Made by a program: the position numbers and the translations under genes. This document shows positions 1-64,000 of a stretch of 64,000 nucleotides of DNA, piece by piece (positions within the stretch are counted from its first letter, which is position 1; every line of letters begins with the position of its first letter). Location: NCBI GenBank assembly GCA_963752285.1, contig CAVVXN010000001.1, positions 416,001-480,000 on the forward strand, read 5' to 3'. Source of the stretch: an uncultured Planctomycetota bacterium (GTDB lineage Bacteria; Planctomycetota; PLA2; JAEUHO01). The notes below the pieces were generated by a model that was not told the DNA's origin, did not search any database, and worked only from the letters and a program-made list of their open reading frames with translations.

Positions 1-27
1 TAGGATCGCGGGGGACGGAGGTGTTCC

Positions 28-966
28 ATGCGTCGCCGCGTCCTCGGCTCGTCGCTGCTCGTCGTCCTCTCGATCGCCTGGGCGGGCCCGGCCGCCCGCG
101 CGGGCGACGACGTCCCGCCCGCGCCGAACGCCGCCGACGCGAAGACACCGCCGCCGGAGAAGCCGATCCCGCCTCTGGCCTCGGACGACGAGGCCCAGGC
201 GGCGCTCGCGGCGTTCAAGCCGGCCTACCGCGCGAAGGGGTTCAAGGGGGACGAGAGGACCGCCGTCCGCGAGCGCGCCATGCACGATCTGGCCGACGTG
301 CAGCACCCCGGGGTCTGCGACGCGCTCTACCGGCTCACGAAGGACCACGACGCCGACATCCGCACGCTCGCGGTCATGTACCTCGGCGCGCAGCGCGCGT
401 TGCCCGGCTACGCGGGCCCGCTCGTCGTGAAGGCGATCAGGGCGAACGCGAAGGACGCCGTCCTCGTGATGTGCGGGGTGGACGCGCTGGAGGACCTCGC
501 GTACCGCGGCGCCGTGGACCTGCTCCATGATCTCGAGTCGAACAAGGACGACATGGTGCGGAAGGTGATCATCCTGGCCATCGGCGACACGGTCGAGATG
601 AGGATGATCGACGACCTCCTCGAGATGGCGAAGAACGTCAAGATCGACAAGGCGTCCAAGACGGAAGGCCACGAGGTCCACTACGACTCGGGCGCGGCCG
701 GCGACGCCGACCAGAAAGCGGCGGAGAAGATGTACCACGACAAGTACGGCAAGTCGGCGCACAAGGCGCGCAGCGCCGGGCGCGCCTCCCGCGACATCGG
801 TCCGATCATCCTCGAGGCGCTGAAACACCTGACCGGACAGGACTTCGAGAGCGGGCAGGCCGCGAAGGCGTGGGCGGAGAAGCACGCCGACGAGATCTCC
901 GCCCGGAAGAAGGCGCTCGACGACGTGGAGAAGCAGCAGGCCGAGGCGGCCGCCGCCCTGAGGTAG
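28..966 (+). CDS. Secreted HEAT-repeat protein
   Basis: N-terminal signal peptide; helical repeats of type VRERAMHDLA / IRTLAVMYLG / VRKVIILAIG; C-terminal EALKHLTGQDF motif also present in 62245..63969; GGAGG SD upstream. Confidence 0.7.
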   Translation: MRRRVLGSSLLVVLSIAWAGPAARAGDDVPPAPNAADAKTPPPEKPIPPLASDDEAQAALAAFKPAYRAKGFKGDERTAVRERAMHDLADVQHPGVCDALYRLTKDHDADIRTLAVMYLGAQRALPGYAGPLVVKAIRANAKDAVLVMCGVDALEDLAYRGAVDLLHDLESNKDDMVRKVIILAIGDTVEMRMIDDLLEMAKNVKIDKASKTEGHEVHYDSGAAGDADQKAAEKMYHDKYGKSAHKARSAGRASRDIGPIILEALKHLTGQDFESGQAAKAWAEKHADEISARKKALDDVEKQQAEAAAALR

Positions 967-1026
967 CGGTCCAAGATCGGCCCGCTGCGCCACGTCGCGC
1001 CGCGCGTCGCGGGACGGAGGCGCCCC

Positions 1027-2346
1027 TCACCGCGGCGGCGCGGCGAGCATCGCCTCGAGCATGGCGCGGACCGTCTGCTGGGCCTCGCAGTCCACGATCC
1101 AGTCGTCGCGGCCCGCGTTCGCGCCGGCGCTCGAGGCGCCACAGCCGTCGAGGTGCAGGAGGAGCCCCGACACGATGGACGCGGGGCCTGCCTCTCGCCC
1201 GGCGTGGAGCATCACCTCGACGACGCGCAGCCGCGCGAGGATCGCCGCGCGGCGGCCGCGCGTGTCGAAGGCGTCGGCGGGGAGCCCGGCCACGTAGCGC
1301 GCGATCGCCTCCGGGGTCGGAGGGGGAGGCTGGCCTTCCGTCGTCCTTCGGGTCGCGACGAAGCCGCCGCGCGTCGAACCGGGGAGGGCGAGGAACGACC
1401 GGAGCGTCTCGCCGGTGCGCGCGCTGAACGCCTTCACGTGCGCGGCGCCGCCCGGTCCGGAGCAGGTCACCACGTCCGCTTGGCCGTCGCCGTCCACGTC
1501 GCCGGTCGCGACGCGGACCCCGCCGGTGAAGGCCGGGTCGTACGCGAAGAAGGAGAGCAACAGGCTGCCGTCGGCGCTCGAGAAGGCCTTCACGTGTGGC
1601 GGGCCGGCATCGACGCCCGTGACGACGTCGTCCAGCCCGTCGCCGTTCACGTCGCCCGCGGCCACGAACACGCCGCCGGTGAACGAGGGATACGCCAGGA
1701 ACGAGAGCAGGACCTCGCCGTCCGATCCGCTGAAGGCGCGGACGTTCGAGGAGCCCCCGCGGCCGGGAGCCGTCACGATGTCGGTCGTCTGGTCGCCGTT
1801 CACGTCGCCCGCCGCGACGTGCACGCCCCCGAGGAAGCTCGGGTCGTAGGCGAAGAAGGAGCGGATCGTGGCGCCGTCCGTCCCGCGGAAGACCTTGACG
1901 TGCGGCCCGGCGCCCGGCCCGGCGCCCGTGATGACGTCCGCCTGCCCGTCGCCGTCGATGTCGCCCGCGGCGACGTAGACCCCTCCGCGGTATCCCGCGC
2001 CGTACGGGAAGAACGAGAGGAGGAGGGCGCCGGTCCGGCCGCTGTACACGTGGACCGTCGAGGGGGCCCCCGGACCGGTCCCGGTCACGACGTCGTCCAG
2101 CCCGTCGCCGTCCACGTCGCCCGCCGCCACGCGCACCCCGCCGAAGTAGGCCGGGCTGGCGGCGAAGAACGAGCTCACGAGCTCGCCCGAGTCGCCGAGG
2201 AAGACCTGGAGGTGCGGCGGCGCGCCGGCGTCCGCGCCGACGACGAAGTCCACCGCCGAGGCACCCTCCTCGGCCGCGAGGCCCCCGGGCGCCGCGCCGC
2301 AGAGCGCCAGGAACGAGAGCGGCACCACCCACGCGAACGTACGCAT
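1027..2346 (-). CDS. Secreted FG-GAP (integrin-alpha-like beta-propeller) repeat protein
   Basis: Signal peptide; five copies of GGVxVA(A/T)GD(V/I)(D/N)GD followed by PHVK(V/A)F-like segments; strong AGGAGGAG SD. Confidence 0.85.
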   Translation of the reverse strand: MRTFAWVVPLSFLALCGAAPGGLAAEEGASAVDFVVGADAGAPPHLQVFLGDSGELVSSFFAASPAYFGGVRVAAGDVDGDGLDDVVTGTGPGAPSTVHVYSGRTGALLLSFFPYGAGYRGGVYVAAGDIDGDGQADVITGAGPGAGPHVKVFRGTDGATIRSFFAYDPSFLGGVHVAAGDVNGDQTTDIVTAPGRGGSSNVRAFSGSDGEVLLSFLAYPSFTGGVFVAAGDVNGDGLDDVVTGVDAGPPHVKAFSSADGSLLLSFFAYDPAFTGGVRVATGDVDGDGQADVVTCSGPGGAAHVKAFSARTGETLRSFLALPGSTRGGFVATRRTTEGQPPPPTPEAIARYVAGLPADAFDTRGRRAAILARLRVVEVMLHAGREAGPASIVSGLLLHLDGCGASSAGANAGRDDWIVDCEAQQTVRAMLEAMLAAPPR

Positions 2347-2475
2347 CCTCTCCTCCTCCGTCGCGAGACCCGCCCCACGCTACCCGCGCCGGGGGGCCCG
2401 ACCCGCCGCCGCCGGCCCCCGCCCCGCCGCGCGTTCCGTGTACCCTGGCCGCCCCCCGTTCCCGAAGGAGCGCGC

Positions 2476-2727
2476 ATGGCCGACAAGGACAAGCGACTGC
2501 CCGAGAACGCGCCGGGCCGCTTCTACGTGGACGACCAGTGCATCGACTGCGACGCCTGCCGGGAGACGGCGCCCGAGTTCTTCACGCGGAGCGACGAGAA
2601 GGGGTACTCGTACGTGAAGAAGCAGCCCGAGGGACCCGGCGACGAGGACGCCTGCCAGGAGGCGTTGCAGGGCTGCCCCGTCGAGGCGATCGGGTCGGAC
2701 GGGACGGACGGGACGGACGGCGCCTAG
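2476..2727 (+). CDS. Single-cluster 4Fe-4S ferredoxin
   Basis: MADKDKRL...CIDCDAC...GCPVEAI; AAGGAG SD before ATG 2476. Confidence 0.92.
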   Translation: MADKDKRLPENAPGRFYVDDQCIDCDACRETAPEFFTRSDEKGYSYVKKQPEGPGDEDACQEALQGCPVEAIGSDGTDGTDGA

Positions 2728-2772
2728 GGAAGGACCCGCGGCGCGATCCGCGCCGGTCCCGGGGCGCGCGGG

Positions 2773-3780
2773 CTACGCGCCGAGGACCGAGAGGAAGAGC
2801 GCGCGCTGGATGTGGAGGCGGTTCGCGGCCTGCGCCTTCACGAGACTCGACGGCGAGTCGACCACGGCGTCGTCCGCCTCGACGTTCCGGCGGATCGGCA
2901 TGGCGTGCATGAACCGGGCCGCGCCGGTCTTCGCCATGAGCTCGCGCGTGATCCGCCGGTTCGCGTGCTGGCGGCGCAGGTCCCGCTCCTCGTCCGGACG
3001 CCCGTGCAAGATGGTCGAGCCCCACGCGGCCGCGTAGACGACGTCCGCGCCCTCCACGCCCTCTTCGAGGTCCTCGACCCAGCGCACCGACCCGCCCTCC
3101 TCCTCGGCGCTCCGCTCCATCGAGTCGCGCACGGCGGGGTCGAGGTCGTAGCCCTCGGGGTGGCAGACCGTCACGTGGAGGCCCATCTTGGCGGCCATCA
3201 CCCCGACGCCGTGGGGGACGGCGAGGGGGCGGGCCGTCGGGTGGTACGTCCACGCCAGGGTCAGGCGCCGCCCGCGCGTCTCGCCGAAGGTTTCCTCCAG
3301 CGTCAGGGCGTCGCCCCAGGCCTGGCAGGGGTGGTCGAGCACGCTCTCCATGTTGAAGATGGGCACGCCGGCGTACTTCTGGAACGAGACGATCACGGGG
3401 TCCCGCCGCTCCCGCGCCCAGTCGTCGTGACGGGCGAGCGCGCGGATCGCGATCACGTCCGCGTACTCCGAGAGGACGGCGGCCGCGTCGCGGACGTGCT
3501 CCTCGGGCACGCCGTCCATGACCGCGCCGTCGCGCATCTCCAGGGCCCAGATGTCGCGCGAGGCCACCATGTCCACGACCGTCCCTCCCAGGCTCGAGAA
3601 GGCGATCGTGAACGAGGCCCGGGTCCGGAGGGACGGGTCGAAGAACACCATCACGAGGGAGCGGCCCTGGAGGGGCTGGCCGTGGCCGTTCACCTTGAGG
3701 TCGCGCGCGCGGGCCGTCACCCACCGGATCTCCTCCGGGGTGAAGGTGTCGAGCGTGACGACGTCGCGACCCTGGATCAC
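2773..3780 (-). CDS. argF: N-acetylornithine carbamoyltransferase-like transcarbamylase (ArgF' type)
   Basis: FFDPSLRTRASF, EEHV, HPCQ, WTYHP loop, HAMPIRRNV, NRLHIQ; GTG start inferred at 3780. Confidence 0.8.
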   Translation of the reverse strand: MIQGRDVVTLDTFTPEEIRWVTARARDLKVNGHGQPLQGRSLVMVFFDPSLRTRASFTIAFSSLGGTVVDMVASRDIWALEMRDGAVMDGVPEEHVRDAAAVLSEYADVIAIRALARHDDWARERRDPVIVSFQKYAGVPIFNMESVLDHPCQAWGDALTLEETFGETRGRRLTLAWTYHPTARPLAVPHGVGVMAAKMGLHVTVCHPEGYDLDPAVRDSMERSAEEEGGSVRWVEDLEEGVEGADVVYAAAWGSTILHGRPDEERDLRRQHANRRITRELMAKTGAARFMHAMPIRRNVEADDAVVDSPSSLVKAQAANRLHIQRALFLSVLGA

Positions 3781-3833
3781 GCGGGGGAGGGTACACGGCG
3801 CGCTGCCCCGTGCGGAGGGGGGACCCGGCCTTG

Positions 3834-5057
3834 CTACTTCCGGGGGAAGCTCACGAGGTACCACTTCCCGTCCACCTCTCCGACCTCGAGGACGAGGCCG
3901 CTGTACGTGGCCGGGAACACGACCTCGACCGTCTGGTTGCCGGTGTCGCGCGTCACGAGCTCCTTCTCCACGGCGCGGAGGCCGGCCTCGACGCCGAGCC
4001 GCGGGTGCGGCTGGGCCGATCGGGCGATCTTCGCGAGGATCAGCTTCTCGAGCGTGTCCACGTCGGGATAGGGGCCGGCCTCGGGGTTCCCGGCGTGCTC
4101 CGCGTCGTAGGCCGCCTGCATCCGGGCGTGGACCGTGGGCCAGTGGACGATCTTCGCCAGGAGGTCCATGTCCGCCGTGCCCAGCGCGAGCGCGGTGGTG
4201 AGCGCCGCGCGCTGGGCCGACGGCGCGGGCGCCCCGAAGAAGTCCGTCTTGGTCCCGCTCTCCGGCCCCGGACGCGCGATCATGTCGGGGGCGTCCTTCC
4301 CCGGCTTCATGTGCAGCTCGAGCAGGTCTTTGCCCTCGGCCGCGTAGGCGGCCCGGACCTCGTTCCCCTCGCCCTTCGTGGCGTCGAGCCACGTCACCGC
4401 TCGCCCCCCGAGGTCGCCCGTCTCGCCGAGGGTGAGCTCGGCGGTCTCCAGCCCGTCGCCCTCTGGCTTCGGCTCGGGGTTCCAGAGGGTCGCCTCGTAC
4501 GTCCCCTTCCCGGGCAGGGACAGGCGCGCGAAGAGCAGCATCGAGGTGAGGGTCACCAGGCACGGGCCCTGGTGGGCCACCACGCGGTGCCCGGTCTTCA
4601 GGCCGTCGCCCTCGCCGATCCGGTCGTCGGCCACGAACCCGGCGTCCGTGTGGGTCCACGAGGTCTCGAAGACCGGACCCTGGGGGCTCCTCCCGGCGAG
4701 CTTCCCGCGGAGCGGGAGGAGATGGGCGTCGAGGATCACCTCGGCGTCGCGCCGCATCTGCCCGCCCATCAGGTTCAGGTGCTCCACCACCCGCCAGCCG
4801 CGCGCCCCCTCGCTCCCGCCGGTGGGCTCGGCCTTCATCTCGAGGGTCCCGATCGTCGCGGTCCCCACGTCGAGCGAGCCCTCGAAGGCGAGGCCGAGCT
4901 CGGCGGTCGGCGCGGGGAGGTGCGACAGCCGGTCCGCGAAGTGCGCGGCCGGGCTCGGCGCGGCCGCGGGCGGGTCGTCGGCCGAGGCCGGTCGCGCGAG
5001 GCCCGCGAGGGGCAGGAGGAGGAGTGTGGCGAGGGGGACGAGGCGAGGTCGGCGCAT
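3834..5057 (-). CDS. Secreted hypothetical protein
   Basis: Signal peptide MRRPRLVPLATLLLLPLAG; GGGAG SD; GC3-biased codons. Confidence 0.7.
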   Translation of the reverse strand: MRRPRLVPLATLLLLPLAGLARPASADDPPAAAPSPAAHFADRLSHLPAPTAELGLAFEGSLDVGTATIGTLEMKAEPTGGSEGARGWRVVEHLNLMGGQMRRDAEVILDAHLLPLRGKLAGRSPQGPVFETSWTHTDAGFVADDRIGEGDGLKTGHRVVAHQGPCLVTLTSMLLFARLSLPGKGTYEATLWNPEPKPEGDGLETAELTLGETGDLGGRAVTWLDATKGEGNEVRAAYAAEGKDLLELHMKPGKDAPDMIARPGPESGTKTDFFGAPAPSAQRAALTTALALGTADMDLLAKIVHWPTVHARMQAAYDAEHAGNPEAGPYPDVDTLEKLILAKIARSAQPHPRLGVEAGLRAVEKELVTRDTGNQTVEVVFPATYSGLVLEVGEVDGKWYLVSFPRK

Positions 5058-5172
5058 GGCGTTCTCCCGGTCCGGGGACCTTACCGCCCGCCGAGGCCCG
5101 GAGACGCGGTGCGGACGGCGCCGGTCGGACGGTAGGATCGGGCCCCCGCCAGACGCGGGCCCCGAGGAGCCG

Positions 5173-6456
5173 ATGGCCGATTCGAACCTGCCGCCCGAGG
5201 GCGAGGGGAGCGCCCCGATCGAGGCCCAGGCGATGCGACACCTCCTCGAGGTCTCGCGTCGCATCAACGCGGAGGTCGTGCCCGACGCCATCCTCGCGCT
5301 GATCGTGGACAGCCTCGTGTCGCTCACGCGCGCGGACCGGGGGTTCCTCATGACCCGGGAGCCGGACGGCGAGCTCCGGTTCGCGATCGCCCGCGACCGC
5401 AAGGGACGTCCGCTCGAGGAGACGAAGTTCCAGGTGAGCCGCGGCGTCGTGGACGAGGTCGCCGCGAGCGGGGTGACCCGCCTGATCGACGACGCCGCCA
5501 ACGCCGACCTCTGGCAGGCTCGGCAGAGCGTCATCAGCCTGAGCCTCCGCACGATCCTCTGCGTCCCGATGCGCACGCCCGACGGCGTGGTCGGCGTGAT
5601 CTACGTGGACAGCAACGCGATCACGCGTCGGTTCACGCCGGCCGACGTCCCCCTGGTCGAGGCGTTCGCGGCGCAGGCGGCCGCCGCGGTCGAGCGCGTG
5701 CGCCTGCAGCGCATCGCGTCGGAGCGCGACCGGATCCAGCGCCAGCTCGAGATCGCCTCCGACATCCAGCGCGCGTTCCTGCCCGTCGGGTTCCCGGCGG
5801 TCGAAGGCCTCGTCGGCGCCGTCGTCTCGGTGCCGGCGCTCGAGGTGGGGGGCGACTTCTACGACGTGGTGCGCCTGCCCGGCGGTCGCGCGGACGTGAT
5901 GGTCGGCGACGTGGCGGGGAAGGGCGTGCCCGGCGCGCTGTTCGGAGCGCGACTCCTGTCCGACTTCCGGTACGAGGCGCTCGTGCACGGCACGGCCGGC
6001 CACGCGCTGACCAGCGTGAACCGGATCGTCGCGGACCGCGCCACCCGCGGGATGTTCGTGACGTTCTTCCACGCGGTGATCGACCCGGCGACGGGCGCGG
6101 TCGAGTATGCGAACGCCGGGCACCTGCCGCCGATGGTGCGTCACGCGGACGGCGGGATCGACACGTGGGAGCGCCCGTCGGGGCCGCCGCTCGGCGTTCT
6201 GCCCGACTCGCAGTACGAGACGGGTCACGCACGGCTCGAGCGGGGCGACACGCTCCTGCTCCTGACGGATGGCGTGTACGACGCGGTCCAGGCCGGCGGC
6301 GAGCGATTCGGGGAGGCGCGCATCCTCGACATCGTCCGCGCGGCCGGCGGCACGCCCCAGGCGATCGTGGACGCGATCGTCGAGGAGACGTCCGCGTTCC
6401 GCGGCGCGGAGCCGCCCGCCGACGACCTCACGGTCCTGGCCGCCGCCCTCGCCTGA
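5173..6456 (+). CDS. GAF domain + SpoIIE/PP2C serine phosphatase (RsbU-like)
   Basis: GAF (ILCVPM...GVIYVDS), coiled coil, VGGDFYD, GDVAGKG, NAGH, LTDG, DDLT. Confidence 0.92.
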   Translation: MADSNLPPEGEGSAPIEAQAMRHLLEVSRRINAEVVPDAILALIVDSLVSLTRADRGFLMTREPDGELRFAIARDRKGRPLEETKFQVSRGVVDEVAASGVTRLIDDAANADLWQARQSVISLSLRTILCVPMRTPDGVVGVIYVDSNAITRRFTPADVPLVEAFAAQAAAAVERVRLQRIASERDRIQRQLEIASDIQRAFLPVGFPAVEGLVGAVVSVPALEVGGDFYDVVRLPGGRADVMVGDVAGKGVPGALFGARLLSDFRYEALVHGTAGHALTSVNRIVADRATRGMFVTFFHAVIDPATGAVEYANAGHLPPMVRHADGGIDTWERPSGPPLGVLPDSQYETGHARLERGDTLLLLTDGVYDAVQAGGERFGEARILDIVRAAGGTPQAIVDAIVEETSAFRGAEPPADDLTVLAAALA

Positions 6457-6555
6457 CGGCCCTCGGCCCCGCACGCTCGCTCCGCGCGGCAAAGCCGCCG
6501 CTTCGCGTTCCGCGGCGGTATCCTCCGCCCCTCCCTACGGTCCGGAGCCGTGCGC

Positions 6556-9500
6556 ATGCCCTTCCGCGAGGACCTGAAGCCCGAGCGCCTGCTCGCCCTC
6601 GAGGAGGAGGTCCTGGCGACGTGGCGGGCCGAGAAGACGTTCGAGGCGTCGCTCGCGCGCCGCGCCGGCGCTCCCCCGTGGATCTTCTACGAGGGCCCGC
6701 CCACCGCGAACGGCCGGCCCGGCGTGCACCACGTGCTCGCGCGCGCCGTCAAGGACCTCGCGTGCCGCCTCAAGACGATGCAGGGGTTCCTGGTAGACCG
6801 TCGCGCGGGCTGGGACACGCACGGGCTTCCGGTGGAGATCGAGGCCGAGCGCCGGCTCCACATCGAAGGGAAACGGCAGATCGAGGCGTTCGGCATCGCG
6901 AAGTTCAACGAGGAGTGCCGCGCCTCGGTGTTTCGCTACCTCGAGGACTGGAACGCCCTCACGCGGCGCATGGGCTATTGGGTGGACCTCGACCACCCGT
7001 ACATCACGTGCGAGCGCGACTACGTCGAGACGCTGTGGTGGATCCTCGCGACGCTCTTCGAGCGGGGTCTCCTGACGCGGGGGCACAAGGTGCTTCCGTA
7101 CTGTCCACGGTGCAGCACGCCGCTCTCGAGCCACGAGGTAGGGCTGGGGTTCCGCGACGTCCAGGACCCGTCCGTCACCGTCCGGTTCCGGCTCGTAGAC
7201 GACGACGCCTCGCTGCTCGTCTGGACGACGACGCCGTGGACGCTGCCCGCGAACCTCGCGGTCGCGGTCCACCCGCACCTCGACTACGTGAAGGTCGAGA
7301 TCGACGACGGACCGCGCGCGGGCGAGCGTCTGTGGCTCGCCGAGCCGCGCCTCTCGATCCTGAAGGAAGGGCACCACGTCCTCGAGAGCGTCGAGGGGAG
7401 CGCGCTCGCCGGGCGCCGCTACCGGCGCCTCTTCGACTGGTACCCGGTGGACGACCGACCGCCGGCGTTCACGGTCCTCGCCGCCGACTTCGTCAGCACC
7501 GACGAGGGCACCGGGTGCGTCCACATCGCGCCCGCGTACGGCCAGGAGGACTACGACCTCGGCCGCGCCGTGGGTCTGCCCGTCCTCCACCCCGTGGACG
7601 AGGCGGGCCGCTTCCGGCCGGGGTCGCCGGTCGAAGGCCGGTTCGTCAAGGACGCGGACAAGGAGATCCTCGGGATCCTGAAGGAGCGGGGCGCCCTCTA
7701 CGACCGCGCCACGATCGAGCACGCGTACCCGCATTGCTGGCGGTGCGGCACGCCGCTCCTCTACTACGCGCGCGAGAGCTGGTACCTCGAGACGACCAGG
7801 TTCAAGGACGCCATGCTCCGCAACAACGCGTCGGTCGCCTGGTACCCGGAGTCCGTGGGCACGGGCCGGTTCGGACAGTGGCTCGAGGGCAACGTCGACT
7901 GGGCCATCTCCCGCGACCGGTACTGGGGGACGCCACTCCCCGTGTGGCTCTGCGACCGCGCCGGCTGCGACGCCGTCGAGGCGATCGCGAGCTACGACGA
8001 CCTGGAGAGGAGGAGCGGCAAGCGGATCGACGACCCGCACCGCCCTTGGGTGGACGAGCACGTCTGGTCCTGCCCGAAGGGATGCGGCGGGACGATGCGT
8101 CGCACGCCGGAGGTGGCCGACGCCTGGTTCGACTCGGGCGCCATGCCCTTTGCGCAGTGGCACTACCCGTTCGAGAACCGGGAGCGCGTCGAGGCCGAGC
8201 ATCCCGCCGACTTCATCAGCGAGGCCGTGGACCAGACCCGGGGGTGGTTCTACACGCTCCTGGCGGTCAGCACGATGCTCACGGGCAAGCCCGCGTACCG
8301 GGCCTGCGCGTCGCTCGGGCACATCCTCGACGCGCAGGGCAAGAAGATGTCCAAGTCGCGCGGCAACGTCGTCGACCCGTTCGAGATGATCGACCGCTAC
8401 GGCGCGGACGTCGTCCGCTGGCACCTCCTCGTGCGGCCCCTGGGCCCGCCGCTCCGCTACGACGAGAAGGACCTCGTCGAGATCCGAAACCGCTTCTTCG
8501 GCACGCTCCTCAACGTCTACGCGTTCTTCGCCACGTACGCGAACGTGGACGGCTACGACGGGTCGGAGCCCGAGGTGCCGCTGGTCGAGCGGCCGGCGTT
8601 CGACCGCTGGCTCGTCTCGCGGCTCCACGGTCTCTTCGCGGGGGTCGCGGCGGACCTCGAGTCGTGGGACACCGCGCACGCGGGCCAGCGGATCGCCGAC
8701 TTCGTGGTGGAGGACCTGAGCAACTGGTACGTGCGCCGGAACCGGCGCCGCTTCTTCCGCGCCGAGCGCACACGGGACAAGCAGAGCGCGTACCAGACGC
8801 TCCACGCCGCCCTGCTCTCGGTCGCGGAGCTCGCCGCGCCGTTCATCCCCTTCGTGACCGACGCGCTGTACCGCTCGCTCGCCGACGGGCTGGAGGGCGC
8901 GGAGCCGAGCGTGCACCTCGCACGCTGGCCCACGGCCGACGCGGCGGTGGCCGACGAGCGCCTCGAGACGGGGATGGCGGCGCTCCGGCGCATCGTCTCG
9001 CTCGGGCACGCCGCGCGGGACGAGGCGGGGATCCGCGTGCGCCAGCCGCTGGCCCGCCTCGAGGTGTTCGGGGTGGACGGCGCCGCGCGCGCGTTCGTGG
9101 TCGAGAACGCCGAGATCGCGCTCGACGAGCTGAACGTGAAGGAGATGGAGATCCTGGAGCGACCCGCGGCGGGCGTGCGCCTGTGCGCCGCCCTCGACAA
9201 GCGCGAGGCCGCGCGCCGCCTGGGCGCCCTGACGCCCGTCGTCTCGGCTGCGCTCGAGGCGCTCGACACGGACGGCGTCGTGAAGCTCCTTCGCGCGAGC
9301 GCCACGGAGGTCGAGACCCCCCGCGGCCGGGTCGCCCTCGAACGGGCGGACGTGCGCGTCGTGGTCGAGGCCGGCGAGGGCCACCAGGGCGCGTTCGCCG
9401 GCGGCCTCCTCGTGACCCTCGACACCCGCGTGACCCCCGACCTCGAGCGCGAGGGTCTGGCGCGCGAGGTCTGCCGGCAGCTCCAGCGCCTGCGCAAGGA

Positions 9501-9702
9501 CCAGGGCCTCCGCGTGGAGGACCGCGTCCGCGCCCGTTGGCACGCCGACGGCCCCGCGGCGGAGGCCATCCAGTCGTTCTCCGCGTGGATCGCGGGCGAG
9601 GTCCTCGCCGTGGACTTTCGACGCGTGGACGACGCGTCGGGCCTCGAGCCGCTGCGCGTGCCCGGAGGACACGACGTCCGGGCGGCGGTCGAGCGGGCGT
9701 GA
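6556..9702 (+). CDS. ileS: Isoleucine--tRNA ligase, type 2
   Basis: YEGPPTANG, GVHH (HIGH variant), GWDTHGLP, WTTTPWTL, DWAISRDRYWGTP, DQTRGWF, KMSKS; IleRS2-type C-terminus (EGLARE..RQLQRLRK). Start 6550 (GTG) or 6556 (ATG). Confidence 0.97.
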   Translation: MPFREDLKPERLLALEEEVLATWRAEKTFEASLARRAGAPPWIFYEGPPTANGRPGVHHVLARAVKDLACRLKTMQGFLVDRRAGWDTHGLPVEIEAERRLHIEGKRQIEAFGIAKFNEECRASVFRYLEDWNALTRRMGYWVDLDHPYITCERDYVETLWWILATLFERGLLTRGHKVLPYCPRCSTPLSSHEVGLGFRDVQDPSVTVRFRLVDDDASLLVWTTTPWTLPANLAVAVHPHLDYVKVEIDDGPRAGERLWLAEPRLSILKEGHHVLESVEGSALAGRRYRRLFDWYPVDDRPPAFTVLAADFVSTDEGTGCVHIAPAYGQEDYDLGRAVGLPVLHPVDEAGRFRPGSPVEGRFVKDADKEILGILKERGALYDRATIEHAYPHCWRCGTPLLYYARESWYLETTRFKDAMLRNNASVAWYPESVGTGRFGQWLEGNVDWAISRDRYWGTPLPVWLCDRAGCDAVEAIASYDDLERRSGKRIDDPHRPWVDEHVWSCPKGCGGTMRRTPEVADAWFDSGAMPFAQWHYPFENRERVEAEHPADFISEAVDQTRGWFYTLLAVSTMLTGKPAYRACASLGHILDAQGKKMSKSRGNVVDPFEMIDRYGADVVRWHLLVRPLGPPLRYDEKDLVEIRNRFFGTLLNVYAFFATYANVDGYDGSEPEVPLVERPAFDRWLVSRLHGLFAGVAADLESWDTAHAGQRIADFVVEDLSNWYVRRNRRRFFRAERTRDKQSAYQTLHAALLSVAELAAPFIPFVTDALYRSLADGLEGAEPSVHLARWPTADAAVADERLETGMAALRRIVSLGHAARDEAGIRVRQPLARLEVFGVDGAARAFVVENAEIALDELNVKEMEILERPAAGVRLCAALDKREAARRLGALTPVVSAALEALDTDGVVKLLRASATEVETPRGRVALERADVRVVVEAGEGHQGAFAGGLLVTLDTRVTPDLEREGLAREVCRQLQRLRKDQGLRVEDRVRARWHADGPAAEAIQSFSAWIAGEVLAVDFRRVDDASGLEPLRVPGGHDVRAAVERA

Positions 9703-10877
9703 GCCGCGCCGCGAACCGGGTCGCCGCCCGCGCGCTCTCTGCGCGCACGTACCTGCTCCGCTCGCCGAGGCGCACCGTGCCGGTCGCGCTCGTCCAGGCG
9801 CTCGTCACCGCGCTCCTCGTGACCGTGATCACGCCGACGAACATCTTCGAGCGGACGGCCGAGGCGTACTTGAGGCCGCTCGCGTACTTCACGATCGTGA
9901 CCCCGCAGGTCGAGAGCAGCTTCGGGGCCGAGCTGTCCCGGCTGCTCGACGAGAACCCGCACCAGGAGGCGCGGCGACCCGCGAAGATCCTCTGGATCGA
10001 GACGCCCGCTCTGATCGGGAAGCTCACGTCGCCGCTGCTCGCCCTGGGCCCGGACGACCAGTCGGACTTCCTCGGTCGCGTGGGCGACCGGCTCGTCCGG
10101 GGCACGCTCCCGGCGCCGGGGTCGGACGGCGCGGCGATCCACGAGGACCTGCTCCGCGCGCGGGGCCTCCACCTCGGAGACGCGTTCGGTCGCATCGTGG
10201 ACCCGCACGACACGACGCCGGGCAAGTTCGAGGTCGTGGGCGTGCTCGACGGGCCCGCGCGGCTCGGCGTGACCGACTTCGGGTACGCTTCGATCCCGAG
10301 CTTCGTGCTCGCGCGTCAGCCGTCGTTCGAGGTGATCTACGCGAAGCCCGGCGAGAAGGCGGCCAGCGACGCCTGGCTGCGCGGGCGCGAGGACGCGTCG
10401 GGGCGCGCGCGACTCCAGGTGCTGGACGAGGAGCGCTTCCGCGAGCGCGTCGACGAGGACCTCGCCAACCTCCCGATCTTCCTCGGCTTCATCACCGGAG
10501 CGGTGGCCGTCATCGTGGCGCTCGTGACCGCGCTCCTCTACGTGATCACCTTCCAGGCGAGGCAGGACGAGTTCGCGCTCTTCCTCGCCGTCGGCCACCC
10601 CCGGGGACGGCTCGTCGAGAAGCTCACGGTCGAGGCGACCGTGACCGCGCTCGTCGGCTGGGCAGCGGGTCTCGGTCTGGGCCTCCTCGTCCTCACGCTC
10701 TACGACGCGTGGTTCGTCGCGCCGCGCGCCATCGTGATGCAGGTCGTGGACCCGCGACCGCTCCTCTTCTCGCTCTCCGTGCCCGTGCTCTCCGCGACCG
10801 TGAGCGCGCTGGCGCTGGCCCGCCGGCTCCGGCGCATGGACCCGGTGGCCGTGATCCAGCGGCGGGGGGCGGGATGA
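9699..10877 (+). CDS. ABC transporter permease, FtsX/MacB family
   Basis: GTGA overlap with ileS; one N-terminal TM, soluble loop, three C-terminal TMs with RQDEFALFLAVG. Confidence 0.8.
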   Translation: MSRAANRVAARALSARTYLLRSPRRTVPVALVQALVTALLVTVITPTNIFERTAEAYLRPLAYFTIVTPQVESSFGAELSRLLDENPHQEARRPAKILWIETPALIGKLTSPLLALGPDDQSDFLGRVGDRLVRGTLPAPGSDGAAIHEDLLRARGLHLGDAFGRIVDPHDTTPGKFEVVGVLDGPARLGVTDFGYASIPSFVLARQPSFEVIYAKPGEKAASDAWLRGREDASGRARLQVLDEERFRERVDEDLANLPIFLGFITGAVAVIVALVTALLYVITFQARQDEFALFLAVGHPRGRLVEKLTVEATVTALVGWAAGLGLGLLVLTLYDAWFVAPRAIVMQVVDPRPLLFSLSVPVLSATVSALALARRLRRMDPVAVIQRRGAG

Positions 10878-11572
10878 CCGCGGCCGGCCCCGGCGACCCG
10901 CCGCTCCTCGACGCGCGTGGGCTCGCGCTCGAGTATCGCGACGGCGCGCGTCGGGTCCGCGCGGTGGACGGCGTGGACCTCGGCGTCGCCCGGGGCGAGT
11001 TCGTCGGGCTGGTGGGCCCGTCGGGATCGGGGAAGTCGAGCCTCTTGTTCCTCCTCGCGGGGCTTCGCTCCCCCGACGCGGGCGAGGTCCGACTGCTCGG
11101 TCACCTGCTCCCGCGCGAGCCCGACCGGAGCGCGGCCCTCCGTCGCCGGCACGTGGGGTTCCTGTTCCAGGAGCCGTTCCTGGTCCCGTACCTGACGGTG
11201 AGAGAAAACGCGCTCTCGCACGTGGAGCGCGAGGTCGAGGCGGAGGCCGCGGACCGCCTCGAACGGATCGCCGACGCGATCGGCATGACCCCGCTCCTCG
11301 ACGAGCGGCCGCACCGCCTGAGCGGGGGCGAGCGCCAGCGCGCGGGGATCCTCCGCGCGCTCGCGGCCGGCCCCGACCTCGTCCTCGCCGACGAGCCGAC
11401 CGCGAACCTCGACCAGGCGACCGGTCGGCGCGTCGTGGCCGTGCTCTCGGAGCACGTGGGCCGCGCGGGGCTCCTCGTCGTGACGCACGACCTCGCGATG
11501 CTCGACGGCGCGACGCGGGTGCTGAGCCTTTCGGACGGTCGCCTCTCGGACGGTCGGCTGTCGGGGTCGTAG
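10874..11572 (+). CDS. ABC transporter ATP-binding protein (LolD-like)
   Basis: GPSGSGKS, LSGGERQR, DEPTANLD, VTHD. Confidence 0.92.
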   Translation: MTAAGPGDPPLLDARGLALEYRDGARRVRAVDGVDLGVARGEFVGLVGPSGSGKSSLLFLLAGLRSPDAGEVRLLGHLLPREPDRSAALRRRHVGFLFQEPFLVPYLTVRENALSHVEREVEAEAADRLERIADAIGMTPLLDERPHRLSGGERQRAGILRALAAGPDLVLADEPTANLDQATGRRVVAVLSEHVGRAGLLVVTHDLAMLDGATRVLSLSDGRLSDGRLSGS

Positions 11573-11582
11573 AATCCGCCGC

Positions 11583-13271
11583 ATGTCGGGTGCGCGGTCC
11601 TCGGCCGGCCGCGGGGGAGGTGTCCTGCACCTCCTCCTCCTCGCGGCGCTCCCCGGGCTCCTGCTCGGCGGCCTTCGGCCGGTCTCGGCCCTCGCGGAGG
11701 AACCGCCGCCGGGTACAGTCCCCGTCCCCGACGTGCGCCGGCTCCCGCCCGAGCAGGCCGCGCGTCGCCTCGTCGCCGCGGGCCTGAACCCCGGCCGCGT
11801 CTTCGAGGTCGCCGTCCCGGCAGGATGGCGGCTCGGCCTCGTGGTGCAGCAGGCGCCGGCGCCGGCCCAGGCCGACCGGCCCCGCTACCTCCCACGCGGC
11901 GATTCCGTCGCCCTCGCGGTCTCGGCGTCGAGGGACGGCCCGAAGGAGGGCGCGCCGGCGCCGGCCTCCTGGCCGCGCGTTCCCCACGCGCCGCCCGCGG
12001 CGCCCCCCACGGTCCCCGCGCCGGGCCCCGCGCCGGCGGGGAGCGCCGGCCCGCGGGCTCCGGCGGTCCGGCCCACGTCGTCCGCCTCCGAGCCCCCCCC
12101 CGCTCCGCGCCCGCGCGACGCGTTCGCGCTGCCGGTCGGGGTCCCGGGCGCCGCGGCGCCCCCACGGCCTGCGATCGGGCCCTCCGTCCTAGTAGGCCCG
12201 CCCGCCGTTCCGCCCCCTTCCCCCCCCGCCAACGGGCCCCTCGCCCCGCCGGCCGTCTCGCCGGCTGCTCCGCCCGCCGTCCCGGCCGCCGTCCCGGCCG
12301 CCGTGCCGCCCGCCGCACCGTCCGCGGAGGCACCGCGCGCGTCGCGTCCGCCCGGTCCTTCGGCCCAGGCCCCGCCGCCTCCCGTGGGCTCTCCCGACGC
12401 GCCGCCCCTCGCGCCGCCTCCCGATCCCGCGGCCACGCCGGCGCTCCTCGGCCTCTCGCTCGCGGACGCGGACGAACGCGCCCGCCTCCAGGGCCTCTCG
12501 CTCGACGTGGAGCGCGTGGCGGGGCTTCCCGTCGGGAGGGTCCTCTCCCAGGACCCGCCCCCGGGGTCCCCCGCGCCGGCCGGCGGGTGGATGAAGGTGG
12601 TCGTGGCCGCCGGGGGCGACCTCCCCGGCCCCGTGGCGCCGGCGCCGAGCGTCCGCGTCGCCGCCCTCCTCGTGCCGGACCTCCTCGACCGGACCGCGCC
12701 GCAGGCCCGGCGGATCCTGGAGGACCTGGGCTTCGTGCCGCGCGTGGAATCCGCGCTCCACGGCCCGGCGGGGCGGGTCGTGGACCAGCAGCCCGCTGCC
12801 GGGACGGCGCTCCCCAAGGGGGGCGAGGTCGTGGTCCGGGTCGCCCCGGGCTCCCTCCCCGAGGGGGCGCCCGCGTCCGCACCTCGGCCGGGGACGGCGC
12901 CCGTGCCGCCTGCCGGCGCCGGGCCGGCCGCGCCTCCCGCGGCTCGGACCGCCCCCGACGCGCCCGACGGCGCGCCCGCCCCGGCCCCGGTCCCCGTCTC
13001 CCCGGCCGCCGGCACCTCCGTCGGAGGCGGGACGAGCCTCTCCCTCGCCCTCATGTGGCGGGAGGTCGGCGGGGCGGACGCCTACGTCGTCGAGGTCGAG
13101 GAGTGCGGGCCGGACGGGTGGCTCCCGAGCGCCCGGCAGGTGGTCCGGCGGACCGCGGCGGTGGTGGAGGTCGAACGGGTCGCCGACCCGCCCGGGGCGC
13201 TCCGCTGGCGGGTGGGGGCCGTCCGGGACGGCCGACCCGGCCCCCGGTCGGGATGGGTCGAGCTCCGGTGA
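11583..13271 (+). CDS. Secreted PASTA-domain protein with Pro/Ala-rich linkers
   Basis: Three PASTA-like units (VPDVRRL..AARRLVAAGL; PALLGLSLADA...VLSQDPPPGS; VPDLLDRT...VVDQQPAAG); beta-rich C-terminal domain. Confidence 0.75.
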   Translation: MSGARSSAGRGGGVLHLLLLAALPGLLLGGLRPVSALAEEPPPGTVPVPDVRRLPPEQAARRLVAAGLNPGRVFEVAVPAGWRLGLVVQQAPAPAQADRPRYLPRGDSVALAVSASRDGPKEGAPAPASWPRVPHAPPAAPPTVPAPGPAPAGSAGPRAPAVRPTSSASEPPPAPRPRDAFALPVGVPGAAAPPRPAIGPSVLVGPPAVPPPSPPANGPLAPPAVSPAAPPAVPAAVPAAVPPAAPSAEAPRASRPPGPSAQAPPPPVGSPDAPPLAPPPDPAATPALLGLSLADADERARLQGLSLDVERVAGLPVGRVLSQDPPPGSPAPAGGWMKVVVAAGGDLPGPVAPAPSVRVAALLVPDLLDRTAPQARRILEDLGFVPRVESALHGPAGRVVDQQPAAGTALPKGGEVVVRVAPGSLPEGAPASAPRPGTAPVPPAGAGPAAPPAARTAPDAPDGAPAPAPVPVSPAAGTSVGGGTSLSLALMWREVGGADAYVVEVEECGPDGWLPSARQVVRRTAAVVEVERVADPPGALRWRVGAVRDGRPGPRSGWVELR

Positions 13272-13358
13272 CCGAGGCCCGCGCGGGCCGGTTTTCCGGC
13301 CCCGGCGCGGCTTCAGCGACCCTCCCCCAGACTCCGATAGGGATCCGGAGCCTGCCGG

Positions 13359-14090
13359 GTGACCGACGAGATCGAGATCTTCTTCGAACGCCTCCTCCCC
13401 GACGCGTTGGATCGATTCCTCCGGAGCGCGCTGGGGGAGGCGATCCCCCGGCTCGGCGAGGACGGCCGGTTCCGGGTGCTCGCCGCCGGTCGGTTCTCGG
13501 GTCGCATCATCAGCGACCTCCTCACGTACGCGCGCAACCAGGAGATCGACGCGGCGCTCGTGCTCGTCGAGAAGGACGTGCTCCGGACGCTCTACTTCGG
13601 GCACGGGATGGTGATCGGCGCGGACTCGAACGTGCTCTTCGAGCGACTCGGCCGCATCCTCGGCCAGGCCAAGGTGCTGCCCGACGACGACGCGACGCGT
13701 CTGATCGAGGTCGAGGAGGCCGACGGGGTGGCGGCGGCGGCGGCGCGCCTGTCGCCCGACGCGGCGCAGTGGGGGCTCGAACGGCGCATCTGGGAGATCT
13801 CGGCCGGCCTCTACTACATGCCCCACGCGCACTACCTGCTCGTGGACGGCGCGCCGAACCTCGGCGGGCTGCCGCAGTTGCACATCCCGCCCATGGACCT
13901 CGCGATGGAGGGCCTCCGTCGGTACGACGAGTGGCGCCACCGTACGACGCGCGCGCCGCGCACCCCGTCGTCGAAGTCGTCCGCGCCCGCGCCCGCGCCG
14001 CCGACGGCGTCCCCGCCCGTCGCCCAGCCGATCGAGCGCGACCCGCTCCTCCGGCAGATCAACGAGCTGATGCGCGAGGTGCTTCGGTAG
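13359..14090 (+). CDS. DUF4388-like domain protein
   Basis: ISDLL..., RTLYFGHGMVIGADSN...RLGRIL, LAMEGLRRYDEW pattern. Confidence 0.65.
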   Translation: MTDEIEIFFERLLPDALDRFLRSALGEAIPRLGEDGRFRVLAAGRFSGRIISDLLTYARNQEIDAALVLVEKDVLRTLYFGHGMVIGADSNVLFERLGRILGQAKVLPDDDATRLIEVEEADGVAAAAARLSPDAAQWGLERRIWEISAGLYYMPHAHYLLVDGAPNLGGLPQLHIPPMDLAMEGLRRYDEWRHRTTRAPRTPSSKSSAPAPAPPTASPPVAQPIERDPLLRQINELMREVLR

Positions 14091-14237
14091 CAGCGCGGCA
14101 CGCCCGGCGCTCGAGGTACCCCTCCGCCCCGGCCCCCGGTTCGACTCCGTCGGGCAAAGAGACGAGGCCCTCCACGCCCAGCTCGGGGCCGGCGACGCGG
14201 CGCCGCCCTACGCGGACCCGCGCGCCCGGGCGGGTCG

Positions 14238-15176
14238 TCAAGGCAACGGGGGCCGTCGGAAGACCTGGTCCATGACGTCGTAGGTGATCGCCGTGTCGGT
14301 CTCGAGGAGGCGCTTCATGTCGCGCAGAACCGCGTTCGCCCCCTCGAGCCGCGCGGTCTCCGCCGGGTCGAGGCGCCCGCTCTCGAGCGCGCGGATCTGC
14401 TCCAGGTGGACCGCGAGGTCCTTCTGCACGATCGGGTGGAGGTAGATCGCCTTGATCCACTTCTGGAGGAGGGGGCGGCCGAGCCAGAGGTCGCCGCAGC
14501 GGTCCACGTACTCCGTCGCGGCGTCGGCGTTGTCGAGCTCGCGCGGATGGGTCCCGCGGTACGACGGGAGACCGCTCGGCGCCTCGATGTCGGCGAGGCG
14601 GCACGCGAGGTACACGTTCTCGAAGATGCCGCGGCGGAACGCGTCCACCGAGAGGTGGAACTCGGCCTTGTAGAACCAGGTCAGGCCGAGGTTGTAGATC
14701 GCGTCGGGGTCGTCGCCGGCGAGGGAGAACTCGGTGATGGCCCGGTCGAGCTCGCCCATCCGGAACCAGGTCTCGCCGAGGAGGAAGCGGACCTCGAGCG
14801 GGTCCGAGGGGGCGAGCTTCAAGACCTTGCGGAAGAGGTGGGCGGCCTCCTCGTACAGGCCCATCCAGAAGCGGCAGAGCGCGCGCCAGTGGACGAGCCG
14901 GAGGTAGTCGCGCCCGATCTCGTCCGCCCACCACCCGCGGTTCTTCGGTCGGTTCGCGAGCCGCGGCTCGAGGAACCGCTGGGCCCGGCGGAAGTAGCGG
15001 TCGGCCCGTTCGAGCTGGCCGAGGTGGTAGCAGGCCTTCGCGCGCCCGCTCCAGGCGATCGGGTTCTGGGGGTCCTCGCGGACCGCCCGCTCGTACCACT
15101 GGAGGGCCTCCTCCGGCTCGTCGCGCCGGAGGTGCTCCTCCCCGAGGTCGCAGTACCGTTGGCCTTCTTCCGACAT
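14238..15176 (-). CDS. Tetratricopeptide repeat protein
   Basis: TPR-like helices (LGEEHLRRDEPEEALQWYERAV, AIYNLGLTWF). Confidence 0.85.
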   Translation of the reverse strand: MSEEGQRYCDLGEEHLRRDEPEEALQWYERAVREDPQNPIAWSGRAKACYHLGQLERADRYFRRAQRFLEPRLANRPKNRGWWADEIGRDYLRLVHWRALCRFWMGLYEEAAHLFRKVLKLAPSDPLEVRFLLGETWFRMGELDRAITEFSLAGDDPDAIYNLGLTWFYKAEFHLSVDAFRRGIFENVYLACRLADIEAPSGLPSYRGTHPRELDNADAATEYVDRCGDLWLGRPLLQKWIKAIYLHPIVQKDLAVHLEQIRALESGRLDPAETARLEGANAVLRDMKRLLETDTAITYDVMDQVFRRPPLP

Positions 15177-15247
15177 CCCCCCGATCCTACCAGCGGCCGT
15201 CCGCCCGGGGTCCCCGGAGGCCCCCCCCCGGCGGCCAGAGAGGCCCC

Positions 15248-15682
15248 GTGCTCCGGCGCCCCGGTCGTGTGCCCTTCCTGCTGCTCCTCCTGGTCGCGGC
15301 GGGCGTCGGGATCGGCTTGGAGCGCCTCATCGTGACGGACGCGGAGGCGGTCGAGGACGTGGTCGTGGAGGCCACGAAGGCGGTGGACCGGGGCGACTTC
15401 GAGGCCTTCGGGCGGCTGCTCTCGCCCACCTACCGCGGCGAGGGCGGCACGCGGGACGGGGCGGTCGCCCGGGTCAGGAAGGCCTGGCGAGCGGACGGTC
15501 CCCGCGCCCTCGCGAGCACGGTGATCGGCGTGCAGGTGGACGGCGACGCCGCGCGGGCCCAGGTGAACGTGCGGGGGTTCTTCCTCGGCCGCCTCTTCCT
15601 GTTCCGGCTCGACGTCGGCTTCGTGCGCGAGGCCGACGGCTGGCGCGTCGCCTCGGCCGAGGTCCGCGACTCGGCGGGGTAG
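15248..15682 (+). CDS. Membrane-anchored NTF2-like hypothetical protein
   Basis: N-terminal TM; LLSPTYRGEG...FVREADGWRVASAE pattern. Confidence 0.6.
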   Translation: MLRRPGRVPFLLLLLVAAGVGIGLERLIVTDAEAVEDVVVEATKAVDRGDFEAFGRLLSPTYRGEGGTRDGAVARVRKAWRADGPRALASTVIGVQVDGDAARAQVNVRGFFLGRLFLFRLDVGFVREADGWRVASAEVRDSAG

Positions 15683-15702
15683 CGCGGCGGTCCGGCGGCT
15701 CC

Positions 15703-16974
15703 TCAGGGCTCGCGGACCCAGCGCAGGATCTCGCCGAGCCGCGGCGGCTTCCCGTACATGAGGATGCCCGTCCGGAAGATGCGGCCCGCGAGGCGCACGG
15801 CGAACACCGTGGAGACGGCCAGGAGCGCGAGGCTCGCGGGGACCTGCCACGCCGGGGGGCCGGGGACGACCGCGGCGCGCGCCATCATGAGGAACGGCGT
15901 GAACGGCGGGATGAACGAGGCCACCGTGGCGAGGGTGCCGTTCGGGTCCTTCAACACCACCATGGCGATCAGGAGCGGCAGCGCGAGCAGGATCGAGATC
16001 GGCGCCATGAGGTTCTGCGCCTCCTTCAGGGTGTTGCAGGCGCTCCCGACGGCCACCATCAGGCTCGCGATGAGCAGGTAGCCGAGCACGTAGTACGCGA
16101 CGAAGAGTCCGATCTGCCCGCCGGTCACGATGCCGCCGACGCCCTGGATCTCGGCCGCGAGCAGACCGCCGCCGATCCAGAGGCCGAGGAGCGTGAAGCC
16201 CACCGCGCAGATGCCGAGCACCTTGCCCGCCATGAGCTCGAACGGGCTCACCGACGAGAGGAGGATCTCGAACACCCGGCTCGCCTTCTCCTCGATCGTG
16301 CTGTTCACGAGCATCTGGCTCACGCCGACGATGCCCATGAAGAGGAAGAACATGAACACGAACGGCATCACGAACTCGAACACGCTGCTCGCCTTGCCCG
16401 TGCGCGTGAGCCCGACGGGCTTCGTCGCGTCGCGGGCGAGCAGCTCGGCATCCTTCGGGTCGATGTCGCGGGCCTTCATGATGCGCCGGTTCACCGCGGC
16501 GTTCAGGACTTCGAGGAGCTGGTGCGCGGCGGCGGAGCCCGCCACGCTGGCCGCGTGGAAGATGCCGCCGGGGCGCTCGCCGTCGTGCGTCGGACGCTTC
16601 TCGAGCACCGAGGGCGTCACCACGACGAGGACCAGGTCCCCCTCCGCGACCTGGGTGCGCAGCCGGTCGAAGGGGGTCGTTCCCGCCGCGCCCGGCGTGA
16701 ACGCCTGGTCGGCGTCCTCGACCGTGACCTCGAAGGCGGGGGCTCCCCGCGCGGTCTTCCGCTCGACGATGCGGTCCTTCAGGTCCGGCGCGAGCTGGCC
16801 GGTCAGGTCGAGGATCCCGACCGGCTGGCGGGCGGACTCCTGCTCCTTCGCGAGCTGCGGGACCACGAACACGAGCCCGAACCAGAGCGGCGTCAGCACG
16901 ACGCCGATCAGGAACGCCTTCGTGCGCACGTTCTCGAGGTATTCGCGCACGAGGATCAGGATCACGCGGCTCAC
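15703..16974 (-). CDS. ABC-2 family permease (NatB-like)
   Basis: REYLENVRTKAF, EEKASRVFEILLSS, GKVLG, IFRTGILMYG; GTG start overlapping the upstream stop. Confidence 0.88.
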   Translation of the reverse strand: MSRVILILVREYLENVRTKAFLIGVVLTPLWFGLVFVVPQLAKEQESARQPVGILDLTGQLAPDLKDRIVERKTARGAPAFEVTVEDADQAFTPGAAGTTPFDRLRTQVAEGDLVLVVVTPSVLEKRPTHDGERPGGIFHAASVAGSAAAHQLLEVLNAAVNRRIMKARDIDPKDAELLARDATKPVGLTRTGKASSVFEFVMPFVFMFFLFMGIVGVSQMLVNSTIEEKASRVFEILLSSVSPFELMAGKVLGICAVGFTLLGLWIGGGLLAAEIQGVGGIVTGGQIGLFVAYYVLGYLLIASLMVAVGSACNTLKEAQNLMAPISILLALPLLIAMVVLKDPNGTLATVASFIPPFTPFLMMARAAVVPGPPAWQVPASLALLAVSTVFAVRLAGRIFRTGILMYGKPPRLGEILRWVREP

Positions 16975-17912
16975 GACGTCTCTCCCGCGATCCGCTTGAA
17001 GATCTCGTGGAGGCTCGGCGCTCTCACCTCGAAGCCGGTCACGTCGGCGCGGTCCACGAGGGCACGGAGCAGCGCCGACGGGTCGGCGTCGGACGCGAGC
17101 ACGAGCTCCGCCTCCTGTCCCTGATCGTCGACGCGCGTGACGCCCGGCAGGCCCGCGAGGACCTGACCGGGGCGCAGGCGGTACCGGATGCGCGCCGCGC
17201 GGCGCCCCTCGGCCGCGCGGACCGCGTCGAGCGTGCCCTGACGCACCACGCGGCCGCGGTGGAGGAGCACGAGCCGGTCGCAGAGCTGCTCCGCCTGCTC
17301 CATCACGTGGGTCGAGAACACGACCGTGGTGCCCGACCGGTTCAACTCGAGCACGGCGTCCCGGAGCACGTCGCGATTCACGGGATCGAGACCCGCGAAG
17401 GGCTCGTCGAGCACCAGGAGCTCGGGCTCGTGCACCACCGTGGCCACGAACTGGAGCTTCTGGGCCATGCCCTTCGAGAGCTCCTCGACGCGCCGGTCCC
17501 GCCAGCCCTCGAGGCCCATCCGCGCGAGCCATCGCGAGACGAGGGGTTCCAGGCTCTCCCGTCGGCGGCCCTTGATGCGTCCGTAGAAGATGAGCAGCTC
17601 GCCGACGCGCATCTTCTTGTAGAGGCCCCGTTCCTCGGGGAGATAGCCGATCCGGCTCTTCACGGCGTCGCCCGCGGCCTCCCCCAGCACCCGGATCGTC
17701 CCGTCGTCGGGACGCAGGATGTCCATGAGCATGCGGATGCTCGTGGTCTTGCCCGCGCCGTTCGAGCCGAGGATGCCGAAGAGGGCGCCCCGCGGCACCC
17801 GGAGGTCGATGCCTCCGACCGCGGTGAAGTCGCCGTAGCGCTTCACGACGCCCTCGAAGACGACCGCCAGGTCGCCGTCCTCGGGGGGGCCGTCTTCGGG
17901 GTCCGCTCCCAT
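16971..17912 (-). CDS. ABC transporter ATP-binding protein (NatA-like)
   Basis: GSNGAGKTT, GYLPEERGLY, LSKGMAQK, DEPFAGLD. Confidence 0.92.
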   Translation of the reverse strand: MGADPEDGPPEDGDLAVVFEGVVKRYGDFTAVGGIDLRVPRGALFGILGSNGAGKTTSIRMLMDILRPDDGTIRVLGEAAGDAVKSRIGYLPEERGLYKKMRVGELLIFYGRIKGRRRESLEPLVSRWLARMGLEGWRDRRVEELSKGMAQKLQFVATVVHEPELLVLDEPFAGLDPVNRDVLRDAVLELNRSGTTVVFSTHVMEQAEQLCDRLVLLHRGRVVRQGTLDAVRAAEGRRAARIRYRLRPGQVLAGLPGVTRVDDQGQEAELVLASDADPSALLRALVDRADVTGFEVRAPSLHEIFKRIAGETS

Positions 17913-17922
17913 CGGGCCGATC

Positions 17923-18855
17923 CTACCTGTCGCCGGGGTCCCGCGGGGGGAGCGGGTGCACCTCGCCCTCGACGGTCTGGCGCTGGTCCAGGTCCTCGCG
18001 CGTCCGGCCGTCGTCGGCGAGGAGGCGCGTGTGCTCCTCGTATCTCCACGTGAGCGGCAGGCCCGTGTCGCGATCCACTTCGGCCGTTCCCTTCGTGAGC
18101 ACGCCGACGCGGAGGGACGCGGCGTCCCCTCCGGCGCGGACGACGCCGTCCACCTCGACCAGCGCGTCGAGCGACAGGGCGACGTGCCCGCTGCGGTCCA
18201 CGCCCTCGACGCGGACCCCGCCCCGCGCGCGCGGACGCGGCGCGTCCACGCCGAGCGCGCGGGCCTCGGGCAGGTCGAGGCCACCGAGCTCGGCGCGGGG
18301 CACGACGCCACCGACGCGGACGGGCCGCGCGGGCCACCACCGGGGCGTGTCCCCGAACCCGCAGAGCCAGAGACCGCGGAACAGGCGCTCGGCGTCCTTC
18401 GGGGCCGGCCCGAGGAAGCGCACGACGGGGGCGCCCGCGCGGTCGGTCGGCTCGAGGCGCGCCGTGAGCCCGTCGAGGCCGGCGACGTACTCCGCTCCGA
18501 CGCCGTCGCTCCCGAGGACGCGGAGTGTGAGCTGGGCGCCCCGTCCTCCACCCGTCACCGCCGCGTCGTACGAGGCCTCGATCGAGAGGCGGGCGCTCCC
18601 CGCGCGGGTCGGGTGGCCCGCGCGGGCGACCTCGAAGCGCGTCTCTACCGTCGCGACGAAGCGGCCGCCGGCGGGGGCGCTGCCGATCGCGAAGGCCTCG
18701 CCGGACGGCGTGTCGGCGAGCGGCCCGGGCGCGAGGCCGTGCGGCGGCAGCTCGGGCGGCCCGCCGCAGGAGGCGAACAGGGAGGCGGCCAGCGCGAGGG
18801 CCCCGAGGACGGTCGCCCGGCCGTGCCGGGGGGCGGCCGCCCGGCGGCGCCTCAT
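17923..18855 (-). CDS. Putative lipoprotein
   Basis: Basic N-terminus, hydrophobic stretch, FASC lipobox; ATGA coupling to the dipeptidase gene. Confidence 0.6.
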   Translation of the reverse strand: MRRRRAAAPRHGRATVLGALALAASLFASCGGPPELPPHGLAPGPLADTPSGEAFAIGSAPAGGRFVATVETRFEVARAGHPTRAGSARLSIEASYDAAVTGGGRGAQLTLRVLGSDGVGAEYVAGLDGLTARLEPTDRAGAPVVRFLGPAPKDAERLFRGLWLCGFGDTPRWWPARPVRVGGVVPRAELGGLDLPEARALGVDAPRPRARGGVRVEGVDRSGHVALSLDALVEVDGVVRAGGDAASLRVGVLTKGTAEVDRDTGLPLTWRYEEHTRLLADDGRTREDLDQRQTVEGEVHPLPPRDPGDR

Positions 18856-19799
18856 GCCGGGAGGACCCTCTCGAGCACGCGGATCCAGTTTCGGCCCATC
18901 ACCGCGAGCACGTCGGCCTCCCGCCATCCGCGCACGCGGAGGGCGTCGGCGATGCGCAGCAAGTCGGCCGCGCTCCCGATGCCGTCGGGCGCCATGTCCG
19001 TGGTGAACCCGCCGTCGAGGTCGCTCCCGATCGCGACGTGCTCGGGACCCGTGACCTCCACCACGTGCTCCACGTGTCGGATCACGTCGTCGATCGTCGC
19101 GCGGCCGGCGGCGAGCAGCGGGCCGTAGAGCATCACGCCGATCACGCCGTCGCGCTCCGCGATCGCCGCGAGGTGCGCGTCGGAGAGGTTCCGGCGGTGG
19201 GGGAGAACGGCGTGTGCGTTCGAGTGACTCGCGACGACGAGCCCGCTCCAGGCCGCGAGCACGTCGTCGAGCGCGTGCGTGTTCAGGTGCGAGAGGTCGG
19301 GGACGACGCCCTCCGCCTCCATCGCGGCGAGGAGACGGCGTCCGTCGTTCGTGAGCCCGCCGTCGTCCTTCGTCCCGCCGGACCAGCGGTTCGGCGTGTT
19401 CCACGCGAGCCCGATGAACCGCACGCCGTCCTCGGCCCAGCGCGCGACCTCGTCCGTCCTGTCGATCGGGTCCGCGCCCTCCATCAGGTGCACGAGGCCG
19501 ATCGGACCCCCTGCGCGGCAGAGCGAGAGGTCGCCGCGGCTCTCGAGGCGGAAGAGATCGTCGGCGTGTCGCAGCAGCAGCTCGTCGTAGCAGCGCATCT
19601 GACGGCGCGCCGCCTGCGAGGCGGACTCGCCCTTCCAGAAGCCGCTCGGCGCGAAGATCGTCGCGAAGAGGACGCCCACGCCTCCGCGCTTGAGGTCGGG
19701 GAGGGCGAGGGCGCGGCCCGGCGGAGCGGGGCGACCGAAGTCGCGTCCCGGCTCCAGGAGCAGGGCCATCGCGATGTCCTGGTGGCCGTCGACGATCAC
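18852..19799 (-). CDS. Membrane dipeptidase (peptidase M19)
   Basis: VDGHQD, LMEGAD, DLSH, ASHSN, RNLSD, IGSDLDG, GRNWIR. Confidence 0.9.
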   Translation of the reverse strand: MIVDGHQDIAMALLLEPGRDFGRPAPPGRALALPDLKRGGVGVLFATIFAPSGFWKGESASQAARRQMRCYDELLLRHADDLFRLESRGDLSLCRAGGPIGLVHLMEGADPIDRTDEVARWAEDGVRFIGLAWNTPNRWSGGTKDDGGLTNDGRRLLAAMEAEGVVPDLSHLNTHALDDVLAAWSGLVVASHSNAHAVLPHRRNLSDAHLAAIAERDGVIGVMLYGPLLAAGRATIDDVIRHVEHVVEVTGPEHVAIGSDLDGGFTTDMAPDGIGSAADLLRIADALRVRGWREADVLAVMGRNWIRVLERVLPA

Positions 19800-19933
19800 G
19801 GGGCGTGATTCTGAGGGCGCCGGGCTCCGACGGGAAGCCCGTTCGGGGCACGGGCCGGGGGGAAATCGCCTCCGACGCGCGCCGGCGGCGCCGGCCCCGG
19901 CCTCCCTTCGGACCGCCGGGTAGGCTTCCCCAC

Positions 19934-20617
19934 GTGGCCCGTGACGACCCGAGGACCGAGCTCCACGCGCACGAGCGGCCGATCCTGCTCGTGCTCCCGT
20001 TTGGGACGCACCCGGCGGAGGGCTTCCGGGCGCTCCTCGCGCACGGGGAGATCGCCGCCTGGCACCTGCCCGCGCCGTGGGCGCTCGAACCGGCGGGGCT
20101 GGACGTCCTCGGCGCCCGACCCTCGATCGGGACCCTGGCCCCCGACGCCCTCGGGACCTACCTCGACACCCTGATCGGGCTCGCCACGCCCGAGGCGCTG
20201 GAGCAGCTCGTCCTCCGGGTCTGGCGGGAGGCGCCCGAGGAGGTCCGGGGCTTCTACCTGCGCCGACCCCTGTTCGGCACCCTGGCCCAGATGGTCGGCC
20301 TCGTCTCGAGGAGCCGGGACGTCGCGCCCCCGCCCGAGTTCGTGGAGGCGCAGGTCTCGGTCCACCGCTTCGAGCTGGAGTACCGGCTCGCCCGGGCCCC
20401 GGGCGGGGGGCGCGACCCGAGGGCGCCCGCGGAGGAGGGCTCGCTCGTCCTCTACCCGTTCGACCCGACGAACCGACTCGCGCGCCGGGAGGCCGGTCTT
20501 TCCGAGTCGGGGGGCCCACTCCTCGAGGCGTTCGCGTACGCCGAGGCGCGTGACCGCCATCGCCGCGTCCTGCGCGAGGTCGCCGTCGCGCGCGGCTGGC
20601 AGGTGCTCGACGGCTGA
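19934..20617 (+). CDS. Hypothetical protein
   Basis: Codon-biased ORF filling the gap; GTG 7 nt after a TAGGCT -10 box. Confidence 0.6.
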   Translation: MARDDPRTELHAHERPILLVLPFGTHPAEGFRALLAHGEIAAWHLPAPWALEPAGLDVLGARPSIGTLAPDALGTYLDTLIGLATPEALEQLVLRVWREAPEEVRGFYLRRPLFGTLAQMVGLVSRSRDVAPPPEFVEAQVSVHRFELEYRLARAPGGGRDPRAPAEEGSLVLYPFDPTNRLARREAGLSESGGPLLEAFAYAEARDRHRRVLREVAVARGWQVLDG

Positions 20618-20621
20618 CCCG

Positions 20622-22316
20622 TCAGGGCGCGAGGACGAGCGTGTACCGCTCGGGAGGCGCGCGGTCCCCGCCCGGGACGACCTCGAGGTCGAGCGCGCGC
20701 GTGGGGTAGGGCTCCCCCACCAGGGTCGCGGCGTCGATCGCCACCTCCGCCGATCGCCCGGTCTGCGCCAGACGGGGCCGGCCGCGGTCCGCACGGACGG
20801 CCGGCCCACCCTCCGAGAGCGCGATCCGGGTCGTCCCGCCGACCGCGTCCCCGAGCACGACCTCCTTCGGGAACGGGGCCCTCAGGCCGAGCACGAGGCG
20901 GTGGCCGTCCGAGAGGACGAGGACGCCACCGACACGGACGGCGTACGACCACGCCGCCTCGTCGAGCCGACCGTCGAGGACGACGGGCGCGGGGACCCGC
21001 GGCACGAGGCGCGCGCCCGACGCGTTCGCGGCGACGCGGTCGGCGTCCCGTCCGATCGCTGCCGACAGGGGACGCATCCAGGGCACCGCGTCGTGGGTGC
21101 GGCGCGCCTCGGCCCCGAGACGCGCGGCGCTCTCCCGGAGGAACGCCACGGGGTCCTCGGCGCCGGGCGGCAGGAGGGGGAGGAGGATCGGCTCCCAGGG
21201 CTCGGGTCCGGCCTCGCGTCCGAACCAGGCCGCGTCCAGCAGGTCGTCCGCGTCCGTCATCCCCCCGACCACGATCCCCGCGAAGCGCGACGAGAGGTCC
21301 GCCGGGCGTCCCGGCGGCAGGCAGGGCACGCGGGGCGGGGCGCCGGGGGCGTCGAGGGGGGCGAAGAACCCTTCGTAGAGGAGCAGCGAGCCGCCCGCCT
21401 CGCGCCGCCGGGCCTCGACCTGCCCGGGCTCCGGACCCTCCGGCGGGATCCGCCAGGCCCACGCGATCCCCGGTACCGCTACGAGCGGCGCGCTCGACGA
21501 GGCGGGGACCACGACGAGGCGCTCGAGGCCGCTCCCTCTGAGCGCGGCTTCGAGCGGCGACCGCGCGCGCCGCGGGGTGAGCGCCGCGTTCGCCAGGACG
21601 ACGGCGCCTTCGACGGCGCCGCGCGCCGGCCAGCTCGCGAGTCGACGTCCCGCCGCGCGTACCTCGTCGCGCGTGCGCGCCGTCACGCGCGGCACGGGGA
21701 CGACGCCGCGCGGCGCGAGCCGGAGGAGCGCCGCCCGGATCTCGTCCTCGCTCGCGCGGTCGAGGTCGATCCACACGGCGTCGGCCCGGTGGCGGAGCGC
21801 CGTCTCGACCGCCTCCGCGAGGTGCGCGCCACCGTCGATCGCGCGCCGCGCGTAGCCAGGCGTCACCCGCCGGACGCCCTCGGGGATGCCGAGTCCCGGA
21901 CCCTCGGGCGCGCGCCCGAGCGCCGCGTCCCGCGCGGCGCCCAGATCGGAGCGCGCGGCGAGCAGCGCGGCCGCGCCGTCGGCCAGGACGACGCCGACGG
22001 GCCGGTCGCCGTCCCACCACCCGGCGACGACGTAGCCGCCGGCGAGGTCCTCGCCCGGGTCGATCACGCCGAGCGCCTCGCCGAGGTCGCGGGCCCGCGG
22101 GTCGCGGTCGATCAGGCCGAGGACCAGCAGCGGCCCGTCGGGCAGCGGCCACGCGAGCGCGGACGGCGCGCGCCCACGGGGCAGGTCGGCGGCCCACGCC
22201 GACGGCACGCCCGGCGACGCGAGAACGGTGGCGCCGTCCAGCGCGAGGTCGCCTCGGGCGCGCGGGGCGAGGCACGTCGCGAGCAGGACAAGGGCCAGGA
22301 AGGCGCCTCTCGGCAT
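20622..22316 (-). CDS. Secreted protein, possibly a degenerate GH84-like barrel with a CBM9-like C-terminal domain
   Basis: Signal peptide; PVVLDGRLDEAAW CBM9-like motif; only loose resemblance to GH20/GH84 segments. Confidence 0.45.
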   Translation of the reverse strand: MPRGAFLALVLLATCLAPRARGDLALDGATVLASPGVPSAWAADLPRGRAPSALAWPLPDGPLLVLGLIDRDPRARDLGEALGVIDPGEDLAGGYVVAGWWDGDRPVGVVLADGAAALLAARSDLGAARDAALGRAPEGPGLGIPEGVRRVTPGYARRAIDGGAHLAEAVETALRHRADAVWIDLDRASEDEIRAALLRLAPRGVVPVPRVTARTRDEVRAAGRRLASWPARGAVEGAVVLANAALTPRRARSPLEAALRGSGLERLVVVPASSSAPLVAVPGIAWAWRIPPEGPEPGQVEARRREAGGSLLLYEGFFAPLDAPGAPPRVPCLPPGRPADLSSRFAGIVVGGMTDADDLLDAAWFGREAGPEPWEPILLPLLPPGAEDPVAFLRESAARLGAEARRTHDAVPWMRPLSAAIGRDADRVAANASGARLVPRVPAPVVLDGRLDEAAWSYAVRVGGVLVLSDGHRLVLGLRAPFPKEVVLGDAVGGTTRIALSEGGPAVRADRGRPRLAQTGRSAEVAIDAATLVGEPYPTRALDLEVVPGGDRAPPERYTLVLAP

Positions 22317-22373
22317 TCCGAGAGCCTACGCGGGCGTGCGCGAACCTCGTAGGGGTCCGCCTACAATCGCCCC

Positions 22374-23072
22374 GTGACGCGCGCGGCGATCCTGGTGGTG
22401 GGAGACGAGATCCTGGCCGGGGAGGTCACGGACCGGAACGGCGCCCTGGTGCTGAGCGTGCTCCCGGCGGCCGGCGTGCCGGTCGTCCGCCTCGTCGCGG
22501 TGCCCGACCGCGAAGAGGACATCGTGGACGAGCTCGGGCGCCTGCGCGCGCTCGCGGACGTGGTGATCGTGTCGGGCGGGATCGGCCCCACCCACGACGA
22601 CGTCACGCGGCCCGCCGTCGCGCGCGCGCTGGGCGTCCCCCTCGAGACGCATCCGGACGCCGAGCGACGGATCCGCGCGTGGTACGCGGACCGCGCGACC
22701 GACGCCGAGCTCGGGATGGGCGTCCTGCCGGCCGGGGCCCGCCTCCTCCCCGGAGAGCGGACGGGGACGTTCGGCTTCGAGATCGGTGGGGTGCACGTGC
22801 TGCCGGGCGTGCCGTTGCTCTTCGCGGACATCCTGAAGCCGCTCGCCGCGACCCTGCCCGCCCGGACGACGTACCGCGAGGTGCTCTCGACCGGCCGTCG
22901 CGAGGGCGAGATCGCGCCCTCGCTCGCGGCGGTGCAGGGCCGTTCGCCCGACGTGGCGATCGGCTCGTACCCGGTCCTCGAGGACGGCCGGTGGCACGTC
23001 CGCGTCGTCCTCCGCGCGATCGACCCCGACCGTCTCGCGGCGGTCGCGCGCGAGGTCCGCGCCGTGCTCTGA
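22374..23072 (+). CDS. CinA/molybdopterin-binding (MocF-like) domain protein
   Basis: GDEILAG..DRN, SGGIGPTHDDVT, LPGVP, IGSYP. Confidence 0.88.
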   Translation: MTRAAILVVGDEILAGEVTDRNGALVLSVLPAAGVPVVRLVAVPDREEDIVDELGRLRALADVVIVSGGIGPTHDDVTRPAVARALGVPLETHPDAERRIRAWYADRATDAELGMGVLPAGARLLPGERTGTFGFEIGGVHVLPGVPLLFADILKPLAATLPARTTYREVLSTGRREGEIAPSLAAVQGRSPDVAIGSYPVLEDGRWHVRVVLRAIDPDRLAAVAREVRAVL

Positions 23073-23285
23073 CCCGGGGACCGTCCGGGAACGACTGTCC
23101 CCCGTTCCACGCGCCTTCACGCCGTCTGCGGCCCCTCCTCGGGCGCGAATTCCTCGACGTAGCTGGCGCTACGCCTGCGGATCCGCTTCCTCGTCGTGAC
23201 CCCATCCGACGCGAATGCGAGCGTCCTTGGTACCCCTCGTTCCCGGACGGGCCCCGGGGCCCGTCCGCGCGGGTGCCGAACGAAG

Positions 23286-23320
23286 CCGGGCGGCGCCCAC
23301 GTTCGAGGGACGCCGCCCGG
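23286..23320 (-). terminator. Hairpin immediately downstream of tRNA-Ala
   Basis: Perfect 10-bp stem ccgggcggcg/cgccgcccgg, starting 7 nt after the CCA end. Confidence 0.6.
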
Positions 23321-23327
23321 AGGGAGA

Positions 23328-23403
23328 TGGTGGAGCTGAGGGGACTCGGACCCCTTACCTCCTGATTGCGAACCAGGCGCTCTACCAGATGAGCTACAGC
23401 CCC
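23328..23403 (-). tRNA. tRNA-Ala(CGC)
   Basis: GGGGCTGTAGCTCATCTGGTAGAGCGCCTGGTTCGCAATCAGGAGGTAAGGGGTCCGAGTCCCCTCAGCTCCACCA; cloverleaf, G3:U70 identity pair, encoded CCA. Confidence 0.95.
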
Positions 23404-23468
23404 ATGGGGTGCCCGACGGTACCCGCTCGCCCGGCCGGGTCAAGGGCCGGGCGGGCGCGGGGTCGCGG

Positions 23469-24854
23469 TCAGCGATCGTCCCCGGCGGCCTGGGCCGCGA
23501 GCGCGACGAGGAACGGAAGGGGCTGGTCGGCCAGGCACTTGAGGATCGTCCCGCCCGCGGTGAACGCGTGCGTCACGTCCCCGATCGAGCCGAACCGCTC
23601 GAGGGCGGCGCGTCCCTCGCCGCCGCCCACGTACACCTCGATCCCGTCCTTGGCGAGGTGCTGCAGGGTCCGCACCAGCGCCTCGGTGCCGCCGGCGAAG
23701 GTGATCACCTCGAACTTGCCCATCACCCCGTTGTGGAACGCGACGCGGCGCTTCGTCCGCACGGCCCAGGCGCGCATGCGCTCGTCGAAGAGCGCGCGCG
23801 TCACGGGCCCGACGTCGAGCTGCCACTGGTCGTCGGGGATGTGTTCCGAGACCGTGCCGTCGTCGAGGACGAAGTCCTTCGGCAGCACGACCTCCACCCG
23901 CCGGCGCTCCGCCTCCTCCAGGAGCCGGCGGGCCGTCTCGACGGCCGAGGGGGGCACGTACGCCTTCTCCTCCTTGTTCTCCTCGCGCCCTGCCGCGCCG
24001 ATCGAGACCTCCTCGCCGCGCAGCTCGCCCCGGGCCTTCGCGAGGGCCATGGCCAGGCTCCCGCCCGCCACGATCGTCTCGACGCGGCCCTGCTGCACGA
24101 TGCCGTGGAGCTGCTTCAGCTTGTCGAGCTTCAGGCCGGAGAACACGACGAGCCCCGCCTCGCGGGCGCGGAGCGCGTGCTCCCTCAGCTCTCGCTGCGT
24201 GAAGGCGCCGAGCGCGACCCGGCCCATCGCGAGCGGGAGAGCCGTCGTCGAGAAGTCCTTGTTGCCGGCCGCGATCGCGTCGTTCACGTACACCGTCGCG
24301 CCCTGGCGGAAGGCGCCCGCGATGCGGCGGAAGTCGTCGGCGACGTCGTCGAGTCCCTCCTCGACGGTCTTCCAGAGCCGCATCTCGAAGCTGTAGCGCC
24401 GCAGGTTCTCGAAGACGAGGAAGTGCCCCGGCTTCAAGCCCTCGATCGCCTTGACGGCCACCCCCGAGAGCGCCTCCGCGCGCTCGTCGAACCAGTCGCG
24501 GATGAACGGCCCGCAGCTCGGCTCCGTGTCGCGGAGCTTCTGGTACACGTACTCCAGGGTGAGGTCGGGCTTCCGGCCGCGGTGCCCGATCACGAGCATC
24601 CGCCACCCGTGCTCCCGCCCGAACGCCAGCGTCTCGTGGAGGCCGGCCAGGCGGGGGTCGTCCCCGATGACGCCGTCGCGGTCGGCGACGTCGAGGTCCG
24701 CACGCACCCAGACCGGGGTTCCCCGGGGCAGGTCCGCGAGATCTTCGAGCGCCGGGATCGAGGGCAGGAGGTGCTCGATGCTCGCCTCCGCCTCGCCGAA
24801 GCCGGTGGCCCGGCGGAGCGCGTCCGTGAATGTCTGGTCGTGGAGCTGCGGCAT
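23469..24854 (-). CDS. pgk: Phosphoglycerate kinase family protein (divergent)
   Basis: VRADLDV, GHRGR, FENLR, YVNDA, DVGP, NGVMGKFE, VGGGE, TAGG in PGK order. Confidence 0.8.
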   Translation of the reverse strand: MPQLHDQTFTDALRRATGFGEAEASIEHLLPSIPALEDLADLPRGTPVWVRADLDVADRDGVIGDDPRLAGLHETLAFGREHGWRMLVIGHRGRKPDLTLEYVYQKLRDTEPSCGPFIRDWFDERAEALSGVAVKAIEGLKPGHFLVFENLRRYSFEMRLWKTVEEGLDDVADDFRRIAGAFRQGATVYVNDAIAAGNKDFSTTALPLAMGRVALGAFTQRELREHALRAREAGLVVFSGLKLDKLKQLHGIVQQGRVETIVAGGSLAMALAKARGELRGEEVSIGAAGREENKEEKAYVPPSAVETARRLLEEAERRRVEVVLPKDFVLDDGTVSEHIPDDQWQLDVGPVTRALFDERMRAWAVRTKRRVAFHNGVMGKFEVITFAGGTEALVRTLQHLAKDGIEVYVGGGEGRAALERFGSIGDVTHAFTAGGTILKCLADQPLPFLVALAAQAAGDDR

Positions 24855-24998
24855 GGTGGCCCCCGCGGCGAAGGAGCGCCAAAGAGCATAGCCCCGCGGC
24901 CGGTCGGGGTCGCGTCCGCGCCCGCCGCCGGACCGGGGCGGAGGCGAACGGGGCCGTGGTCGGAGGACGGGCGCACCCCGTCGGTAGACTGAGCGCCC

Positions 24999-25838
24999 AT
25001 GTCGCCGCTCGAGGCCGCCGCCGATCGATCCGCGCCCGAGCCCGTGGTCGAGGTGAAGGACCTCGTCGCGTCCTACGGCGAGCAGAGGATCCTGAACGGC
25101 GTGGACCTGGTCGTGCACCGCGGTGAGGTGATGGCGATCCTCGGCGGGAGCGGCTCGGGGAAGTCCACGCTGCAGAAGTGCGTGCTCGGCATCCACCGGC
25201 CCGACCGCGGCACCGTGCGTGTCCTCGGGCGCGACATCTGGGCCGCCTCGCCCGACGAGCGCGACGAGATCTACAAGAAGGTCGGGATCGTGTACCAGGG
25301 GGGGGCGCTCTTCGGCTCGCTCTCGGTGGCCGACAACGTCGCACTCCCCCTCCGCGAGCACACGAGCCTGGCCGAGAAGATCGTCAATATCGCGATGCGC
25401 ATGAAACTCGGTCTCGTCGGCCTCTCCGGGTTCGAGGACCGCCTGCCGGCCGAGCTGTCGGGCGGGCAGGCGAAGCGGGTCGCGTTCGCCCGCGCGATCG
25501 CGATGGACCCCGAGGTCCTGTTCTGCGACGAGCCGTCGGCCGGTCTCGACCCGCGGATCGCTCGCGGCATCGACGACCTGATCCTGAACCTCAACAAGGC
25601 GTTCAACATGGCCGTCGTGGTGGTGACGCACGAGATGGAGTCGGTGCGCATCATCGCCGATCGCATCACGATGCTCGTCCCGCGCGCGGGCGGTGCGAAG
25701 GTCGCGTTCCAGGGCACGTACGACGAGATGACGAAGTGCGAGGACCCCGCCGTGCGCGACTTCGTGGCGCGCGCGCCGCTGCAGGAGCCGCGGGCGGAGG
25801 CGCGCGAGATCCTGAAGCAGCTGACGGGCGAGGAGTAG
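24999..25838 (+). CDS. mlaF: MlaF/Ttg2A-type ABC ATP-binding protein
   Basis: GGSGSGKST, YQGGALFGSLSVADNVALPLREH, LSGGQAKR, DEPSAGLDP. Confidence 0.85.
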   Translation: MSPLEAAADRSAPEPVVEVKDLVASYGEQRILNGVDLVVHRGEVMAILGGSGSGKSTLQKCVLGIHRPDRGTVRVLGRDIWAASPDERDEIYKKVGIVYQGGALFGSLSVADNVALPLREHTSLAEKIVNIAMRMKLGLVGLSGFEDRLPAELSGGQAKRVAFARAIAMDPEVLFCDEPSAGLDPRIARGIDDLILNLNKAFNMAVVVVTHEMESVRIIADRITMLVPRAGGAKVAFQGTYDEMTKCEDPAVRDFVARAPLQEPRAEAREILKQLTGEE

Positions 25839-26753
25839 GTGGCCGACACGGTCGTACTGCGCCTCGGCGACGCCGCGGGGCGACGGCTCTACGACGCGCT
25901 CGGTCGCGAGCCGTTCCAGTTCGTGCCCGTGCCCCATGCGCACTGGAGCGCCCGCGGCGGCGAGGTGGTCGCGACCTTGTACCGGTCGGGCAAGCTCGTC
26001 GTGCAGGGGCGCGGCGCGGCCGGGTTCGTGGAGCGATTCCTCGCCGACGTGCCGCGCGCCGCGTCCGCGCCGTCGCCTGCGCCCGACGACGACGGCGTGG
26101 GCGCGCTCGACGTGCCGACGATCGGCACCGACGAGTCGGGGAAGGGCGACTACTTCGGACCGCTCGTCGTCGCGGCGGCGTTGGTCCGCCCCGAGGACCT
26201 CGCGTTCCTCGAGCCCCTGGGCGTCACGGACTCCAAGCTCGCGACGGCGGGCCGGATCCGGCGCGCGGAGGGTGCGCTCCTCGGGCGGCTCCCGCACGCC
26301 GTCCGCGTGCTCGGGCCGAGCGCGTACAACGACGCGTACGCCGTCACGGGGAACCTGAACGTCCTCCTCGGACGCCTCCACGCCGAGGTGATCGAGGAAG
26401 TCCTCGCCGCCGCCTCGGGCGGGGCAGCGCGCATCGTCATCGACCGGTTCGGCGACCCGCGCCACGTGCGCTCGCACTTCTCCACGCGGACCCGGGCCCT
26501 CCCGTTCGCGATGCCCGTGCGCGGCGAGCGGAACCCCGCGGTGGCGGCGGCGTCGTTCCTCGCCCGCGCCGCGTTCCTCCGCGCGTTCGACGAGCTGAAG
26601 GCCCTCGCGGGCGACGAGCTGTACCTCGGTGCGAGCGATCCCCGGATCGTGCCCCTCGCGCGGCGGCTCGTCCGCGAGGGGGGCGAGGCCTGGCTCGCGC
26701 GCTTCGCGAAGCTCCACTTCAAGCTGACCGATCGCGCGCGCGGCCGGTCCTGA
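25839..26753 (+). CDS. rnhC: Ribonuclease HIII
   Basis: N-terminal TBP-like domain (TLYRSGKLVVQG), IGTDESGKGDYFGP, DSK, VAAASFLAR, AKLHFK. Confidence 0.9.
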   Translation: MADTVVLRLGDAAGRRLYDALGREPFQFVPVPHAHWSARGGEVVATLYRSGKLVVQGRGAAGFVERFLADVPRAASAPSPAPDDDGVGALDVPTIGTDESGKGDYFGPLVVAAALVRPEDLAFLEPLGVTDSKLATAGRIRRAEGALLGRLPHAVRVLGPSAYNDAYAVTGNLNVLLGRLHAEVIEEVLAAASGGAARIVIDRFGDPRHVRSHFSTRTRALPFAMPVRGERNPAVAAASFLARAAFLRAFDELKALAGDELYLGASDPRIVPLARRLVREGGEAWLARFAKLHFKLTDRARGRS

Positions 26754-26782
26754 GCCCCGGGCGGTCGCGGACCGCCCGGGGC
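26754..26782. terminator. Bidirectional terminator hairpin between convergent rnhC and idi
   Basis: Perfect 13-bp stem gccccgggcggtc/gaccgcccggggc with 3-nt loop. Confidence 0.65.
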
Positions 26783-26786
26783 GCGC

Positions 26787-27377
26787 TCAGCGCGGCAGCC
26801 AGGCGGCGACGCGGTCCGCGAGGTCGCCGCGGAGCCGCGACCACTCCATGCGGAACCAGGGCGTGAACGCCTCCGGCTCGCGCGCGACCCAGCGGTCGAG
26901 CTCCGGGGGCGTGACCCAACGCCACGAGGCGATCTCGGTCTCGTTGGGGCGCACCGGGCCCTCCGCGCGCCCGACGTAGACGGCGCACAGCTCGCTCTCG
27001 CTGCCGTGGTCGTCGTAGCGGGCGTGGTACTGGAAGCGGTACACGAACTCGAGGCTCGCGCCGACGCCGAGCTCCTCCTCGACGCGTCGTCGCGCGGCGT
27101 CGCCCTCGGTCTCGCCGCGCCGCGGGTGGCTGCACACGCTGTTCGACCAGTAGAGCGGCCACAGGCGCTTGCCGTCCGCGCGCTGCTGCAGCAGCACGCG
27201 CCCCTCGTCGTCGAAGAGGAAGACCGAGAACGCGCGGTGCAGGATCCCCTCGCCCTCGTGGCACTCGGCCTTCGAGCGGTGGCCCAGCACCCGGTTCTCC
27301 TCGTCCACGACGATCAGGGGCTCGTCGTCGAAGGAGACCCGTCGGGAGGCGTCGTCGCCGGGTCGGGGTTCGGTCAC
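26787..27377 (-). CDS. idi: Isopentenyl-diphosphate delta-isomerase, type 1
   Basis: HRAFSVF, LLQQRA, WSNSVCSHP, EEELG, ESELC, FTPW. Confidence 0.95.
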   Translation of the reverse strand: MTEPRPGDDASRRVSFDDEPLIVVDEENRVLGHRSKAECHEGEGILHRAFSVFLFDDEGRVLLQQRADGKRLWPLYWSNSVCSHPRRGETEGDAARRRVEEELGVGASLEFVYRFQYHARYDDHGSESELCAVYVGRAEGPVRPNETEIASWRWVTPPELDRWVAREPEAFTPWFRMEWSRLRGDLADRVAAWLPR

Positions 27378-27378
27378 G

Positions 27379-29646
27379 CTACGCCCCGTGCGCTTCCAGC
27401 GGGACCACGATCGCGCGATGGCCGGCGTTGCGCCACGCGTTCGCGACCCGCCCCGGCTCGTCGGGGGCGAGCGCGATGACCGCGCCGCCGCCGCCCGCGC
27501 CCGTGAGCTTCGCGCCGAGGGCGCCGTGCTCGCGGGCCACCTCGACGAGACGCTCGATCTCGTACGTCGAGACCTGGAGCGCGTTCAGGAGACCGTGGCA
27601 GACGTTCATGGCGCGACCGAGCGCCTCGTACTCGCCCGCCTCGAGGTTCGCGACGGCGTCGAGGGTCAGGTGGTCGATCTCGTCGAAGATGCGCTCGTAG
27701 GCGGTGCGGCTGGCCTCCCAGCCCTGGCGGACGCGCGCGACCATCGCGGCCGTGAGGCCCTCGCGACGGGTGAGGCCGACCACGAGCGAGGTCGGCCGCA
27801 CGATGCGGACGGGCCGGATGGACGGCGGGTCGCCGCGGCGAAAGAGGATCGGACGTCCCCACGTCGCCATCGCGTTGTCGATGCCCGACGGCGTGCCGTG
27901 CGCGAACTGCTCGGCGCGGTACGCGAGCGCGTTCACCTCGTCCTCCGTCACCGGCACCCCGAGGTGTTCGGCCACGGCGCGGATGACCGCGACGGCGAGC
28001 GCCGCGGAACCGCCGAGCCCCATGGCGCGGGGCACGCCCGCCTGCACGTGGATGGACAGCGGCCGACCGGCGGCGCCGAGCGACTCGAGGATCAGGCGGA
28101 GCGACTGCTCGAGCGAGTTCCGCGGCGCCGCGTCGAGGGCCATGCTCTCGGTCACGTTCCACTGCGGGATGAGGAGCTGGATCCCCTCGGGGGCGTCCTC
28201 CACCCGCGCGCGCATCGCGAGCGGGACCGGCGCCGCGAGGGCGTGGCGCCCGTACACCACGGCGTGCTCGCCGAGCAGGATGATCTTGCCGTGGCCGACC
28301 GACGTCGCGCCCCGGTCCGACTCGGCGGCCACGACGGGCTCCTCGGCCACGCCGCCGGCGGCGCGAAGGTCCTCGAGGATCTCCTGGGCCTTCCAGACCT
28401 TGACGTCGCCCTCGGCGATCAGCCGGGCCACGACCGCCTCGAAGTACGAGGGCGGCGTCCCGGCGGCGACGGCCACGCTCCGCGCGTGCAGCGCCATGTG
28501 GCCGCGCTGGATCCCGTCCGTGCTGAGAGCCCGGATCGCGGCGAAGTTCTGCGCGAGCCCGACCGCGCCCATGATCTCGGCGAGGTCGCGCGCCGAGGCG
28601 ACGTTGAGGATCCGGAACGCGATCCCGACGGCGGCGTTCGACTGGATCTGGCCGCCCACCGTCCCGACCTTGAGCGGCAGCTCGAGCGTGCCGCCGAGCG
28701 CGCCGTCCTCGGCCTGCCACCAACGCGTGAGGGAGCGGTACCGGCCGTGGAAGGCCGCGTACGCGTGCGCGGAGGCCTCGATCGCGCGCCAGTCGTTCCC
28801 GGTGGCGAGGGCCACGGCGTCGATGCCGTTCAAGATGCCCTTGTTGTGTGTGGCGGCGCGGTGCGGGTCGACCTCCGCGAACTGGTTCGCCAGGATGATG
28901 CCGTCGCGCACCTCCTCGCCCGCGTAGCCCTTGTTGGCGAGGAGCTCGATCGGGATCGTGGCCTCGGCCTTGACCATCGCGTGGCGCGCGAGGTTCGAGA
29001 GGATCCGGAGGAACACCTTTCCGCCCGTCAGCTGCTCCACGAGCGGCGCGATCGCCTCGCACATGCTGTTCACGAGGTTCGCGCCCATCGCGTCGCGCGT
29101 GTCCACGAGGAGGTGGACGACGAACATCTCGGGGCGGCCGGACGCGGCGGGGTACACGTGCACCTCGACGTCCCGGGCGCCGCCGCCGCGCGCGACCATG
29201 TTGGGGTGCAGGCTGTTGGCCAGGTCGAGGATCTCGCCCTTCTGCTCGAGCACGGCCTCGCGCGCGACCGCGGCGTTCTGCACGTCCACGACCTGCGTCT
29301 GGCCGATCAGCATCGGGTCGGTGCTCGTGACGCGGAACCCGCCCGCCGCGCGGATCGTCTTGGCCGCCGACGACACCGCGGCGACGATCGACGGCTCCTC
29401 GACCACCATCGGGACCAGAACCTCGCGGCCGTTCACGACGAAGTTCATGCCCAGTGCGAGCGGGAGCCCGAACACGCCGATCACGTTCTCGATCAGCCGG
29501 TCGGCCGCCTCCGCGTCGAGCACCTGGGCGCCGGCGAGGAGCGTCTCGTAGTCCTCACGCCCGAGGATGCCGCGGTCGAGGAGCGTCCGGAGCCGTTCGG
29601 GGACGGTCTGCCGGTAGAACCCGGGGATCCGAGAGCTCTGCACCAT
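27379..29646 (-). CDS. mvaA: Class II HMG-CoA reductase fused to mevalonate kinase
   Basis: ENVIG, EEPSIVAA, DAMGAN, HNKGILNG, GIQRGHMALH, then GKIILLGEHAVVYG, GLGGSAA, HGTPSGID, KLTGAGGGG in one ORF. Confidence 0.93.
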   Translation of the reverse strand: MVQSSRIPGFYRQTVPERLRTLLDRGILGREDYETLLAGAQVLDAEAADRLIENVIGVFGLPLALGMNFVVNGREVLVPMVVEEPSIVAAVSSAAKTIRAAGGFRVTSTDPMLIGQTQVVDVQNAAVAREAVLEQKGEILDLANSLHPNMVARGGGARDVEVHVYPAASGRPEMFVVHLLVDTRDAMGANLVNSMCEAIAPLVEQLTGGKVFLRILSNLARHAMVKAEATIPIELLANKGYAGEEVRDGIILANQFAEVDPHRAATHNKGILNGIDAVALATGNDWRAIEASAHAYAAFHGRYRSLTRWWQAEDGALGGTLELPLKVGTVGGQIQSNAAVGIAFRILNVASARDLAEIMGAVGLAQNFAAIRALSTDGIQRGHMALHARSVAVAAGTPPSYFEAVVARLIAEGDVKVWKAQEILEDLRAAGGVAEEPVVAAESDRGATSVGHGKIILLGEHAVVYGRHALAAPVPLAMRARVEDAPEGIQLLIPQWNVTESMALDAAPRNSLEQSLRLILESLGAAGRPLSIHVQAGVPRAMGLGGSAALAVAVIRAVAEHLGVPVTEDEVNALAYRAEQFAHGTPSGIDNAMATWGRPILFRRGDPPSIRPVRIVRPTSLVVGLTRREGLTAAMVARVRQGWEASRTAYERIFDEIDHLTLDAVANLEAGEYEALGRAMNVCHGLLNALQVSTYEIERLVEVAREHGALGAKLTGAGGGGAVIALAPDEPGRVANAWRNAGHRAIVVPLEAHGA

Positions 29647-29672
29647 GGCGCTGTTCCCATGTGGCGCTGTTC

Positions 29673-30743
29673 CTATTCTCCCCGGAACCGGGCTCCCACC
29701 GGATCGAGATCGAGCTCGAGGACCCGGAAGCCCTCCGCATCGGCCGCGGCGGCCGCGCGTGCGACGCACGTCTCGCTCGGGCCGAAGATCAGGCCGACGT
29801 CGCCCCCGCCGGCACCCGAGGGTTTGTACACGGCGCCCGCCGCCTCTGCCAGTCCGGCGAGCGCTCGGTGGGGGGGCGAGACGATCTCGAGACCGATCGT
29901 CCCTCCGAGCCGGTCGAGCCCTTCGACGTAGGCCGGGACGAGGTCGAGGAACGTCCCGCGCGGTCCCGACTCGAATGCGTCGGCCGCCGCTTCGGCGAGC
30001 ACGGCGAGGCGCCCGAGCGCGGCCGAGACCTCCTCGGGACGTTCCCGGCGCGCGCGCTCGAGCGCCACGAGATAGGAGACCGTTCGGGCGCTCGATCCCG
30101 TGTGGACCGCGGTCCAGTGCAGTCCGTCGGGGAAGGGGAGGCGGCGGACTTCCGTCTCGCCCCCGTTCGCACGAACGAACCGTAGGACGCCGCCCCGCTC
30201 GCTCGCCGCGACGTCCGCGCCGCTCCCGCGCCCGCCCTGGAACGCGCGATGGACCGCGAGGCTCTCCAGAAGCGACGCGTCGGCGTCGGGCCCGGGGGCC
30301 CCGAACCAGAGGTGGAGCAGGCGCGACACCGCCGCGCGGAGCGCGACCGCGAGCGCGGCGGACGAGCCGAGCCCGAGCTTCCCGCCGTCGTCCGAGGCGA
30401 GACGGCGGCTCTCGAGGCGCACCTCGACCGAGGGCCACCGGGCGGGGTCCTTCCCGACGCGCCGGGCGAGGTGCTCGACGACGACGGCCAGCAGGCGCGT
30501 CGCGGGCTCCTCCGCGGCGGGGCGTCCGTCGTCGAGCCGGAGCGCGCCCGCGCCGTCGGGTCGGAGCCGCCACGACGACGGCGGCGTGTCGGTGGCCAGT
30601 ACCCAGGGGCCCGCGTCCTCGTCCACGTCCACCGCAGCGCGGACGCGGCGATCCACCGCGACGACGATCGCCGGCGCGCCCTCGAGAACGGCGTACTCGC
30701 CCACGAGGAGGAGCTTCGCGGGGGCGGACACCTCGATCCTCAA
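29673..30743 (-). CDS. mvaK2: Phosphomevalonate kinase (GHMP family)
   Basis: APAKLLLVGEYAVLE, KLGLGSSAA, GSGADVAAS, KPSGAGGGD; TTG start overlapping the mvaD stop. Confidence 0.85.
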   Translation of the reverse strand: MRIEVSAPAKLLLVGEYAVLEGAPAIVVAVDRRVRAAVDVDEDAGPWVLATDTPPSSWRLRPDGAGALRLDDGRPAAEEPATRLLAVVVEHLARRVGKDPARWPSVEVRLESRRLASDDGGKLGLGSSAALAVALRAAVSRLLHLWFGAPGPDADASLLESLAVHRAFQGGRGSGADVAASERGGVLRFVRANGGETEVRRLPFPDGLHWTAVHTGSSARTVSYLVALERARRERPEEVSAALGRLAVLAEAAADAFESGPRGTFLDLVPAYVEGLDRLGGTIGLEIVSPPHRALAGLAEAAGAVYKPSGAGGGDVGLIFGPSETCVARAAAAADAEGFRVLELDLDPVGARFRGE

Positions 30744-31738
30744 GCGTCGCCCTCGACGAGGCGCGCGCCGCGCCCGGGCCGGGCGCGGAGCACGGACGCG
30801 ACGCCCGGGACGGCGGCGAGCCGTCGCGCGACGAGATCGCCGGAGCCGGGCGCCACGAGGACCTTCACCTGGGGGCCGGCGTCGATCGTGAACCAGGCGC
30901 GAACGCCCTCGTCGCGAAGGCTCCACACCTCGCGCATCGCGGCGACGGTCGCGGGCCGCCAGTACAGGAGCGGCGGGTCCGAGGCGATCATGTCGGCGTG
31001 CATGCGGAGCGCGTTCGTCTCCGCGACGTGCCCGACCCTCTCCAGGTCTCCGGCGAGGAGGGCCGCGCGGACGTCTTCGAGGTCCCTTCGCGTGGAGGCG
31101 ACCCACGCGCCGTGGTACGGCGACGTCCGTGCGGTCCGCCGCATGCCCTCCGTCGAGCCCACGGGCTTCTTCGCGAGCGTGGTGACGGCCACCACCACCT
31201 CCATCGGCAAGAGGTCCGGTCCGCCGAGCGACACGGCGTACGCGTCGGAGCCGTCCTTGGCCTCGCCGGCGCGCATCTCGGCGAACCCGTCGCAGAGCGA
31301 CCGGGCCGCCGATCCCGAGCCCCGGCGCGCGAGGCGCGAGAGGTCCTCCTGCGAGAGGCCGAGGCCGAGCGCGCGGTCCACCGCCACCGCCAGCGCGGCG
31401 AAGCCCGCCGCGCTCGAGGCGAGGCCGGCGCCCGTCGGGAAGTCGTTGTGGCTCGTGACCCGGGCGTGGGCGCGCGTGCCCGTCTGCTCGCGAACGTGGT
31501 CGAGGAAGCGCTCGACGCGACGCGCGCCCGGGCCGTCGCGCGCGCCGTCGATCGTGACCTCGTCTCGCGCGAGCCCGGCGTCGAACGCGACGGTCGTGCG
31601 AGCCTCCAGGCCCTCGAGCGTGACGGAGATGGATCCCGTCTCCGGGAGGTTCTGGACGTCGTCGCGCTTGCCCCAGTACTTGACCAGGGCGACGTTGCTC
31701 GGACCGCGGGCGGAGGCCTTCCTGCCTCGTTCAGCCAT
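30740..31738 (-). CDS. mvaD: Diphosphomevalonate decarboxylase
   Basis: NVALVKYWGK, GLASSAAG, GSGSAARS, STEGM, TIDAGP. Confidence 0.95.
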   Translation of the reverse strand: MAERGRKASARGPSNVALVKYWGKRDDVQNLPETGSISVTLEGLEARTTVAFDAGLARDEVTIDGARDGPGARRVERFLDHVREQTGTRAHARVTSHNDFPTGAGLASSAAGFAALAVAVDRALGLGLSQEDLSRLARRGSGSAARSLCDGFAEMRAGEAKDGSDAYAVSLGGPDLLPMEVVVAVTTLAKKPVGSTEGMRRTARTSPYHGAWVASTRRDLEDVRAALLAGDLERVGHVAETNALRMHADMIASDPPLLYWRPATVAAMREVWSLRDEGVRAWFTIDAGPQVKVLVAPGSGDLVARRLAAVPGVASVLRARPGRGARLVEGDA

Positions 31739-31920
31739 GTTGCCCCCGCACCGGGACGACGGCCGGAGCCCCGCCCCGCCGCGTCCCGCCGCATGACTCG
31801 TCGAACGGAGGTCCCGAACGGCCAACGATAGCAGGCGGCCGGAGGCGAACGTCCGAACGGAGGGGCGGGCCGGCCGTCCGCAGGTCCGCTCGATCGTCCG
31901 GGGGCGGTATGCTCGCGCGG

Positions 31921-33069
31921 ATGTCCCACCCGACCCCGCGTCTCCCTCTGGGCATCCTCCTCGGCGCGCTCCTCGTGGCGAGCCTCCCGGTGCGCGCGCG
32001 GGCTGCGGGGGCCGAGGCGACCGAGCCCGCGTCGAAGATGGAGATCGCGCTCCAGGCGCTCGTGAACGAGGGCCCGGGTCTCGACTTTCGGCAGCGCTAC
32101 GTGCGCCTCGCGCGCATCGTCGCCTCGACCCACGACTTCGAGCGCATGGCCGCCGCCCATGTGGGGGCGCGGTTCGCTGACCTCGACGAGGCCGCAAGGA
32201 AGCGCCTGGAGGACCTGCTCTTCAAGCGCGTCGTCGCGGAGTACGCGCGGCACTTCGACAGCCAGAGCGCGCCGAAGCTCGCGCTCGGTCCCGCGAAGGA
32301 AGAGGGGGAGGCCGCGCGGGTCGAGCTCCGGGAGGACGACCGCCCCGTCCTCTCGTTCCGCGTCACGGCCGGAGCGGACGGCGCCTGGCGGATCGACGAC
32401 GTGCGGTGGGAGGGACAGGACCCCCTCGAGAAGGAGCGCCAGGAGAACGAGCGCGTGCTCGTGGCGGGCGGCGTGGCGGCGCTCGAGAAGCGGTGGACCG
32501 CCGCGGTCCCGCTCCCCGGCGGCGGCGCGGACACCGCCGCCACCCCCAAGGCCGTCGTGCAGAAGCTCCAGGACGGCATCGTAGCGATCATGAAGGACGC
32601 GAAGGGCCTCGGGTACGAGGGGCGGTACGGGCGCTTCGAGCCGCTCGTCCGTTCGACGCACGATCTCGACACGATCGCCGAGCTCGCGCTCGCTCGTCAC
32701 TGGAACGAGCTCGACACCGACCAGAAGAAGCGCTTCACGGAGCGATTCGACCAGCTGGCGATCGCGCGGTACGCGGGCCGCTTCGACGGCTACTCGGGCG
32801 AGCGCTTCGAGATCCTGGACGAGAAGGACGCGGGGCGCACCCACACGGTGCGGAGCGCGCTCTGGAAGTCCGACGGCCAGCGGGTCCTCTTCGACTGGGC
32901 GCTGAGGAAGACCGGGGGGGCCTGGAGGATCCTGAACATCACGGTGGACGGGGTGAGCGACCTGGCCACGAAACAGGCGGAGTACGGCGCGATCCTGGAG
33001 GGCCAGGGGTTCGACGCCCTGATGGCGAAGATGGCCGAGCAGATCCGGCGGCAGGAGACAGGATCCTGA
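31921..33069 (+). CDS. Tandem MlaC/Ttg2D (HpnM-like) lipid carrier
   Basis: Signal peptide; two MlaC-like domains, each with STHD...WRI; second has YAGRFDGYSGERF and GVSDLA. Start 31921 chosen from -10 spacing (31909 alternative). Confidence 0.82.
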   Translation: MSHPTPRLPLGILLGALLVASLPVRARAAGAEATEPASKMEIALQALVNEGPGLDFRQRYVRLARIVASTHDFERMAAAHVGARFADLDEAARKRLEDLLFKRVVAEYARHFDSQSAPKLALGPAKEEGEAARVELREDDRPVLSFRVTAGADGAWRIDDVRWEGQDPLEKERQENERVLVAGGVAALEKRWTAAVPLPGGGADTAATPKAVVQKLQDGIVAIMKDAKGLGYEGRYGRFEPLVRSTHDLDTIAELALARHWNELDTDQKKRFTERFDQLAIARYAGRFDGYSGERFEILDEKDAGRTHTVRSALWKSDGQRVLFDWALRKTGGAWRILNITVDGVSDLATKQAEYGAILEGQGFDALMAKMAEQIRRQETGS

Positions 33070-35783
33070 CCCCCGATCCGGACGCCGGCGCGGGCCCGGG
33101 CGGCGGTCGCGCGCGCGGGGGGGGCGGCGCGCCTCGGGGCTTCGCCTCGCGGTGGGCGCGCGGCGCGGCGCGGCGTCGCGTCCCGGTCCTTTTCGCGACG
33201 CTGCTCCTCTTTGCCGCGGCCCTCCTGTTCGCGTGGAACCACCTCGGCATCGACACGAACCTCGACGAGATGCTCTCGGAGGACCTGCCCTTCCGGCGCG
33301 CGAACGCGCGCTTCGACGCGAAGTTCCCCCAGTCGGTGTCGAACCTCGTGATGGTCGTGGAGGCGGACACCCCCGAGGGCGCGCGGGACGCCGCGCACGA
33401 CCTCGCCGGCCGCCTCGAGGCCCGTCCCGACCTCTACGCGTACGTGCGCGTGCCCCGCGCGGAACCGTTCCTCGAGGCGCACGCGTTCTACTACCTCGAC
33501 CCGAAAGACCTCGACGACCTCGCCGACCGGCTGGTCCAGGTCCAGCCGTTCCTGGGCCGGCTCACGCGCGACCCGAGCCTCCGCGGTCTCTTCGAGATGC
33601 TCGCCCGTGCCCTCGAGGAGCGGGCGAAGGGCGGCGCGTTCGACGTGACGCCGCTCGTCCTGGAGGTGGACCGCGCGGTCTCGGCCGCGCGACAAGGCGC
33701 GCCGTACCGGACCTCCTGGCAGTCGCTCATGCGCGGCAAGCAGGAGCCGGAGAACGACCGACGGCAGTTCGTGCTGGCTCGGGCCGGGCTCGACTTCGAG
33801 AGCCTCTACCCGGCGCGGCGCGCCATCGCGACGGCCCGCGCGCTCTTCCGAGAGACCGCGCGGGAGCTGGTCGCGCGCTCCCACGGCCTCGCGGCGGCCC
33901 CGCGCCTCCGCGTCACGGGCGGTCTCGCGATGGAGCACGAGGAGCTCGAGACGGTCACGCGCGGCATCGAGTGGCTCGGTCTCGCGAGCTTCGTCCTCGT
34001 GGGCGTGATCCTCGGCGTCGGACTCCGCTCCGGCCGTCTCGTCCTCGCGTCTCTCGCGACCCTCGTGGTGGGGCTCGCGCTGACGGCGGCCTTCGCGGCC
34101 CTGACGGTGGGACACTTGAACCTGATCTCCGTCGCGTTCGGCGTGCTGTACATCGGGCTCGGCGTGGATTACGCGATCCACTTCTCGCTTGGCTACCGGG
34201 ACGCGCTGGCCGAGGGCCGGTCGAACCTCGACGCGATCACCGAGGCCGCGGCCGACGTGGGGAGGCCGCTCTTCCTCTGCGCCGCCACGACCGCGCTCGG
34301 GTTCTACGCGTTCGTGCCCACCGCGTACCGGGGCGTGTCGGAGCTCGGGTGGATCTCGGGCTCGAGCATGTTCATCGGCCTCGCGGTCACGCTGACCGTC
34401 CTGCCGGCGCTCCTCCACGCCCTGCCGCTCCCGCCCGGCCGCGCCCGATCGCGTCCGTCGGCGCCCGGCCGGATCGCGCGGCTCGCCGACGTCCCCGTGC
34501 GCCACCCGGTCGCCGTGGTCTCGGGAGCCCTCGTGCTGGGCGTCGTCGCCGCCGCGCTGCTCCCCTTCATCCGGTTCGACCTGAACCCGGTGGACCTCCG
34601 CGACCCCGACACGGAGTCGGTCTCGACCTTCCGCGACCTCCTCGCCACGAGCCCGACGCCACCGTGGAGCGTGACGGTGCTCGCCGACGACGCGGCCGCC
34701 GCCACGGAGCTGAAGCGACGCCTCTCGGCCCTTCCGACCACCGACCGGGTCGTCACGATCGACAGCTTCGTGCCCGACGCGGACGACCAGCAGCGGACCC
34801 GCGGCGTCCTCGAGGACCTTTCGCTCGCCATGGGGCCGGGCCTCCTCACGCTCGCGCCGAAGGCCGCGCCCTCGTTCGAGGCGCAGCGCGCGGCCGTCGC
34901 GGACGCGCGCCAGGAGGACGACCGCTGGCTCTCGACCGACGCGGGGAGGAACGACGCCGCCGCACGCGCGCTCGCGAGCGACCTCGCGGGGCTCGAGCGC
35001 GCGCTCGATCACCCCGGCGCGGCCGCCCTGCTCCAGCGGCTGGAGGCCTCGCTCCTCGACACGATGCCCGAGAACCTCGATCGGCTCGAGAAGGCGCTCG
35101 GGGCCCAGGCGTTCACGGCGGACGACCTCCCCGCGGCGCTCGTCGCGAGGTGGCGGTCGCCCGGCCCGGGCGCGCGATGGCGCGTGGAGGCGTTCCCCGC
35201 GCGCGACCTCGACGACATCGACGCCCTGCGGAGCTTCGTGCAAAGCGCGCAGTCGATCGCGCCCGAGGCCACCGGCGCGCCCGTGATGATCGTGGAGTCG
35301 GGCTACGCGATCGTGCGTGCGTTCTTCGAGGCGCTCGCCCTCTCGGCGGGAGCGTGCACGCTCGTGCTGCTCCTCCTGCTCCGGCGGCCCGGCGCGGTGC
35401 TGCTCGTCCTCTCGCCGCTCGTGTACGCCGCGCTCCTCACGGGCGGCGCGACGGTCCTGCTCGGTGTGCCGTTCAACTTCGCGAACGTCATCGCGCTGCC
35501 CCTCCTCTTCGGCATCGGCGTGGACGGCGGGATCCACGTCGTCCATCGCGCGCGTTCGGCGCCCCGAGGCGAGAACCCGATCCGGACGAGCACGGGGCGG
35601 GCCGTCGTGTTCTCGGCCCTGACGACGATCGGGTCGTTCGGGAACCTGGCGTTCTCGCAGCACCCCGGCACGGCGAGCATGGGGCTGCTCCTGACCGTGG
35701 GCGTCCTCGCCGTGCTCCTCGCCACGCTCGTCCTGCTCCCGGCGCTGCTCGCCCTCCGCGACCGGCGGGTGGGCCGCGCGTGA
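33066..35783 (+). CDS. hpnN: Hopanoid RND/MMPL transporter HpnN
   Basis: LNLISVAFGVLYIGLGVDYAIH, PTAYRGVSELG, FNFANVIALPLLFGIGVD, HPGTASMG; start inferred as CTG. Confidence 0.9.
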   Translation: MTPDPDAGAGPGGGRARGGGGAPRGFASRWARGAARRRVPVLFATLLLFAAALLFAWNHLGIDTNLDEMLSEDLPFRRANARFDAKFPQSVSNLVMVVEADTPEGARDAAHDLAGRLEARPDLYAYVRVPRAEPFLEAHAFYYLDPKDLDDLADRLVQVQPFLGRLTRDPSLRGLFEMLARALEERAKGGAFDVTPLVLEVDRAVSAARQGAPYRTSWQSLMRGKQEPENDRRQFVLARAGLDFESLYPARRAIATARALFRETARELVARSHGLAAAPRLRVTGGLAMEHEELETVTRGIEWLGLASFVLVGVILGVGLRSGRLVLASLATLVVGLALTAAFAALTVGHLNLISVAFGVLYIGLGVDYAIHFSLGYRDALAEGRSNLDAITEAAADVGRPLFLCAATTALGFYAFVPTAYRGVSELGWISGSSMFIGLAVTLTVLPALLHALPLPPGRARSRPSAPGRIARLADVPVRHPVAVVSGALVLGVVAAALLPFIRFDLNPVDLRDPDTESVSTFRDLLATSPTPPWSVTVLADDAAAATELKRRLSALPTTDRVVTIDSFVPDADDQQRTRGVLEDLSLAMGPGLLTLAPKAAPSFEAQRAAVADARQEDDRWLSTDAGRNDAAARALASDLAGLERALDHPGAAALLQRLEASLLDTMPENLDRLEKALGAQAFTADDLPAALVARWRSPGPGARWRVEAFPARDLDDIDALRSFVQSAQSIAPEATGAPVMIVESGYAIVRAFFEALALSAGACTLVLLLLLRRPGAVLLVLSPLVYAALLTGGATVLLGVPFNFANVIALPLLFGIGVDGGIHVVHRARSAPRGENPIRTSTGRAVVFSALTTIGSFGNLAFSQHPGTASMGLLLTVGVLAVLLATLVLLPALLALRDRRVGRA

Positions 35784-36778
35784 CGCCACGCGCGGGTATG
35801 CTGGCGCCCCGCGCGCGTGGCCGCGCGGCGCGAGGGAGGAAGCGCTTGCGGACGGTGCGCGCGAGTCGCTGGGCGCCGTGGGCCCTCCTCCTCGCCGGGA
35901 GCCTCGGCGGGTGCGGGTCGCTCAACCAGAACGTGTTCGAGCTGAACCGCCACGTGGCCAACGCGGTGCGCCCTGTCGTGGGCCTGATCCTCCTCGTGCC
36001 CGAGCCGCTCCGCGACCGCGTACACGCGCTCCTCGAGAACCTCCACTACGGCGACGTGGTCGTGAACCAGCTGCTGCAGGGGAAGCCCGAGCTCGCGGGA
36101 CGGGACCTCGTGCGGTGGGTGGTCAACTCCACCCTGGGCCTCGCGGGCCTCTTCGACGTCGCGAAGGAGCTCGGGTACGAGGCCCACGACGAGGACTTCG
36201 GTCAGACGCTCGCGGTCTGGGGGTTCCCCGAGGGCGAGTACCTCGTGCTGCCGCTCGTGGGGCCGAGCACCTCGCGCGACGCCGCCGGCCTCCTGATCTC
36301 GTACTTCACGGACCCGTCTCGCTACGTCCCGAGCGGGCTCGCGGCGGAGACCCTGACGGTCGTCTCGTACGCGGACCAGGCCGTCGGCTCCCGGAAGGGC
36401 CAGGCGACGCTCGCGTCGGAGGCGATCGACGAATACGAGTTCGCGAAGGAGGCCTACCGCCAGCACCGCCGGTTCCTGATCTACGACGGCCGCCCGCCCC
36501 TCGCGGGCGGCTCCGACCTCGACGCGGCGCTCGACGCGCTCGAGAAGGAGACGGGGAAGGACACCGGGAAGGGCACGGGACGGGCCGGCGGGCCGGGCGC
36601 GGAGGCGAAGGAGGGCGCGCCGACGGTCGAGGGCCTTCCGGGACTCGAGGACCTCGGCGCCGGGGCTCCGGTGCGTTCCGTCGAGGACCTGCCGGGCCTC
36701 GACGACGTCGGGCCGGACGCGACGGAGTCGCCGCCCGCCGGCGCGGCGACGCTGCCGGGTCTCGAAGAGTCGAAGTGA
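35780..36778 (+). CDS. mlaA: VacJ/MlaA family lipoprotein
   Basis: LGGC lipobox; NSTLGLAGLFDVA, EDFGQTLAVWG, YLVLPLVGPSTSRD; start uncertain. Confidence 0.88.
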   Translation: MTPRAGMLAPRARGRAARGRKRLRTVRASRWAPWALLLAGSLGGCGSLNQNVFELNRHVANAVRPVVGLILLVPEPLRDRVHALLENLHYGDVVVNQLLQGKPELAGRDLVRWVVNSTLGLAGLFDVAKELGYEAHDEDFGQTLAVWGFPEGEYLVLPLVGPSTSRDAAGLLISYFTDPSRYVPSGLAAETLTVVSYADQAVGSRKGQATLASEAIDEYEFAKEAYRQHRRFLIYDGRPPLAGGSDLDAALDALEKETGKDTGKGTGRAGGPGAEAKEGAPTVEGLPGLEDLGAGAPVRSVEDLPGLDDVGPDATESPPAGAATLPGLEESK

Positions 36779-36808
36779 CGACGGTCCCGGGGCTACGATC
36801 GGCCGCGC

Positions 36809-37849
36809 ATGCCGCGCCGGGCCTCGATCGTCGTCTCGCTCCTCGCCGCCGCCGCGGGCGTCGGCGTCCTCGTCCACCTCTTCGCGACGACCGACCTCGC
36901 GAGCCGGGTCGGCACCCTGCCTCCCGCGGTGCTCCTCGGCGTCCCCGCCTTCGCGATCGCCGCCGCGCTCGACACGGTTTCGTGGGTCTGGGCGTTCCCG
37001 CGCGAGGCGCGGGACGTGCGTCCCTCGTTCGCCGCGCTCTTCGTGATCCGCCTCGCGGGCGAGGCGATCAACAACGCGCTCGCCTCGGCGTACGTGGCGG
37101 GCGAGCCGGTGAAGGGGCTCCTCGCCTCGCGCCACGGGCCCCGTCCGGCGATCGGGCTCGCGTCGGCGCTCGTCGGCAAGACCACCACCGTGCTCGGCGA
37201 GGTGCTCTTCCTGCTCCTCGGCGTCGCCGTCGCGCGGGCGGTGCTGCCGCGTGACCACCCGATCGTGTCGCTCCTCCTGCCGATCGCGGGGGTGGGGCTC
37301 GGCGTCGTCCTCGTGGGCATCTTGTTCCAGACGAGACGGGTGTTCGGGCGCGGTACGCGACTGCTCCGGGCGCTTCGCCTCGGCCCGCGCCGTGTCTACG
37401 ACCGCGCGCTCCCCGCGGCCGACGCCATCGACGACGCCGTCCGCGGCTACTACCGGCATCAGCGCACGGACTTTCTCGTCTCCACCCTGTTCGGGTTCCT
37501 CGGTTGGGTCGCGGGCGCCTTCGAGGTCTGGCTGTTCCTCCGCCTCGCGACGCCGGCCGAGGACCCCCTCGCGCTCGCGGTCGTCGTGGAGGCGGCCGTC
37601 GCCGTCGTGAAGGGCCTCTCGTTCTTCGTGCCCGCCTCGGTCGGCGCGCAGGAGGGGGGGATCGCGTGGCTGTTCGGCGCGCTCGGCCTCGGCGTCGAGA
37701 CGGGCCTCCTCTACGCGCTGCTCCGTCGCGCACGCGAGGTCGTGTGGATCGGGATCGGGTTCGTGGCGCTCGGCGTGCTGGTGCGGCGGCCCGCGCGCGC
37801 GCCGGTCGGGGCCGAAGCGGGCCTCTCCGCGGAGGCCGGCCCGGGATAG
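36809..37849 (+). CDS. Lysylphosphatidylglycerol-synthase TM / flippase-like protein (HpnL-like)
   Basis: Multiple TMs; IRLAGEAINN..S.YVAGEPVK, VPASVGAQEGG, LLRRARE. Confidence 0.82.
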   Translation: MPRRASIVVSLLAAAAGVGVLVHLFATTDLASRVGTLPPAVLLGVPAFAIAAALDTVSWVWAFPREARDVRPSFAALFVIRLAGEAINNALASAYVAGEPVKGLLASRHGPRPAIGLASALVGKTTTVLGEVLFLLLGVAVARAVLPRDHPIVSLLLPIAGVGLGVVLVGILFQTRRVFGRGTRLLRALRLGPRRVYDRALPAADAIDDAVRGYYRHQRTDFLVSTLFGFLGWVAGAFEVWLFLRLATPAEDPLALAVVVEAAVAVVKGLSFFVPASVGAQEGGIAWLFGALGLGVETGLLYALLRRAREVVWIGIGFVALGVLVRRPARAPVGAEAGLSAEAGPG

Positions 37850-37988
37850 GGCGCCACGGCCCCGGCGGCGGTCGTCCCGTCCCGCGCCGGCGCCTCCCGC
37901 CATTCGCGATTCGTTCGGGCGCACCGTGGTAGAACCCGGGCGCCGGGGGGGCAGTCGGGCCCGATCCCCGCATCCACGAGGTACGAGG

Positions 37989-38795
37989 GTGCGCCTCCCC
38001 CGCCTGGCCCTCCTCACGGGACTCCTCGCGGCCGGGACCGCGGCCCCCGTCGCGGGCGCGGCGAACGGCTGCTCCGGGGCGCGCACGAGCGAGCTCCCCC
38101 GGGACGAGAGCCGGATCGAGGTCGGCCGCCCCGAGCCTGCCCCCGCGGCCTCGGCGCCCGCTCGGCCGGCGGAACGTCCGACGACGTCCCCGACGACCCC
38201 GGCGGGCGGGGCGCCCGCTTCGGGCCCCGCGCGACCGGCGCTCCCGCCGCTCGCGGAGAGCGCGTTCACGCCGCTCGTCCTCGACGGGGCCCGCGGCGGA
38301 TCGCTCGCGTACGACCTCGAGGGCGGCGTCGAGGCGGTCGGGGCCATGCTCCTCGACTACGACCATGCGGACGGACAGCGCGCGTGGGCCGAGACGTACC
38401 GCACCGTGGGCCGCGACGGCGACCGAGAGCGCGCGGAGTGGAAGTTCCGCGGGAAACTCGGGGTCGCCCCCCGCGTCGTCCTCGATCTCGAGCGGGAGCG
38501 CGTCGAGGGAGACGCGATCCGCGTGCGCTTCCAGCTCTCGGAGACGGCGTTCGGGTTGAAGCGGTTCTTCGGAGACTGGCGCGTCGAGCCCGTCGCCGGC
38601 GTCCCGGACCGCGCCCACGTGACCGCGCGTGTCTTCATCGACTCGGGTCTCCCGTTCGTGAACGCCTCGCACGACGACGTGCGGGACGGGCTCCGCGAGG
38701 ACGCGCGCCTCATGCGGGCGTGGATGGACCGGCGGCTCGCGTCCGCGCGGTCCACGGGCGCCGAGGCCCCGGGTCGTCCTGGAGGTGGTCGATGA
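37989..38795 (+). CDS. Exported START/SRPBCC-like lipid-binding protein
   Basis: Signal or lipoprotein-like N-terminus, Pro-rich linker, LLDYDH...FGLKRFFGDWRVEP cyclase/START-type pattern. Confidence 0.6.
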   Translation: MRLPRLALLTGLLAAGTAAPVAGAANGCSGARTSELPRDESRIEVGRPEPAPAASAPARPAERPTTSPTTPAGGAPASGPARPALPPLAESAFTPLVLDGARGGSLAYDLEGGVEAVGAMLLDYDHADGQRAWAETYRTVGRDGDRERAEWKFRGKLGVAPRVVLDLERERVEGDAIRVRFQLSETAFGLKRFFGDWRVEPVAGVPDRAHVTARVFIDSGLPFVNASHDDVRDGLREDARLMRAWMDRRLASARSTGAEAPGRPGGGR

Positions 38796-40153
38796 ACGCC
38801 GTTCCGATCGATCCCTGTCGCGGCCGGCTGGGCGTCCTGCTCCCGGGCATGGGCGCGGTCGCCACGACCTTCATCGCGGGCGTCGAGCTCGCGAAGAAGG
38901 GGAAGGGCGACCTCTTCGGGTCCGTCACGCAGCACCAGCACATCCGGCTCGGCAAGCGCTACGAGGAGCGGCGTCCGCTGATTCGCGAGGTGGTCCCGCT
39001 CGAGAAGCCCGAGAACCTCGTCTTCGGCGGTTGGGATCTCTTCCCGGACGACGCGTGGCAGGCGCAGGAGAAGGCGGGCGTCCTCTCCGCCGCGACGCTC
39101 GCTCCCGTCGAGCAGGAGCTCCGCGGGATCCGACCGATGCCCGGCGCGTACGACCCGGCGTTCCTCAGGAACCTCGTCGGGACGCACGTGAAGAAGGGCG
39201 GCTCGAAGATGGACCTCGCGCGCCAGGTCATGGACGACGTCGAGCGGTTCCGCGAGGCGCACGACCTCGAGCGTCTCGTCATGGTGTGGTGCGGCTCGAC
39301 GGAATCGCACCTCGTACCCGGTCCGCACCACCAGACGATCGAGGCGTTGGAGGAGGCGTTCGAGCGTCACCCCGAGGTCGTCCCGCCGTCGATGATCTAC
39401 GCGTACGCGGCGCTCCGCCTCGGCGTTCCGTACGCGAACGGCGCCCCGAACCTCTCCGTGGACGTCCCCGCGATGGTCGCGCTCGCCGAGACGCGAGGTG
39501 TCCCCATCGCCGGCAAGGACTTCAAGACCGGGCAGACGCTCCTGAAGACGGTGATCGCGCCGGGGTTGAAGGCGCGCATGCTCGGCCTCCAGGGCTGGTA
39601 CTCGACCAACATCCTCGGGAACCGCGACGGCGAGGTGCTCGACGACCCCGGCTCCTTCAAGACGAAGGAGGAGAGCAAGCGCGCGGTCCTCGACTCCATC
39701 CTCGAGCCGGAGCTCCATCCCGCCCTCTACGGGAACGTGACGCACAAGATCCGCATCGACTACTACCCGCCGCGCGGGGACGCGAAGGAGGGCTGGGACA
39801 ACATCGACATCGTCGGCTGGCTGGGCATGCCGATGCAGATCAAGGTCAACTTCCTCTGCCGGGACTCGATCCTCGCCGCGCCCCTCGTCCTCGACCTGGC
39901 GCTCTTCCTCGACCTCGCGAAGCGGAGCGGGCTCGCCGGCATCCAGGAGTGGCTGTCCTTCTACTTCAAGGCCCCCCTCTGCCGTTCGGACCTACGTCCC
40001 GAGCACGGGCTCTTCGTGCAGGAGCTCAAGCTCATGAACACGCTCCGGATCCTCATCGGGGAGGAGGTGCTCGACCACGCCGGGCTCGACTACTACGATC
40101 CCGAGCGGGGCACGCCGGTCGTCGCGCCCCCGCCGCGACGCCCCGCGCCGTGA
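38792..40153 (+). CDS. ino1: myo-inositol-1(3)-phosphate synthase
   Basis: GMGAVATT, FGGWD, WCGSTE, ANGAPN, GKDFKTGQT, STNILGNRDG, KEGWDNID, CRDSILAAP, SFYFKAP. Confidence 0.95.
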   Translation: MNAVPIDPCRGRLGVLLPGMGAVATTFIAGVELAKKGKGDLFGSVTQHQHIRLGKRYEERRPLIREVVPLEKPENLVFGGWDLFPDDAWQAQEKAGVLSAATLAPVEQELRGIRPMPGAYDPAFLRNLVGTHVKKGGSKMDLARQVMDDVERFREAHDLERLVMVWCGSTESHLVPGPHHQTIEALEEAFERHPEVVPPSMIYAYAALRLGVPYANGAPNLSVDVPAMVALAETRGVPIAGKDFKTGQTLLKTVIAPGLKARMLGLQGWYSTNILGNRDGEVLDDPGSFKTKEESKRAVLDSILEPELHPALYGNVTHKIRIDYYPPRGDAKEGWDNIDIVGWLGMPMQIKVNFLCRDSILAAPLVLDLALFLDLAKRSGLAGIQEWLSFYFKAPLCRSDLRPEHGLFVQELKLMNTLRILIGEEVLDHAGLDYYDPERGTPVVAPPPRRPAP

Positions 40154-40263
40154 CCGCCGTCGCGGGACGGCCCGCCGCCCGGCGCGCGCGCGGGTCGCGC
40201 GCGCCAGAACTTGGATCCCCGTCACCCACCGGTTGAGATTCCGGTTTCCCTCGCCGAGACGTG

Positions 40264-40935
40264 ATGCTCCCCGACGCGATCCTCTTCGACTTCGGCGGCA
40301 CGCTGGATGCCGACGGCGTCCCGTGGAAGGACCGGTTCCGCGCGCTCTTCGAGGCCGAGGGCGCGACGCTCGGTCCCGAGGCGTTCGACCGCGCGTTCTA
40401 CGACGCGGACGACCCGATCGTGGACCGCGCGGACCCGGGGAGCACGTACGCCGCGACGGTCGAGGAGCTGTCCCGCGCCCTCGCGGCGGCCGTCGGCCGG
40501 CCCGATGCCGCGGCGCGCGTCGCCGCGCGCTTCCTCGGTGCGTCACGGGCGCGCATCGACGCGAACCTCGCCGTGCTTCGTCGCCTGGCGAGGCGCCACC
40601 GGATCGGGGTCGTCTCGAACTTCTACGGAAACCTCGACGCCGCGCTCCGCGAGACGGGGCTCGACGAGGTCGTCGAGGCCGCCGCCGACTCGGCCCGCGT
40701 GGGCGCGAAGAAGCCCGACGCCGCGATCTTCGCGTGGGCGCTCTCGCGACTGGGCGTCCCGCCCGGGCGGGCGGTGATGGTCGGCGACTCCGTCGGGCGC
40801 GACGTGGAGGGCGCCCGTCGTCTCGGCATGCCGTATCGGCTGCTGCTCCGCGCCGAGGCGACCGCGCCGCCGGCCGGCGTGGACCCCGCCTGGGTCATCC
40901 GCTCCCTCGGGGAGCTCGAGGAGGGTCTCTCGTGA
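40264..40935 (+). CDS. HAD-family hydrolase/phosphatase
   Basis: FDFGGTLD, VSNFYGN, KKPDAAIF, VGDS..RD. Confidence 0.9.
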   Translation: MLPDAILFDFGGTLDADGVPWKDRFRALFEAEGATLGPEAFDRAFYDADDPIVDRADPGSTYAATVEELSRALAAAVGRPDAAARVAARFLGASRARIDANLAVLRRLARRHRIGVVSNFYGNLDAALRETGLDEVVEAAADSARVGAKKPDAAIFAWALSRLGVPPGRAVMVGDSVGRDVEGARRLGMPYRLLLRAEATAPPAGVDPAWVIRSLGELEEGLS

Positions 40936-41666
40936 GCGACGCGGTGATCGAGTCCGGCGGCGTCATCGCGGCCGGAGAAGGAAGTCGTCTGCGCGAGCGG
41001 GGGAGCAAGGCGCTCGTCGAGGTGGGCGGGGAGGCGCTGCTCGGACACGCGATCCGCCGCCTCCTCTCGGCGGGCGTAAAGCGGGTGGTGGTCATCGTCC
41101 GCGAGGAGGACCGCGCGCTCGAGCCGTGGATCCGGAGTCGCTTCCCCGACGTGGACGTAGACGTCGTCGTGAAGACCACCGCCTCGTCGGCCGAGAGCCT
41201 CTGCGAGGTCGTGAATCGGCTCGACGTTCCGCGCGTCCTGGTCTCGACCGTGGACGCCGTGCTGCCCGACGACGCGTTCCTCGCGTTCGCGCGCGCGGCC
41301 GCCGCGCGCCCGCCCGACGCCCTGGGCCTCGGCGTCACGCCGTGGGTGGACGACGAGAAGCCCCTCTGGGCCGACTGGGACGACACGGGCCGCGTGACCG
41401 CGCTGGGCGGGCCCTCGGGCAGGGGCGCGACGGCCGGTCTCTACGTCGTCCCGCGCGACTTGCCCTCGCTGGTGGGGGAGGGCGCGGGGCGTCCCCTTCG
41501 GTCGCTGCTCGGGACCTGGGTCGGGCTCGGTCGGCCGACGTGGGCCGAGGTGCTCGAGAAGGTCGTGGACGTGGACCGTCCGATCGACGTGGCGGAGGCC
41601 GAGTCGCTCTGGCGCGACGGGGGGCCGGCCGGACGGGACGATCGCGACGCGGGAGCCTCCTCTTGA
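40932..41666 (+). CDS. NTP transferase (putative inositol-phosphate cytidylyltransferase)
   Basis: IAAGEGSRL, KALVEVGG, STVD, VDDEKPL, AGLY, DVDRPIDV. Confidence 0.8.
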   Translation: MSDAVIESGGVIAAGEGSRLRERGSKALVEVGGEALLGHAIRRLLSAGVKRVVVIVREEDRALEPWIRSRFPDVDVDVVVKTTASSAESLCEVVNRLDVPRVLVSTVDAVLPDDAFLAFARAAAARPPDALGLGVTPWVDDEKPLWADWDDTGRVTALGGPSGRGATAGLYVVPRDLPSLVGEGAGRPLRSLLGTWVGLGRPTWAEVLEKVVDVDRPIDVAEAESLWRDGGPAGRDDRDAGASS

Positions 41667-42535
41667 CCCCGCCCCGTCTCCTCGGCGTCTACCGCGAGGC
41701 CGCCCACTCTCCGGGCCGCGTGGGCGACGACGCCCGCGTCCTCGAGCGCGTGGCGGAGCGCCTTCGGAGCGCCGGGTGCGAGGTCGTGCTCGTGGGCCCC
41801 GACGCGCTCGCGGACGCCGTCTGTGGATCGGTCCCGGACCTGGTGTTCGCGATGTGCGAGCAGGCGTCGGCCCTCGAGGTCCTCGAGGGCCTCGCGCCGA
41901 AGGGCGTGCGCTTCGTGAACGAGGTGGGCGCGATCCGGAACACGTTCCGCGACCGCATGCTGCCCCGCCTCGCGGCGCTCGGCGACGCGTTCCCCCCGAG
42001 CCGGCTCGTCCCGACCGCCGGGTCCGACGATCCCGCGGCCGGCGCCGCCTACGACGGCCTCGGCCCGGTATGGGTGAAGCGCGGCGACTTCCACCAGACC
42101 CGCGCGGGCGACGTCACGTTCGCGGCCGACGGCGATCAGGTGGCCCACGCGCTCCTCGCGCTCGCGCGCCGCGACGTCGAGAACGCGGTCGTGCAGGTCC
42201 ACGTGCCGGGCGACCTCGTGAAGTTCTACGGCGTCGGGCTCGGAGCCGACGACTGGTTCTGCCACTTCCACCACGCGGGGCAGCGCCTCGCCGGCACGCC
42301 GTACGAGGGAGCGCGGCTGGCCGCGCTCGCCCGGCGCGCGGCCGGTCTGCTCGGCCTCGAGGTCTACGGCGGCGACGCCATCGTCCGGGCCGACGGCGGC
42401 CTCGTGGTCATCGACGTGAACACCTGGCCGTCGTTCGCGCTCGTGCGCGAGGAGGCGGCCGAACGGATCGCGGCGCACCTGCTCTCCCGGCTCCGGGAGC
42501 CGGCGGGTGCCGTCGCGCAAGAGGGAGACGCATGA
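41663..42535 (+). CDS. ATP-grasp-fold protein
   Basis: VWVKRGD, VQVHVPGDLVKFYGV, YGGDAIV, VIDVNTWPSF; TTGA coupling. Confidence 0.75.
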   Translation: MTPPRLLGVYREAAHSPGRVGDDARVLERVAERLRSAGCEVVLVGPDALADAVCGSVPDLVFAMCEQASALEVLEGLAPKGVRFVNEVGAIRNTFRDRMLPRLAALGDAFPPSRLVPTAGSDDPAAGAAYDGLGPVWVKRGDFHQTRAGDVTFAADGDQVAHALLALARRDVENAVVQVHVPGDLVKFYGVGLGADDWFCHFHHAGQRLAGTPYEGARLAALARRAAGLLGLEVYGGDAIVRADGGLVVIDVNTWPSFALVREEAAERIAAHLLSRLREPAGAVAQEGDA

Positions 42536-43860
42536 GCGCCTTCGAGGCCGGTCCGCGATCCCGGGCGATCTTCGAGCGCGACCAGCGCCACATGGCGCCG
42601 GGTCTGCAGTCGGTCGCGCTCTACGCGCCGATCGCGATGGACCACGGCCACGGCGCCGAGCTCTTCGACGCCGACGGCCGCCGGTACGTAGACTTCCTCG
42701 CCGGCGTCGCCGTCGCGAGCCTGGGCGCGGCTCACCCGCACTGGGTGAAGCGCATGCAGGAGCAGGCGTCCCGCGTCGTCCACGGCTCGTTCGCGACCGA
42801 GAACCGTGCGCGCTTCCTGGAGCTGCTCGCGTCCACGACCCCCGAGGGCCTGAAGCGCATCCAGCTCTACTCCGGTGGGGCCGAGGCCGTCGAGGCGTCG
42901 TTCCGCATGGCGAAGTCGGTCACGAAGGGCTACGAGGTCGTCGGCTTCTACGGCGGCTTCCACGGCAAGACGGGCGGCGTGCTCGGCCTCCTCGGCAGCG
43001 ACACGAAGAAGGCGCTCGGCCCGTACATGCCCGGCCAGCGCCTGGCGCCGTACGCGTACTGCTATCGGTGTCCTCTCTCGCTCACGCACCCGTCGTGCGG
43101 CATCGCGTGCGCGGAGCAGCTCCGGGACGTGATCCGGTACCAGACGGAGGGAAAGCTGTCGGCCGTGATCGTCGAGCCCGTGCAAGGCACGGCCGGCAAC
43201 GTCGTGCCGCCGAAGGGGTTCCTGTCGGCGATCGCCCAGATCGCGCGCGAGGCCGGTGCGCTTCTGATCGCCGACGAGATGATCACCGGGTTCGGCCGGA
43301 CGGGTCGGATGTGGGGCGTCGAGCACGAGGGTCTCGTCCCCGACGCGATGACGATCGGGAAGGGCATCGGCTCGGGCTTCCCCATGAGCGGTCTCGTGAC
43401 ACGCGAGGATCTCGCTTCCGCGCCGCCGTTCGGCCTGCCTTCGGGGTCGTCGTCCTCGTACGGGGGCAACCCGTTCGCCGCGACGGCGGGGCTCGCGACG
43501 CTGGAGGTCATCCTGGAGGAGGGCCTCGTCGAGCGGTCCCGGACACTCGGGGCGCGCATGCTCGAACGCCTGAAGGAGATGCAGGAGCGACACCCGTTCA
43601 TCGGAGACGTCCGCGGTCAGGGCCTCCTCATCGGGGTCGAGCTCGTTCGGGACCGGGCGACGAAGGAACCCCTCCCGAAGAGCGTCACGCTCGACCTCTT
43701 CCACCGCGCCCTGAGCCGCGGGCTCCTCTCGATGAGCTACGGCTCGTCCATCCGGATCAACCCGCCGCTCGTCCTGACCGACGACCAGGCGGACGAGGGC
43801 CTCCAGGTGCTCGACGAGGTCTTCGGCGAGGTGGCCCGCGAGGGCCGGTGGCGGGGGTGA
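42532..43860 (+). CDS. Class III (PLP) aminotransferase
   Basis: SGGAEAVE, GFHGKT, EPVQG, IADEMITGFGRTG, TIGKGIGSG, YGGNP. Confidence 0.92.
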   Translation: MSAFEAGPRSRAIFERDQRHMAPGLQSVALYAPIAMDHGHGAELFDADGRRYVDFLAGVAVASLGAAHPHWVKRMQEQASRVVHGSFATENRARFLELLASTTPEGLKRIQLYSGGAEAVEASFRMAKSVTKGYEVVGFYGGFHGKTGGVLGLLGSDTKKALGPYMPGQRLAPYAYCYRCPLSLTHPSCGIACAEQLRDVIRYQTEGKLSAVIVEPVQGTAGNVVPPKGFLSAIAQIAREAGALLIADEMITGFGRTGRMWGVEHEGLVPDAMTIGKGIGSGFPMSGLVTREDLASAPPFGLPSGSSSSYGGNPFAATAGLATLEVILEEGLVERSRTLGARMLERLKEMQERHPFIGDVRGQGLLIGVELVRDRATKEPLPKSVTLDLFHRALSRGLLSMSYGSSIRINPPLVLTDDQADEGLQVLDEVFGEVAREGRWRG

Positions 43861-44864
43861 CGCGCCTTCGCGGGGCGATCGTCGGGCTCGGCGCGATCGC
43901 GCGCGGCGGTCACTGGCCGCGCTGGCGGGTGAACGACCGCGTCTTGATCGTGGGCGCGGTGGAGATCGCCGCGCCGGGCCCCTCGGACGAGGCCACGGGC
44001 CTGCGCGTCTGGCCGACCCTCGACGCGCTCCTGGCCGAGGAGCCGCTCGACTTCGTGGACGTCTGCACGCCGCCCGACCGCCACGCGGAGCTCGTCGAGG
44101 TCGCGCTCGGCCGCGGGCTCCACGTGCTCTGCGAGAAGCCGCTCGTGGTCCGCCGGGCCGACATGGACCGCGTGGCCCGCGCGGCGGACGCCGGCGACCG
44201 TGTCCTGTTCACCGTGCACAACTGGCTCCACGCCCCGATCGTCGAAGCGGTCTCCCGCTTCGTGCGCGCGGGACGCGTGGGCCGGGTCGTCGAGGCCACG
44301 TGGACCGTCGAGCGCACGGGCCCGTCCGCGACGGTGGAGAAGGAGGGCAACTGGCGCCTGGACCCCGCCGTGGCGGGCGGCGGCATCCTCGTGGACCACG
44401 GCTGGCACGCGCTCTACGTGCTCCTCGACTGGCTCGGCGTGCGGCCCGAGCGGGTGGCGGCGCGGCTCGAGCGGCGCCGCCACGTGGACCTCGCTGTCGA
44501 GGACACCGCGCACGTCGAGCTCGAGCTCCCCGGCGCGCGGTCCGTCCTCGACCTCACCTGGGCGGCCGACCGACGGCGGAACGAGGCGTCCGTCGTGGGG
44601 ACCGAGGGATCCATCCGACTCCTCGACGACCACCTCGTCCTGGATGGGCCGCGCGGCGAGACGTTGCGGTTCGACGCGCCCCTCTCGGGCGGCTCCACGC
44701 ATCCCGACTGGTTCGACGCGACGGCGGCGCGCTTCCTGGACGAGGTCGATGGGCGGTCGCCCCGCGGCGCGAACCTCGCCGTCGCCACGACGTGCTTTTG
44801 CGTTCTCGAGGCCGCGTGGCGCTCCGCCGCCGACGGCGGACGCCCGGCGCGGGTGGCCGACTGA
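43857..44864 (+). CDS. Gfo/Idh/MocA family oxidoreductase
   Basis: GLGAIA, VCTPP..H, HVLCEKP, GGGILVDHGWH. Confidence 0.92.
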   Translation: MTRLRGAIVGLGAIARGGHWPRWRVNDRVLIVGAVEIAAPGPSDEATGLRVWPTLDALLAEEPLDFVDVCTPPDRHAELVEVALGRGLHVLCEKPLVVRRADMDRVARAADAGDRVLFTVHNWLHAPIVEAVSRFVRAGRVGRVVEATWTVERTGPSATVEKEGNWRLDPAVAGGGILVDHGWHALYVLLDWLGVRPERVAARLERRRHVDLAVEDTAHVELELPGARSVLDLTWAADRRRNEASVVGTEGSIRLLDDHLVLDGPRGETLRFDAPLSGGSTHPDWFDATAARFLDEVDGRSPRGANLAVATTCFCVLEAAWRSAADGGRPARVAD

Positions 44865-44865
44865 G

Positions 44866-46131
44866 ATGCGTCTCGTCGTGGTCATCTCCGACGATGTCGA
44901 GCGCGAAGCCGCGCTCGCGAACGTCGGCGGGATCCCGCTTCTGAGGCGGACGGTGCTCTGCGCGCGCAAGCGCGGGTTCGACAACATCGAGGTCGTCGTG
45001 CGCGCGGACGTGGCCCGCGTGGCCCGCGCCCTCGACGGGACGGGCGCCCGCGTGGCGCCCGAGGCGACCGTCAAGGCGACGCCGACGCTGCTCCTCGCGC
45101 CGACGTTCCTGCCGGCCGACTCCTGGCTCGCCACGCACGCCGTCGTGACGGACGCGGCGACCGCGGTCCACGGCGACGGCCGGGTCGCCGTCACCCTCGA
45201 GGGAAGCGAGGCCGAGCGCCTCGCGCGCGGCGACCTGCGTCCCGCGGCCCTCGCGCGGCTCCTCCCGGATCCGCTCGCTGCGCCGCCTCCGGAGGGAGAC
45301 GACGCGTCGGACGCCGCGGGGCGCCGCGCGCTCGAGAGGAAGCTGCTCCAGTCGCTGGTGAAGCCGAGCGAGGGCTTCATGTCGCGCCACGTCGAGCGGC
45401 GGATCTCGCTCGCCGTCACGCGCCGCTTGATGAACGAGCGGATCACGCCGAACCAGATGACGTGGATCAGCACGGGCGTCGGGCTCCTCGGCGCCTGCTG
45501 CTTCCTGTTCTCCGGGCGCGGTTTCGCGATCGCGGGCGCGGTGCTCTTCCTCGTGCACTCGATCCTCGACGGGTGCGACGGCGAGCTCGCCCGTCTCCGT
45601 CACCAGGAGAGCCGCGCGGGCGGCCTCCTGGACTTCTGGTCCGACAACGTGGTGCACGTCGCCGTGTTCCTCGCGCTGGGCGCGGGTTGGTCGCGCGAGG
45701 CGGCCTCGTTCCTGCCGCTCGTGATCGCCGGCCTCGCGGTCTTCGGGACCGTCTTCGCCGCCGCCTGGGTCCACGCGACGACCCTCGTGTCGCGGGACCA
45801 AGGGCCTCCCGGCCCGCTCTACGTCTCGGTCGCGCCCAACGCCGCGGCGTCGCGGGCGGTGCGCCTCGCCGACGTCCTCTCGCGCCGCGACTTCATCTGG
45901 CTCGTGCTCCTCCTCGCGATCGTCGGATGGATCCGGGTCTTCCTCGTGCTCGCCGCCGTCGGCGCGCCGCTCTACGCCGCGCTCCTCGTGTGGATCCGGA
46001 TCCGGGAGGCGCGGCACGCCGCGGGCGGGGGGCCCCGGCACGAGGGCCCGCCGGCCGCCAACGACGCCGCCGACGTCGCCCCCGAGGACACGTTCGGGGG
46101 CCCGGGCCGGCCCGCCCCGCCGGTAGGATGA
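44866..46131 (+). CDS. CDP-alcohol phosphotransferase (DIPPS-like) with a degenerate NTP-transferase-like N-terminus
   Basis: ITPNQMT, DGCDGELAR...GGLLDFWSD signature; KPSEGFMSRHVERRIS; SRRDF. Confidence 0.88.
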   Translation: MRLVVVISDDVEREAALANVGGIPLLRRTVLCARKRGFDNIEVVVRADVARVARALDGTGARVAPEATVKATPTLLLAPTFLPADSWLATHAVVTDAATAVHGDGRVAVTLEGSEAERLARGDLRPAALARLLPDPLAAPPPEGDDASDAAGRRALERKLLQSLVKPSEGFMSRHVERRISLAVTRRLMNERITPNQMTWISTGVGLLGACCFLFSGRGFAIAGAVLFLVHSILDGCDGELARLRHQESRAGGLLDFWSDNVVHVAVFLALGAGWSREAASFLPLVIAGLAVFGTVFAAAWVHATTLVSRDQGPPGPLYVSVAPNAAASRAVRLADVLSRRDFIWLVLLLAIVGWIRVFLVLAAVGAPLYAALLVWIRIREARHAAGGGPRHEGPPAANDAADVAPEDTFGGPGRPAPPVG

Positions 46132-46198
46132 CCGGCCGCGCTCCCGGGACGAGCGCCCCGGCCGGGAGCCGGGAGGGGCGGGAGCGCGAGCGGAAGAG

Positions 46199-48217
46199 AT
46201 GCACTCGACGGCGTCGCCCGCACTCGAGGATCGGCACGCCGCTGTGGCGGCGGGCGGCCCCGTGCGCCTCGCCGACCGGGCCCGCGAGGCGCTCCTAAGG
46301 GCCCGGGCCCAGCTGCTCCGGGTCCAGGCGCTCGACGGGTCCTGGTGCGCCGAGCTCGAGGGCGACTCGATCCTCGTCTCCGAGTACGTGCTCACGCAGT
46401 GGTTCCTCGGCCGGCAGGGTTCGCCGCGGGTGCGAAAGGCCGCCGAGACGCTCCGTCGCAGGCAGCGTCCCGACGGCGCGTGGTCGCTCTTCCCGGGCGG
46501 ACCCGACGAGCTGAGCGCGTCGGTCAAGGCCTACTTCGTGCTGAAGCTCTCGGGCGACGCGCCCGACGCGCCGCACATGGAGCGCGCCCGGCGGTCGATC
46601 CTCGCGCTCGGCGGCCTCGAGGCGACGAACTCGTACACGAAGATCTACCTCGCGATCTTCGGACAGTACCCGTGGGAGGGATGCCCCGCGATCCCTCCGG
46701 AGCTCGTCCTCTTCCCGTCGTGGTTCCCGTTCAACCTCTACGAGATGTCGTCGTGGTCGCGTGCGATCGTCGTGCCGCTCTGCCTGATCTGGGCGAAGCG
46801 GCCTCACGTGACGGTGCCGGAGCGCGCCTCGATCGCCGAGCTTTGCGCCGCCGCGTCCCACGAGTCGGCAGGCGTCGTGCGCTTCGTGGGCCGCCACCCG
46901 GTCTGGACGCGGGTCTTCGGCGCGGCCGACCGCCTGCTGAAGTCGCTCGAGCGCCTCCGCCTCCGGCCCCTCCGCCGCCTCGCCATGCGACGAGCGGAGG
47001 CGTGGATCCGGGAGCGCCTCGCGGGCTGCGACGGGGTCGGCGCGATCTTCCCGCCGATCGTGAACACGATCGTCGGCTTCTCTGCGCTCGGGTACCCCGT
47101 CGACGAGCCCGTCGTCGCGAGCCAGATCGCGGAGCTCGAGCGCCTCGGGATCGAGGACGACGAGACGTTCCGCGTCCAGCCGTGCTTCTCGGCCCTGTGG
47201 GACACGGCCCAGGTGCTCAGCGCGCTCCTCGGCGCCGGTGTGGCGCCGGACGACCCCGCGGTCCTCGGGGGCGCGCGCTGGCTTCTCGCCCGCGAGGTGC
47301 GTCGCAAGGGCGACTGGGCCGTGAAGGTCCGGGGCGTGCCGGCCGGCGGCTGGTACTTCGAGTACCGGAACGAGTGGTATCCCGACTGCGACGACACGGC
47401 CGAGGTGCTCGGCGTGCTCGCGCGCGTGCGCTTCCCCGACCCCGACGAGGACGCGCGGCGCACGGCGGCGATCGAGCGCGGCCTCGCGTGGCTCCTCGGG
47501 ATGCAGAGCCCGACGGGCGGGTGGGCGGCGTTCGACCGCGCGGTGACGAAGCGCTTCCTCACCTACGTCCCGTTCGCCGACCACAACGCGATGCTCGACC
47601 CGCCGGTGGCGGACGTCACGGGACGCGCGCTCGCGGCCCTCGCCCACGCCGGCGTGCCCCAGGGGCACCGGGCCGTTCGCCGCGCGGTCCGGTTCCTCCG
47701 ACGCGAGGAGGAGGAGGACGGCACCTGGTTCGGCCGGTGGGGCGCGAACTACGTGTACGGGACCTGGCTCGCGCTGACCGGTCTCGTCCGCAGCGGCGAG
47801 GACCCGGACGCACCGTGGGTCCGCCGCTCGGCGGGCTGGCTCCAGGACCGCCAGAACCCGGACGGCGGCTGGGGCGAGAGCCTCCGGTCGTACGACGAGC
47901 CCGCCCTGAAGGGGCGTGGCGAGAGCACGGCGGCGCAGACCGCGTGGGCCCTCCTCGGGCTCCTCGCGCTCGGGCCCGCGGGGGACCCGGCCCGCGCGTC
48001 GGCCGAGCGGCGCGGCGTCGAGCGCCTCCTCGCGACGCAGCTACCCGACGGGTCCTGGTTCGACGAGTCCTTCACGGGCACCGGGTTCCCGCGCGTCTTC
48101 TACCTGCGGTACCACCTCTACGCGACGCTCTTCCCGGCGCTCGCGCTGGCCACCTGGCTCGACGTCGAGGGGGCGTCCCCCGCGGACCGCCCCGCGTCGA
48201 GCGGGAGAAACCGATGA
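46199..48217 (+). CDS. shc: Squalene--hopene cyclase
   Basis: DCDDTA catalytic motif, several QW repeats, WDTA, GRWGANYVYGT, TGTGFPRVFYLRY. Confidence 0.97.
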   Translation: MHSTASPALEDRHAAVAAGGPVRLADRAREALLRARAQLLRVQALDGSWCAELEGDSILVSEYVLTQWFLGRQGSPRVRKAAETLRRRQRPDGAWSLFPGGPDELSASVKAYFVLKLSGDAPDAPHMERARRSILALGGLEATNSYTKIYLAIFGQYPWEGCPAIPPELVLFPSWFPFNLYEMSSWSRAIVVPLCLIWAKRPHVTVPERASIAELCAAASHESAGVVRFVGRHPVWTRVFGAADRLLKSLERLRLRPLRRLAMRRAEAWIRERLAGCDGVGAIFPPIVNTIVGFSALGYPVDEPVVASQIAELERLGIEDDETFRVQPCFSALWDTAQVLSALLGAGVAPDDPAVLGGARWLLAREVRRKGDWAVKVRGVPAGGWYFEYRNEWYPDCDDTAEVLGVLARVRFPDPDEDARRTAAIERGLAWLLGMQSPTGGWAAFDRAVTKRFLTYVPFADHNAMLDPPVADVTGRALAALAHAGVPQGHRAVRRAVRFLRREEEEDGTWFGRWGANYVYGTWLALTGLVRSGEDPDAPWVRRSAGWLQDRQNPDGGWGESLRSYDEPALKGRGESTAAQTAWALLGLLALGPAGDPARASAERRGVERLLATQLPDGSWFDESFTGTGFPRVFYLRYHLYATLFPALALATWLDVEGASPADRPASSGRNR

Positions 48218-49215
48218 GATTCCCCGTCCACATCACGGTAGACACGATCCGCCACCAGGTGAAGAACGCGCTCCAGGGGAACCGCCGGTACCCCTTCGTG
48301 CTGATGCTGGAGCCGCTCTACACGTGCAACCTCGCCTGCATCGGGTGCGCGGTCGAACGCCACACGGGCCGCCTCGAGGACCGGCTGACCGTGGAGGCGT
48401 GCCTCGCGGCCTCGGACGACTGCGGCGCGCCGATCGTGTCGATCTGCGGCGGCGAGCCGACGGTCTACCCCGAGCTGCCGGAGCTGGTGCAGGGCATCAT
48501 CGACCGCAAGCGGCACATCTACCTGTGCACGAACGCGCTCCTCCTCGACAAGCGCGTGTACGGGAAGATCCCTCCCCACCGGCGCCTCTCCATCAACATC
48601 CACCTCGACGGCATGCAGAAGACGCACGACTACGTCTGCGATCGCGAGGGGACGTTCGACAAGGCCATCGCGATGGTGAAGGAGGGCAAGCGCCTGGGCT
48701 ACCACGTCCTCACCAACACCACGATCTTCAAGGAGACCGACATGGACGAGATCGAGGAGCTGTGCCGGCTCCTCCGGGGTCTCGGCGTGGACGGCATGCT
48801 CATCTCGCCCGGCTACCAGTACGAGTCGCTGCCCGGCGACATCTTCCTCACGCGGAAGGACACCTCGGAGAAGTTCAAGCGGGTCCTCGCGCTCTCGAAG
48901 CACTTCCGCCTGCAGTCGTCGCCGATGTTCCTGGAGTTCGCGGCGGGCATGCGCGAGTATCCCTGCTCGCCGTGGAGCACGGTCACGAGGACGCCGCTCG
49001 GGTGGAAGGGTCCCTGCTACCTGATCGGAAAGGGCTGGTACCCGACGTGGGACGAGTTCTGGAACGGCGTGGACTGGGACTACTGGGAGTCGCGCCAGGA
49101 CCCCCTCTGCCAGAACTGCGCCATGCACTCGGGCTTCGAGGCTTCGGTCGTGCGCGAGCTCTCGAAGAGCCCGCGCGACATGGTCCGGATGGCCGCCTGG
49201 AACGTCCTCGGCTGA
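48214..49215 (+). CDS. hpnH: Adenosyl-hopene transferase, radical SAM
   Basis: YPFVLMLEPLYTCNLACIGC, GGEP, ISPGY, PCYL, CQNCAMHSGFE; ATGA coupling to shc. Confidence 0.93.
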   Translation: MRFPVHITVDTIRHQVKNALQGNRRYPFVLMLEPLYTCNLACIGCAVERHTGRLEDRLTVEACLAASDDCGAPIVSICGGEPTVYPELPELVQGIIDRKRHIYLCTNALLLDKRVYGKIPPHRRLSINIHLDGMQKTHDYVCDREGTFDKAIAMVKEGKRLGYHVLTNTTIFKETDMDEIEELCRLLRGLGVDGMLISPGYQYESLPGDIFLTRKDTSEKFKRVLALSKHFRLQSSPMFLEFAAGMREYPCSPWSTVTRTPLGWKGPCYLIGKGWYPTWDEFWNGVDWDYWESRQDPLCQNCAMHSGFEASVVRELSKSPRDMVRMAAWNVLG

Positions 49216-49240
49216 GCCGTCCGACGCGCGGGGGGCGCCG

Positions 49241-50239
49241 ATGGACCTCGTGACGGGAGGCAGCGGCTTCGTCGGTGCGCACGTCGTCCGGTCGCTCCTC
49301 GCCCGCGGGCAGAGGGTCCGCTGCCTCGTCCGCGGCCCGCGCCCCTCGGGCCGCGGCTCTGCGAACCTCGACGGCCTCGACGTGGAGCGCGTCGAGGGGG
49401 ATCTGCTCGAGCCGGACTCGCTCGGGCCCGCGACGCGCGGCGTCGAGCGCGTGTTCCACGTGGCCGCCGACTACCGGCTCTTCGCGCGCGACCCGCGGCC
49501 GCTGTACCGCGCGAACGTGGACGGCACGCGCGCGCTCCTAGAGGCCGCGGCCCGCGAGGGCGTCCGTCGCTTCGTCCACACGTCGTCGGTCGGCGCGCTC
49601 GGCCTCACGTCCGACGGGACGCCGGCCGACGAGACGACCCCCGCGCGGCTCGCCGACATGATCGGCCACTACAAGCGCAGCAAGTTCCTCGCGGAGCGTG
49701 AGGCCGAGGCGGCGGCGGCGCGCGGGCTCCCGGTCGTGATCGTGAACCCCTCCACGCCGATCGGCGAGATGGACGCGCGGCCCACCCCCACGGGGCAGGT
49801 CGTCGTGGACTTCCTGAACCGCCGGATGCCTGCGTACGTGGACACGGGCCTGAACCTCGTGGACGTGCGGGACGTGGCCGAGGGGCACGTCCTCGCCGCG
49901 GAGCGCGGTCGTGTCGGCGAGCGCTACGTGCTCGGCGCCGAGAACCTGACCCTCCGGGCGATTCTCGAGACGCTCGCGCGGCTCACCGGGCTCCCCGCGC
50001 CGCGCGTACGCCTGCCGCGATGGATCCCCCTCCTCGTGGCCGGCGTCGAGACGGGCTTCGCGAAGTGCTTCGGGGGCACGCCGCGTGTCCCGTTGGAGGG
50101 TGTGCGGATGGCGCGGCACCGCATGTTCTTCGACCACGGGAAGGCCCGCCAAGAGCTCGGCTACGCGCCGGGCCCGGTCGAGGACGCGCTCGTCCGTGCG
50201 ATCGGGTGGTACCGGGCGAACGGGTACGTGCGGGCGTGA
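49241..50239 (+). CDS. hpnA: Hopanoid-associated NAD-dependent epimerase/dehydratase
   Basis: TGGSGFVG, FHVAADYRL, YKRSK, NPSTPIG, RMPAYVDTGLN. Confidence 0.92.
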   Translation: MDLVTGGSGFVGAHVVRSLLARGQRVRCLVRGPRPSGRGSANLDGLDVERVEGDLLEPDSLGPATRGVERVFHVAADYRLFARDPRPLYRANVDGTRALLEAAAREGVRRFVHTSSVGALGLTSDGTPADETTPARLADMIGHYKRSKFLAEREAEAAAARGLPVVIVNPSTPIGEMDARPTPTGQVVVDFLNRRMPAYVDTGLNLVDVRDVAEGHVLAAERGRVGERYVLGAENLTLRAILETLARLTGLPAPRVRLPRWIPLLVAGVETGFAKCFGGTPRVPLEGVRMARHRMFFDHGKARQELGYAPGPVEDALVRAIGWYRANGYVRA

Positions 50240-50973
50240 CGGACCGGCCGCTGCTCGTGGTCGGCGCGCTCCGGGAGGAGGTCCGGTCGCTCCTTCGCCT
50301 CCTCGACGGCCCGCGCGCGCTCGGCCGCGGCCTCGTTGCGGGATCGCTCTCGGGCCGCGCCGTCGTCGTCGGCACGACCGGCGACGGGGCGCGCGCCGCG
50401 CGGCAGGGCCTCGAGGCGGCCCTCGACCGCGCGGGCCCGGTCCGCGCGCTCCTGGGCCTCGGATACGCCGGGGGACTCGACCCCGCGCTCCCCGCCGGCG
50501 CGATCGTGGTCGGCGCCCGGGTCCGGGTGGCCCGTTCCGACGGCGCCCCGACGCCCTTCGACGCGTCGTGGGCCCGCGCGACGGCCGACGCGCTCGGCGC
50601 CCGGATCGGCACGCTGGTCACGGCGCCGGGTCTCGTGGCGACGCCCGAGGCGAAGGCGTCGCTCCGCGCGGGCGGGCCGGGCGACGCGCTCGCGGTGGAC
50701 CTGGAGTCCGACGCGTGGGCCCGCGTCGCCGCGTCCTTCGGCGTCCCGGCCCTCGTCCTTCGCGCGGTCTTCGACGACGCGGCCTCCGCCGTCCCCCCCT
50801 GGGTCGTCGCCGCGACGGACGCGGAGGGACACGTCGGAGGCCTGCGCCTGGTGGGGGGGGTGATGCGTGGCCCGGCCCGGCTGGGCTCGCTCCTTCGGCT
50901 GGCCCGCGCGGCGCGGCGGCTCTCGGCGGGCCTCGCCCAGGCGGCGATGGCCGCGGCCGCCCTCGCGCCCTGA
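50236..50973 (+). CDS. hpnG: Nucleoside phosphorylase-fold protein (adenosylhopane nucleosidase-like)
   Basis: GYAGGLDPAL, AVDLES, LRAVFD; position in the hpn operon. Confidence 0.75.
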   Translation: MTDRPLLVVGALREEVRSLLRLLDGPRALGRGLVAGSLSGRAVVVGTTGDGARAARQGLEAALDRAGPVRALLGLGYAGGLDPALPAGAIVVGARVRVARSDGAPTPFDASWARATADALGARIGTLVTAPGLVATPEAKASLRAGGPGDALAVDLESDAWARVAASFGVPALVLRAVFDDAASAVPPWVVAATDAEGHVGGLRLVGGVMRGPARLGSLLRLARAARRLSAGLAQAAMAAAALAP

Positions 50974-50977
50974 ACGC

Positions 50978-51904
50978 TCAGCCGGCGGAGCCGGGCGTGC
51001 GCGTGGCCTTGAGCGCGTCCATCACCGGTTCGCCCTGGTCGAGCGCGTCGTGCATGGCGCGGTGGATGCCCACGACCTCCGGGCGCGTGAGCTTCGAGCC
51101 GGCGCCGGACGCCTCGACGCGGTCGAGCGTGGCCCGCGCGAGCAGCACGGGCAGGGCGTTGAAGGCCACCAGGCCGCGATCCGTTCGGCTCGCGTCGAGC
51201 GCGCGCACGTACTCGTCGGCGAGGACGAGGTCGTCGCGCGCCAACGCGAACACCTCGGAGCGCGGCACGCTCGCGGGGACGTACCAGCGGCCCTCCCGGG
51301 CGTCGCCCGAGGCGTCCTTCAGGATGTTCACGAGCTGCAGGCCCTCGCCGAAAAAGCGCGCGCGCGTGCCGAGATAGGGAGAGATCCGCGCGACCTCGGC
51401 GCGTCCGAGCGCGTAGAGCTCGGTCAGCATCTCGCCGACGATGCCCGCCACGACGTGGCAGTAGTCGCGGAGCTCCTCGACCGACTGGAGGCGGAGGTCG
51501 CCGCTCTGGCCGGCGTACCGCGCCATCCCCTCCGCCGTCCTCAGCACGTGCGCGCGGATCACGCGCTGGGCCTCGGGCGCGAGGGACGAGAGCGTATCCA
51601 CGACCGCCGGCGTCTCGGCGAGGAGGTCCGTGTAGCCGTCGTGCCGCAGCGGGGGCGTGTCCCGCCAGGCCCGCGCGAGCTCGTGGATCCGCCCGTTGGC
51701 CGAGGGCGACAGCGAACCGGCGAAGTCGAGCAGGGCCGCGGTGCGTTCGTCGGGACTCCAGAGCGTGGCATCCTCGAACGTGTCCGCGATGCGGAACAGG
51801 AGGTACGCGACCGTGACCTCCGTGCGGGTGGGGGCGGGCAGCTCGGGGATCGCCAGCGCGAAGGTCCGGCTCGTCCTCAGCAGCAGCGACGCGAGATCGG
51901 CCAT
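50978..51904 (-). CDS. Squalene synthase (farnesyl-diphosphate farnesyltransferase type)
   Basis: SRTFALAI, AYLLFRIADTFED, YCHVVAGIVGEML, GLQLVNILKD..D, KLTR. Confidence 0.88.
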   Translation of the reverse strand: MADLASLLLRTSRTFALAIPELPAPTRTEVTVAYLLFRIADTFEDATLWSPDERTAALLDFAGSLSPSANGRIHELARAWRDTPPLRHDGYTDLLAETPAVVDTLSSLAPEAQRVIRAHVLRTAEGMARYAGQSGDLRLQSVEELRDYCHVVAGIVGEMLTELYALGRAEVARISPYLGTRARFFGEGLQLVNILKDASGDAREGRWYVPASVPRSEVFALARDDLVLADEYVRALDASRTDRGLVAFNALPVLLARATLDRVEASGAGSKLTRPEVVGIHRAMHDALDQGEPVMDALKATRTPGSAG

Positions 51905-52108
51905 GCCCCGAAGCGCCGTCCCTTCCCGCCGGACGAGAGGGCGGCGCCCTCTCACCCGAACCTGCCCACGGGCGGCCGGCCTCCTCGCGTGCCGGGCCCG
52001 ACCCGCTCGGACCGGGGGCCTGATGCCCGATCCGAGCCCCTGCCGGGCGCCGAACATAGCAGAACCCCCGGGTCCGATCGCCTCCTCCGGCGGGCCTCCT
52101 CCCGGGCC

Positions 52109-52153
52109 GGGCCCCTCCGTCCCGGGCCCCGGCGTCCCGGGCCCCTACGTCCC
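52109..52153. repeat. 3 x 15-bp tandem repeat GGGCCCC(N2)CGTCCC
   Basis: gggcccctccgtccc / gggccccggcgtccc / gggcccctacgtccc. Confidence 0.75.
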
Positions 52154-52281
52154 GGTCGGGCAGCCCCGAGGCGCCGGGGCCGCGCCCCGCCCTCCGGGCG
52201 GCGGGGGACCGCGACGGCCGGCCGCGGACTCGGGGCGCCGGGCCCGGCCGAGGGCGTGCGGAGGCCCTCCCGCCCGCTCCC

Positions 52282-53364
52282 TCAGCGCACGCGTCGGCGG
52301 CGGTTCTTGAGGAAGTCCACGAGCACGAACCCCTCCAGCCGCGCGGACTCGGCGAACCAGGCCCGTCCGCGGCACGCTTCGGTGAACCGCTCGACGAAGC
52401 GACGGAGCTGCGGGTCCGCGGTCAGCATGAACGTCGTCACCTGGATGCCGCGGCGACGACAGCGCACCGCCTCCTCCAGCGTCTTGCCGACGATGCGCGG
52501 GTCGAGCCCGAACGGGTTCTTGTAGATCCCGTCCTCGTCGTGGATCGCCGAGGGCTTTCCGTCCGTCAGCATCACGATCTGCCGGTTCATGCCCTTCCTG
52601 CGGAGCAGCAGGTCCTGCGCGCGAACGAGCCCCGCGCGGGTGTTCGTGTGGAAGGGCCCGTTCGACACGTACGGGAGCCGTTCCAGCGGCACGACCTCGG
52701 CGTCGTCGCCGAAGAGGACGACGTCGATCGTGTCCTTCGGGAACCGCGTCGTGATCAGCTCGGCGAGTGCGAGGGCCACCCGCTTCGCCGGCGTGATCCG
52801 ATCCTCGCCGTACAGCGTCATGGAGTGGCTGACGTCGATCAGGAGCACGGTCGCGCAGGCGGTGTGGACCTCGCGCTCGCGGACCTCGAGGTCGTCCTCG
52901 CTGAGGTCCGCGTCGCCGCCCGTGCGCCGGACCCAGTTCCAGAGCGTGCGACCGGCGTCGATCCGGTCGATCCCGTCCCCGAACGCGAACGGCCTCGTCT
53001 CGTCGGTGGGGTCGCCCTTCCCGCCCGCGGCGGACAACCGGTGCTGCCCGGCCTCGCGGCGCGTGAGCCCCTGGAACACGTCCGCCAGCGCCTGGCGCCG
53101 GAGCGCCCGCTCGCCCCGGCGGGTGAGGCGGAGCGCGCCTTCCCGGTTCGCGGCGATCTCGCCGCGTCGCTCGAGCCAGCGCCGGAACGCGTCGATGCCG
53201 TACTCCTCGTGGAAGAGGCCGTACCGGTTCCCGATCTCCTCCAGGTGCTCGAGCGCGGCCTCGACGTCGCCGTCGAGGACGAGAAGGAGCTGACGGAAGA
53301 GCCGGAGCAGCGTCTGGAAGGTCGCTTCGGGCGTCTCGGCCGCGTGGGCGTACCGCCACCGCAC
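52282..53364 (-). CDS. VWA domain protein (partner of the adjacent AAA+ ATPase)
   Basis: MIDAS DVSHS, HTNT, LTDGKPS. Confidence 0.88.
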   Translation of the reverse strand: MRWRYAHAAETPEATFQTLLRLFRQLLLVLDGDVEAALEHLEEIGNRYGLFHEEYGIDAFRRWLERRGEIAANREGALRLTRRGERALRRQALADVFQGLTRREAGQHRLSAAGGKGDPTDETRPFAFGDGIDRIDAGRTLWNWVRRTGGDADLSEDDLEVREREVHTACATVLLIDVSHSMTLYGEDRITPAKRVALALAELITTRFPKDTIDVVLFGDDAEVVPLERLPYVSNGPFHTNTRAGLVRAQDLLLRRKGMNRQIVMLTDGKPSAIHDEDGIYKNPFGLDPRIVGKTLEEAVRCRRRGIQVTTFMLTADPQLRRFVERFTEACRGRAWFAESARLEGFVLVDFLKNRRRRVR

Positions 53365-53370
53365 GAGGCC

Positions 53371-54870
53371 TCACTCCTCGAAGCCGGCGAACATCCGCTG
53401 CAGCATGTCGCCGTAGGAGACCGCCCCGTCCAACCGGTCCTTCGCGAGGAGCGAGGCTTGGTGGAGGCCCTCCAGCACGAGCTCGGCGCCGGCCGCGACC
53501 TCCGTCTCGTCCTGGGTGAGGTGGCGGCGCACCAGGTCCGCGAGCGTCGGTACGGCGAGCAGCGCGCCCGCGTCCTCCCCCTCGTCCTCCAGCACGATCG
53601 ACCGCCCGCCCGCGAACCAGTCCACGATGGGCTTGTACGCGTCCTCCGGCTCGCGGTCCTTCGGGCGGCGCGCGGCGCCCTTCGTGTCGTACGGGGGCGG
53701 GAACCGGCGCGCGAACACGGCCGCGACGCCCTGTCCGAGGAGGCGCTGGGCCACGGACGCCGGTCCTTCGCGTTCGCCCTCGAACACGAGCTCGATCTTG
53801 CCGGTGACCGCGCTCTCGGCCGCGAAGAGGTCGCTCACACGGGCGGTGACCTCGTCCCGGCCGAGCCGGAGCGCTCGGCGCTCCGCGTTGCTCACCACGT
53901 TCTCGAGCAAGGCGACCGTGAGGCGGACGCTGACGCCCGACGTCTGGTCCACGAACTCGCTATGGCGCGCCTGGAAGGCCGTCTCCTCGATGGTCTCGCG
54001 CAGGAACTCGGGCACGTGCACGCGCACGCCCTCGCGCGCGGCGTACGCCTCCTGCTCGGTGATGCGCCGCGCGGTCTCCATCGAGGTCGGGTAGTGGGTC
54101 AGGATCTGGCTCGCGATGCGGTCGCGAAGCGGCGTGATGATCGCGCCGCGGTTCGTGTAGTCCTCGGGGTTCGCCGAGAACACGACGAGCACGTCGAGCG
54201 GAAGCCGCACGGGATGTCCGCGGAGCTGCACGTCGCGCTCCTCGAGCACGTTCAGCAGGCCCACCTGGATGCGCGGGGACAGGTCGGGGAGCTCGTTGAC
54301 GGCGAAGATCCCTCGGTTCGTGCGCGGGACCAGGCCGTAGAAGAGGGCGCCCTCGTCGTCGAGGGAGACGCGCTGCGACGCCGCCTTGATCGGGTCGATG
54401 TCGCCGAGCAGGTCGGCGATGGTGACGTCCGGGGTGGCGAGCTTCTCCCGGTAGCGGTCGGCGCGCTCGATCCACCGGATCGGCGCCGCGTCGCCCATCT
54501 CCCGCACGAGCCGCTTCCCGCGTCCGGAGACCGGGGCGTACGGATCGTCGTTCAGGTCGGTGCCCTCGAGCGCCGGCAACGCGTCGTCGAGCAGGCGGAC
54601 GAGCATGCGCAGGAGGCGGGTCTTCGCCTGCCCGCGGAGCCCGAGGAGGATGAAGTCGTGCCGGCTCAAGAGCGCGTTCTCGATCTGCGGGATGACGGTC
54701 TTCTCGTAGCCGAGGATCCCGGGCCAGCGCTCCGCCTCGCTCGAGCCGCTCCGGAGCGCCCGGACGAGGTTTTCGCGCACCTCGTCGCGGACGGAGCGGG
54801 ACCGCCATCCGGAGGCCTTGAGCTCGCCGAGCGTTCGGGGTCGGGGCGTGCTGGGACTCTCGTCGCGCAT
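53371..54870 (-). CDS. Magnesium-chelatase-like AAA+ ATPase
   Basis: GLRGQAKT, EKLATPD, GDIDPIKA, NELPDL, SANPEDYTNRG, PLRDR. Confidence 0.88.
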   Translation of the reverse strand: MRDESPSTPRPRTLGELKASGWRSRSVRDEVRENLVRALRSGSSEAERWPGILGYEKTVIPQIENALLSRHDFILLGLRGQAKTRLLRMLVRLLDDALPALEGTDLNDDPYAPVSGRGKRLVREMGDAAPIRWIERADRYREKLATPDVTIADLLGDIDPIKAASQRVSLDDEGALFYGLVPRTNRGIFAVNELPDLSPRIQVGLLNVLEERDVQLRGHPVRLPLDVLVVFSANPEDYTNRGAIITPLRDRIASQILTHYPTSMETARRITEQEAYAAREGVRVHVPEFLRETIEETAFQARHSEFVDQTSGVSVRLTVALLENVVSNAERRALRLGRDEVTARVSDLFAAESAVTGKIELVFEGEREGPASVAQRLLGQGVAAVFARRFPPPYDTKGAARRPKDREPEDAYKPIVDWFAGGRSIVLEDEGEDAGALLAVPTLADLVRRHLTQDETEVAAGAELVLEGLHQASLLAKDRLDGAVSYGDMLQRMFAGFEE

Positions 54871-55016
54871 CCGGGGCGGATTCTAGGCATCGACGGGGGG
54901 GCCAGCGCCCCGAAGGTCCCCGTTCGACGACCGACGGCTCACGGGACGGGTACGATCCCTCGATTGACGTCCCGCGGCGAGGCACGTCTCGTCGCGAGGA
55001 GAGCCGGAGACCGCCC

Positions 55017-55460
55017 ATGCCGTACGACCCCGTGCTCGTGAAGCCGATGCGCGAGGAGCTGACCCGACTCGGTGTCGAGGAGCTGCTCACACCGGCCGAC
55101 GTGGACGCGTTCGTCGCTCGTCCCGGCACGAAGCTCCTCGTCGTGAACTCCGTGTGCGGCTGCGCGGCCGGCCAGGCCCGGCCCGGCGTGGCCCTCGCGC
55201 TCCAGCACGCCGCGCGTCCCGAGCACGTCGGAACGGTGTTCGCCGGCCAGGACGTCGAGGCGACGGCGCGCGCGCGGAGCTGCTTCCCCGACTTCCCGCC
55301 GAGCAGCCCTTCGATCGCGCTGATGCGCGACCAGGAGGTCGTCTTCTTCCTCCCGCGACACGCGATCGAGGGGGCGCCGGCGCAGCAGATCGCCTTCGAG
55401 CTCGTGACGGCGTTCGACGAGCACTGCGCGCCCGCGTCGCGCGGCGGCAGCGGGTCCTAA
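55017..55460 (+). CDS. BrxA/BrxB family bacilliredoxin
   Basis: PMREELT, VNSVCGCAAG.ARP, TVFAGQD..AT, PPSSPS. Confidence 0.92.
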   Translation: MPYDPVLVKPMREELTRLGVEELLTPADVDAFVARPGTKLLVVNSVCGCAAGQARPGVALALQHAARPEHVGTVFAGQDVEATARARSCFPDFPPSSPSIALMRDQEVVFFLPRHAIEGAPAQQIAFELVTAFDEHCAPASRGGSGS

Positions 55461-55485
55461 GCCCTCGCGCTCGTCCGCGCCCGCG

Positions 55486-55767
55486 ATGGGGACGTTCCAC
55501 GAGGGAAAGGGAGAGCTGCACGGGATCACCGTGCTCGTGCGCACGCCGGGTACGACCGCGTACCTGGGCCGCTGCGACACCGTGACCGAGGAGGGCGTGG
55601 TCCTGCTCGACGCGGACGTGTACGAGGGGCGCGCGGACGACCTGCCGCAGGACGCGTGGATCCGGAGAGCCGCGCGCGTCGGCGTCTGGAAGAAGTTCGA
55701 CGAGGTCTTCGTTCCCGCGGGCGAGGTCTCGTCGATCGAACGCCTCGCCGACCTCCGCATCGGGTGA
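55486..55767 (+). CDS. Small hypothetical protein downstream of bacilliredoxin
   Basis: Codon-biased 93-aa ORF, same strand, 25 nt after the brx stop. Confidence 0.7.
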   Translation: MGTFHEGKGELHGITVLVRTPGTTAYLGRCDTVTEEGVVLLDADVYEGRADDLPQDAWIRRAARVGVWKKFDEVFVPAGEVSSIERLADLRIG

Positions 55768-55815
55768 GGACCGCCCGCGAGGGCGAGGACCGCGGCGCCT
55801 CCGCCGGAGGGGGCG

Positions 55816-57741
55816 TCAGGGCGTTCCGGCGGCGAAGACCAGGCTCTCGGCGATCGAGTCCATCTCGGTGCCCAGGCGTGCGAGCGCCTCCGACGGGCCC
55901 ACGAACCGGACCACCGCGATGGCGTGCGCGGCCTCGCCCAGGTACAGGACGGCCTCCGACGGGTCGTCGGGCGCACCGCGCAGGCGGCCCGCCTCGTACT
56001 TGAAGCCGCGGTTCGCTCCGACGCGAATCGACACCCGCTTCGAGACGTCGAAGGAGGTGAACTGCGTCCCGAGGCCCGCCTCGATCAGGGGGAGCGCGTC
56101 GTCCAGCGGGAGCGGGGAGGCCTGGCGAACCACGACCCCGAGCACGCCGTCCTTCTCGAACTTCAGGGCCTCGCGGCTCGTCGCGGTCGTTTCCTGAGAG
56201 GTCCAACCCTCCGCGAGCGACACGCCGACGCCCTGGGACCGGTTCGCGAGGGACACCTGCGCCAGCGGGTCGGGCCGGTCGCTCGGGTCCCACCTGTCGC
56301 GGGGGTCCTTCTCGAAGCGGGTCTTCTCGAGCACGGACCACACCCGATCGAGCGTGGTCGCGTCGAGGCCGTCCACGAGGAACAGCGCGGCGCCGCGCGT
56401 CGCGAGGCGCCCCGCGCCGTACGCGCCCGTGTAGTCGGTCACGCGGTCGCCCGTGGTCGCTGCGCCGGCCGGCGTCGCGCGAAACGCGTCGCCGTCGCGC
56501 GCGCGGAGCGCGTCGAGGATCGCGTCCGAGGCCTCGCCCGCGTCCTCCACCGTGTCGAACGCGTACGTCTGGATCCACGCGAGGCGGCCGCCGTTCTCGA
56601 GGTACAGCGCGCGCCCCGCGTCCCATCCCTCTCCTGCCGCGAGGGCCCGGTCGCAGCAGTAGCGACCGCGCATGAGCAGGGGGAGGCTCAGGCGCCCGTG
56701 CGTGCCCCCGAGGAAGTAATCCAGGTACAGCGTGAGGTCGAGCTCGCCGTCGCTCGCCTCCTGGATCTTCTTCCATCCCTCGCCGGCGGCGGTAGCGAGA
56801 TCACCGCCCCACACGACCGTCTCGGGGTAGTCCTTGTTCTCGGTGCACCAGCGCTCGGGGTGGAGGTATTCCTCCTCGGAGACCGGCCCGTCGTCCCAGA
56901 GCTTCGCCATGCCGCCGGGGTAGTCGTCTCCGACCACCTGCGCGACGAGGCGCGGACCGACGTCGTAGTGCAGCATCGTCCCCACGATCATGTACGCGGG
57001 GACCTTCCTGAGGATCCGGAGCTGCTCCCGGGCCATCGCGGGGTCGGACTGCCGCTGCATGTAGGCGGCGGCGATGGCGGGATGGGTGTCCTGGTACATC
57101 ACGCGCGCGTGCTCGGCGCTGCCCTCGCCCAGACACTGCTCCGCGAAGAGGCGGTCGGGATCGTCCTTCCACCGCTCGGTGCGGGCATCGAGGTCAACGT
57201 ACTGGTCCTCGAGCGCGTGGATGAGCTCGTGGAGGATCACCGGGCGCTGGCCGTCACCCGTCATGCCCTCGACGATGTAGAGCGCCTTCTCCTTGGGGTT
57301 GTAGTAACCGGCGACCATCCCCTCGAGCATCTCGAGCTGCAGCGCGACGGGATCCTCGTCGGCGGCGAGGAGACCCATGCGCCTCAGGATCCTCGTGTCG
57401 CGCTGGAGGTCCTCGGGCGTCTCCTCCTCCTCCATCATCTGCTCGGCCTTCGCGCGGAACTGGGCGCGCGTGAGGAGGTCGGCCGGCACCGTCCGCTTCC
57501 ACGCGAGGCCACGGATCCGGGACGCCTCGTCGCGAAGCTCGTCCACCATCTTCTTGACCCCGGCGCGTTCGGCCTCGGACGGGCCCTCCGACCCGGCCGT
57601 CTCGGGCACGGGCGAAGTGGACGTCGCGCCCGCCGGCGGCGCCGACGGAGCGTCGGGCGGATCGTCGGCTCGGGCGCCGAGCGGAAGTCCCAGGAGGAGC
57701 GCGAGGGCGAGGAGGAGGGACAGCGTGCGGCGTCGGGGCAT
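55816..57741 (-). CDS. Secreted zincin-like metalloprotease
   Basis: Signal peptide; VAGYYNP, ILHELIHALEDQ, EGSA, YLHPE. Confidence 0.8.
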   Translation of the reverse strand: MPRRRTLSLLLALALLLGLPLGARADDPPDAPSAPPAGATSTSPVPETAGSEGPSEAERAGVKKMVDELRDEASRIRGLAWKRTVPADLLTRAQFRAKAEQMMEEEETPEDLQRDTRILRRMGLLAADEDPVALQLEMLEGMVAGYYNPKEKALYIVEGMTGDGQRPVILHELIHALEDQYVDLDARTERWKDDPDRLFAEQCLGEGSAEHARVMYQDTHPAIAAAYMQRQSDPAMAREQLRILRKVPAYMIVGTMLHYDVGPRLVAQVVGDDYPGGMAKLWDDGPVSEEEYLHPERWCTENKDYPETVVWGGDLATAAGEGWKKIQEASDGELDLTLYLDYFLGGTHGRLSLPLLMRGRYCCDRALAAGEGWDAGRALYLENGGRLAWIQTYAFDTVEDAGEASDAILDALRARDGDAFRATPAGAATTGDRVTDYTGAYGAGRLATRGAALFLVDGLDATTLDRVWSVLEKTRFEKDPRDRWDPSDRPDPLAQVSLANRSQGVGVSLAEGWTSQETTATSREALKFEKDGVLGVVVRQASPLPLDDALPLIEAGLGTQFTSFDVSKRVSIRVGANRGFKYEAGRLRGAPDDPSEAVLYLGEAAHAIAVVRFVGPSEALARLGTEMDSIAESLVFAAGTP

Positions 57742-57966
57742 TTGCGTCTCCGATGTGGGCACGAGATGGGCCGATCGTACCCGCGCTGCATGCCTTGGCC
57801 AGGGTCCCATGGGGACGAAGTTGCGCGAATGTGTGCAGTTCCTCGGCACCAACCTGCCGAGTGCAAGTTCTGCCGCGCCATCCGTGCCGGCCGGCGACGA
57901 GGCCCGAGGTGCTGGCAAACTCACCCGTGCGACCCCCCCGGTGCGGGGCGCCGGGATGCCGCGACC

Positions 57967-58509
57967 TTGACCCTCACCACGCTCGACACGGTCGCGCTCG
58001 TCCTCGGCCTGGTGTTCGCGGTGCGCGGCGCGTTCAAGGGATTCGCGTGGCAGGCCGTGCGCCTGGTCGGTCTGGTCGCCGCGGCCTGGGCCGCCTTCGC
58101 GCTCCAGCCCCAGGTCGGCGGCTGGATCGCGACGCGCGTGTCTTTCGTCCCCGCGACCGTCGCACCCTGGGTGGCCTCGGTCCTGATCTTCGCGACGGTG
58201 TTTTTCGCCGCGACGCTCCTCGCGTGGACCGCGCGCGGCGCGCTCCGGGAGGTCCATCTGGGCGCCCCCGACCGCGTGCTCGGGTTCGCGTTCGGCGCCT
58301 TGACGGGGCTCGTCTGGCTGACCCTCGGGTTCTTCCTCTGGGGACACTTCTTCGCGAGCGACCAGACGATCGAGGACGCGCTTCGGGGATCGCGCTCGGG
58401 GCCGGCGATGTCCTGGCTCGTGAGCACGGTGGTGCCGCACCTGCCGCCCGAGGTCCGCGATCGATGGCACGCCGTGCTGGAGCAGCTCGACCGTCTGCCG
58501 AAACCGTGA
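57967..58509 (+). CDS. CvpA (colicin V production) family membrane protein
   Basis: LD...VRGAFKGF, DRVLGFAFGA; four TMs; TTG start. Confidence 0.82.
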   Translation: MTLTTLDTVALVLGLVFAVRGAFKGFAWQAVRLVGLVAAAWAAFALQPQVGGWIATRVSFVPATVAPWVASVLIFATVFFAATLLAWTARGALREVHLGAPDRVLGFAFGALTGLVWLTLGFFLWGHFFASDQTIEDALRGSRSGPAMSWLVSTVVPHLPPEVRDRWHAVLEQLDRLPKP

Positions 58510-58564
58510 CCTGGGACGGGCGTGGACCGCGCGTCGCCCGAACGGCGCGCGCCGCCCCCTCGTC

Positions 58565-59257
58565 CTACTCGTCCTCGACCACCTCGAAGCCGTCGGCCTC
58601 GAGGATCCGCCGGGGCGGCGCGTCGGGCTCGGGCTCCGGGCGCGGCGCGAGGTCGTCGGGCAGGGTCCACGCGCGCGGCGCCGCCCCCGCGACCTCCTTC
58701 GGGGCGGGCCGCGTCGCCGCCGGCGGGGGCGCGCGCCCCCGGTCGAGGTCGGTGACGTACTCCCAGCGCGACCACCCGGCGACCTCCGCGCGGCGCACGT
58801 CCGTCCTCTCCTTCGCGTCGTCGCCCGCCGGCTCGTCCTCTCGGGCGAGCAGGTCCACGAGGTCCGCGTCGTAGACCGTCTCGCCGTCCACGCGCAGCGC
58901 GGGCAGGACGCCTCGCGCGTCGAGCCCGGCGAGCCGCACGCGGTCGGCGGCGATCCGCCGTGCGGCCTCCTCCGCGGGGAGGAGCCGGTCGGCCGGGAGA
59001 CGCGTCCGGTCCCGCACGCTCCGTCCCGCGGTCCTCGACGCCGGCGCGAGGCGTTCGTTCCAGTAGAGCCGCAGCGCCTCTCCGTCGGCAGGGGCCCGCC
59101 CCGCCTGGGCGTCCACCCACGCGCGCGGCACCCTCATGCGCCCGTCGGCGGTCGTCCAGGGGATCCGGCGGGTCAGAGCGAGCCGCCGGAGCCGCCCGGG
59201 GCTCTCGAGGAGCAGGCGTCCCGCCCGCGGAAGGTCGTAGAGTTGGTCGGCGTCCAC
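58565..59257 (-). CDS. Protein with two excisionase/MerR-like HTH units
   Basis: LYDLPRAGRLL...RRIP and LLPAEEAARRI...GVLPALRV. Confidence 0.55.
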   Translation of the reverse strand: MDADQLYDLPRAGRLLLESPGRLRRLALTRRIPWTTADGRMRVPRAWVDAQAGRAPADGEALRLYWNERLAPASRTAGRSVRDRTRLPADRLLPAEEAARRIAADRVRLAGLDARGVLPALRVDGETVYDADLVDLLAREDEPAGDDAKERTDVRRAEVAGWSRWEYVTDLDRGRAPPPAATRPAPKEVAGAAPRAWTLPDDLAPRPEPEPDAPPRRILEADGFEVVEDE

Positions 59258-59331
59258 GAGGAGTCCGGTCCGAGGCCCACCCGGCCCCGGAGGAGAGTGT
59301 AAGGGCAGACCCCTCCGGGGCGGGAGCCGAC

Positions 59332-59931
59332 ATGTCGAGAAGGCATCTTCTGATCGTCGCGGCCGCCGTCGTCGCGGGCTGCAACACGACCCGCTCGAGC
59401 GCGTACCCGCCCGGCGGCGACGTCCTCCCGACCGTCTCCGGAGCCTCCGGCGCGACCTTCGCGGACGCCGCGTCCGCCCGGAACGCGTTCACGCGGTCGA
59501 ACGACACGATGACGGCCGCCCTCGAGGACTCGGCCTGGCTCCGTTTCGAGGGGGCCCCGGATACGGTGGCCGCGCGGCACCGCGCGTACTTCGATTACGG
59601 CTACACCACGTTTCGGGTGGACCTCTACAGCAAGACCTTCACCCAGCCGGTCAAGGAGACGTACGTGCTCGAGGACAGCGCGGGCGCCCGCTTTTCCGGC
59701 AGCCCGACCACGTGGACCGGGTCCGGTCGGCTCGAGGGGCAGCGGTACGTCTGCCACTTCGATCTCTCCTTCCCGCACGTACTGACCCGGGACGTGAAGT
59801 GGCTCAGGCTCACGCGTACCGCCGACGGCGGCACGCTCGAGTGGACGTTCGGGTCGCCGCCCGCGCCGGCGGCGACGGCCCCGCCGGTCGCCCCCGCCGG
59901 GCCGGTCGCCCCGGCGCCCGTCGCCCGGTGA
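59332..59931 (+). CDS. Putative lipoprotein
   Basis: MSRRHLLIVAAAVVAGC lipobox; GGGAG SD. Confidence 0.75.
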   Translation: MSRRHLLIVAAAVVAGCNTTRSSAYPPGGDVLPTVSGASGATFADAASARNAFTRSNDTMTAALEDSAWLRFEGAPDTVAARHRAYFDYGYTTFRVDLYSKTFTQPVKETYVLEDSAGARFSGSPTTWTGSGRLEGQRYVCHFDLSFPHVLTRDVKWLRLTRTADGGTLEWTFGSPPAPAATAPPVAPAGPVAPAPVAR

Positions 59932-59973
59932 GCGGCGCCCGGTGAACGGCGCCCGTCGTCCGCCGCGCGGGGC

Positions 59974-61197
59974 TCAGGCCTCCGCGCGGATCACGGTGCC
60001 GCGGGCCACGCGGTCGAGGATCTCCTCCAGCGGCCCGCCGTGGGGGACCGCGCGGATGCCGACCGCGCCGAGGAGGGTCACGGCGCGCGCAGGGAGGCTC
60101 GTCGCGACGAGCGCGCGCACGCCGACGAGCGCCGCCAGGAAGGCGGGAGCGTCGCCGACGCCGTCGTGCCGCCGGCGCGGGTCGAGCGGCAGCGGCCGCG
60201 CGCCCACGCAGCGGATCGTCTCCTCCGTGACGGCGTAGATGCGGAGCACGCTCGCGGCGTGGAGCGGCGTGTCCACCATCGTGCCGTCCGACGTGGCGAC
60301 CGCCACGAGGAGGGCGCGGCGCGGAGGCAGGATCGGCGGGGCCACCACACCCGTGGGGGCGTCGGGGACCTGGCGGAGCACGTCGAGCGCGTCGAGCACG
60401 TCGAGGTTCACGGGCTGCAGCCGCTCGGGACACATCCACTCGAGAGGGGAGGTCGCGGGGGCGTTTGCCGACGCCTCGTTCGCGACGCGCCGGACGAGCG
60501 CGCGGGCGCGCAGGAGCTCGTCGGCCGTCGGCCCGCTCGCGCGCGCGAGCGGCGCGGACCGCGAGGGCTGGTGCGGGCGCACGTCCACGCGGCGCGCGCC
60601 GGCCGCGAACGCGCGGCGCGCGATGGTCCCGATCTCGCGCGCGTTCACGGTCGGGATCAGCGTGATGCGCGCGGCGGCGGCGATGCCCACGCGCGCGGCG
60701 AGGCACAGCGCGCGCTCTCCCTCGTGGAGCATCAGGGCGGCCGCCTCGTCGCGGTCGATGTCGTCGCCGCGGAAGCGGGCGCCCGCCACCAGACGACGCG
60801 CGGTCGCGAAGGTCGCGGCGTCGCGCCGCACGACGAGGTAGCCCAGTCCGAACGCGAGGAACTCCTCCACGTACTCGGGGAGGAGCGGCCCGTCCACGAC
60901 GAGCCCCGTCACGACGTCGGGGTGGTGGTCCGCGAGGAGCGCGAGCGCGCGCAACACCGTCTCCGGGCTCGCGAGCGGGTCGCCCGGTCCCTCGATCTCG
61001 AGCGCGAGCGGGCCCTTCAGGACGCGGCGGGCGACGGCGACGTAGCGGAGGACGTCGGCGACGTCGGTCGCCGGCGCGGCGGGGTCGAACGGACGGTCTC
61101 GACGGAAGAGGCAGGGGTTCGGGGCGGCGGGGAGGACGAGGTGCCAGATGCCGAGCCGCGGCCCCGGATCGCGGAAGGGGGTGCCGTCCTGCTCGAT
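59974..61197 (-). CDS. NifB-like protein (radical-SAM-type barrel + NifX-like domain) lacking Fe-S cysteine motifs
   Basis: HLVLPAAP, EGPGDPLASPE, TLIPTVN, GPTADEL, VAVATSDG; no CxxxCxxC; start inferred at ATC. Confidence 0.7.
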   Translation of the reverse strand: MEQDGTPFRDPGPRLGIWHLVLPAAPNPCLFRRDRPFDPAAPATDVADVLRYVAVARRVLKGPLALEIEGPGDPLASPETVLRALALLADHHPDVVTGLVVDGPLLPEYVEEFLAFGLGYLVVRRDAATFATARRLVAGARFRGDDIDRDEAAALMLHEGERALCLAARVGIAAAARITLIPTVNAREIGTIARRAFAAGARRVDVRPHQPSRSAPLARASGPTADELLRARALVRRVANEASANAPATSPLEWMCPERLQPVNLDVLDALDVLRQVPDAPTGVVAPPILPPRRALLVAVATSDGTMVDTPLHAASVLRIYAVTEETIRCVGARPLPLDPRRRHDGVGDAPAFLAALVGVRALVATSLPARAVTLLGAVGIRAVPHGGPLEEILDRVARGTVIRAEA

Positions 61198-61314
61198 GGC
61201 CGTCTCCTGGGCGCTTGGGTGTACCGAAGGCCGCGGGGATCGGCAACCGGGCGGGGTGGGACGGGGATCGTGCGTGGGGTGGGCGGGGACGCGTCCCGCG
61301 AGTACAAGAGCGAC

Positions 61315-62127
61315 GTGGAAACGCCCGACCCCGCACCGACGCCGGCCCCCGGACACCCCGCTCCGCCTCCGGACCGCCGCCCGCGCTCGCGCCTCGCCGT
61401 GTGGGCGCTCGGGCTCTCCCTGGTCTTGATCGTGGCCACGATCCTCACCGGGTTCATGTGGGTGATGCTCGTCCCCGCCGTGCTCGTCTCGGGCTGGGCC
61501 ATCGCGACGATCCGGCCCGACGCGAAGCGAGGACAGGGCATGGCGATCGTTTCGCTGATCCTGTGCCTCCTCGCCGGCTCGTGCTCCTACTTCGGCGTGT
61601 CCACGCTCCACAACGTGCTCACGCACCTCGCGCGCGGCGTCCTGGGAGATCTCGAGCGCGAGCGGACCGAGGCTGCGCCTACGGAGGCGCCCGCGCCCGC
61701 CGGCGCCGACGAGGAGTCGAGCGACGCGAAGCCGACGCCCGTGGACCGCTGGTTCACGAAGGCGGCCGTGGAGAGCGGCGTCGCTGAGAACGTGCGAAAG
61801 CGCTACGCGGCGGTCCGGGAGAAGGTGGGGGCGTACGCCGGTGAGGTGTTGAAGGAGAGCCTCTGGCTCGGCGCCGGTCCGTACGTCGCGCCACCCACCG
61901 ACACCGAGGAGATCGGAGCGGGGATCGGCCCCAAGTGGGAGCTCGACTCGAGCCAGGTCACGTACTGGGTCCGCGTGCGGTGCGGCGACGAGGTGGTCCA
62001 CGTCGCGTTCCGGTTCGCCGAGGCGGACGAGGCCCTCTCCGGGTTCCAGCAGATCGCGTCCGGCGCGGGTCCTTCCTCGAAGCCCGCCCTGCTCCAGGAC
62101 GTGCGTTTCTTCCGCGCCGGGAAGTAG
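61315..62127 (+). CDS. Membrane protein with DUF4190-like N-terminus
   Basis: SRLAVWALGLSL...RGQGMAIVSLI; three TMs plus a soluble domain. Confidence 0.65.
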   Translation: METPDPAPTPAPGHPAPPPDRRPRSRLAVWALGLSLVLIVATILTGFMWVMLVPAVLVSGWAIATIRPDAKRGQGMAIVSLILCLLAGSCSYFGVSTLHNVLTHLARGVLGDLERERTEAAPTEAPAPAGADEESSDAKPTPVDRWFTKAAVESGVAENVRKRYAAVREKVGAYAGEVLKESLWLGAGPYVAPPTDTEEIGAGIGPKWELDSSQVTYWVRVRCGDEVVHVAFRFAEADEALSGFQQIASGAGPSSKPALLQDVRFFRAGK

Positions 62128-62150
62128 GGGCGGGAGGGCCGCCGCCCGCG

Positions 62151-62195
62151 CGGGGCGCGCGGGGCGCGCGGGGCGCCCGGGGCGCCCGGGGCGCC
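62151..62195. repeat. 5 x 9-bp tandem repeat CGGGGCGC(G/C)
   Basis: Direct inspection of the intergenic sequence. Confidence 0.75.
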
Positions 62196-62244
62196 GTCCG
62201 GGGCGGGCGCGCCGCGTACACTTGTCGCCCCTGGGAGCCCCCTC

Positions 62245-63969
62245 ATGACGCGACGCACGCCGCTTCTCGTCCTCCTCCTCCTCGTGGGGACGCCCCCCGT
62301 CTGGGCGCGGCTCGACGCGAAGGACTGGAAGGACGTGGAGGAGCGTGCGAACCACCTCTTCGGGTCGGCGGGCCACCGCGCGGAGAAGGCCGAGGTCCTC
62401 ACGAAGCTCCTCGAGGACGACGACCGGCGGTCGTGGAAGGTCCTCGCCGACGCGGTGGTGAAGGAGGCGGAGACCTGGGTCGTCTCGGAGCGGACGCGGC
62501 AGAAGCTCGAGAGCGACATCCAGGAGATCCAGTCGAAGACGATGGCCCAGCGCCATCCGGACGACCAGGCGCATCTGCTCTCCTGGCGGGCACAGCTCCA
62601 GGACCTCGACGTCCAGGTCCGCGACCAGCGCGGCGCCCTCGGCGACGTGACCGACGCCGTCGCGGAGGGTCCCGCCGCGCTCCGCCAGAACCTGCTCTCG
62701 CGCGCGAAGTCCAGCAAGGAGTGGGCGGTGCGCGCCGCCGCCGTGCGTGTCTCGGCGGCGCACCTCGACGAGAAGGAGTGCGCCGAGGTGTTCCTCCGCG
62801 GGATCGAGAAGGACCCGGACCCCCGCGTGCGCATGGCGGGCCTCGACGCGCTTCGCGTCCTCAGGGACCGGCTGGGCGGCGGCGAGACGATCCCGGCAGG
62901 CGACGGGACGCCGCCAGCCGGCGCCGGCGACCCGCCCGCAGGCGACGCCACGCCGCCGAAGCCGGCCGTCAAGGGCACGTCGCTCGACCAGGTGGAGGCC
63001 CTGATCCTCGGGCGGCTGGCCGATCCCGACTGGGGCGTCCAGCTCGTCGCGGTCCACGTCGTGACGGAGGCCAAGCTCACGCGCGCCGTGCCGCACCTGA
63101 TCAATGCGCTCTCGGTCGCGAACCCGCGGATGGCCGAGGCGATCGGCGACGCGCTCCGCACGCTCACCGGCCAGAACTTCGATCCCTTCGCGGACGTGTG
63201 GGCGCACTGGTGGGAGGAGCACAAGGGCGACTTCCAGTCCGCCGAGCACGTGAAGGGGGACCGGAGCCAGCGCGCGGCGTGGGACGCCCACTTCTACGGC
63301 CTCCCCGTCAAGTCCGATCGCGTCCTCTTCATCCTCGACACGTCCGACTCGATGAAACTCAAGACGACGAACGAGAACCCGGCCGCGAAGTGGAAGCAGC
63401 GCGGCCCGATCACCGGTGAGGGCGTCCCCCCGCCGCCGCCGCCGCCCGAGGAGATCCTGAGCGGCCCGAAGATCGAGGTGGCGAAGCACGAGATCAAGAA
63501 GGCCCTGAAGAAGCTGAAGAAGAACGCGAAGTTCGACATCATCGCCTTCAACAGCGCCGTCACGGCGTGGAAGGACCAGATGATGGACGCGTCGGACAAG
63601 AACGTCGCGGACGCCCTGACCTGGATGGACGAGATGAAGCCGGTCGGCAGCACGTACGTGGACGGCGCGCTCCGCCTGGGCTTCCGCATCGCGGGCCTCG
63701 GCGCGACGGACAAGGCGTACCCCGAGGTCAACGTGGACACGATCATCCTGCTCTCCGACGGAGCCCCCACCGAAGGCGACTCGGGGAAGGCGGACGGATC
63801 GGGCGTGGTCAAGAGCATGGACCCCGAGGTCGTTCTCCAGCACGTGCGCGAGTGGAACCAGTACAAGCGCGTCGTCATCAACTGCATCGGCGTGGACCCG
63901 GCGCCGGGCGTCACCGAGTTCCTCCAGAAGCTCGCGACGGAGAACGGCGGGATCTACATTGACCGATGA
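62245..63969 (+). CDS. Secreted HEAT-repeat + VWA domain protein
   Basis: Signal peptide; HEAT repeats (DPDPRVRMAGLDAL, DPDWGVQ); MIDAS DTSDS, LSDGAP. Confidence 0.85.
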   Translation: MTRRTPLLVLLLLVGTPPVWARLDAKDWKDVEERANHLFGSAGHRAEKAEVLTKLLEDDDRRSWKVLADAVVKEAETWVVSERTRQKLESDIQEIQSKTMAQRHPDDQAHLLSWRAQLQDLDVQVRDQRGALGDVTDAVAEGPAALRQNLLSRAKSSKEWAVRAAAVRVSAAHLDEKECAEVFLRGIEKDPDPRVRMAGLDALRVLRDRLGGGETIPAGDGTPPAGAGDPPAGDATPPKPAVKGTSLDQVEALILGRLADPDWGVQLVAVHVVTEAKLTRAVPHLINALSVANPRMAEAIGDALRTLTGQNFDPFADVWAHWWEEHKGDFQSAEHVKGDRSQRAAWDAHFYGLPVKSDRVLFILDTSDSMKLKTTNENPAAKWKQRGPITGEGVPPPPPPPEEILSGPKIEVAKHEIKKALKKLKKNAKFDIIAFNSAVTAWKDQMMDASDKNVADALTWMDEMKPVGSTYVDGALRLGFRIAGLGATDKAYPEVNVDTIILLSDGAPTEGDSGKADGSGVVKSMDPEVVLQHVREWNQYKRVVINCIGVDPAPGVTEFLQKLATENGGIYIDR

Positions 63970-64000
63970 GCGTTCGACCGCGGACGGCGAGGCGGCCGAC

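Follow-up and report, generated by a model that had tools for sequence, protein, structure and literature searches.

Gene organisation of the locus

Gene calling with a third-position-GC gene caller, combined with Pfam and NCBIfam scans, placed nine co-directional, mostly overlapping genes at 36809-46131 on the plus strand of the window (the whole 64,000-nt stretch of DNA analysed, from an uncultured Planctomycetota bacterium), with both coordinates coinciding exactly with gene boundaries. This cassette is flanked on the same strand by hpnM-hpnN-mlaA upstream and shc-hpnH-hpnA-hpnG downstream, so that the one-strand, overlapping arrangement between hpnN/mlaA and shc-hpnH-hpnA-hpnG described in an earlier sequence-only reading is confirmed by gene calls and domain scans. 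The genes are:

31909..33069, +, HpnM, MlaC-like periplasmic lipid-binding protein with two MlaC-like stretches (TIGR03481, 247 bits, cutoff 160; PF05494, 1.1e-53)
33270..35783, +, HpnN, RND/MMPL hopanoid transporter (TIGR03480, 887 bits, cutoff 752)
35846..36778, +, MlaA-like lipoprotein, lipobox LGGC read at the N-terminus (PF04333, 2.2e-51)
36809..37849, +, LPG_synthase_TM (LPGtm)/HpnL-like, flippase-like membrane protein (PF03706, 2.8e-17; TIGR03476, 121 bits, below the 196 cutoff)
37926..38795 (start 37926 or 37989), +, putative SRPBCC-like lipoprotein (PF10604, sub-threshold)
38792..40153, +, myo-inositol-3-phosphate synthase (MIPS), long type (PF07994, 1.5e-87; PDB 7nwr, E 8.4e-147)
40261..40935, +, HAD-IA hydrolase (HAD) with non-canonical motif I (PF00702, 3e-18)
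40932..41666, +, NTP_transf_3, MobA-like nucleotidyltransferase (NTP), motif AAGEGSR (PF12804, 1e-15; weak IPCT, IspD and MurU matches)
41663..42535, +, ATP-grasp enzyme of an unnamed family (AGL), from an AlphaFold model and Foldseek
42532..43860, +, class III (GABA-AT-like) aminotransferase (AT3; Aminotran_3, PF00202, 5.5e-94)
43848..44864, +, Gfo/Idh/MocA NAD(P) dehydrogenase (GFO), EKP motif at residue 96 (PF01408/PF22725)
44866..46131, +, AF2299/DIPPS-like CDP-alcohol phosphotransferase (CDPOH; CDP-OH_P_transf, PF01066, 2.5e-11)
46244..48217, +, squalene-hopene cyclase (SHC; TIGR01507, 666 bits, cutoff 431)
48214..49215, +, HpnH, adenosyl-hopene transferase (TIGR03470, 369 bits, cutoff 225)
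49241..50239, +, HpnA (TIGR03466, 475 bits, cutoff 368)
50236..50973, +, HpnG-like nucleoside phosphorylase/hydrolase (TIGR03468, 119 bits, below the 187 cutoff; PF01048)
50978..51904, -, squalene synthase-like protein (SQS_PSY, PF00494, 3.7e-35)

Junctions are of -4 nt at SRPBCC/MIPS, HAD/NTP, NTP/AGL, AGL/AT3, SHC/HpnH and HpnA/HpnG, of -13 nt at AT3/GFO and of +1 nt at GFO/CDPOH, the sole bigger intergenic gaps being 139, 107 and 112 nt. A scan of 55 called window genes turned up nothing hpnI-, hpnJ- or hpnK-like, which bears out the absence of these genes claimed earlier, and the same 55 included no glycosyltransferase, second radical-SAM protein or deacetylase.

The LPG_synthase_TM/HpnL-like protein has seven hydrophobic segments by hydropathy. 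The ORF that follows it, previously called a START protein, is present on the plus strand, but its START/SRPBCC assignment is only sub-threshold (PF10604 at E 9e-4 misses the Pfam cutoff). It has a signal-like hydrophobic segment at residues 27-45, and its atlas score to clusters of Polyketide_cyc and of Myxococcota lipoproteins is 0.92; with no counterpart in any of 80 related loci (below), this putative SRPBCC-like lipoprotein is specific to the source lineage. The MlaA-like lipoprotein is termed 'HpnS' in the part of bioRxiv 10.1101/2025.07.29.667474 that deals with it.

Conservation of the cassette and its linkage to hopanoid genes

AGL, whose family is so far unnamed, is the hallmark of the cassette. 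An AGL profile search found relatives at no fewer than 577 loci in species-representative genomes; at E<=1e-3, E<=1e-10 and E<=1e-30 the representative clusters number 1390, 970 and 509, respectively. We fetched 80 related loci, 42 of them with full flanks, and scored neighbours within 10 kb. HAD was found in 71, NTP in 74, AT3 in 75, GFO in 67 and CDPOH in 63 of the 80, and the full six-gene core HAD-NTP-AGL-AT3-GFO-CDPOH in 50 (32 of the 42 with full flanks). Of the 59 loci holding HAD, NTP, AGL, AT3 and GFO, 49 keep the compact, collinear order of the window, and the arrangement is hence non-random. These six genes are a conserved module of many bacterial phyla, newly recognised here. An LPG_synthase_TM homologue accompanies it in 51 of the 80 loci (33/42 with full flanks).

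The module also varies. CDPOH and LPGtm are absent within 10 kb in five alphaproteobacterial hpn-operon loci (L038, L059, L063, L068 and L078); three loci (L035, L070, L076) have no NTP, AT3 or GFO in their flanks, and in a fourth (L048) GFO is absent while NTP and AT3 lie about 8 kb off on the opposite strand, indicating that amination and dedicated activation are not universal. A fatty-acid/sphingolipid desaturase-like gene adjoins the short module in L035 and L076.

Recurrent linkage to hopanoid genes was supported. Any hopanoid-associated gene, a class that takes in MlaC, RND, SDR and MlaA homologues (tblastn E<=1e-8) and is possibly not hopanoid-specific, occurs in 22 of the 42 full-flank loci, in several phyla and varied arrangements, and in none of the other 20; a hopanoid gene or dxs/ispH is nearby in 33. 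Examples are hpnA-B-C-D-E-shc-MIPS-HAD-NTP-AGL-AT3-GFO in an alphaproteobacterium (L038), hpnH-A-G-SQS-dxs-ispH-LPGtm-cassette in Acidobacteriota (L054) and hpnN-hpnM-shc-LPGtm-cassette in Methylomirabilales (L006), and such linkage is seen in each major clade of the AT3 tree. Among the things that the sequence-only reading named as counting against its proposal was a cassette usually found without shc, and on this the result is mixed: 13 of the 42 full-flank loci carry SHC or HpnH within 10 kb, and the other 29 carry neither in that range. For reference, SHC is encoded in about 10% of species (1645/15541) according to the survey figures in bioRxiv 10.1101/2025.07.29.667474.

Assignment of the cassette enzymes

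Inositol-3-phosphate as precursor, proposed earlier, is supported by MIPS, which lies within the flanks of 32 of the 42 full-flank loci. It is of two types, a long one (7nwr-like) in 23 loci and a short one (1gr0-like) in 21, together 44 of 80, which match each other only at E 7e-9, and the recruitment of two such distantly related types to the cassette points to this precursor.

AT3 is the best-conserved member (54-65% identity across phyla). It shares 30% identity with the Streptomyces aminotransferase that occupies the hpnO position, and its best NCBIfam family differs, so AT3 was rejected as an HpnO orthologue, and the aminotransferase stands as a distinct part of the cassette, as had been proposed. 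GFO adjoins it on the same strand, always directly downstream, in 67 of 67 loci holding both. The family matches of GFO and AT3 are generic. Pairs of a Gfo/Idh/MocA protein and an aminotransferase are classic for the amination of ring carbons of sugars and cyclitols.

AGL has no Pfam match; its AlphaFold (AF2) model (pLDDT 92.3) resembles D-Ala-D-Ala ligases (Ddl) and RimK in Foldseek (TM about 0.7, E about 1e-14), which identifies it as an ATP-grasp protein. Among 13 long AGL-family proteins examined, from 150 listed, ten were NTP-AGL fusions, one AGL-CDPOH and one HAD-NTP-AGL, the remaining one having no Pfam match, and NTP and AGL share a single ORF in 3 of the 80 loci. These natural fusions argue that the enzymes belong to one pathway, and those with NTP and CDPOH place the AGL substrate in its CDP-alcohol branch. 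NTP is a putative CTP:(amino)inositol-phosphate cytidylyltransferase. Motif I of HAD is FDFGGTL, with the nucleophile Asp retained and Asp+2 replaced by Gly; among the 67 orthologues examined, 63 have this motif and all 67 have the +2 Gly.

CDPOH has an N-terminal cytidylyltransferase-like domain lacking GxGxR, followed by six TM helices, and its motif (D235GCDGELAR...GGLLDFWSD) leaves DGxxAR...GxxxDxxxD intact. Its PDB matches are AF2299 (2.5e-18) and 4mnd (5e-15), and its AF2 model (pLDDT 84.7) aligns to AF2299 in Foldseek (TMt 0.74) and is without an extra C-terminal TM module. It is closer to the soluble-donor AF2299/DIPPS than to PIP synthases (E 2.5e-18 versus 1.1e-8). Among characterised enzymes it is nearest to DIPPS, AIP synthase and PIP synthase, all of which perform inositol-phosphate chemistry; identity as a DIPPS equivalog was ruled out by a score of 93 bits with NF041135, whose cutoff is 580. 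With the AAGEGSR motif of NTP, these features uphold the claim that CTP-type activation and CDP-alcohol transfer are encoded.

Proposed pathway and alternatives

Altogether, our analyses indicate an undescribed (amino)inositol-phosphodiester pathway linked to the hopanoid membrane system, which partly supports the sequence-only reading; the product has never been described, though the module is common to many phyla and often lies beside hopanoid genes. We put at about one half the probability that the module, usually with MIPS and LPGtm, provides an envelope lipid of the hopanoid system with its polar head group, one that is derived from inositol, attached through a phosphodiester and probably aminated; gene linkage makes C35 bacteriohopanepolyol the favoured candidate for the lipid partner. 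MIPS, as assigned by family, would supply inositol-3-phosphate, and NTP would activate an inositol-type phosphate with CTP. Given their family chemistry and invariant pairing, GFO would oxidise a hydroxyl and AT3 transaminate the ketone, yielding an amino-deoxy-inositol either as the phosphate or in CDP-linked form. AGL may then modify the small molecule: it could form an amide at the new amine in an ATP-dependent ligation, or it could be a kinase that repositions the phosphate together with HAD. CDPOH, its motif intact, would form the phosphodiester from putative substrates, and HAD, given its non-canonical motif, is a putative remover of phosphate or another activated group. The flippase-like protein would move the product outward, a task that the SRPBCC lipoprotein and HpnM/HpnN/MlaA may share in the source window.

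The architecture of CDPOH bears on the acceptor. Where PMC4634129 treats these enzymes, six-TM CDP-alcohol phosphotransferases use soluble acceptors with either kind of donor, lipid-acceptor enzymes have 3-4 more helices, and lipids are not substrates of AF2299 or AfDIPPS; as far as that account goes, a six-TM, AF2299/DIPPS-like CDPOH weighs against direct transfer to a lipid alcohol or hopanoid. The lack of extra helices thus makes a soluble product a live, if rather unlikely, alternative: a compatible solute resembling DIP, namely an (amino)inositol phosphodiester, perhaps acylated, made as in the IPCT/DIPPS and phosphatase route to di-myo-inositol phosphate, with hopanoid proximity due only to a shared role in stress tolerance. 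MIPS, a cytidylyltransferase-type enzyme, a six-TM DIPPS-like transferase and a phosphatase-type HAD form a full DIP enzyme set, and the NTP-AGL and HAD-NTP-AGL fusions point to soluble intermediates; however, a flippase-like protein belongs to the module in most full-flank loci, the cassette sits within hpn operons with overlapping codons beside HpnM/HpnN/MlaA lipid-transport genes, and CDPOH is not a DIPPS equivalog. The same architecture disfavours a bulky lipid acceptor (PMC4634129, in the text on acceptors) and hence the head group of a glycerolipid or sphingolipid, inositol- or inosamine-phospho-diacylglycerol (or ceramide), with hopanoids coupled functionally and non-covalently, for instance through joint transport to the outer membrane. 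Such a product, which we also consider improbable, would agree with a domain set equal to that of a putative alternative inositol-lipid cluster (as outlined in PMC9246714), with the many loci without nearby hopanoid genes and with the desaturase-like gene in L035 and L076, but neighbours in 33 of the 42 full-flank loci are hopanoid/isoprenoid rather than glycerolipid genes, and the Bacteroides pathway is itself unconfirmed.

Two further schemes would modify the hopanoid directly. GFO could oxidise C-35 of BHT and AT3 aminate it, an HpnO-independent route to aminobacteriohopanetriol with AGL N-acylating the aminotriol. N-acylated aminotriols are known, and terminal aldehydes and amines are typical class III aminotransferase substrates. 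We nevertheless regard this as very unlikely, since in every phylum the AT3-GFO pair is tied to NTP, AGL and CDPOH, even without a nearby hopanoid gene, AGL is fused to NTP and CDPOH, and such enzyme pairs classically act on sugar or cyclitol ring carbons. In its favour, amino-BHPs are more widespread than hpnO in the data given in PMC12583986, and N-acetyl-aminobacteriohopanetriol is mentioned in the abstract of PMC9228677. The other scheme, which we hold to be about as doubtful, is a CDP-activated hopanoid: HpnG, of the nucleoside phosphorylase superfamily, would yield ribosylhopane-1-phosphate, a sugar-1-phosphate-type NTP would convert it to CDP-ribosylhopane, CDPOH would transfer it to a soluble (amino)inositol phosphate, as PIP/AIP synthases do with CDP-lipids, and HAD would strip the terminal phosphate. 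This would account for the hopanoid linkage, fits the six-TM rule of a soluble inositol-phosphate acceptor with either donor kind (as worded in PMC4634129) and agrees with the best weak NTP matches being sugar-1-phosphate nucleotidyltransferases (MurU, GlmU, RmlA-like), but it is pure inference, a soluble NTP naturally fused to AGL better suits small-molecule substrates, hpnG/hpnH are not near many loci, and CDPOH is nearer to soluble-donor enzymes than to PIP synthases.

Comparison with known systems

HAD differs from canonical phosphatases in that the Asp+2 general acid is missing in all orthologues examined, and CDPOH is closest to AF2299 and IPCT/DIPPS. The cassette as a whole shares its domain set with the putative B. 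vulgatus-type inositol-lipid cluster: in the portion of PMC9246714 on Bacteroides vulgatus/Prevotella, MIPS, an NTP-transferase, a CDP-alcohol transferase, a HAD protein and an LPG-synthase-like gene are proposed as an alternative, unconfirmed inositol-lipid route.

Gene content and layout of the hopanoid run

At ~74% G+C, the window makes raw ORF lists useless; genes were called with a third-position-GC log-odds caller and then scanned against Pfam and NCBIfam. By caller and scans, HpnM through the HpnG-like gene form a single long co-directional run on the + strand.

Genes of the run (window coordinates, strand, product; assigned by Pfam/NCBIfam unless indicated)
31909-33069, +, HpnM
33270-35783, +, HpnN
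35846-36778, +, MlaA-like lipoprotein
36809-37849, +, LPG_synthase_TM/HpnL-like protein (LPGtm)
37926/37989-38795, +, weak SRPBCC ORF (PF10604 E 9e-4, sub-threshold; atlas score 0.92)
38792-40153, +, MIPS (Ino1)
40261-40935, +, HAD-family gene (HAD)
40932-41666, +, MobA-like NTP-transferase (NTP)
41663-42535, +, AGL (no Pfam match; ATP-grasp by fold)
42532-43860, +, class III aminotransferase (AT3)
43848-44864, +, Gfo/Idh/MocA dehydrogenase (GFO)
44866-46131, +, CDP-alcohol phosphotransferase (CDPOH)
46244-48217, +, SHC
48214-49215, +, HpnH
49241-50239, +, HpnA
50236-50973, +, HpnG-like
50978-51904, -, squalene-synthase-like gene (best match TIGR01559-type, though weak)

Six junctions show a 4-nt stop/start overlap and AT3/GFO one of 13 nt; 1 nt separates GFO from CDPOH. 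Gene calls, Pfam/NCBIfam and junctions thus agree with the sequence-only reading of a one-strand, overlapping cassette within a hopanoid run, and its statement that hpnI, hpnK and hpnJ are absent from the window also held, with no resembling gene among the 55 called genes scanned. Two of its family calls fared less evenly: the ORF named a START protein is there, with a family assignment that stays sub-threshold, and the ATP-grasp protein is recovered by fold (AlphaFold/Foldseek) but is invisible to Pfam. Scans of 31500-51400 gave no promoter-like site (0.2 expected) and one terminator-like site, inside GFO (3.4 expected), both uninformative in 74% GC DNA.

Directly upstream of the run lies a mevalonate-pathway block (26787-31738, -), whereas related Acidobacteriota loci have dxs-ispH (MEP pathway) beside the cassette.

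Genes of the mevalonate block
26787-27377, -, NUDIX protein, possibly IPP isomerase
27379-29646, -, HMG-CoA reductase fused to mevalonate kinase, 755 aa
29673-30743, -, phosphomevalonate-kinase-like gene
30740-31738, -, diphosphomevalonate decarboxylase

The squalene source in the window seems to be one squalene-synthase-like enzyme, and related alphaproteobacterial loci have the HpnC/D/E trio. The window HpnM (386 aa) contains two MlaC-like stretches, the canonical domain being residues 219-376, hence an N-terminal extension or duplication of ~200 aa. A VWA-domain protein and an AAA+ (MoxR/BchD-like) ATPase (52282-54780, -) come straight after the squalene-synthase-like gene. Further away, long opposite-strand ORFs at 3834-5576 (-) and 4432-6456 (+) overlap and both appear coding by third-position GC; Pfam domains (GAF and SpoIIE phosphatase) occur only on the + ORF, and high G+C probably explains the - strand ORF as a mere shadow. 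The sole tRNA in the window is tRNA-Ala (CGC; 23328-23403, -), and DUF4388, FG-GAP, HEAT, TPR, PASTA and SpoIIE proteins are encoded elsewhere, which, with the 74% G+C and the mevalonate genes, would hint at a Myxococcota-like host.

The cassette is a conserved module

CDPOH, AGL and AT3 have homologues that recur on shared contigs and carry either no name or the label 'hypothetical'. With a profile from alignment A1 of 45 AGL sequences we found at least 577 confirmed AGL loci in species-representative genomes; among 1.84 billion protein representatives, the profile matched 1390, 970 and 509 clusters at E<=1e-3, 1e-10 and 1e-30, respectively. Window proteins were compared by tblastn with the best 80 of these at least 577 loci, of which 42 have at least 8 kb on either side (full-flank loci). 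The 80 come from Methylomirabilota, Rokuibacteriota, Acidobacteriota/Thermoanaerobaculia, Nitrospirota, Alphaproteobacteria (including Pseudolabrys), Thermodesulfobacteriota/'Deltaproteobacteria', Elusimicrobiota, Chloroflexota and Binatota, with none from Bacteroidota.

Matches were found in these 80 loci for HAD (71/80), NTP (74/80), AT3 (75/80), GFO (67/80), CDPOH (63/80) and LPGtm (51/80), and for the SRPBCC ORF in 0/80, the misses falling mostly at truncated contig ends. All six core genes (HAD, NTP, AGL, AT3, GFO and CDPOH) are present in 50/80 loci and in 32/42 full-flank loci. AT3 and GFO are same-strand neighbours wherever both occur (67/67), and of the 59 loci with all five, 49 keep HAD>NTP>AGL>AT3>GFO as one compact, collinear stretch; HAD is displaced in most of the other ten. 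Identity across phyla is highest for AT3 (54-65%), the other five core proteins ranging over 25-61%. The cassette is therefore a conserved module and no local accident.

Natural fusions occur within it. Among the 150 AGL-profile matches listed, 13 long ones were examined: NTP-AGL fusions account for ten, and the other three are an AGL-CDPOH fusion (P0368, 700 aa), a HAD-NTP-AGL fusion (P0385, 802 aa) and a protein with no Pfam match; a single ORF also encodes both NTP and AGL in 3 of the 80 best AGL loci. Since these fusions put AGL beside a nucleotidyltransferase and a phosphotransferase, its substrate should be a phospho- or CDP-alcohol and no distant metabolite, and the cassette enzymes appear to form a single pathway with a small-molecule substrate.

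The module also varies. Three loci have a short LPGtm-HAD-AGL-CDPOH form with no NTP, AT3 or GFO within flanks of the full 10 kb (L035, L076) or, downstream, of only ~2.4 kb (L070). At L048, a compact HAD-AGL-CDPOH set adjoins shc-hpnH-hpnA-hpnG, with NTP and AT3 ~8 kb off on the opposite strand and no match to GFO. Neither CDPOH nor LPGtm was found within 10 kb in five alphaproteobacterial loci. A C-terminal extension of GFO in L038 is read-through junk with no domain.

In some Rokuibacteriota/Methylomirabilota loci (e.g. L002:1249-6227), a second NTP/CDP-alcohol transferase set with LPGtm lies beside the cassette, and in a Methylomirabilales MAG (L006:16733-19055) an NTP-transferase/CDP-alcohol phosphotransferase fusion and then a second LPG_synthase_TM follow a few kb after it; this IPCT/DIPPS-type fusion has the best DIPPS-like score seen (NF041135, 218 bits). 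With these extra sets and the fusion as neighbours, the module sits in 'head-group islands'. Second sets may include a TPP-enzyme (TPP-dependent decarboxylase-like) gene (L001, L002, L044) or a HalD-like gene (L001, L002, L018, L039, L044), and a PEP-mutase-family gene lies nearby at L016:19735-20556; the second sets of L001, L002 and L044 and the L016 gene are suggestive of a phosphonate head-group pathway. A ~520-aa membrane protein with a CopD-like domain is encoded just downstream of CDPOH in 17/80 loci, mostly Rokuibacteriota and Methylomirabilota, and between CDPOH and LPGtm wherever LPGtm is found there; the copies are 59-73% identical to that of L016 (14327-15889), itself one of the 17, and the protein may be a further module component. 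In one Rokubacteria locus a PMT_2/ArnT-like GT-C glycosyltransferase (L002:13279-15027) lies between GFO and HpnN.

Two MIPS types recur with the module

The window MIPS matches the solved MIPS 7nwr over its full length (8.4e-147). Loci negative by tblastn with this protein might have made MIPS optional, an idea that we rejected when Pfam revealed a second, short MIPS type directly upstream of HAD (L002, L038, L045). The short type (L038) matches Mycobacterium tuberculosis Ino1 (1gr0) at 3.2e-130 and scores 455-514 bits against TIGR03450, short of the 638 bits required for the mycothiol clade; between the two types the match is no better than 7e-9. Together, the two queries detect a MIPS gene in 44 of the 80 best AGL loci (23 long, 21 short) and 32/42 full-flank loci. 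The remaining 10/42, mainly Rokuibacteriota and the short variant, have none within 10 kb; they may carry the gene elsewhere in the genome, or use another substrate. That two distant isofunctional types were recruited to one module is good evidence that inositol-3-phosphate feeds it, and bears out the proposal that Ino1 is the cassette's inositol-phosphate source.

Recurrent hopanoid and isoprenoid neighbourhoods

Counted in 10-kb neighbourhoods of loci that are related and so not independent, SHC or HpnH is present in 13/42 full-flank loci (15/80 of all), and a hopanoid gene or dxs/ispH in 33/42 (46/80). Any hopanoid-associated gene (HpnM/N, MlaA, HpnA/B/C/D/E/G, SQS), a broad class resting on tblastn matches to the MlaC, RND and SDR families, none of them specific to hopanoids, occurs in 22/42 (30/80). 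The expected company of cassette and shc holds for part of the set; 20/42 full-flank loci have no hopanoid-associated gene within 10 kb.

Gene order in representative hopanoid-linked loci
L038-type Alphaproteobacteria: hpnA-GT2-hpnC-hpnD-hpnE-shc-MIPS-HAD-NTP-AGL-AT3-GFO
L045: hpnCD/E-shc-hpnG, hpnH, ispH, then MIPS-HAD-NTP-AGL-AT3-GFO, then CDPOH, LPGtm, MlaA, HpnN, HpnM
L054-type Acidobacteriota: hpnH-hpnA-hpnG-SQS-x-dxs-ispH-LPGtm-HAD-NTP-AGL-AT3-GFO-CDPOH-MIPS
L006 (Methylomirabilales): OEP-MlaC-HpnN-MlaC-PagL-SHC-LPGtm-cassette-MIPS

In an AT3 tree of 70 rows (69 loci and the window, six AT3-bearing loci with short matches being left out), phyla are largely monophyletic, the window stands alone on a long branch, and hopanoid linkage appears in every major clade (8 changes). 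By the figures of a recent survey, only ~10% of species (1645/15541) encode SHC, and the cassette-bearing phyla are among those it describes as SHC-rich (bioRxiv 10.1101/2025.07.29.667474).

Enzymes of the module

The AlphaFold model of AGL (pLDDT 92.3) matches D-Ala-D-Ala ligases (Ddl) and RimK in Foldseek (E ~1e-14, TM 0.6-0.72), and AGL profile matches to RimK and an ATP-grasp entry are at ~1e-4. RimK/Ddl matches span the protein and those to ITPK1 cover residues 216-258 only (E ~6e-3). As modelled, AGL is a true ATP-grasp enzyme with a three-domain fold, and would act as a ligase or as an ITPK1-like kinase.

AT3 is GABA-aminotransferase-like (best PDB group ~1e-72, ArgD ~1e-53). In the Streptomyces fungicidicus plasmid p1 cluster (L081), hpnC-D-E-shc-hpnH-ispG-dxs is followed by an aminotransferase in the position that we take to be that of hpnO in Streptomyces clusters. 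AT3 is only 30% identical to this putative HpnO (E 6e-44), and their best NCBIfam families differ (PigE/ArgD for the L081 protein; PRK05769/PRK08117/GABA-AT for AT3). AT3 is therefore not HpnO, a candidate identity that we rejected, but represents a separate subfamily tied to the cassette. An EKP motif is present in GFO, whose relatives are generic sugar- or inositol-dehydrogenases; with AT3, GFO would oxidize and transaminate an inositol species.

Motif I of HAD reads FDFGGTL in 63/67 orthologues, with the nucleophile Asp kept and Gly at Asp+2 in 67/67, in place of the canonical phosphatase motif DxDx[TV] with Asp+2 as general acid; HAD is therefore no textbook phosphomonoesterase. Escherichia coli glucose-1-phosphatase YihX has a similar DxG motif, a likeness that is only a lead towards a substrate with a good leaving group. 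Against PDB sequences, HAD finds generic or designed HAD folds only and NTP nothing at E<=1e-3. NTP carries the motif AAGEGSR and would use CTP. LPGtm scores 121 bits against the HpnL model TIGR03476 (cutoff 195.65), as a family relative and no member at the curated threshold; flipping and export of the product would fall to such a protein.

CDPOH has a complete CDP-alcohol signature, D(x)2DG(x)2AR...G(x)3D(x)3D, present as D235GCDGELAR...GGLLDFWSD in the window protein and kept in 7/7 related sequences read. Its nearest structures by sequence are AF2299 (PDB 4o6m, 2.5e-18) and IPCT/DIPPS (4mnd, 5e-15), PIP synthases being further off (6wm5, 1.1e-8). The AlphaFold model (pLDDT 84.7), with six TM helices plus a disordered tail, can be superposed over ~380-440 alignment columns, nearly its whole length, on AF2299 (TMt 0.74) and 4mnd. 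Its N-domain has a fold weakly similar to nucleotidyltransferases, and GxGxR is absent from this domain in the window protein, seven relatives and the family consensus. Against NF041135, the bifunctional IPCT/DIPPS equivalog (cutoff 580), CDPOH scores 92.8 bits over residues 158-377 only and NTP 26 bits (E 3.6e-6); CDPOH is also far under the cutoffs of NF045883 (49 bits; 170) and NF040950 (56 bits; 180). With GxGxR missing and AAGEGSR on a separate protein, CDPOH resembles a DIPPS-type enzyme in which, as in AF2299, the fused cytidylyltransferase has degenerated, its place being taken by a free-standing enzyme.

This bears directly on the acceptor. According to PMC4634129, AF2299 and AfDIPPS carry a cytidylyltransferase-like domain and process no lipids, a six-TM architecture is associated with soluble acceptors (inositol phosphate, for instance) irrespective of donor, and lipid-acceptor enzymes have three or four more helices. 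Under that rule, the six-TM model of CDPOH is the strongest argument against direct transfer of CDP-inosamine to a lipid hydroxyl, and the simplest form of the earlier idea would thus be disfavoured.

Interpretation and alternatives

We give about even odds (~0.5) to the cassette being a pathway for an (amino)inositol-phosphodiester head group of an envelope lipid tied to the hopanoid system, its donor and acceptor being putative. Within this reading, a covalent phospho-hopanoid, with phospho-(amino)inositol, possibly N-acylated by AGL, on the C35 side chain of bacteriohopanepolyols, is a more tentative proposal.

A soluble solute like di-myo-inositol phosphate (DIP) seems unlikely, although much of the cassette would suit it. 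In the IPCT/DIPPS system (Archaeoglobus AF0263, 4mnd, and its paralogue AF2299, 4o6m), DIP is the product and L-myo-inositol-1-phosphate the acceptor. As there, the cassette has MIPS, a cytidylyltransferase, a phosphatase step and a six-TM CDPOH with a cytidylyltransferase-like N-domain. Unlike there, the active transferase is a separate gene, the CDPOH N-domain lacks GxGxR, and the cassette adds an ATP-grasp enzyme, an aminotransferase, a dehydrogenase and a flippase-like protein, in uncultured or environmental bacteria of several phyla with hopanoid genes alongside. An inositol or inosamine glycerolipid or sphingolipid, of the kind proposed for Bacteroides vulgatus, is no more probable. In PMC9246714, a putative alternative inositol-lipid cluster of B. 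vulgatus/Prevotella is assigned a Kennedy-like route via CDP-inositol, proposed and unconfirmed; judged by that description, its MIPS, NTP-transferase, CDP-alcohol phosphatidyltransferase, HAD and LPG-synthase-like genes all have counterparts, adjacent in the window, but it is described there without the ATP-grasp enzyme, aminotransferase, dehydrogenase or hopanoid link of the cassette.

Two other schemes involve the hopanoid itself and are much less probable. In one, the side chain of the hopanoid would be the substrate of GFO and AT3. In the other, slightly less credible still, a CDP-activated ribosylhopane would be the donor and inositol phosphate the acceptor; this would satisfy the six-TM rule, but CDPOH matches AF2299 and DIPPS better than PIP synthases.

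Novelty and significance

No description of the cassette or of an inositol-phospho-hopanoid was found in full-text searches, which covered few subscription journals and the main text of preprints, nor any paper there pairing 'inositol-1-phosphate synthase' with 'squalene-hopene cyclase'. Judging by titles and abstracts, the bacteriohopane literature that mentions inositol reports no such lipid, and a literature search for inosamine phospholipid head groups in bacteria found nothing relevant. The words inositol, CDP and ATP-grasp are absent from two recent hopanoid genomics papers (bioRxiv 10.1101/2025.07.29.667474; PMC12583986), the latter a 2025 Alphaproteobacteria survey that sought new BHP genes beside hpn clusters and reports no obvious candidates. 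Related in kind to CDP-alcohol/inositol head-group pathways, the module counts six to eight genes, has an unnamed ATP-grasp family as its hallmark, and is found in hundreds of species genomes and repeatedly in hopanoid/isoprenoid loci.

Among bacterial membrane lipids hopanoids are a major group; they also serve as geological biomarkers, and the cataloguing of their varied polar side chains continues. A phospho-hopanoid would be a class missed by standard acetylation or periodate BHP work-ups and made by Methylomirabilota, Rokuibacteriota, Acidobacteriota, Nitrospirota, some Alphaproteobacteria and the window's source organism; any hopanoid conjugate would bring a new lipid class and biomarker precursors to environmentally dominant, mostly uncultured phyla. 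If the product is instead an amino-inositol glycerolipid or solute, bacterial inositol metabolism would extend well beyond Actinobacteria, Bacteroidota and thermophiles, and the orphan structural model AF2299 would gain a family context. The prediction is directly testable by intact-lipid mass spectrometry, hence its high practical interest.

Comparison with known systems

Like the PIP/AIP synthase route (CDP-lipid and inositol-1-phosphate, then a phosphatase), the cassette would combine an inositol-phosphate acceptor, a six-TM enzyme and a terminal phosphatase; unlike it, it has a dedicated soluble nucleotidyltransferase, and CDPOH has an N-terminal cytidylyltransferase-like domain absent from PIPS. 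Kanosamine is made by dehydrogenase, aminotransferase and HAD logic (NtdC/NtdA/NtdB), and ADP-heptose by kinase, HAD and nucleotidyltransferase logic (HldE/GmhB). By analogy, Gfo/Idh/MocA oxidation and then transamination of a sugar or cyclitol phosphate would resemble the former, and a possible relocation of phosphate ahead of nucleotide activation the latter, both likenesses being only leads; the cassette differs in that its aminotransferase is of class III and its candidate kinase has an ATP-grasp fold. Like the hpn side-chain tailoring genes (hpnI/J/K/L, hpnO), finally, the cassette lies inside an hpn operon with an HpnL-related flippase-like protein and an aminotransferase; unlike them, it stands in a window without hpnI/J/K, its AT3 diverges from the L081 aminotransferase, and its LPGtm falls below the HpnL cutoff.
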